Of a stretch of DNA of 29,454 nt, positions 1 to 29,454 are shown piece after piece. The stretch covers positions 1 to 29,454 of the forward strand of contig JAYVLF010000016.1 of assembly GCA_043759615.1 (NCBI GenBank), given 5' to 3'. The position numbers were made by a program, and so were the translations under genes. Each line of letters begins with the position of its first letter. Position 1 is the stretch's first letter. Source of the DNA: Minisyncoccota bacterium. Lineage in GTDB: Bacteria > Patescibacteriota > Minisyncoccia > Phycocordibacterales > UBA5272. Below the pieces are notes generated by a model. The model was not told where the DNA came from. It did no database searches and saw only the letters and a program-made list of their open reading frames with translations.

Positions 1-33
1 AAAAAAACGAGAACTACCGGAGCAGTTCTCGTT
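1..33 (-). terminator. Intrinsic terminator of hfq
   Basis: Perfect 10-bp stem (6-15 AACGAGAACT / 24-33 AGTTCTCGTT). On the minus strand it extends by G.U and C-G pairs to a c(UCCG)g loop and is followed by a U-tract running to position 1; 19 nt after the hfq stop. Confidence 0.85.
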
Positions 34-52
34 GGTGGGACCAGATATCAAA

Positions 53-304
53 TCATGAAGGAGGAGTCATCTCTTCCGTCTTTCCAGGCTTAAATTTAAT
101 ATCGCGACCTGGGACGATGGTGGATATCGCATGCTTGAAAACCATCTGGGTCACGGTGCTCTTAAGCAATACGACGTACTGGTCAAATGACTCTATCTGC
201 CCCTGCAGCTTGATACCGTTCACCAAGTAGAGCGAAACAGGGACGCTCTCGAGTCGCAACTGATTCAGAAATGGGTCTTGCAAAAGTTGTCCTTTGTTGG
301 TCAT
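53..304 (-). CDS. hfq: RNA chaperone Hfq (Sm-like), proteobacterial type
   Basis: 83 aa with [24 protein letters not shown] and FKHAIST motifs of Sm1/Sm2; strong SD upstream. Confidence 0.97.
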
Positions 305-308
305 TACG

Positions 309-317
309 ACCTCCTTT
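309..317 (-). promoter_or_regulatory. Shine-Dalgarno site of hfq (AAAGGAGGT)
   Basis: Minus strand reads AAAGGAGGT-CGTA-ATG. Confidence 0.85.
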
Positions 318-367
318 GAGTTAAATTATAAAAAGAGTTTTGGTTAGTAAGATAACTAATCTCTCTC

Positions 368-396
368 ATAATAAACTATTATCATACTTTTGTCAA
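368..396 (-). promoter_or_regulatory. Sigma70-type promoter of hfq
   Basis: TTGACA (396-391), 17-nt spacer, TATTAT (373-368). Confidence 0.7.
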
Positions 397-424
397 ATAA
401 AGAAAATGAAGATAAGGTCTGGGC

Positions 425-1393
425 TTACTTCCTTTTATTGTGGAACTTTTCCCACTGTTCACGGAGAAACTTGTTCGTAACATTCGTATATATCTGAGTG
501 GTGGCGATAGAGGCGTGACCAAGCATCATCTGTACAGTGCGAAGATCGGCACCATTGTATAGTAAATCAGTGGCAAAAGAGTGGCGGAGAACGTGAGGGG
601 TGCACTTCTTACTGATACCAGCTAGAGCTGCATACTTTTCGATTATCCTCTCGACACTTCTCGTGGTTAGCCTGACTGACTCCTGTTTCACTAGACGACT
701 CTGGGCGCGCGGAGAATTATCTATGATGAGAGCCTCATCTATATCAACTCTCTTGTTTAGATAATTTTTTATACTCTCTTTAGCAACATCACTGATGAAC
801 ACCACACGTATCTTTCCACCTTTTCCTCTCACGGATAACTCACTCACAGAGAGGTCTATATCCCGATCCAGTGCACAGAGCTCACTCACACGTAGCCCAG
901 TAGAGAAGAGTAGATCAATGATGAGTATGTCACGAAGATTGCCACCCTCACTCACACTTTGAAATAGCCTCCTCAGTTCTGCGTCGGTCACCAGATCCAG
1001 TTCACGCTGTGAAGTTTTGGCTAGCTCTATCTTTTCTGGGTCGTAGCATAGAGTGCCACGCTTTCGCATGTATTTTAGAAATGCCCGGAGAGCGATGAGG
1101 TGATAGTTCTGAGTTTTCTTGTCGAGAGTTTTCACATTCACACTGCTAGCTATTTTGTTCTGATTCTTCACAGCTCTCGCCCGTGAAGCTGATGTATTTT
1201 CAGATGGAAGTCTATTTAAAAAAAGTCTATACTCGCGCATCTTCCCATCAGTAATACTGTCGATATTCTCACTATCAAGAAAAGTTATGAATCTAGAAAT
1301 ATAGTGGTCATAGTTGCGAGCAGTGAGGCGAGATCTACCTTTTTCTATTTCTGTGTACTCGAGGAATTGATTTTTGTATTCAGTTAAGTTCAT
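425..1393 (-). CDS. xerC: Tyrosine recombinase, XerC/XerD family
   Basis: N-terminal SAM-like domain (FLEYTEIEKGRS...NY) and all catalytic residues: GLRVSEL (R), GKGGK (K), HVLRH (HxxR), LGH, TQIY (Y). XerC versus XerD cannot be resolved by eye. Confidence 0.9.
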   Translation of the reverse strand: MNLTEYKNQFLEYTEIEKGRSRLTARNYDHYISRFITFLDSENIDSITDGKMREYRLFLNRLPSENTSASRARAVKNQNKIASSVNVKTLDKKTQNYHLIALRAFLKYMRKRGTLCYDPEKIELAKTSQRELDLVTDAELRRLFQSVSEGGNLRDILIIDLLFSTGLRVSELCALDRDIDLSVSELSVRGKGGKIRVVFISDVAKESIKNYLNKRVDIDEALIIDNSPRAQSRLVKQESVRLTTRSVERIIEKYAALAGISKKCTPHVLRHSFATDLLYNGADLRTVQMMLGHASIATTQIYTNVTNKFLREQWEKFHNKRK

Positions 1394-1440
1394 GATGAAT
1401 ATGATTGTATTTAAATTATATCACAATGTCGTAAAATAAT

Positions 1441-1469
1441 TTGTATAAAAGCAATAAAAGGAATATAAT
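1441..1469 (+). promoter_or_regulatory. Sigma70-type promoter of orphan gene
   Basis: TTGTAT (1441-1446), 17-nt spacer, TATAAT (1464-1469). Confidence 0.6.
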
Positions 1470-1500
1470 CAGAGAAATTGCTCATTTTAATTTTATTTAA

Positions 1501-1508
1501 AGGGAGGA
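1501..1508 (+). promoter_or_regulatory. Shine-Dalgarno site (AGGGAGGA)
   Basis: GGGAGG ends 5 nt before ATG 1513. Confidence 0.75.
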
Positions 1509-1512
1509 TGAT

Positions 1513-2181
1513 ATGCCTAGCATTACAGCAAAAACTGCTATCGAGGCTAAATTGTTAAAAAGTATTTATGCGGGTGGAAACGTGATAAGAACAGAAGACC
1601 TGGTTTTAGATGTAAAAAAGATCATGACCCAAGAAGGGGATGTGTTAACTGCTGAGAAGATGGCAAAAGTAATTGGACTGGATATACCAACAGAGTGGTA
1701 TGAAGAAAGTTTACTAACTGCCGTATGCACAGGTGATTTATATGGGGCTACACACTCACTCGCCAAGATAAAAAGAGGGTTTGAGGCTAGTGAAACAAAA
1801 ATTCTTCTCGAGCAAATAATCACAAATGGAGATATTGTTGCATTAAAAAAATTTCAAACACATTCTGGCGAGGTCTTCCATTTGGCTGTTTGGCAAAATA
1901 CTTTACTAATCAAAACCGTTAAACTTTTATGGATAAAAAAATATAAGGAGCTTGGTCCGACAGTTCCAATTGAGAGATTTCACTCTGCATACAGATCTGC
2001 AGTAACAGGGTTTAAAATCAAAAGCAATGATAATCATGTTCTAGATCTCATAAAGAAAACTTTTATGGTCTTTAGTAACGGAACCATGTCCCAGTTTGTA
2101 TTTGCCTTATCACAGATGGAGACAAATCCTGAAATCATGGATATGGCTCATGAGATTGCGCAAGATTCTCCTATTTTTTGA
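1513..2181 (+). CDS. Hypothetical protein (orphan, predicted alpha-helical, no signal peptide or TM)
   Basis: 222-aa ORF with promoter, SD and terminator; no family recognised. Confidence 0.8.
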   Translation: MPSITAKTAIEAKLLKSIYAGGNVIRTEDLVLDVKKIMTQEGDVLTAEKMAKVIGLDIPTEWYEESLLTAVCTGDLYGATHSLAKIKRGFEASETKILLEQIITNGDIVALKKFQTHSGEVFHLAVWQNTLLIKTVKLLWIKKYKELGPTVPIERFHSAYRSAVTGFKIKSNDNHVLDLIKKTFMVFSNGTMSQFVFALSQMETNPEIMDMAHEIAQDSPIF

Positions 2182-2186
2182 GACCA

Positions 2187-2226
2187 CAACCCCGATTTTG
2201 CCTAGCAAAATCGGGGTTGCTTTTTT
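2187..2226 (+). terminator. Intrinsic terminator
   Basis: Perfect 15-bp stem CAACCCCGATTTTGC (2187-2201) / GCAAAATCGGGGTTG (2205-2219), then C and T6. Confidence 0.9.
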
Positions 2227-2235
2227 ATACTATTA

Positions 2236-2244
2236 TGTTATAAT
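2236..2244 (+). promoter_or_regulatory. Extended -10 promoter of rpsO (leaderless)
   Basis: TGTTATAAT, 7 nt before ATG 2252. Confidence 0.7.
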
Positions 2245-2251
2245 GTCTCAT

Positions 2252-2521
2252 ATGTTAACTACACGCAAAAAATTAAACGTTATCAAATCTGCACAGATTC
2301 ACGATACAGACACTGGTAGTCCAGAAGTACAGATAAGCATACTTTCGAGAAGAATCGACGAGCTTGCAAATCATCTAAAAACTCACAAAAAAGACAATCA
2401 CTCTCGCCGTGGTCTCATACAAATGGTTTCTGACAGAAGAAAACATTTGAAATATTTGCAAAACAACGATACTAAGAGATATAAAACTATCACTAGTACA
2501 CTAGGACTCAAGTCAAACTAA
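2252..2521 (+). CDS. rpsO: 30S ribosomal protein S15
   Basis: HDTDTGSPEVQISILSRRIDELANHLKTHKKDNHSRRGL motif. The 89-aa start at 2252 is preferred over the track's 2096, which runs through a terminator. Confidence 0.97.
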   Translation: MLTTRKKLNVIKSAQIHDTDTGSPEVQISILSRRIDELANHLKTHKKDNHSRRGLIQMVSDRRKHLKYLQNNDTKRYKTITSTLGLKSN

Positions 2522-2525
2522 TACA

Positions 2526-2562
2526 AAAAATAAAACTGCAACACTATTGCAGTTTTATTTTT
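2526..2562 (+). terminator. Intrinsic (potentially bidirectional) terminator after rpsO
   Basis: 16-bp inverted repeat AAAAATAAAACTGCAA / TTGCAGTTTTATTTTT with a 5-nt loop. Confidence 0.8.
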
Positions 2563-2643
2563 GTGTGTTATACTTTAGTAGTTAGTCAATTTTTATAAAG
2601 AAAGGATACGTAAGTTAAGTAATTTTAATACAAAAACAAAAAT

Positions 2644-3219
2644 ATGTCAGTAATACAGCACACTTCTCAAAGGGTTGCAGTTCTCATAGATACACAAAAT
2701 CTATATCATAGTGCCAAGAATTTATATAGTGCGAGGGTGAATTTTAACAATCTACTCATCGACGCCGTGGGTGGTAGGCAACTAGTTCGTGCCATCGCAT
2801 ATCTGATCACTACAGAGTCTCAAGATGAGGCACAATTTTTCGATGCGCTTCTCAAGATGGGAATAGAGACCAGACACAAAGATCTGCAAATATTTCATGG
2901 TGGATCAAAAAAGGCTGACTGGGATGTAGGTATAGCGATAGACGCTATACGTATAGCCAAGAAAGTGGATAGTATAGTTCTGGTTACAGGAGATGGGGAT
3001 TTTATCCCACTAGTTGAACACTTAAAGAGTGAAGGGGTGCAAGTAGAGGTAGTTTCATTTGGTAGGTCTACCAGCTCAAAACTAAAAGAAGCAGCTGAAG
3101 CATTCATGGATATGGATGAAGAGAGTAGTAGATATCTGCTTGGCTCTCACATGACAAAACCATCGATGATAAGAAAGTACAAGAAATCCACAAACAAAAA
3201 TCCAGATAGTATAGTATAG
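2644..3219 (+). CDS. NYN-domain (LabA/DUF88, PIN-like) putative ribonuclease
   Basis: VLIDTQN, K-x-DWDVGIAID and VLVTGDGDFIPLV acidic active-site motifs. Confidence 0.9.
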   Translation: MSVIQHTSQRVAVLIDTQNLYHSAKNLYSARVNFNNLLIDAVGGRQLVRAIAYLITTESQDEAQFFDALLKMGIETRHKDLQIFHGGSKKADWDVGIAIDAIRIAKKVDSIVLVTGDGDFIPLVEHLKSEGVQVEVVSFGRSTSSKLKEAAEAFMDMDEESSRYLLGSHMTKPSMIRKYKKSTNKNPDSIV

Positions 3220-3226
3220 TTAGTGG

Positions 3227-3811
3227 ATGGATGAGGACCCAAAGAAATCTAGTACACCTATCATACACACTCTAGAGAGCGATACTTTAGGCATGATACA
3301 AAATATTCCTGCTTCATATTCGTCTCCAGAGGATAATGTAGTCAGAACGAAAAAGATACTCATGATCATTGCTATTGGTATGCTTGTTTTGTTTTGCGCT
3401 CTTTCTGCATACTTATACTTTACTTTCATAAAGAAGCCCACCCCAGTAGTAGAGATCATAAACCCTCCTAGGATATACAAACTGGTTGATGTTCTACCTG
3501 AATTCAACAGCAAACTATCAACATATACAAACCTCGCCACCAGTACAGAAAGTAGTATCATTGTAGATATAGTAACCTTTGACAATGTCTATGCATATCT
3601 CATACAAAATGAAAGCACTTTTGGGCAAATACTCGCAAGTAAATTTAACCTTGGCTCTGTCTCAGAGTTCACAGATATAAACATACAGAACAATGATGTA
3701 CGTATAGCAGACGGAGAAACTGGGCTTATTGTTTATGGATATGTAGAACAAAAAAAACTAATAATCACTACTAGTATAGAAGAGTGGTTAAGGATAAAAT
3801 CCAACATATGA
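3227..3811 (+). CDS. Hypothetical single-pass membrane protein
   Basis: One TM helix (ILMIIAIGMLVLFCALSAYLYFTFI) followed by a soluble domain; TATAGT 6 nt before ATG; ATGA overlap with the next gene. Confidence 0.8.
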   Translation: MDEDPKKSSTPIIHTLESDTLGMIQNIPASYSSPEDNVVRTKKILMIIAIGMLVLFCALSAYLYFTFIKKPTPVVEIINPPRIYKLVDVLPEFNSKLSTYTNLATSTESSIIVDIVTFDNVYAYLIQNESTFGQILASKFNLGSVSEFTDINIQNNDVRIADGETGLIVYGYVEQKKLIITTSIEEWLRIKSNI

Positions 3812-5334
3812 AAGTAGCCAGAGTATACAGCGCGCAAGTAGTTGGACTCTCTGGTGCTATTATCAGTGTGGAGACAGACGTCTCTAGTGGAGTGTACAGT
3901 TTCACTATCGTAGGACTACCAGACAAAAGTGTAGATGAGGCCAAAGAGCGTGTGCATGCAGCCTTGAAGAACAGTGATTTTGATAGTCCAAAATCTCGCA
4001 ATCATAAACTCACTGTCTCTCTGGCTCCGGCAGATATAAGAAAAGAGGGACCTGTCTTTGATCTGGCCATAGCTATCTCATACTTGGTGAGTGTAGGGGA
4101 TATCAAATATGACAAGATAAATGAGTGCATATTTGTAGGTGAACTATCTCTTATGGGTGAGATGCAAAAGATAAATGGAGCACTCGCTATCGCTCGCGCC
4201 GCCCACTCTGCTGGATACAAAAAACTTTTCCTGCCAAAGATAAACGCTCATGAAGCAGCTCTGATACGTGATGTAGAAGTGTATGGAGTTAACAATATCA
4301 AAGAGGTAGTTGAGTTTTTGCAAGGTAAAGTAGAACTCGATAGAGAGCCTCACAAAGTTCCGACTGCGAACAAAAACTTTTATCCTGATATCAGTGAAAT
4401 ACGTGGACAATTCTCAGCCAAAAGAGCTCTCGAAATAGCCGCTGCTGGTGGGCACAATATTTGTCTTTATGGGCCACCAGGTACAGGTAAAACTATGTTA
4501 GCAAAGGCTTTTACTGGCATACTCCCGCCGCTGTCATTTGAAGAGTCTCTAGAAGTTACTGGCATACACTCTATAGCAGGGGCGACAACTGATATCGTAT
4601 CTTATCCACCTATGCGCGCACCACATCATACTAGTAGCTATGTCTCTATTATAGGTGGTGGATCAGTACCAAAGCCTGGAGAGATAACTCTAGCCCATCG
4701 TGGTGTATTGTTTCTCGATGAGTTTCCTGAGTTTGAAAAGAAATGTCTCGAGAGCCTTCGTGAACCTTTAGAAGAAGCTCATGTCCGCATATCCAGGGCG
4801 AGAGGGTCAGAAGTTTTCCCAGCCAGATTCATACTTGTCGCAGCCATGAACCCTTGCCCGTGTGGCTATGCTGGATCACGCATAAAACAGTGCACATGTA
4901 AACCCGGTGATATAGAAAGATATCAGAGGAAAATATCAGGACCGATAATGGATAGGATTGACCTGTGGACCTTTGTCCAACATCTCCCATACGAAGAACT
5001 GAGCAAAGAGGTGGAGAGCAAAAATGAATCTGACGCTTTGCAAGAGAAGATAAAATCAGCTCGTAGTTTTGCAAAAACTAGAAATGAAAAGCTAAATATA
5101 AAAGATAAACTAAATAGGGAGCTGAGTCCAAAAGAAATATCAATAGTCGCGAATCTGAGCGGGGAAGAAAAGACAATACTGAACAACCTAGCTACACAAT
5201 TCATGATTTCTCCTAGAGCATATCACAGGGTGCTTCGTGTAGCACGTACCATCGCAGATCTAGAGGGTAGTGAAAAGCTGAATCAAAATCACATCATAGA
5301 AGCTTTCCAATATCGTCCAAAACTAAATGCTTAG
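3808..5334 (+). CDS. comM: YifB/ComM family Mg-chelatase-like AAA+ ATPase
   Basis: N-terminal Lon/ChlI-like domain (FTIVGLPDKSVDEAKERV), Walker A GPPGTGKT, PGEITLAHRGVLFLDEFPEF, MNPCPCG..CTC, RVLRVARTIADL. Start placed at the ATGA overlap (3808). Confidence 0.93.
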   Translation: MKVARVYSAQVVGLSGAIISVETDVSSGVYSFTIVGLPDKSVDEAKERVHAALKNSDFDSPKSRNHKLTVSLAPADIRKEGPVFDLAIAISYLVSVGDIKYDKINECIFVGELSLMGEMQKINGALAIARAAHSAGYKKLFLPKINAHEAALIRDVEVYGVNNIKEVVEFLQGKVELDREPHKVPTANKNFYPDISEIRGQFSAKRALEIAAAGGHNICLYGPPGTGKTMLAKAFTGILPPLSFEESLEVTGIHSIAGATTDIVSYPPMRAPHHTSSYVSIIGGGSVPKPGEITLAHRGVLFLDEFPEFEKKCLESLREPLEEAHVRISRARGSEVFPARFILVAAMNPCPCGYAGSRIKQCTCKPGDIERYQRKISGPIMDRIDLWTFVQHLPYEELSKEVESKNESDALQEKIKSARSFAKTRNEKLNIKDKLNRELSPKEISIVANLSGEEKTILNNLATQFMISPRAYHRVLRVARTIADLEGSEKLNQNHIIEAFQYRPKLNA

Positions 5335-5350
5335 TATATTAGGTCAGAAA

Positions 5351-6388
5351 TTAGAATGGGTTTTCTGCTCCACGTATCTCAAAGTGAAGATGTGGACCAG
5401 TTGACTTACCACTATTTCCTGATCCTCCGATAACTTGACCTTGGACAACCCTATCTCCCGCACTCACGTTGATATTATTCATATGACCGTATACAGTCTG
5501 AGTTCCATTTGGATGCGAGATGATCACCATCTTACCGTATCCACCATTGTAACCTGTTTCTTTGGCTGCCAATATAACACCATCTGCCGCTGCCAGTAAC
5601 GGAGTTCCGACTGAGACACCGATATCTACAGCATTGTGTCCGTGTATGCCTTGAGTTTTTGTTCCTCCGATGAGAGGGCGCATATAATATCCCGCAGTAT
5701 TACTAACAAGATATCTTTTAACTTTTGCTTTGACGCTAATTATAGGCTTTTTAATTGGAGCTTCGTCGACGATTTCCCCATCTGGGATAATGATCTCGTC
5801 TCCGATCTCTAGTCCATCACCCATAGCGAGAGAGTTAAAATCAGAGATATTCTCTACATCAGCTTTGTACTTTTTGGCTATAGTTTTTAATGTATCACCC
5901 TTTTTAACTGTATATTTTACTCCAGAAACAGGGAGTATAAGTATAGAATCTCCCTCTTTTATGCTTTTGCCTTTTAGGTCATTCGCCCAGATTATCGTAT
6001 TTTTTGAGACATCATAGAGTTTTGCTATGTCACCTATAGTATCACCCTTTTTAACCTCATAGACTGAGATTGAGTCGTTTTGGGGGACCTCTTCCTCAAA
6101 GTCAGCACGCATTAGTCCTACAGAACTTTTAAGCGTACCGTCTTTTGACGCTGGGGTTATCGTACTAGTGTCGTAGGCACGGAGAACAACTTCATCGTCA
6201 TTCCTGGTTATGACATTGTAACTTTTATCCTTACTTATAAGGGTTTTTATGGAGAGAAAGGCGCTAGTAAACATGTTGGCGTGAGCTATATTTTGAGAAG
6301 TTTCGACAAAAAGGAAGATGGCGACAAAAAGGCCAGCAGATAGGAATTTGAAACTTTTCTTATTTGAATGAGGTTTTTGTACTATCAT
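5351..6388 (-). CDS. LysM-containing M23 family peptidoglycan endopeptidase
   Basis: N-terminal signal/anchor, two LysM repeats (YEVKKGDTIGDIAK; YTVKKGDTLKTIAK), Zn motifs HNAVD (HxxxD) and HLH. Confidence 0.93.
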   Translation of the reverse strand: MIVQKPHSNKKSFKFLSAGLFVAIFLFVETSQNIAHANMFTSAFLSIKTLISKDKSYNVITRNDDEVVLRAYDTSTITPASKDGTLKSSVGLMRADFEEEVPQNDSISVYEVKKGDTIGDIAKLYDVSKNTIIWANDLKGKSIKEGDSILILPVSGVKYTVKKGDTLKTIAKKYKADVENISDFNSLAMGDGLEIGDEIIIPDGEIVDEAPIKKPIISVKAKVKRYLVSNTAGYYMRPLIGGTKTQGIHGHNAVDIGVSVGTPLLAAADGVILAAKETGYNGGYGKMVIISHPNGTQTVYGHMNNINVSAGDRVVQGQVIGGSGNSGKSTGPHLHFEIRGAENPF

Positions 6389-6422
6389 CGTATGACTGAT
6401 AAATCAGCCGAATAGATACCCA

Positions 6423-6445
6423 TAATACACAATATATGTGTACAA
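6423..6445. promoter_or_regulatory. Inverted pair of DnaA-box-like 9-mers in a divergent promoter region
   Basis: TAATACACA (6423-6431) and TGTGTACAA (6437-6445), each one mismatch from TTWTNCACA. The second is identical to the first oriC box. Confidence 0.35.
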
Positions 6446-6494
6446 AGCAAGCTCTTTTATTCACTTATTGTTGTATAATAATATTAACAAACAC

Positions 6495-9400
6495 ATGGCA
6501 TTTGAATCTATAAACTTGTCCCCAAATGAAAAAACTGGGCCTGAAACACCAAAAATAAAACTTTCTAATGGGGATTTTGTGAATCTTGAAAATAAGCTTG
6601 CAACTGATCATAATCATATTAACAAAATAGCTAATAAACTTAATGCAAAAGAGAAAATTTTCGCTCATTCTGTGAAGAGGGCAGAGGCAGTCATCTCTGG
6701 CATAAAAGAAGTGACAAAAGATGATGGGGCGGAGAGTTCTCATGATATAGAAGTATCCTCTTCAGAGTTTAGACGATTCAAATATGCTCAGCTAGATGGA
6801 AACAAGGTTAAGGGTCGTGGCGAAGAGAGGTTGGTTAAGAAAATGGGTGGAGAAATACGCAGTCGGTGGATAGAAGACAATAAAAGAATAAAAAATCTTA
6901 CCAAGAAGATAGAAGGTTATGTTGCTAGCAATCAAAGAGACCAGGAAACTATCTCTAGCTTACGTTCTGAGCTTCTTGCTGCAGAGACCCTCTTAAACAC
7001 TCACCGTGCTACTATCAAAAATTTGCGTGATGATAAAAATATATCAAAGGAGCTAAAGGCTGAAGCGATTCAATACGCAAATGAAGATGCTGAACAGATA
7101 AACAAACTTACTGGGGTCTTAAATATGACTGAGTCAATAAAAACTGAAAAAGAAAATAATATAGAGAACAAAAAAGATCCTGAGTTTAAATTTTTGCAGC
7201 TAGAGGAGTTAGCAAAAGAGGCATCCAAAGACTATTCAGAATATCCGGCAATAAGAAAATATATCTCAAAAAGTCGTGAGATGAACCACAGTCTCGGGTA
7301 TAAAAACAAAACTGAGCTTTTAAGTGATTTTCACGAGTTAGACATGGCTGAGATAGAGATGCAGTTCCGAAGAGCAAAAAAAGCTCAGCAGAAGCTAAAA
7401 GATAGAATAGAAAGTATTCATGTTATGAATAATGGTCAAAAAGTTGCTTTTGAAAAAGAGTTAGCACATTTAAAAAATTTACAATCTCATGCATATAACA
7501 CAGTCAACAATCAACTAAATAACTTTTTGGATTTACTGAGAAATAAGTCACTAGAGCTAGTGACTAGCGACAAAACTACAACCACATCAAACACCTCGCA
7601 AACAGAACTAGTATCTCCTTTTACTCCACCCATCGTCGACACATTTACGGATGACACATCAACTGAGCCGACACAACCAGAAGACCCCATAACAACTGCA
7701 GAACATGAGGTTCAGATAGAAAGCGCTACCAGTCTAAGTCAGATCAAAAATAGAGTAGCCGTCAATAACTTAAAATTTTCTCGTGCTCAGACTGCACTAT
7801 ATAGTAAAAAGACTGTTGATGGATATACAGAGTTTAAAAGAGAGTTATCTGAGATAGTGGTGAACCTAAACTCTCTCGCAGAGGATATTGCTGATCTAGA
7901 ATTTCAAAAAGAAGAATTCGTAGCAAATAAGAGTGGAACACCAGAAACCCCAGAGCAAAAAGGAAAGAGGAGTAAGAGAAATGAAGAGTCTAGGAAAAAG
8001 TTTGAGTCTGAGAAAACTACACTAAATGATAAGGTGACCAGACTAACAGGTGAGATAAACAAAATCATCGGCGGAGGCAAAAGTCTCGAAGACATAATCA
8101 AAGAAATAGGAGTTAGTAACGCTGACAAGCTGATTAAAATATCTGACAAAGCAAAACTTACAAAAGCAGAGGCTGACGAAGTTCTAAGTGAGATCAAAGA
8201 AGCTTTGAAAAAGAAATCTACCGATAAAGGTTTCTCTGACTCTGAGAAGATGGACTTTGAAATTAAATTATCTATACTGAGCTCTGAAGAGGCTAAGCAC
8301 AAAGAAAGCCTAAACAAAATAACTCCGAACAGGGGCAATATCGTAGAGGCAGCCAGATACGGTGTAGCCACTACGATACTACTATCTATATCTGAGACGA
8401 TATCTAAAGCCCAGGAAACACTAGAAAAGAAAAACGAAATCTCAGCTGACGAGAAATTTGAAAAGTACCAAAAAGCCCTAAAAGAAGAAAGGGTGAAGAT
8501 GGTAGCCAAGAAACTAGAAATACAGAAATTAGATCTCGAGTACAAGGCTGGAGTAGAGGAAGAAAAGATTGCTAATAAAAAAGAAAAGCTCTCTATACTC
8601 GCCCAAGTGGAAGCAGAGAAGAAGCTCGCCAAAGCCGAACATAGGAAACCAAATCTGACTGGTATAGATACTGCCGCACTAAAGGTGCTCAGACCTCTTC
8701 GTAGATTTTTCCAATTTAAACACAAAGCTTACAAGCTAAATCGTGAGAGTCTTTGCAATGAGGCAAGGGGACTTATGGATGAGGTGACTTATAACTATCA
8801 TCATCTTGCAGAGTTCGAAGGGGTTGAGTTAAATGAAGAGAACAGTGTGAACTTCATAAAAACTTTTGCACGTAGTCCTAACTTCAAAAACAAAACTGAA
8901 ACTAAATACGAGATAGACTCTACGAGTGATGTGATCACAGAGAAGGGGGCGCTAAGAAAGAGCTTTGGGGATATGCTAGGAAACATGTTAGAAGATGGTA
9001 ATGGCTGGGGAGCGGTAGGGGCTGGACTCGTTATGGGAGCAGCGATAGGAACTGCGGCTGTAGTGGGTGGAACAAAGAGTCTTTTCACAAAAAATCCAAA
9101 TGGATCAGCACCAGTAACAGCAAGCAAGAACGCGTCTCAGACAGCAAACTCTATCAATCATCCAGCGCCAGAGGCTAGCACTCGTAACTCCGGAGCAAGA
9201 ACTGCAGCCTATATAGGTGGCGGAGCTGGAGTAGGTGCGGCAGCGGTAGCTCTCGCAATGTCAGGAGCAGCCGCACAAGCACCAACCGCAGACACCACGA
9301 AAATCCTGACAACAACATCGACAACAACTCCTGCAGCAGCAACAGCAACTCCGAAGAAAACTTTTAGTATAAAAGAAAAGGAAAATACCCTACACTTTGC

Positions 9401-9791
9401 AGATCAAGATAAGAACTTTACTATTCGTCAGATGAAAAACCCTGATGGCTCTACAGATATAGTTCTCGACATGCCCGCCAACTATGCGGATGACAACAAT
9501 ATGGCCGCAAGATATGAGCACGCCAAAGACTCTCTAGTAAAAGAGATATTAACAAACCCAGAACTAAAAAGCTACAGAGATCAAATATCTAAAAATGGTA
9601 AGCTCCTGATAAATACGGGACGAGAGACAAATATCATAGTTCCTATGACTATCAATATCTCTGACGTAGGGAACAAAGTGGAAACTGTAGCAGAGGCGAA
9701 CTTTGAGAATCCTGCGATGATAAAACTAGCCGCGGACAGGGTGGCAAATAGATTTGGAGAGGGTTATAAATCTTACAAATACACAGCATAA
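6495..9791 (+). CDS. Large hypothetical protein: K/E-rich coiled-coil region, two Gly/Ala-rich hydrophobic segments, Thr-rich linker, C-terminal domain
   Basis: Open for more than 3.2 kb. Start 6495 (MAFES..., after TATAAT 6474-6479) preferred over 6438. Confidence 0.85.
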   Translation: MAFESINLSPNEKTGPETPKIKLSNGDFVNLENKLATDHNHINKIANKLNAKEKIFAHSVKRAEAVISGIKEVTKDDGAESSHDIEVSSSEFRRFKYAQLDGNKVKGRGEERLVKKMGGEIRSRWIEDNKRIKNLTKKIEGYVASNQRDQETISSLRSELLAAETLLNTHRATIKNLRDDKNISKELKAEAIQYANEDAEQINKLTGVLNMTESIKTEKENNIENKKDPEFKFLQLEELAKEASKDYSEYPAIRKYISKSREMNHSLGYKNKTELLSDFHELDMAEIEMQFRRAKKAQQKLKDRIESIHVMNNGQKVAFEKELAHLKNLQSHAYNTVNNQLNNFLDLLRNKSLELVTSDKTTTTSNTSQTELVSPFTPPIVDTFTDDTSTEPTQPEDPITTAEHEVQIESATSLSQIKNRVAVNNLKFSRAQTALYSKKTVDGYTEFKRELSEIVVNLNSLAEDIADLEFQKEEFVANKSGTPETPEQKGKRSKRNEESRKKFESEKTTLNDKVTRLTGEINKIIGGGKSLEDIIKEIGVSNADKLIKISDKAKLTKAEADEVLSEIKEALKKKSTDKGFSDSEKMDFEIKLSILSSEEAKHKESLNKITPNRGNIVEAARYGVATTILLSISETISKAQETLEKKNEISADEKFEKYQKALKEERVKMVAKKLEIQKLDLEYKAGVEEEKIANKKEKLSILAQVEAEKKLAKAEHRKPNLTGIDTAALKVLRPLRRFFQFKHKAYKLNRESLCNEARGLMDEVTYNYHHLAEFEGVELNEENSVNFIKTFARSPNFKNKTETKYEIDSTSDVITEKGALRKSFGDMLGNMLEDGNGWGAVGAGLVMGAAIGTAAVVGGTKSLFTKNPNGSAPVTASKNASQTANSINHPAPEASTRNSGARTAAYIGGGAGVGAAAVALAMSGAAAQAPTADTTKILTTTSTTTPAAATATPKKTFSIKEKENTLHFADQDKNFTIRQMKNPDGSTDIVLDMPANYADDNNMAARYEHAKDSLVKEILTNPELKSYRDQISKNGKLLINTGRETNIIVPMTINISDVGNKVETVAEANFENPAMIKLAADRVANRFGEGYKSYKYTA

Positions 9792-9795
9792 ATAT

Positions 9796-10056
9796 ATGTT
9801 CAAAACTTTATCAAAAATATTCATAGAAGACGATGTTTACAAAGCCTTTGAAGAGAAGCTTTCACCTATGACTCTCCGTGATTTCTGGGCGCTGGACAAA
9901 GTTCCTGCTGGAGTAGAGCCGAAATTGATGGCTTATACTTCTGACTATGTGCGCGAAGGCTTTGAGCATTTCAAAAATAAGAACAAGGAGGTGTTAGACG
10001 ACGAGATGACAGTGGGAGCATTCCTCACTGCCTACGAAGTGAGTCTGATGAGCTAG
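9796..10056 (+). CDS. Small hypothetical protein (86 aa)
   Basis: ATG 4 nt after the upstream stop; fills the gap to the pcrA promoter. Confidence 0.7.
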   Translation: MFKTLSKIFIEDDVYKAFEEKLSPMTLRDFWALDKVPAGVEPKLMAYTSDYVREGFEHFKNKNKEVLDDEMTVGAFLTAYEVSLMS

Positions 10057-10058
10057 TA

Positions 10059-10067
10059 TGCTATAAT
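10059..10067 (+). promoter_or_regulatory. Extended -10 promoter of pcrA (leaderless)
   Basis: TGCTATAAT, 7 nt before ATG 10075. Confidence 0.7.
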
Positions 10068-10074
10068 GTTTCGC

Positions 10075-12015
10075 ATGAGTAAACATGTGAACCTAAACGA
10101 GAAACAGCTGGAAGCCTCCAAACATATAGAGGGACCGCTACTGATACTCGCAGGAGCTGGAGCTGGCAAAACCAAAACCATAACAGAGAGAGTGGTAGAG
10201 ATAGTAAAGAGTGGCACAGACCCGAGAAACATCCTGTGTGTAACCTTTACAAATAAAGCTGCCAAAGAAATGCGTGAGCGTATTATAGGTAGACTAGAAG
10301 AAGAAAAGCTTTATGATGAATACACTATAGCTCCGACCATCAAGACATTTCACAGTCTTGGGCTCTGGATATTAAAAAGAGAGAGTGGGGAAGCGGGACT
10401 AAAAAAGGACTTTGTAATACTCGACTCAGCTGACAGTAGGAGTATAGTCAAAAATATACTAGAAGAGATGAGCTACGATATCAAAGTATATGAGCCAACA
10501 AAAATCCGAAATGCGATAAGCAGAGAAAAAGGTGACTTTGTCAGCGTAAAAGACTATGCCGAGAAGACTAGTAGTTTCACTATGGAGGTGGTGACTAAAG
10601 TTTGGAAAAGATATGAGGAGGAACTACATATCCAAGGAGCAGTGGACTTTGATGATCTGATAATAAGAACAGTGAATCTGCTGCGTGAGAGTGGGGAAGT
10701 GAGGGTCAGATATCAGAAACTATTTAAGTATATACATATAGATGAGTATCAAGATACGAATAATTCTCAGTATGAATTTGTAAAGCTTCTTGTCGACGAT
10801 AACACCCACAATATATGCGTGGTAGGGGATACGGATCAAAATATCTACAGTTGGCGTGGGGCGAATTTGAAAAACATCATGACCTTTGAGAAAGACTTTG
10901 CCGAAAATGTGACAGGGAAGAAGTTCCAAGTTTCAAATGTTTTACTGGAAGAAAACTATAGATCAAGCGGAAACATCCTGTCAGTAGCGAACAATGCTAT
11001 CAAGAAAAATACGATTCGAAAAGATAAGAATCTGTTTACAAATGCGGGTGAGGGAGAGGAGATCGAGATTATGCCAGCATGGGATGGAGACAGTGAAGCC
11101 GAGTGCGTGGCTCTCAAATGTAAAGATCTGATAGAGGCGGGGGCTGCCGCTAGTGACATAGCTGTGCTATACAGGACAAATTTCCAATCGAGAGCAATAG
11201 AAGAGAAGATGCTAAATCACAATGTAGAGTACACAGTACTCGGGACTAGATTCTTTGAGCGTAAAGAGGTCAAGGACATGCTCAGCTATCTGAGATGCGC
11301 ATTGAACAGAGAAAGTCTCGTAGACCTCAAAAGGGTATTTGAAACTCCAAAGAGGGGAATAGGGAAGACGACTATCGCCAAAGTCTTTGCACGTGAACCA
11401 TTGCCTCCAGCCGCCCAGAAAAAGGTCGCAGAAGTTATGAACTTCCTCGATGAGATCAAGAGGCAAAGCGAAGCTTTGCCTCTATCCGAACTCTTTACTC
11501 TCATACTCACTGATAGCAGTATAGAAAAGGAGTTGCGTGATGATGGTGAAGACGGCATGGAGAGACTAGCAAATATAAGTGAGCTGATAACTCTATCTGA
11601 GAAATATGAGACCCTGGGAGAATTCCTAGAGCTGGCTAGTCTATCCAGTGATCAAGATGACGACAAAAAGGAGGTCACAGGAGTGAGGTTGATGACTATA
11701 CACGCCAGCAAAGGACTAGAGTTTGAGTATGTTTTCATAGTCGGGCTCGAAGAAGATCTTTTCCCCGCCAAAAACTTTAGTGGCAAGAAGAGGAGTAAAG
11801 AAGAAGAAGAAGAAGAACGAAGACTGTTCTATGTGGCGGTTACTCGAGCCAAGAAAAAGCTGTTCTTATCCTTTGCCGAGATGAGACAGATATTTGGACA
11901 GACCAATATCGCCCCACCGAGCCAGTTCCTGCTCGACGTACCTGATGATATCTCTATATATCATGATATGTATTTCAAAAAACACGAGCGTGGTGGCAAG
12001 ATAGTTTATATTTAG
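10075..12015 (+). CDS. pcrA: UvrD/PcrA family SF1A DNA helicase
   Basis: LNEKQ Q-motif, LILAGAGAGKT, TFTNKAAKEM, IDEYQD, VGDTDQNIYSWRGA, NYRS, MTIHASKGLEF, EERRLFYVAVTRAK. Start moved to 10075. Confidence 0.95.
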   Translation: MSKHVNLNEKQLEASKHIEGPLLILAGAGAGKTKTITERVVEIVKSGTDPRNILCVTFTNKAAKEMRERIIGRLEEEKLYDEYTIAPTIKTFHSLGLWILKRESGEAGLKKDFVILDSADSRSIVKNILEEMSYDIKVYEPTKIRNAISREKGDFVSVKDYAEKTSSFTMEVVTKVWKRYEEELHIQGAVDFDDLIIRTVNLLRESGEVRVRYQKLFKYIHIDEYQDTNNSQYEFVKLLVDDNTHNICVVGDTDQNIYSWRGANLKNIMTFEKDFAENVTGKKFQVSNVLLEENYRSSGNILSVANNAIKKNTIRKDKNLFTNAGEGEEIEIMPAWDGDSEAECVALKCKDLIEAGAAASDIAVLYRTNFQSRAIEEKMLNHNVEYTVLGTRFFERKEVKDMLSYLRCALNRESLVDLKRVFETPKRGIGKTTIAKVFAREPLPPAAQKKVAEVMNFLDEIKRQSEALPLSELFTLILTDSSIEKELRDDGEDGMERLANISELITLSEKYETLGEFLELASLSSDQDDDKKEVTGVRLMTIHASKGLEFEYVFIVGLEEDLFPAKNFSGKKRSKEEEEEERRLFYVAVTRAKKKLFLSFAEMRQIFGQTNIAPPSQFLLDVPDDISIYHDMYFKKHERGGKIVYI

Positions 12016-12021
12016 ATATTT

Positions 12022-12030
12022 TGCTACAAT
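12022..12030 (+). promoter_or_regulatory. Extended -10 promoter of rsmA (leaderless)
   Basis: TGCTACAAT, 7 nt before ATG 12038. Confidence 0.65.
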
Positions 12031-12037
12031 AGGCCTC

Positions 12038-12856
12038 ATGATAAAGATACAAGCTAAAAAGTCCCTCGGTCAAAACTTCCTAAAGAGTGAGGCGGCTTTG
12101 GCGGCTATAGTTGAGTGTAGTGAACTTAGCTCGTCCAATGTCGCCCTCGAGATAGGGCCAGGCACAGGGATACTCACTGAGAGGATTTTAAATACTGGAG
12201 CCGAAGTCATCGCCATCGAGAAAGACGATAGATTGATAGAATTACTAACTGAGAAGTTTAAAAGTTTCGTAGATGTGGGTAAATTTACTCTTATCCACGC
12301 CGATATCATGGATATAAACATCAAAGCTTTATTAGAGGGGCAGGGTGCAAAAAATAAAAACAGAGACTTTAAGCTCGTAGCCAACATACCCTACTATCTT
12401 ACTGGAGCCATCATGCGTAAATTCATAGATGAGAATCTGGCAACCAGTATGACACTCCTGGTCCAAGACGAAGTGGCGAAACGCGTTGTCTGCAGGGATG
12501 GCAAAGAAAGTCTACTGTCACTCTCGGTAGAGAGCTACGGCAAAGCCAAATACGTGAAAAAGGTGCTAGCTGGGAGTTTTGTCCCCGCACCAAATGTCGA
12601 CAGCGCGATAATTTATATAAAAAAAGATACTGAGTCTATATTTAAGAACGAAAATGAGAGGGAGCTATTTTTCAAACTCATACATGCTGGTTTCGCTCAC
12701 AAAAGGAAAACTATGATGCATAATCTGAAAATAAATAGTGAAGAATACTGGCCGAACATTGCAAAGGTATTTGAAAATCTGAATATAGACCCGAAAATTA
12801 GAGCCGAAGATGTGAACATGAACTCTTGGATGAGAATCGTACATGCTATAATATAG
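12038..12856 (+). CDS. rsmA: 16S rRNA adenine dimethyltransferase RsmA/KsgA
   Basis: KKSLGQNFL, EIGPGTGILT, IEKDDRL, VANIPYYLT, FVPAPNVDS, FAHKRKT. Confidence 0.96.
   Translation: MIKIQAKKSLGQNFLKSEAALAAIVECSELSSSNVALEIGPGTGILTERILNTGAEVIAIEKDDRLIELLTEKFKSFVDVGKFTLIHADIMDINIKALLEGQGAKNKNRDFKLVANIPYYLTGAIMRKFIDENLATSMTLLVQDEVAKRVVCRDGKESLLSLSVESYGKAKYVKKVLAGSFVPAPNVDSAIIYIKKDTESIFKNENERELFFKLIHAGFAHKRKTMMHNLKINSEEYWPNIAKVFENLNIDPKIRAEDVNMNSWMRIVHAII
12844..12852 (+). promoter_or_regulatory. Extended -10 promoter embedded in the last codons of rsmA
   Basis: TGCTATAAT, 6 nt before ATG 12859. Confidence 0.6.
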
Positions 12857-12858
12857 CA

Positions 12859-13728
12859 ATGCAACTAGATCACAAAAAAATACTGATTTCTATCCTGGTA
12901 GCGCTTTCTGCTGCTGGGCTTATGTATCTAGCTTATGACTACTACAGTAACAGCACTAACAATATTACAAAAAACAATGGGGGTCAGCTAATCTCCCTAG
13001 AGACATTTAATCAAGCTCTCGAGAGACCAGAGGACAATGAAATACTAAACAGTATCGTCAGCGCAAATGGTGGTCCAGCTGAATATGCAAAGTCTGTAGG
13101 ACCATATGACCCCATGAACACTAACCTAACCGAGGGCATGGCTCGTGACCTATATATAGCCGCACAATACTCGTCCATAGACAAAGTCGTAAACTCACCG
13201 GAGCTTATGGCTGCTGCTCTCGACAAGAGTCTCCGTGATTATACTGCGGTTCCGGTTAACTATCAGATAAAAACTTCTGACAAGATGACTCTCTCTGAGA
13301 TACGCACATATGGTAATGGTGTAGGGGCGATGCTAAAATATTTCACCATCATCACGCCTGCCTTACTCATCTCAGCTGATGATATTATAAACAATAAAGC
13401 GACACAGAGACTGGCAAAGCTAACTGAGCTTGCACAAAAAGCGACAGACCTCTGCTCAATGTACACACGCTCTGCTCTGGTGCCTATAGAGATATCTGAT
13501 ACACACAAGAAACTCCTAGCCGAGTGTGATACATTAGCAAATATCGCCGTTGCTCTCTCTCAGAGAGGTGAGGATCCGCTAAAGCTAGTTATAGAGATAC
13601 CAAAGTTCGCAAATGTCGCTACCGAGACCAAGACTCTAGCCAAAGCCTATGATGTCTATCTAGACGGTAAGAGGATATTTTATAAACCTGAAGAACCGGG
13701 CTACAGCATCAGCCTAAACGCTAATTAA
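12859..13728 (+). CDS. Hypothetical N-terminally anchored membrane protein, helical ectodomain (first gene of T4SS-like cluster)
   Basis: TM KKILISILVALSAAGLMYLAY right after ATG 12859. The track start 12826 overlaps rsmA. Confidence 0.8.
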   Translation: MQLDHKKILISILVALSAAGLMYLAYDYYSNSTNNITKNNGGQLISLETFNQALERPEDNEILNSIVSANGGPAEYAKSVGPYDPMNTNLTEGMARDLYIAAQYSSIDKVVNSPELMAAALDKSLRDYTAVPVNYQIKTSDKMTLSEIRTYGNGVGAMLKYFTIITPALLISADDIINNKATQRLAKLTELAQKATDLCSMYTRSALVPIEISDTHKKLLAECDTLANIAVALSQRGEDPLKLVIEIPKFANVATETKTLAKAYDVYLDGKRIFYKPEEPGYSISLNAN

Positions 13729-13741
13729 CAATCTCAAAAAC

Positions 13742-15583
13742 ATGAAAAACATCTTAATCAAATATATAGCCAGCATAATGATGATCACAGGACTCCTCTT
13801 CGCCCCGACCACGCCACTACTATCACCTCCACCAAAGGCTGAAGCTCAGTTGGCGGTTTTTGATATTCCACTAACCATTGGATCTATCGGAGCCTGGATA
13901 ACACAAAATATTTGGTCCGCAGCTCAAGCAGCCCTTCAGTATTATGATAGCATCATGTCAACTAGTGGCTGGTTAAATGAATGGGTAATAAAACCACTGA
14001 TAAAAGCGGCCAGAAAGAGTCTGATAGATCAGATAAAAAATCAGACGATAACTTGGATCAATACTGGGTTCAAAGGTAAACCGCTATTCATGACTGACCC
14101 ATCTCAACTTGCAAAGAACATGGCTACTGAGCAGCTAACCCTGATAAAAAAACAAGTGCTCGATGGAGTAGGTGGAGTTGCCAATGAACTCAGATATGCA
14201 AACAAAGAGATAGCGAAGAGTCTGGTGATAGAAGCTAGATCAAGCAAGACCGCACTGTCAAAAGCCCTAACCCCTACCAAGGATAAGGTTATCGCTGAGA
14301 GTCTCTGTGCTGATGATAATATGATAAAGACCGTGGCAAAAAGATCGGGACAGACGGAGGCAGAAGTGCGTACCACATACTGTGGCACAGAGAATAGTAA
14401 AGAGAAATATGACGCGCTGACAAACTGTTTCGCTTATGACTTTAACTGTGGTGGCTGGGGAGCCTTCCTCTCTCTCACTCAGAACCCGGTAAATGATGAT
14501 CAGCAGAGACTTGCAGTAGCCAAGAACTCACTGGAGAGCAGCAAGGTTAGTGAATCAAAGAAAACTGAGACTGAACTCATCGCCAATGGAGGATTTTTCA
14601 ACATGAAAACCTGCTCTGAGAGATCAGAGCCTACAGCAGCCCAAAAAGAAAACGGGGACCCCGGTATATGTATCAAATACATAAGCCAAACCCCAGGAAC
14701 AGCAGTCAGAGACTCTCTCACTCAAGTGGTACAAGATCCTATATCTCAACTACAACTCGACGATGATATAGCCTCTGCGCTCTCAGAAATAGCATCGGCC
14801 TTTATAAGCTCTGTTATGACAAAAGGCCTGACAGCGATCAATGGTGCTGTAGCTGAGGCTTCAGCTATGACAGAAGCCTGTATAAATGAGCGTCAGACGG
14901 AGATCAGTAATGCCATAAATGGTGTGACCACCACCAAAAAGGTGGCCTCCAAGTGTGGAGATGGAGAAAGTGGTGTTAATCTAAAAGACGGTGTTGATTG
15001 GAAAACCATAGCAACAGCTATCAAGAATAAGCCTACCACAAGTAAAGAGATACTCGCTGCAAAAAAGGCTGGCAATGACTATTCAGACTCTATAGAATTA
15101 GAAGCTGATGGTGCCTCTCAGGCCGCCAAAAAAGATAAAGAACTCGAACTCATGGTTAGTAAGTTAGATGGCACTTGTCAGGGGGCCTATCAGGGGAGCG
15201 TGGTTGCTCCTGAGCACGCAGAGCGTATAGCATCTCGCAACAAATCTCTAAAGATATATGGCTACCCGATCACAGGAGATGATGCTGTAGACAATTTGCC
15301 TCTAGGTGGTGGAGGGGTTGATGGTGGCATATACTTTGAGGGACTCTTTGGTTTTGAAACCGATGCGAATTGTAAGATAATAAAAGGAGAGTTTATCATC
15401 TATGGCATAGAAATACCTACTGGGTCTGTGAATCCTGACGGTAGTTATCAGGCTATATTTGATGGTCTCGAGGTAAACATGAAGACTGATGGCACTAGGA
15501 TATTTGGTATAGTAAATGAGTACGGATATCCTCATGCTAGAGGATATATGGAAGGAGTCTTTACACCAATGAAGAAAATTTAA
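13742..15583 (+). CDS. Exported Cys-containing protein, possible VirB5/TrbJ-like minor pilin or adhesin
   Basis: Signal peptide ending AEA, mature N-terminus QLAVFD, multiple Cys, directly upstream of the VirB6-like gene. The CDS is solid; the function is inferred. Confidence 0.75.
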   Translation: MKNILIKYIASIMMITGLLFAPTTPLLSPPPKAEAQLAVFDIPLTIGSIGAWITQNIWSAAQAALQYYDSIMSTSGWLNEWVIKPLIKAARKSLIDQIKNQTITWINTGFKGKPLFMTDPSQLAKNMATEQLTLIKKQVLDGVGGVANELRYANKEIAKSLVIEARSSKTALSKALTPTKDKVIAESLCADDNMIKTVAKRSGQTEAEVRTTYCGTENSKEKYDALTNCFAYDFNCGGWGAFLSLTQNPVNDDQQRLAVAKNSLESSKVSESKKTETELIANGGFFNMKTCSERSEPTAAQKENGDPGICIKYISQTPGTAVRDSLTQVVQDPISQLQLDDDIASALSEIASAFISSVMTKGLTAINGAVAEASAMTEACINERQTEISNAINGVTTTKKVASKCGDGESGVNLKDGVDWKTIATAIKNKPTTSKEILAAKKAGNDYSDSIELEADGASQAAKKDKELELMVSKLDGTCQGAYQGSVVAPEHAERIASRNKSLKIYGYPITGDDAVDNLPLGGGGVDGGIYFEGLFGFETDANCKIIKGEFIIYGIEIPTGSVNPDGSYQAIFDGLEVNMKTDGTRIFGIVNEYGYPHARGYMEGVFTPMKKI

Positions 15584-15605
15584 AGAAAATCAAGATAACA
15601 CAGAG

Positions 15606-15640
15606 ACAGTATGTTCATACGACATACTGTTTTTGTTTTT
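15606..15640 (+). terminator. Intrinsic terminator between the exported-protein gene and the VirB6-like gene
   Basis: 9-bp stem ACAGTATGT (15606-15614) / ACATACTGT (15622-15630) followed by TTTTGTTTTT. Confidence 0.7.
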
Positions 15641-15657
15641 TATATGTTAAAATATAA
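15638..15657 (+). repeat. 20-nt promoter-region element TTTTATATGTTAAAATATAA, copy 1
   Basis: Identical to 22289-22308; contains TGTTAAAAT (extended -10). Confidence 0.7.
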
Positions 15658-15661
15658 ACAA

Positions 15662-17755
15662 ATGATGCAGAGACTCAGAAGATTAATCTCAAAAACTTTG
15701 ATTGGGTTTTTTGTGCTTTTCTTTACTTTATCTCCGATGTTTAATCTAGTAGACACGACTTTTGCACAGACATATGATGAGAATGGAAATGTGATAAATG
15801 GTGCGAATACGACTCAGCCAGACACTGCAGCACCCAGCACAACATTTAATGCAGCCAAAGATAGTCAGGCAGCCAACGCCCCCTCAGTAGGAGGAGAGAA
15901 TGTAGATCCGACAACTGCTGCAGGGAAAACAGCAGCAGCAGCTGCCGCAAACAAAACAGCTGAAAAAACTCCATGTACGGCAGAAAGTGCTTTCCAAGCA
16001 TTTTTTAATAACATTAATCCAGCTCACTATGCTTGTCTCGCTACTTTTTGGGTGATGAAGCTTATCATAACTATCGCAGGAGGTTTAACATATTTATCTA
16101 CAAAGCTTTTTGACATTTCGGTTGAAAAATTCATACTAAAAATATCTAGCTTGTTTGGGGACACAAACTCTGAAAATAGTGGCATATACTCAGCCTGGAA
16201 AGTAGTGAGAGATATGGCAAACATTGCCGGATTCTTTGGGGCTATATATGCTGGACTGATGTATATCATAGGGCGTACAGATAATCTGAAAAAGATATTT
16301 GTGAACCTGCTCATGTTCGCAATACTTACGAATTTCTCTTTCCCTATAGCAAAATTCGCAATAGATATAGCAAATGTAGTTAGTCTAAATGTATACGGCA
16401 GCATGACCAGTACGGCAGATGGGCAGTATCACATGGAAAAAGGTTTAGGGGATGCTCTTATGGGTAAGCTAGGCTTGTCACTTTTTGTAACCAATGAGAA
16501 AACTATTGATCAGAGTGCTATAGGAAACAATCTCAGCTCTTGGACTGTTTCATTTTTACTTATAATATATTTACTTTTTGCTGTTTTTATTTTTATGGAG
16601 GCAGCACTATTTGTTTTGACTAGAGGACTAACTCTTGTTATATATGTGATATTCTCACCTCTCATGTTTATCGGTGGCCTCGCGCCATTTCTCTCTGAGA
16701 TGCACAAAAAGTGGCGAGAGAACTTCGTAGGTGCAGTTCTTGTTGGACCAATACTTATGATACTCCTCTGGGTTGCATTCAAGATTTTAGATGCCGTAAA
16801 AACTCTTTCTAGTATTGCCGGGATTAGATCTGTGACTGGTGATGCTGGCGCTGAAACCTTAGTGTCGTCTTCTTTGGTTTTGATCTTTTCTGGACTAGCT
16901 TTGCATTACGCTATCAAGATGGCAAAGGAATATAGTCATGAGGCTGGATCTCTAGTGAGTGGGGTTATGAGTGGGGTAGGCACTCTGGCTGGAGCTGCGG
17001 TTACTGGCGGAGCATCTATGGCACTTCGTGGCACTGTGGGGCGTGCAGGGGCAGCCATGGCTGAGAGTAAGTGGGTGAAGGAGGGTGCGGAGAGTGGAGG
17101 GTTTATGCGTCGTATGGCTTCACGTGGAGTGGGGAACACGGGGAACGCCATGACCAAAGCAAATGGTAAATTTGCTGGGGCGACATTTACAAAAACTTTC
17201 AATGCTGGTCTAGGAGCAAACGCTACAAATATGAATGTCGGCAAGAGCTACAAAGATGTGAAGGATGAGGCGACAAGGAAAGAGTTCGAAGATGCTGGAG
17301 GCAAACGCGGCCTCGAGCTAGCCCAAGAGAAAGCGGTGCTAGTAGCAAAACATGAGAGTATATCAGCCCCGAACAATAGCAGAGACAACGTGAACACAGC
17401 AAGTAGCTCTGTTCTGATGCGCGCCTCCGCAGACCTCGCTGAAGTTGAAAGGAAACTAAAAGAAAAGAAAGAAAGCCCTATCGAGTATACTGGTAAAGAA
17501 GAAGATGTTAAGGGTCTCGAGTTAGAGGCTGCCGGTAAACAAGCAAGCTTTGCCAAGGTTAATGCCAAAGCTGAAAGCATAAACAATAGACTTGAAGAGC
17601 GTGCTACTGAGAACAAAAACAAAGTAGCAGAAAAAGAAGTTGCCTATGCCAAGGTACAAGAGAAAAATGCTGATATACAAAGAGCGAAAGAGCTGAGAGC
17701 AAAGCTGGCCGGAGTAAAAGCAGCGACCCCAGCAACTCCAGCAGCCACCGCATAA
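15662..17755 (+). CDS. VirB6/TrbL-like polytopic membrane protein
   Basis: Signal/anchor, Ala/Thr-rich linker, about 7 TM segments (e.g. YSAWKVVRDMANIAGFF; MLFAILTNFSFPIAKFAIDIAN), Gly/Ala-rich cytoplasmic tail and coiled-coil end. Start 15662 or 15665; the track start 15611 lies inside a terminator. Confidence 0.75.
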   Translation: MMQRLRRLISKTLIGFFVLFFTLSPMFNLVDTTFAQTYDENGNVINGANTTQPDTAAPSTTFNAAKDSQAANAPSVGGENVDPTTAAGKTAAAAAANKTAEKTPCTAESAFQAFFNNINPAHYACLATFWVMKLIITIAGGLTYLSTKLFDISVEKFILKISSLFGDTNSENSGIYSAWKVVRDMANIAGFFGAIYAGLMYIIGRTDNLKKIFVNLLMFAILTNFSFPIAKFAIDIANVVSLNVYGSMTSTADGQYHMEKGLGDALMGKLGLSLFVTNEKTIDQSAIGNNLSSWTVSFLLIIYLLFAVFIFMEAALFVLTRGLTLVIYVIFSPLMFIGGLAPFLSEMHKKWRENFVGAVLVGPILMILLWVAFKILDAVKTLSSIAGIRSVTGDAGAETLVSSSLVLIFSGLALHYAIKMAKEYSHEAGSLVSGVMSGVGTLAGAAVTGGASMALRGTVGRAGAAMAESKWVKEGAESGGFMRRMASRGVGNTGNAMTKANGKFAGATFTKTFNAGLGANATNMNVGKSYKDVKDEATRKEFEDAGGKRGLELAQEKAVLVAKHESISAPNNSRDNVNTASSSVLMRASADLAEVERKLKEKKESPIEYTGKEEDVKGLELEAAGKQASFAKVNAKAESINNRLEERATENKNKVAEKEVAYAKVQEKNADIQRAKELRAKLAGVKAATPATPAATA

Positions 17756-17759
17756 ATAT

Positions 17760-18371
17760 ATGTTAACAAAAGAATTACAAGATGAACTAAATATAGAAAT
17801 AGATAAATCTAGCCCAGAGGTGCAGACTTTTCTCCGTGACAAATACTTTTCTGACACTTTAGGACTGATCGGGAGAGTAAACACCTTGAACGAAAGCCAA
17901 AAAGATGCTCTGTATCTCGAAGTAGTGATGCAAGTTCTCGGACTAAATGACTATGACGATTTTGCTGACTCGATAAAAAATGAGCTCAAAACAGGGGAGG
18001 AGGAGCTACCAGCGGAAAACGTCAAACAAATAGTAAATGATATAAATATTTATGTTTTTGATAAAATAAAAAGAGAGGAGAAGAGTGATGTACCAGTTGA
18101 TACAGTGATCAGTCCAAACATAAACGGTATTGAGAGTGGGGAAACAGTCATGCCAACACCATCACTGCGAGAAAGTATCATGAAAAATACAGGAGTAGAG
18201 GACAAATATAGTATAGGATTCCTCACAAAACCAAATTTGGTGAATGATGAGACGAAAACTGTGCCCGTGATAACAGAAAAGGTAGTGGACACAGTGGTTG
18301 CCCCAGAAATCATGCCTGACGTGTATAGAGAAATGCCTGAACCAGTGGATAAGACCATAAAACACGAATAA
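17760..18371 (+). CDS. Hypothetical acidic cytoplasmic protein of the T4SS-like cluster
   Basis: 203-aa ORF 4 nt after the VirB6-like stop; helical N-domain and low-complexity tail. Confidence 0.8.
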   Translation: MLTKELQDELNIEIDKSSPEVQTFLRDKYFSDTLGLIGRVNTLNESQKDALYLEVVMQVLGLNDYDDFADSIKNELKTGEEELPAENVKQIVNDINIYVFDKIKREEKSDVPVDTVISPNINGIESGETVMPTPSLRESIMKNTGVEDKYSIGFLTKPNLVNDETKTVPVITEKVVDTVVAPEIMPDVYREMPEPVDKTIKHE

Positions 18372-18395
18372 AATCTGCTATTATATATAGTATAT

Positions 18396-18851
18396 ATGCA
18401 GTTCAGAGTTCCCCAATTCATAGACATAGAAGACAAAATACTCGGACCTCTCTCTTGGAGGCAGTTTGCTTATGTGCTCGGAGCAGCCGCAGTTGCTTAT
18501 GTGTCCTTGCGTCTACTAGACTCAAAAGTTACAGCTCTCATAGTAGGTGGGCCGTTTGTAGCACTATTCCTGGCTCTTGCTTTTGTACGTATCAATGACA
18601 GACCATTTGTAGATACATTACAAAATGCTTTTTCATACTTCTTTGGAGGTAATATTTACACTTGGCAAAAAGACAACACCATTAAACCAGAAAACTCTGC
18701 TTCATATGATAGTTCTCGTTCAGAAAATGTTAAAAAAGAAATCAATAACTCTGTAGAGAGAAGATCAAATCACTACGAAAGACAAAATCTAAAAGATCTC
18801 GCTGTGGGACTTGATATTAAGAGTGATAAAGGTGAAGATGATATGATATAA
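18396..18851 (+). CDS. prgI: PrgI family (VirB3-like) membrane protein
   Basis: MQFRVPQFIDIEDKILGPLSWRQF signature, two TM helices, INDRPF. Confidence 0.88.
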   Translation: MQFRVPQFIDIEDKILGPLSWRQFAYVLGAAAVAYVSLRLLDSKVTALIVGGPFVALFLALAFVRINDRPFVDTLQNAFSYFFGGNIYTWQKDNTIKPENSASYDSSRSENVKKEINNSVERRSNHYERQNLKDLAVGLDIKSDKGEDDMI

Positions 18852-18852
18852 T
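18844..18852 (+). promoter_or_regulatory. Extended -10 promoter overlapping the prgI stop codon
   Basis: TGATATAAT, 6 nt before ATG 18859. Confidence 0.6.
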
Positions 18853-18858
18853 AAAACT

Positions 18859-19488
18859 ATGTTAGGCACAGCATCACAAAAATTCATACCGATAAAAACT
18901 ATAAGAGATGGACTACTCATACTAAACAACAATGAGTATAGAGCAGTCTTGATGACTAACTCACTAAACCTTGCACTGAAGGGTGAAGATGAACAGACAG
19001 CAATCATAAAACAATTCCAATCATTTTTCAATTCACTAGATTTCCCTGTGCAGATATTCGTCCAGTCCAGAAGAGCAGATATATCTCCGTACATAGCTCT
19101 ATTGAATGACAGAATAAAGAGTGCTGAGGGTGAACTACTAAAGCTACAAATCGTAGAATACATCGACTACATAAGGACTTTTTCGGAGAGTATCAACCTG
19201 ATGACAAAACACTTCTTCGTGGTTGTACCTTATGTGCCGGCAACCATCTCATCGTTTTCTGACGCTTCTTCTTCACTCTTTTCTTTTGGTAAAAAAGAAC
19301 AGCTACTCAGTGAGGAGAGTAAAAACTTCGGAGAGATCAGACAACAGATGCTCGAGAGAGTGAGTGTGGTAACCGAGGGTCTCACTCGCTGCGGCCTCCA
19401 CGTATCACAACTAGGAACAGAGGAACTCATCGAACTATTTTATGAACTATTCAATCCAGGAGACGAAAGTAAATCTGTAAATCAATAA
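18859..19488 (+). CDS. Conjugal-transfer-associated protein resembling the N-terminal region of Gram-positive-type VirB4 (TrsE/PrgJ)
   Basis: IRDG..., NLALKGEDEQTAIIKQFQSFFNSLDFPVQIFVQSR, KHFFVVVPY; located between prgI and virB4. Confidence 0.7.
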   Translation: MLGTASQKFIPIKTIRDGLLILNNNEYRAVLMTNSLNLALKGEDEQTAIIKQFQSFFNSLDFPVQIFVQSRRADISPYIALLNDRIKSAEGELLKLQIVEYIDYIRTFSESINLMTKHFFVVVPYVPATISSFSDASSSLFSFGKKEQLLSEESKNFGEIRQQMLERVSVVTEGLTRCGLHVSQLGTEELIELFYELFNPGDESKSVNQ

Positions 19489-19498
19489 TAATAAACAC

Positions 19499-21322
19499 AT
19501 GAGCATATTAGACATATTTAAAACCAACAAAGAAGAACCTACAAATGGTGTGTTAGGCGCAGCTATGCTAAAGAGTAATCTTCCTGATGATATATACAAG
19601 GCGGCAGAGCAGACTCTCCAAGACATCATCGCCCCTTCAGCGCTCAAAATAGAACCAAAAAACTTTTCTATCGGGGACATAAAGGGTCGCACATATTTTG
19701 TTATGTCTTACCCTCGCTACCTTAGCGACAACTGGCTCAGTCCACTTATAAATCTGGATAAGGTTTTTGATGTGTCTATACACGTCTCTCCTATAGATAC
19801 TGGTGACATCATGAAGAAGTTCCAAACCAAAGTAGCCGAAGTTGGTAGTCAGATGTTAACCAGAGAAGAAAAAGGTATGGTGCGTGATCCTATGTTAGAG
19901 ACTGCCTATCAAGATCTAGAAGATCTGCGTGACAACCTGATGCAAGCCGAAGAGAAGATGTTTGAAGTTGGGGTATATATCACCATATATTCACGTGATG
20001 ACAAAGAGTTAGATAAACTAGAAAACGAAATCAAGGGGATGTTTGAAAGTAAGCTTATACAAATTCGTCCGGCACTATTTCAGCAAGATGCTGGCTTTCG
20101 TAGTGTTCTCCCTCTTGGTCATGATGAGATAAATATCACGAACAAGCTAAACACGTCACCACTTTCATCACTGTTCCCGTTTGTCTCTTTTGACCTTACT
20201 AGCGACAAAGGAATACTGTACGGTATAAACAGGCACAGTGGGGGGATGGTGCTGTTTGATAGATTTGGTATGGAGAATTATAACTCTATCATGTTTGCAA
20301 AGTCTGGTGCAGGCAAGAGCTTCACCATGAAGCTTGAGATTCTTCGCACGATGATGTTCGACACCAACGTCATCATCATCGACCCTGAACGTGAATATGA
20401 AAATTTAACTGAAGCGGTAGGTGGTAGATATTTTAATATTTCACTCACCAGTGAGCATCATATTAATCCATTTGATCTACCTCTCCCAGGCCCTGATGAG
20501 TCTATGAGTGATGTGCTGCGTACGAACATTATTACTCTCGTCGGACTTTTCCGTGTTATGTTAGGCGGCCTCACTCCAGGGGAGGATGCTATAGTAGATA
20601 GAGCTATCACTGAGACCTATGCTTTGAAAGACATCACTCCTGATACTGACTTTGCGGATATAGATCCACCACTACTCTCAGACTTTGAGATGGTGCTCGG
20701 TGGACTAGAAGGGTCAGAGGGGCTACTAGAAAAGCTACAAAAATTCACAAAAGGTAGCTGGGCAGGATTCCTAAATAACCCAACAAATGTAAACATTAAT
20801 CAGAAATGCGTGTCGTTTTCCATACGTGATATGGAGGATGAATTGAAACCTGTAGCCATGTTCCTGATCTCTCACTATATATGGAACTCTGTTAGACGTG
20901 AACTCAGAAAAAGACTCCTGGTGGTAGACGAGGCATGGATCATGATGAAGAGCCCAGATACGGCAAGCTTCCTTTTTGGACTTGCAAAGAGAGGAAGAAA
21001 ATATTTCTTAGGCCTTGCCACCATCACACAAGACGTAGGAGACTTTTTGAAAAGTGAATACGGTGTGCCGATCATCACCAACAGTAGTATACAAATACTA
21101 CTAAAACAATCTCCAACAACAATTGACCTGGTACAAAAAACTTTTAACTTAACAGATGAAGAAAAGTTTTTACTCCTTGAGAGCAACATCGGTGAGGGGA
21201 TATTCTTCGCTGGACTAAAACACGTGGCCATCAAAATCATCGCCTCCCACACAGAAGAACAGATCATCACCAGTGATCCGTCTGAGATACTCAGATTAAA
21301 ATCTCTAAAAGAGAACAAATAA
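19499..21322 (+). CDS. virB4: VirB4-like T4SS ATPase
   Basis: Walker A AKSGAGKS, IIIDPEREY, HINPFD, Walker B LLVVDEAW, KRGRKYFLGLATITQDVGDF. Confidence 0.9.
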   Translation: MSILDIFKTNKEEPTNGVLGAAMLKSNLPDDIYKAAEQTLQDIIAPSALKIEPKNFSIGDIKGRTYFVMSYPRYLSDNWLSPLINLDKVFDVSIHVSPIDTGDIMKKFQTKVAEVGSQMLTREEKGMVRDPMLETAYQDLEDLRDNLMQAEEKMFEVGVYITIYSRDDKELDKLENEIKGMFESKLIQIRPALFQQDAGFRSVLPLGHDEINITNKLNTSPLSSLFPFVSFDLTSDKGILYGINRHSGGMVLFDRFGMENYNSIMFAKSGAGKSFTMKLEILRTMMFDTNVIIIDPEREYENLTEAVGGRYFNISLTSEHHINPFDLPLPGPDESMSDVLRTNIITLVGLFRVMLGGLTPGEDAIVDRAITETYALKDITPDTDFADIDPPLLSDFEMVLGGLEGSEGLLEKLQKFTKGSWAGFLNNPTNVNINQKCVSFSIRDMEDELKPVAMFLISHYIWNSVRRELRKRLLVVDEAWIMMKSPDTASFLFGLAKRGRKYFLGLATITQDVGDFLKSEYGVPIITNSSIQILLKQSPTTIDLVQKTFNLTDEEKFLLLESNIGEGIFFAGLKHVAIKIIASHTEEQIITSDPSEILRLKSLKENK

Positions 21323-21325
21323 TTT

Positions 21326-22288
21326 ATGACAAAAAAACTCTCAATATTAATCTCAGGGCTAGTCTTATCTTTTTCTTTCGCTTCCGCACAAGTGAGTACA
21401 GATCTCACACTAAGAACTGATCCAGCATATCCGAACCCTAGCGAAACTTTTACCGCAACTATAGAGACTTATGCTATTAATTTGGACAAGAGTGATGTGT
21501 ATTGGCTCATAAACGATACAGTAGTCGCTAGTGGCTTTGGTAAGAAGCAGGTGATGTTAAAAGCTCCTGAGTCTGGTAAGGGTTATAAACTAACAGTAAC
21601 AGCCAAGAGTCCTGGAGGTAAGACTTATACCTTTGAGAAAACTTTTCTCTCTTCTTCTGTTTCGATAGTCTGGGAAGCGACAGACAGTTATGTGCCAGAT
21701 TGGTATGAGGGTAGGGCGCTATTGCCAGAAGGAGGCAAACTTAGAATCTTTGCTATGCCAAACCTAGACAATGGCAAATTAGCCGCCAAAGACATAGTCT
21801 TCAAATGGTTCCTAAACAATGAAATACTAGAAAACTCTTCTGGACTAGGTAGGAACTACCTTGATTATCGTATCAGTGAAGAGCAGGGAGATGATCTTAA
21901 TTTTGAGCTCGAGATGAGTCCGAGAAATTCAGCCGAGAAGATAGTTAAAAGGTTTTCCTTAGCACCGACCTCTCCAGAACTGATAATTTATAAAGACTCA
22001 ACACTGTATGGAACACTTTCAAACAAAGCCTATCTCGGCACAATACCAGAAACCGAAAAAGAGTTTAGTCTTGTCGCTGAGCCATTCTTCTCGTCTGGCA
22101 AACAAAGCTTCAAAGACTTATCAGTTACTTGGTCGGTAAATGGCATACTCACCGGCAAAGGAGACTCTTTCAAAAAGCTTTTCCGCATACCATCTCCAGC
22201 ACTCGGCATATCAAATATAACTGTGAGCTTTGAAAATGTAACCAAGTTACTACAGGACACGAAAACCTCTTTTAGTCTTTCTTTTTAA
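21326..22288 (+). CDS. Exported protein with three tandem Ig-like (PKD-like) repeats
   Basis: Signal peptide ending ASA; three W-x-x-N beta-strand motifs about 100 aa apart (YWLIND, KWFLNN, TWSVNG), each followed by a Gly turn. Confidence 0.75.
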   Translation: MTKKLSILISGLVLSFSFASAQVSTDLTLRTDPAYPNPSETFTATIETYAINLDKSDVYWLINDTVVASGFGKKQVMLKAPESGKGYKLTVTAKSPGGKTYTFEKTFLSSSVSIVWEATDSYVPDWYEGRALLPEGGKLRIFAMPNLDNGKLAAKDIVFKWFLNNEILENSSGLGRNYLDYRISEEQGDDLNFELEMSPRNSAEKIVKRFSLAPTSPELIIYKDSTLYGTLSNKAYLGTIPETEKEFSLVAEPFFSSGKQSFKDLSVTWSVNGILTGKGDSFKKLFRIPSPALGISNITVSFENVTKLLQDTKTSFSLSF

Positions 22289-22308
22289 TTTTATATGTTA
22301 AAATATAA
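22289..22308 (+). repeat. 20-nt promoter-region element TTTTATATGTTAAAATATAA, copy 2
   Basis: Identical to 15638-15657; TATAAT (22304-22309) lies 7 nt before ATG 22317. Confidence 0.7.
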
Positions 22309-22316
22309 TTAACTTT

Positions 22317-23294
22317 ATGTTGAAACTACTCACGATAAAAAATTTAATCTCTTTAATTGTTTCTTTTTTTATAGTTTTTTCTATTTTATTTTCTGGTTTA
22401 AGTACAACCGTCGCCCAAGAGTCTGAGACCGGGGACGAAGATCAAACAACTTATGAACTATTACAACCGCTAGGATCAAATGGCGCAACAACAACTAGTG
22501 TAAACATACAGAGTGGGGGGCTCTCTACTTATCTTCAGACAATATTTCAGTACGTTCTGGTCACAGTAACGGTGATTGCTATCTTTATGCTTATGTATGG
22601 TGGTATAGAGTATCTAACTACTGATATAGTTAATAGGAAGTCGGCAGGCAAGGAGACAATACTGAGAGCCTTGTCTGGTATCATCTTTATATTTTGTGTT
22701 TGGTTTATTTTAAATATTATAAATCCAGATCTCACAAAGACTGCTATAGATCTTGGGGTTGGGGTCGTCGACAATGCAACTGTTTCTATGGGGGTTGGTG
22801 GGCCAACAGGAGCACCAACCCCTATAGCCGCCAGATCTATCACTTCTTGCCCAGAAGGTATAGTGAGTATAGGATCTGCGCAAGTTTGTAGGACTATCGC
22901 TGAGAATGTGCAAAAGCTTTTTTCTGAGGCGGCGAGCTCTGGTATTAACCTTTCTGTACAAGGGTCTTGGAGACCTCCAGAGCGCCAAATAGCTCTTCGT
23001 AAACAGAACTGTGGTAGTACTGAGTATGATATATACACTAAACCTTCTGGTCAGTGCAAACCACCCACAGCTATACCAGGAACATCAAATCATGAGAAAG
23101 GACTTGCGCTAGACCTTGGTATTGGTGGCGCTTCATTTTGTTACAATGTGGCAAAGACTGTCTCAGCACAAACTTCTTGCGCTTCCGGTAATGCTGGATA
23201 TAACTGGTTAAAAGCTAATGCTGCTAAATACGGATTATACAACAACATCTCTCTAACTAAAGAAGCTTGGCATTGGTCAACAACTGGTAATTAA
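22317..23294 (+). CDS. TrbC/VirB2-like (T4SS) pilin fused to a C-terminal M15 (VanY-like) Zn-peptidase
   Basis: Signal peptide, then a two-TM pilin motif (MYGGIEYLT...GKETILRALSGIIFIFCVWFILNIINP), a G/P linker, and M15 motifs SWR, SNHEKGLALD (SxHx6D), WLKANAAKYG, EAWH (ExxH). Confidence 0.85.
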   Translation: MLKLLTIKNLISLIVSFFIVFSILFSGLSTTVAQESETGDEDQTTYELLQPLGSNGATTTSVNIQSGGLSTYLQTIFQYVLVTVTVIAIFMLMYGGIEYLTTDIVNRKSAGKETILRALSGIIFIFCVWFILNIINPDLTKTAIDLGVGVVDNATVSMGVGGPTGAPTPIAARSITSCPEGIVSIGSAQVCRTIAENVQKLFSEAASSGINLSVQGSWRPPERQIALRKQNCGSTEYDIYTKPSGQCKPPTAIPGTSNHEKGLALDLGIGGASFCYNVAKTVSAQTSCASGNAGYNWLKANAAKYGLYNNISLTKEAWHWSTTGN

Positions 23295-23301
23295 AAATCT
23301 G

Positions 23302-23310
23302 TGATATAAT
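23302..23310 (+). promoter_or_regulatory. Extended -10 promoter (leaderless)
   Basis: TGATATAAT, 6 nt before ATG 23317. Confidence 0.65.
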
Positions 23311-23316
23311 TTTCTT

Positions 23317-24552
23317 ATGGAAGAAACCTTTTATACAAAAAATAAATCTCTTGTTTTTCTTGGTGCTTTTTTTATTATACTAATAATCTCTATCTACGTT
23401 TGGTTTTTATATTTTAAAAAAGACAATACAATCGCAGTCAACAATAACCCTTTAAATCTACCGATAACGGGGGAGGATAGGGATAATAGCTATACCGATG
23501 GACAATATCAAAATCAAAATGATATAGAAGTTGACAATGAGGGGGTTTATCGAGTTATTTGGCACGTGTACGACAAGTCTGTTGCTGGTTATGGTTTTTC
23601 TTATTTGGATGCGACTAGTACCATATTATTTGTAGATAAGGCTACTGGTAATATATACAAAGCGGTTTACAATGAAGATACTGATGATTTTGATAAAGTT
23701 AAAATCTCAAACACCATCTTTAAAAATGTATCTTCAGCAGTTTTTAGTTCTGGAGGAGACTATGTGATGATGAGTTATAAAAACAGTAAGAATATATCAG
23801 AAACTTATGTGGCCAAGGTTCCTCGTACAGAGAACACTGAGAGGTTAGAGGGAGAAATAGTGGGTCAAGGTATACGCAGTATAGTAACATCTCTCTCTGG
23901 GGCAAAATTTGCCTACCTGAAGAGTTTTGGAGTAGGGAGTAGTATAAACATATATGATGCTATAGCTAAAAAAGAGACCCAAATAACAAATCTACCTATC
24001 AGTGAACTAAATCTAACTTTCATCGCTAACAACAATCTCATCGCCAGCACAAAACCAACAGCTTTTGCCGCTCAGCAAAATTTTATATTAGATACTAATA
24101 CAAAAAAAATATCTGATTTTGTTACTAGCACAGGAACCATTAACATCTCACCTTCAGGGAAAAGTTATATAGCTTCTGAGGGGTTAAACTTAACCCATTA
24201 TGAAGCTCCTTATGGTGTCTCCCAATCATTCTCAGCTTTTACGATCTCTGACAAATGTGTCTGGTATTCTGTTTCACTTATATGTGCTAGCGATAAGACA
24301 AATAGACCAAGCTCGGTTTCATATCCAGACTCCTGGTACAAAGGATATGTTAGGTTTTCTGACTCTTTGATGTTCCTAGACACGACAAACAAGAAGATAA
24401 ACGATACTTATAATCTAAGTTTTGAAGCGGGGGAACTTATTGATTTTTATCACCCAAAGATAAGCGCAGACAATAAATACATAAACTTCACAAACAAAAG
24501 AGACGGCAGTCTTTGGATTTTTGCCACAGCACAAATAGCTCCTAATAATTAA
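23317..24552 (+). CDS. Single-pass membrane protein with a probable TolB-like beta-propeller ectodomain
   Basis: N-terminal TM; recurring blade-like motifs FSSGGDYV, TSLSGAKFAY, ISPSGKSYI, ISADNKYINF. Confidence 0.75.
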   Translation: MEETFYTKNKSLVFLGAFFIILIISIYVWFLYFKKDNTIAVNNNPLNLPITGEDRDNSYTDGQYQNQNDIEVDNEGVYRVIWHVYDKSVAGYGFSYLDATSTILFVDKATGNIYKAVYNEDTDDFDKVKISNTIFKNVSSAVFSSGGDYVMMSYKNSKNISETYVAKVPRTENTERLEGEIVGQGIRSIVTSLSGAKFAYLKSFGVGSSINIYDAIAKKETQITNLPISELNLTFIANNNLIASTKPTAFAAQQNFILDTNTKKISDFVTSTGTINISPSGKSYIASEGLNLTHYEAPYGVSQSFSAFTISDKCVWYSVSLICASDKTNRPSSVSYPDSWYKGYVRFSDSLMFLDTTNKKINDTYNLSFEAGELIDFYHPKISADNKYINFTNKRDGSLWIFATAQIAPNN

Positions 24553-24556
24553 ATTA

Positions 24557-25216
24557 TTACTTATTTATCTTTTCCAAAAAGTAATATTGAAATACCCCGA
24601 AAACATTACTCGTGATGAAATATATAACTATACCTGCCGGTAAAAAGACAGATGTTACAAGTATCAAAACAGGAAGGAAATACCTCATTTGGAGTACCAT
24701 CATTTTGTTAAAATCCTTTTGAAATTGTGAAGCTGTGCTGGATTCTTGGTTTACCATCTCTTTTGTTGAAATAAACATGAGTAGGAGCATACTTAGGAAT
24801 GAGAATACAGCTAAAATATAATTGTGCTCTGTTATGTTTATGTTGAAATAAGTAACCTTGTCTGTTACGCTAGCAACTTCTTTTAGAAGTATCTGATAGA
24901 GTCCGATAAGTATCGGAAATTGTATTAAAATATTGAGTAAACTAGAAAATGGTTTAATTTTATTTTCTTTATAGAGTTTTTGTAATTCTATTCCTTGGGT
25001 TTTCAGGTCACCTTTGTGTTTTTCTTTTAGTTTATCTACTTCTCCTTGTATTTTCTTGATATTCTTTTGTGTTCTAGATGAAGATATGTTTAGAGGTAGG
25101 AGTAGGGTCTTTATGAGAATAGTCATAAGAACTATAGCCACACCAATATCTCCACTAAAGGCTAATAGTGTGTGTAATGTATTTAGTAGGGGAGTGATTA
25201 TGATTGTATTCCACAT
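24557..25216 (-). CDS. yidC: Minimal YidC/Oxa1 family membrane insertase
   Basis: GVAIVLMTILIKTLLLPL, coiled-coil ...LYKENKIKPFS, LIQFPILIGLYQ, FLPAGIVIYFITSNVF; no periplasmic P1 domain; overlaps the rnpA 3' end. Confidence 0.93.
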   Translation of the reverse strand: MWNTIIITPLLNTLHTLLAFSGDIGVAIVLMTILIKTLLLPLNISSSRTQKNIKKIQGEVDKLKEKHKGDLKTQGIELQKLYKENKIKPFSSLLNILIQFPILIGLYQILLKEVASVTDKVTYFNINITEHNYILAVFSFLSMLLLMFISTKEMVNQESSTASQFQKDFNKMMVLQMRYFLPVLILVTSVFLPAGIVIYFITSNVFGVFQYYFLEKINK

Positions 25217-25509
25217 AAAGATTGTTTGATTTTTTGATAGTTTTTAATGTCGGAACTTTTATTAATAGCTTGTATTATATAGATATTTTCTTTTTTATTG
25301 AGTGATAGCTCTTTATAAGCATAACATATTCTTCTTTTTAATTTATGTCTATCTACAGATCTTTTTAGTATCTTTTTTGTTATAACAATGGCAAGTTTTC
25401 CTTCTTTATTTTTTATGGTCTTACATTTAAAAAGGGGAGTAATGATATTACTCCCTCTCTCTAAACTTTTAAAGTCTTTGGTTTTAAGGCGGTTTTGCCT
25501 ATTTAGCAT
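25198..25509 (-). CDS. rnpA: Ribonuclease P protein component
   Basis: MLNRQNRL start, LAIVITKK, SVDRHKLKRR (variant RNR motif); rpmH-rnpA-yidC synteny. Confidence 0.88.
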   Translation of the reverse strand: MLNRQNRLKTKDFKSLERGSNIITPLFKCKTIKNKEGKLAIVITKKILKRSVDRHKLKRRICYAYKELSLNKKENIYIIQAINKSSDIKNYQKIKQSLCGIQS

Positions 25510-25518
25510 AGTATAAAA

Positions 25519-25680
25519 TTATTTTCCTGATAGCTTTGCCGAAGGTTTAACTGAAAGCTTTGTTCTTCCTGCACGTCTTCTTCTTAGGAGTATATTTCTT
25601 CCTCCTGCGCTGGCACTACGAACAAGGAATCCGTGGGTGGTCATGCGCTTCTTTCTTTTTGGTTGATATGTTACTGACAT
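25519..25680 (-). CDS. rpmH: 50S ribosomal protein L34 (absent from the ORF track)
   Basis: Manual translation: MSVTYQPKRKKRMTTHGFLVRSASAGGRNILLRRRRAGRTKLSVKPSAKLSGK*, 53 aa. Confidence 0.96.
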   Translation of the reverse strand: MSVTYQPKRKKRMTTHGFLVRSASAGGRNILLRRRRAGRTKLSVKPSAKLSGK

Positions 25681-25686
25681 TTCACT

Positions 25687-25715
25687 ATTCTATATCAAAA
25701 AAGACTTTTTGGCAA
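25687..25715 (-). promoter_or_regulatory. Sigma70 promoter of rpmH (leaderless)
   Basis: TTGCCA (25715-25710), 17-nt spacer, TAGAAT (25692-25687), 6 nt before ATG. Confidence 0.7.
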
Positions 25716-25754
25716 GGTACACATTTTCCAATTAAAAGAGTATAATACTAACAT

Positions 25755-27095
25755 ATGGATTATGAACAACTTTGGAATACTGTGCTCACTCAGATGGAGT
25801 TAGAAGTTTCTAGGGTTAATTTTAACACTTGGTTCAAAAACTCAAAGATGGTCGACTATAAAGATGGTGATGTTTCTGTTGGTGTTGCGAATCAGTTCAT
25901 AAAAGACTGGTTAGAGCAAAAATATAAAAAAGATTTACTTCGTATTTTACGTTCTGTTCAGAGTAGTGTGAGATCTCTTACCTTTGTGGTGGTGAAGATG
26001 GATAGTATACAAAAGAAGTCTGGTATAGTTGAGAACAACAGTAATTCTAGTTTGCCACTAAGTGATCTTTATATTAATAAAGAAGATGGTTTAAATCCAA
26101 AATACACTTTTGATAACTATATCATTGGGCCGTTTAATGATGTAGCTCATGCTACGGGGCAGGCGATAATACAAAACCCAGGACTTTCTTACAATCCATT
26201 TTTTGTTTATGGTTCTACTGGCCTTGGTAAAACTCACCTCCTTCAAGCTATAGGAAATAGTATCAAGAAAAAGTACGCTGATAAAAAGATTTACTACACA
26301 TCTCTTGAGAGATATTATATGGAGTATGTGAATGCTACTGCACAGAGTAGGATACCTCATTTTAAAGATAAATATAGGAAATTTGATGTGTTTATTATGG
26401 ACGATATCCAATTTATTAGCGGAAAAGACAAAACACAAGATGAGCTTTTCCATCTTTTTAACATGATGTATGAGACGAATAAACAAATCATCTTTTCTTC
26501 TGATATACATCCGAATTTTATTGTTGGACTAGATGATCGTCTAAGATCTAGATTTAATCATGGTATGGTGGTTGATGTTAATACCCCTCCTTTTGAGTCT
26601 AGGATAGCTATACTTCAAAATAAAGCCAAGAATTATAGGGATAAAATAGAAACTGAGGTATTAGAACATATCGCTGAGAATGTTCATGGTAATATACGTG
26701 AGCTAGAAGGTATATTCACAACCCTAATCACCCAATCATCAGTAAAGGGGTCCATACTTACTGTGGCAGATGTTAAGAATTATTTAAAGAATAATGTAAA
26801 ATTAAAGAAAAGTGTTTCTGTTCAGGATATAGTAAAAACTGTTTGTGTATATTACAACACTACAGAAAGTTTTATTTATAATAAAACTAGAAGAAAAGAT
26901 ATTATTAAACCTCGTCAAATCATAATGTATATTTTGCGTGAATATTATGATATGAGTTACCCTTTAATAGGAGAAAAGATGGGTGGTAGAGATCATACTA
27001 CAGTAATACACTCTTATGAGAAAATTAAAAAAGACCTCAAAGCTGACCCATCTCTTATGAAAGAAATAGAGGAGATACGTTCGATGATTTTATAA
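25755..27095 (+). CDS. dnaA: Chromosomal replication initiator DnaA
   Basis: FNTWF, LNPKYTFDNYIIG, YGSTGLGKTHLLQAIG, DDIQF, IRELEG, PRQIIMY, GGRDHTTVIHS; TATAAT 8 nt before ATG. Confidence 0.98.
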   Translation: MDYEQLWNTVLTQMELEVSRVNFNTWFKNSKMVDYKDGDVSVGVANQFIKDWLEQKYKKDLLRILRSVQSSVRSLTFVVVKMDSIQKKSGIVENNSNSSLPLSDLYINKEDGLNPKYTFDNYIIGPFNDVAHATGQAIIQNPGLSYNPFFVYGSTGLGKTHLLQAIGNSIKKKYADKKIYYTSLERYYMEYVNATAQSRIPHFKDKYRKFDVFIMDDIQFISGKDKTQDELFHLFNMMYETNKQIIFSSDIHPNFIVGLDDRLRSRFNHGMVVDVNTPPFESRIAILQNKAKNYRDKIETEVLEHIAENVHGNIRELEGIFTTLITQSSVKGSILTVADVKNYLKNNVKLKKSVSVQDIVKTVCVYYNTTESFIYNKTRRKDIIKPRQIIMYILREYYDMSYPLIGEKMGGRDHTTVIHSYEKIKKDLKADPSLMKEIEEIRSMIL

Positions 27096-27366
27096 AACTG
27101 TGTACAAGTATGTGTATAAGTATGTAGATAACTATCATAATAACTGTGAACAGTCTCTCTTTTAAAATTAAATCAAAGTAAAATGTTTGAAGCAATCTTA
27201 AGTAGTTAACATTTTTTACATCCTAATCAACGATTTATAAAAATGAAATAGTAAAAAAGCCTTATTTATTATAAGTTAAAAGTTGTTCAGTTAGTTAACA
27301 GCTTTATATTATTATAATGATTGTATATATAAAACAAATACTATATAATACAAATAACTAAAGGAT
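27096..27366. other. Probable replication origin (oriC)
   Basis: 271-bp very AT-rich dnaA-dnaN spacer. DnaA-box-like 9-mers TGTGTACAA (27099), TGTGTATAA (27111, consensus match), TGTAGATAA (27123), TGTGAACAG (27145); TAGTTAACA twice (27203, 27292); AT-rich tract before dnaN. Confidence 0.8.
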
Positions 27367-28506
27367 ATGAAATTTTACGTCACAGCCACAGCTTTCACTC
27401 AAGCTATTAATTCAATATCGAAAGCTACTAGTAAGAGTAATTCAAATCCTCTTTTAGAGTGTGTGTATCTGAAAGCGGAAGATCATAATCTGACACTGAG
27501 AGCTAGTAATTTAGAGATTATTGCCGAGAAGAATATTTCGATAAAAGGAGAGGTGAATGGATCTGTACTACTAAAGGCTTCAGTTTTTACAAAACTCGTA
27601 AACACATTCTCAAAGAGTGCTGAGAATTTGATAATTGAAAAAGATGGAAATATTTTAAAAGTCTCCTGTGCTGAAGATGTTTTTGAATTAGATGTTTTAA
27701 ATGAAGATTCTTTCCCAAATCTTCCTAGTGGACTTTCTAGTTCCGAAAGTAGTAAATTTTTAGAAATCAGTAAAACCCTTTTCATTGAAAGTATTCGCGC
27801 TGTTTCTTTCGCTGCTTCGACTAGTGAGATAAAACCAGAAATAGCAAGTGTGTATGTGTATACTAAAGACAATTTCTTACACACAGTTTCTACTGATTCA
27901 TATAGATTAGCAGAGAAAAAGATCTACATAGAAGGTTTGGTTGAGGATTTTTCACTTATCATACCTATCAAAAACATCGGAACTATTTTAAGTATATTAG
28001 AAGATGTAACCGACGATAATTTAGTTTTTAGTCCATATAGTGATGGAGTTATCATTTCACTAAAAGATACTAATCTGGCTATCAGGACAATAAGTGGGAC
28101 TTTCCCTGATTATAAACAATTATTTCCAAAAAGCTATATTTTTAAGGTTAATCTGAACAAGTCTGAGATCATAAATGCTCTACAATTAACAACTTTTATA
28201 GCTCTTAATTATGCTTTTTGTAATATAAAATCAGAAAAAGAAAAAAATATATTAAAAATAACCTCAAAAGAAAGTAGTGTAGGATCCACCAAAAAAAGCC
28301 TAAAAGTAGAGTTTGAGCAAGATGGTGAGAGTCAAAATTTTGACGATTTTGAAGTGAATTATAACAGTAATTATTTTCTTGATGGACTACAGAAAATAAA
28401 CAATGAGAAAATAAAAATTAATTTTACCACAGTTTCAAAACCTGCTTTTATTTCATCTCCAGAAGATACAAGTTTTATATATTTATTGATGCCACTAAAC
28501 AGGTAA
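27367..28506 (+). CDS. dnaN: DNA polymerase III beta clamp
   Basis: Downstream of dnaA; LTLRASNLEI, FPNLP, VSTDSYRLAE, ISGTFPDYKQLFP, YLLMPL. Confidence 0.96.
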   Translation: MKFYVTATAFTQAINSISKATSKSNSNPLLECVYLKAEDHNLTLRASNLEIIAEKNISIKGEVNGSVLLKASVFTKLVNTFSKSAENLIIEKDGNILKVSCAEDVFELDVLNEDSFPNLPSGLSSSESSKFLEISKTLFIESIRAVSFAASTSEIKPEIASVYVYTKDNFLHTVSTDSYRLAEKKIYIEGLVEDFSLIIPIKNIGTILSILEDVTDDNLVFSPYSDGVIISLKDTNLAIRTISGTFPDYKQLFPKSYIFKVNLNKSEIINALQLTTFIALNYAFCNIKSEKEKNILKITSKESSVGSTKKSLKVEFEQDGESQNFDDFEVNYNSNYFLDGLQKINNEKIKINFTTVSKPAFISSPEDTSFIYLLMPLNR

Positions 28507-28509
28507 AAT

Positions 28510-28518
28510 TGTGGACAA
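28510..28518. promoter_or_regulatory. DnaA-box-like 9-mer directly after dnaN
   Basis: TGTGGACAA (TTGTCCACA, one mismatch), followed by GTTAAC as seen in oriC. Confidence 0.4.
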
Positions 28519-28565
28519 GTTAACCTTATTTTACAAGAAGATTTGCTATAATATTAGTATAGAAC

Positions 28566-29454
28566 ATGAGCAAAAAACTCACCGGCATTTTTACTATAAT
28601 TTTAAGTCTAAATATACTATCTGCAAACGCACAGTTAGTAAAAAGTTACGCCTTACTGGACGCCTTCTCTTTGAAGACTTATTGTACTATTTCATCCCTT
28701 TCTTTTTATTTACTAGACTCATCAAAATGTCCTATAAAAAAAGATGAGGAAAATATTTCTGATTCCAAAGTAAAAGAACTTATTTTGAATATTAGAAGCA
28801 AAAATCAACCAACATCAGAGACTACTACGCCACAAAAAAATACCACAACTCAAAACCCTACATCAAATAGTTCAGTTAGTAACATCGTATATCAAACAAT
28901 TTTTAAAAATATTACAACAATAATCAAGGGTGAAAAAGGTGAGACGGGTGCAACAGGAGCAAATGGAAAAGATGGTGTTTCTGTTCCTTCTGGTTGGGTT
29001 GGTGGATCGTATGAAGTTTTTTCAAGTTCTGTTTCTGGTGGTGGAATAGGTACTGTTGGCCCGGCCGGGCCAGCTGGTGCGACTGGTCTTGCTGGGGTCG
29101 CTGGTCTAAATGGGTTAGATGGAACAACAACAATAATGTATGCAACAGGAACAGTTGATGCGCTAAATGGAAACATTACAAATCTGAATGCGACAAATAC
29201 TATTTTTGAAAAATCAATCATAGGTAACTCTACTACCACTAACGCAACGAGTACAACCTTTTTTACGAACATCTTAAGATCTGTCACAGGAGTATTTACA
29301 GATATTTTTACAAACAATCTTACAACTAGTAACACAGTCACAGAAACACTAACAAGTACAGGAACCTCAACTTTAGCTACTACTACAGCAACACAACTAA
29401 CAGCTACAGGACAAACCTCTCTTACCAATGCCTCAGCTACTTCAATTACTTCAA
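28566..29454 (+). CDS. Exported collagen-like, Thr-rich repeat surface protein (5' part only; open past the window end; absent from the ORF track)
   Basis: Manual translation from ATG 28566 (in-frame TAG at 28560; TGCTATAAT at 28544): MSKKLTGIFTIILSLNILSANA signal, then GEKGETGATGANGKDG, GPAGPAGATGLAGVAGLNGLDG and NATST/LATTT repeats; no stop up to 29454. Confidence 0.88.
   Translation, partial: MSKKLTGIFTIILSLNILSANAQLVKSYALLDAFSLKTYCTISSLSFYLLDSSKCPIKKDEENISDSKVKELILNIRSKNQPTSETTTPQKNTTTQNPTSNSSVSNIVYQTIFKNITTIIKGEKGETGATGANGKDGVSVPSGWVGGSYEVFSSSVSGGGIGTVGPAGPAGATGLAGVAGLNGLDGTTTIMYATGTVDALNGNITNLNATNTIFEKSIIGNSTTTNATSTTFFTNILRSVTGVFTDIFTNNLTTSNTVTETLTSTGTSTLATTTATQLTATGQTSLTNASATSITS

Follow-up and report, generated by a model that had tools for sequence, protein, structure and literature searches.

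We believe that the gene for the RNA chaperone Hfq found at one end of the analysed DNA (the window: 29,454 bp, the entire contig C16 of a 476-kb MAG, G000, in 45 contigs and 83% complete) is a functional chromosomal gene, which passed long ago from a Burkholderiales-type bacterium into the ancestor of one subclade of a CPR family and has been inherited there since; we put the probability of this reading at roughly 0.8. The identity of the gene, its physical linkage, its distribution, the donor type, the purifying selection on it and its conserved leader are matters of direct observation.

The open reading frame at 53-304 on the reverse strand encodes 83 amino acids. The protein matches PF17209 (Hfq) with 95.8 bits (cut-off 27), the NCBIfam equivalog NF001602 “RNA chaperone Hfq” with 128.5 bits (cut-off 95) and TIGR02383 with 91 bits (cut-off 61.7). 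It is a true member of the Hfq family, betaproteobacterial in type and encoded on a CPR chromosome; considered as a protein, it is an ordinary Hfq. A preliminary description, made from the sequence, had reported a complete hfq with a TTGACA-17-TATTAT promoter and a UNCG-loop terminator, and by the profile matches and a consensus scan each of these listed features is real. The features of the locus are as follows.

1-33, reverse strand: intrinsic terminator with a 12-bp stem, a 4-nt UCCG (UNCG-type) loop and a T-run (33-6 in the stem-loop scan)
53-304, reverse strand: hfq coding sequence, 83 aa, Burkholderiales-type, rim motif RLES (family models, alignment)
309-317, reverse strand: AAAGGAGGT, a motif like the Shine-Dalgarno sequence, 5 nt before the ATG (from the sequence; function uncertain, the 16S rRNA of the lineage having no anti-SD)
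344-359, reverse strand: 5'-proximal leader hairpin, TTAGT / loop TATCTT / ACTAA (homology with relatives in the genera g1 and g5)
368-396, reverse strand: sigma-70-type promoter TTGACA-17-TATTAT (consensus scan, 11 of 12 positions)
425-1393, reverse strand: xerC/D-like tyrosine recombinase gene, single-copy and chromosomal, upstream of hfq

The T-run of the terminator is the end of the contig. An Rfam search of window positions 1-3000 gave no credible match.

Since hfq lies 52 nt from the contig end, a direct test for a chimera was needed. Mis-assembly at the hfq-xer junction, a danger named in the preliminary description, is excluded by an independent contig at 100% identity, by contigs spanning the junction in four samples and by matched depth. 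The independent contig is L147, a Logan contig of 9172 bp from a public run, which encodes an identical Hfq protein. It consists of C16:497-1 at 100%, 77 new bases, all 5038 bp of C24 at 100%, and then C32; the contigs of the genome are thus joined at 100% identity within one Logan contig, C16 in reverse, 77 bp, C24 forward, and C32 overlapping C24 by 99 bp. The start of C24 holds the genes that follow hfq in relatives (a gene for 109-111 aa, an M50-type peptidase gene and xth). In each of four separate sediment samples a contig runs from hfq across the intergenic region into xer, of which it includes 73-211 bp. The word depths of the hfq-side and xer-side contigs in these samples are 19.4/18.1, 15.9/16.3, 6.5/6.15 and 5.7/5.9, so the two co-vary about threefold. 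A second, variant contig (depth 3.4; runs X3 and X4) shares the terminator stem at window 1-33 and diverges right after the hfq stop codon; it is therefore assigned to a co-occurring related strain.

The base composition of the gene is unusual for its genome. The GC3 of hfq is 50/84 (0.595) against 0.337 +/- 0.053 for 365 long ORFs (genome mean about 0.34); the preliminary description had counted by hand about 49 G/C-ending codons in 82, visibly more than in dnaA/dnaN. The hfq value is attained by one of the 1242 in-frame 252-nt chunks of the genome and exceeded by just three of 546 greedily called ORFs, those spurious-looking; hfq has the highest GC3 among the recognisable genes. Codon bias linked to expression was considered as the source of the high GC3 and rejected, as none of the ORFs of at least 150 aa attains the hfq value. 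A RecR-like gene of the same genome (C30:3271-3900, forward strand) has a GC3 of 0.548, also unusually high, and hfq is therefore not the sole outlier. GC3 was also rejected as a clock for the age of the transfer, because across the clade members it spreads from 0.36 to 0.81 while synonymous sites are saturated.

Where flanking sequence was inspected, the gene order is the same in nearly all hfq-bearing genomes of each genus: xer, hfq and xth in g5; xer, hfq, the 109-aa gene, the M50 gene (on the opposite strand) and xth in g1, the genus of the window. In G011, a gene for 739 aa is inserted between xer and hfq. In several relatives the hfq locus lies mid-contig, on contigs of 49-94 kb. In G001 and G010, g1 genomes without hfq, xer directly abuts the M50 gene, and hfq and the 109-aa gene are both gone; within g1, the 109-111-aa gene is thus present with hfq and absent along with it. 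In the Xer tree these two genomes form a clade of their own within g1, which fits one deletion. In the same tree g1, g5, g4 and g8 make up one clade (100/99), and g2, g3, g6 and g7 fall outside. Genomes of g5 and g2 that have no hfq carry other genes between xer and xth. The following contents were seen in this gap.

L032:2420-3540: uppS
L033:350-1500: a CHC2-zinc-finger-like ORF and a second small ORF
L034:985-1498: a small membrane protein
L030:2421-2432: no gene

Because the cargo differs among the relatives without hfq, we regard the gap as a variable slot. The 109-111-aa protein (L147:528-863, forward strand, which is the start of C24; L006:8397-8726) has an N-terminal membrane anchor and four conserved cysteines, and gave no family match. 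Further along, the window holds a T4SS-like cluster (12826-24552) with a PrgI-family protein, a TraG/VirB4-type ATPase and a T4SS pilin fused to a VanY-type peptidase, flanked by rsmA and by downstream housekeeping genes; several large ORFs in this cluster, as well as a 1117-aa ORF at 6438-9791, have no Pfam match.

The preliminary description had called the genome Patescibacteria-like, and it was right: the genome has 476 kb and no ribosomal protein L30, and the genomes in a sample of 400 from the phylum measure about 0.4-1.3 Mb. L30 (PF00327) was found in none of five genomes searched, four of them 100% complete, and in 13 of 14 reference genomes used as a control. The absence of L30 is a known CPR trait, reportedly since the 2015 work of Brown et al. 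From genome sizes, the loss of L30 and gene content we infer a genome of the CPR/Patescibacteria type.

The census of Hfq was made by a six-frame search with PF17209. Within the family, Hfq occurs in 23 of 96 genomes and is confined to two genera, with four of 13 genomes in g1 (the genome of the window included), 19 of 53 in g5, and none of 30 in six other genera. An even sample of the phylum outside the family gave no Hfq in 400 genomes (320 genera, 145 families); the earlier statement that Hfq lies outside the normal gene set of this phylum is well founded. In an even sample of the order (400 genomes), the sole match outside the family came from G822, a 1.3-Mb genome of another family. There, a GC-richer region (L148:1462-1965, reverse strand) encodes an Hfq-like protein of 167 aa with two domains and a strongly diverged sequence, which is probably an independent, unrelated acquisition. 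Two further variants were seen among the genomes of the family: a fused two-domain Hfq of 143 aa in G108 (L026:1480-1911, forward strand), located in the same xer-xth slot, with a second domain about 49% identical to the window Hfq, and an additional Hfq fragment beside a run of N in G102 (L017/L029). Our literature searches found no paper describing Hfq in CPR bacteria.

As to the donor, an alignment of 22 Hfqs of the clade was used to scan one genome per species. The best 80 named loci among the matches listed are all from Betaproteobacteria, mostly Comamonadaceae, and are 72-87% identical to the window protein; among them are Ramlibacter, Polaromonas, Hydrogenophaga, Variovorax, Rhodoferax and Limnohabitans, and also Paraburkholderia, Pandoraea, Rhodocyclaceae, Sulfuriferula and Methylobacillus. 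Single clade members reach 91-97% protein identity to Burkholderiales Hfqs, and the DNA identity of clade hfq to the sampled donors is 88% at most. In a tree of 130 rows all 23 CPR rows fall inside the group of all named Burkholderiales-type sequences (SH-aLRT 83), apart from the gamma-like rows and from the alpha-like rows (support 99). At six columns that discriminate beta from gamma sequences, the window has four beta states, one gamma and one other; the clade is mostly beta, and eight members are beta at all six. The best loci listed, the tree group and the beta-state residues thus agree with the proteobacterial, and more exactly betaproteobacterial, origin proposed earlier. The inference of horizontal acquisition also stands, given a beta-type sequence and no Hfq in 400 genomes elsewhere in the phylum.

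What has to be given up is the recency and uniqueness that the preliminary description implied: since hfq sits in the same slot in 23 of 96 species, is under purifying selection and has a leader made by the lineage, it is old and inherited. That description had set a widespread, vertically inherited Hfq against acquisition; of the two things thereby joined, the fresh acquisition fails and the horizontal origin holds. As for selection, dN within the clade is about 0.1 and dS is saturated in most pairs; where dN/dS can be computed, its median is 0.06 and its maximum 0.18. The function of the gene has therefore been maintained over a long period.

The leader of hfq is shared by g1 and g5. Both genera have a TTGACA-17-TAGTGT/TATTAT promoter upstream of hfq, followed by a hairpin from 8-12 nt past the -10 box and then by AAGGAG(C/G)T. 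Boxes of the type TTGACA-17-TA(G/T)T(G/A)T stand upstream of hfq at about 14 of the 23 loci, in both genera, and a motif of the AAGG/GGAG type is kept in 21 of the 23 clade members. The promoter, hairpin and AAGGAG elements are absent from the Burkholderiales hfq leaders and from the hfq-less relatives compared. The hairpin stems show compensatory changes (GGC/GCC, GAC/GTC, GACC/GGTC, TTAGC/GCTAA, TTAGT/ACTAA, GAAACAG/TTGTTTC), with TTAGC..GCTAA and TTAGT..ACTAA in g1, and GGC..GCC, GAC..GTC and others in g5. RNAalifold on MAFFT alignments of the leaders returned no consensus structure, the stems of the two genera being offset by one column; in place of such a consensus, each sequence was folded separately and compared with its shuffles. 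All 21 leaders fold more stably than their own shuffles (mean z -1.72, for related sequences that are not independent samples). The hairpin (window 344-359, reverse strand, and its equivalents in L002-L027) has no Rfam match. Placed at the very 5' end of the mRNA, the hairpin may shield the transcript from RNase J or another nuclease that depends on the 5' end, or may serve for autoregulation.

The preliminary description took AAAGGAGGT for a Shine-Dalgarno sequence. The motif is present and conserved; its canonical Shine-Dalgarno function is improbable in view of the 16S rRNA. None of the 22 16S 3' ends sampled in the order contains CCUCC (13 from the family, five of them from the genus of the window, and nine from other families), and for this reason the motif is unlikely to serve as a canonical ribosome-binding site. 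After helix 45 the tails of the order read GGAUUAAUUC... (loci L156-L183): GGAU-UAAUUC... takes the place of GGAU-CACCUCCUU, and the vicinity is free of CCUCC. These ends were located by the Rfam SSU model, a strict sequence pattern having matched none of them; in the genome of the window itself the 3' end is unassembled (C23:12634-13519 is the 5' part). Of 355 long genes in this genome, 18 have an SD-type 5-mer ahead of them, which is near background; the signal that prevails upstream is TATAAT, with its end 6-9 nt from the start codon, so the mRNAs are taken to be leaderless. Motifs complementary to the altered 16S tail showed no enrichment upstream of genes. In our literature searches we came across no paper on anti-SD loss in CPR bacteria.

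The residues of the protein allow some statements about its function. The uridine pocket of the proximal face (Q8, F/Y42, K56 and H57 in E. coli) is present in the window protein as Q9, Y43, K57 and H58; the equivalent of Y55 is F, so that FKH replaces the nearly invariant YKH, the sole such change among the 23 clade members. The residues of the distal face that bind A-R-N repeats (Y25, G29, I30, K31 and Q33 in E. coli) are present as Y26, G30, I31, K32 and Q34, and G30, I31 and L33 are invariant across the clade alignment. The arginine patch of the rim (R16, R17 and R19 in E. coli) is reduced to RLES, in which the R16 equivalent alone is retained. The g1 relatives have RKEN, RVEK and RQQD at the rim, and g5 members mostly the donor-like RREH/RKEH. 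E. coli Hfq requires its rim arginines to anneal RNAs and to exchange strands but can bind RNA without them, and a lower number of rim arginines is associated with weaker sRNA function (PMC3753642).

As for the partners of Hfq in RNA decay, a search of five genomes of the family detected no RNase E/G, Rho or PNPase. All five have RNase J; RNase Y turned up in the three from g5 and in neither of the two from g1. Judged from its sequence, the window Hfq would form an Sm-type homohexamer, being about 77-78% identical to solved hexameric Hfqs; likewise its binding of RNA and its role in the cell are deduced from the residues and the gene content. Because the binding faces are kept, the rim is eroded and the genomes searched have RNase J but no detected RNase E, Rho or PNPase, the likeliest role would be that of an RNA-binding and stabilising chaperone for the bacterium's own transcripts, in a decay setting like that of Gram-positive bacteria.

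Three other explanations of the gene can be dealt with together, and we consider each of them far from probable. The position of hfq 52 nt from the contig end and its atypical GC3 are what one would expect if this end came from a co-assembled proteobacterium through an error of assembly or binning; yet the independent contig runs on into native genes at 100% identity, contigs span the junction at equal depth in four samples, such junctions recur in 22 other assemblies (in some of them mid-contig on contigs of 49-94 kb) and the hfq leader is AT-rich, so that, on the evidence of contigs, a chimera has practically no chance of being the answer. An Hfq ancestral to the phylum and lost nearly everywhere is just as hard to credit with no match in 400 genomes across 145 families, and with a sequence that falls within the beta-type group and reaches 97% identity to Hfq of Burkholderiales. 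The preliminary description also suggested a factor directed at the host, and one may imagine Hfq exported by the T4SS-like machine of the window: the cluster at about 12.8-24.5 kb has PrgI, a VirB4/TraG-like ATPase and a T4SS pilin, and an Hfq of the donor type would suit the RNAs of a host. We find this proposal unsupported and very improbable. Nothing was seen that links hfq to the cluster, which lies 12.5 kb from this separate monocistronic unit; hfq is missing in 73 of the 96 family members and in all other sampled families of the order but one, and the rim patch decaying in g1 is a poor fit with matching the sRNA machinery of a host.

A less improbable, if still doubtful, competitor of one old transfer is a series of acquisitions, or repeated allele replacement by homologous recombination in the coding sequence, from various Burkholderiales donors into one xer-xth slot; the epibiont may take up DNA from its hosts, and these could then be the donors. 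In the ML tree, based on 83 columns, made by a quick method and largely unresolved, the CPR Hfqs are non-monophyletic and scattered among Burkholderiales lineages, and two starred branches pair single CPR rows with Limnobacter and with Hydrogenophaga. Single members are 95-97% identical to differing donor lineages, GC3 is very uneven (0.36-0.81), a spread that one event followed by clock-like amelioration would not predict, and the xer-xth slot is a variable site with other cargo in relatives without hfq. Hfq and Xer distances are uncorrelated (Mantel r = 0.19, p = 0.18): the Xer proteins of G005 and G007 differ by 4% over the part compared, yet their Hfqs are just 72% identical. Against this, the data are by the AU test compatible with a single CPR clade (p = 0.416), the top DNA identity to the sampled donors is 88%, and the AT-rich leader with its promoter, 5' hairpin and AAGGAG motif is homologous across both genera and unlike the leaders of the donors. 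A star-like divergence from a slow, donor-like ancestor would also place the CPR copies nearer to the donors than to each other. In the Xer tree g1 and g5 belong to one subclade with support 100/99. The uneven GC3 and the discordance between Hfq and Xer can be explained by such a star-like radiation, a donor-like ancestor and very unequal rates among lineages, or else by occasional allele replacement. We presume a single origin of the hfq genes of the clade, with good though not full confidence. Strong purifying selection together with the clade-specific promoter and 5' hairpin leader argues for one old acquisition, and the non-coding leader is the strongest argument for a single origin.

The events under one old transfer would be as follows. 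The ancestor of one subclade of the CPR family presumably took hfq from a Comamonadaceae-like donor of the Burkholderiales type, and just the coding sequence, with at most a few preceding bases, would have been transferred. It would have been inserted into the variable slot between the chromosomal xer and xth and may there have acquired a sigma-70 promoter made by the lineage, a leader with a hairpin at its 5' end, and an intrinsic terminator, which together would make it a monocistronic unit. Afterwards the gene would have been inherited and repeatedly lost, being kept in 23 of 96 species. The Sm-type hexamer is expected to bind U-rich RNA at its proximal face and A-rich RNA at its distal face, and to act on the bacterium's own RNAs. 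Because the rim is eroded in g1 (RLES as against RRER in E. coli and RREH in the donors), the window Hfq is probably a binder and stabiliser of RNA more than a fast annealer of sRNA to mRNA. Its usual partners RNase E, Rho and PNPase would be missing, and the cell around it would have RNase J and largely leaderless mRNAs.

In Proteobacteria, Hfq has a central place in RNA regulation. The strong purifying selection on the borrowed gene, in species between which synonymous sites are saturated, indicates that minimal cells can adopt and retain a foreign global RNA-binding protein, without RNase E, Rho, PNPase or ribosomes with an anti-SD; the borrowed hfq is in this sense a natural experiment on the function of Hfq alone. 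The donor type, a Comamonadaceae-like member of the Burkholderiales, hints at which hosts this uncultured lineage may have, and the hint can be tested. It is tempting to go further and to see Hfq as the hub of a rewired minimal post-transcriptional system (no anti-SD, leaderless mRNAs, no RNase E, Rho or PNPase), with the leader as an autoregulatory Hfq site in place of a ribosome-binding site and with the Comamonadaceae-like origin marking the natural hosts; we offer this extended picture as a speculation that will probably not hold in full. If it were true, the Comamonadaceae-like origin would amount to a concrete host prediction for the uncultured family.

Among known systems the Hfq of Burkholderiales is the closest. 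The N-terminal motif of 12 residues, a further stretch of 16 residues and the short tail are common to both; Hydrogenophaga Hfq is up to 87% identical to the window protein over residues 2-71, the clade consensus is nearly identical in sequence to Comamonadaceae Hfq, and the best solved relatives, PDB 3sb2 and 8p91, have about 77% identity to the window Hfq (3sb2 is presumably the Hfq of Herbaspirillum seropedicae). The differences lie in the setting and at the rim: the CPR copy occupies the xer-xth slot and has an AT-rich leader made by the lineage, the Burkholderiales leaders giving no match to it; the rim and pocket motifs are RREH/RKEH and YKH in Burkholderiales and RLES and FKH in the window; and the lineage of the window, unlike Burkholderiales, has no detected RNase E, Rho or PNPase.

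E. coli Hfq (PDB 1hk9) belongs to the same Sm fold family, and the equivalents of its proximal (Q8, K56, H57) and distal (Y25, I30, K31) residues are kept in the window. It differs at 15 of 67 aligned residues (about 78% identity), of which about 13 are in the Sm core, close to the figure of about 12 of 64 given in the preliminary description. The gamma-type F42, I44 and S51 and the RRER rim of E. coli are replaced in the window Hfq by beta-type or eroded states, and the long C-terminal tail of E. coli Hfq is lacking. The Hfq of Gram-positive bacteria (B. subtilis, S. aureus, L. monocytogenes; PMC3753642) works in a similar setting, with few rim arginines and with decay by RNase J/Y in place of RNase E; by sequence it is clearly different, the window protein scoring 60 bits to chains of the B. 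subtilis type and 109-117 bits to the proteobacterial chains.
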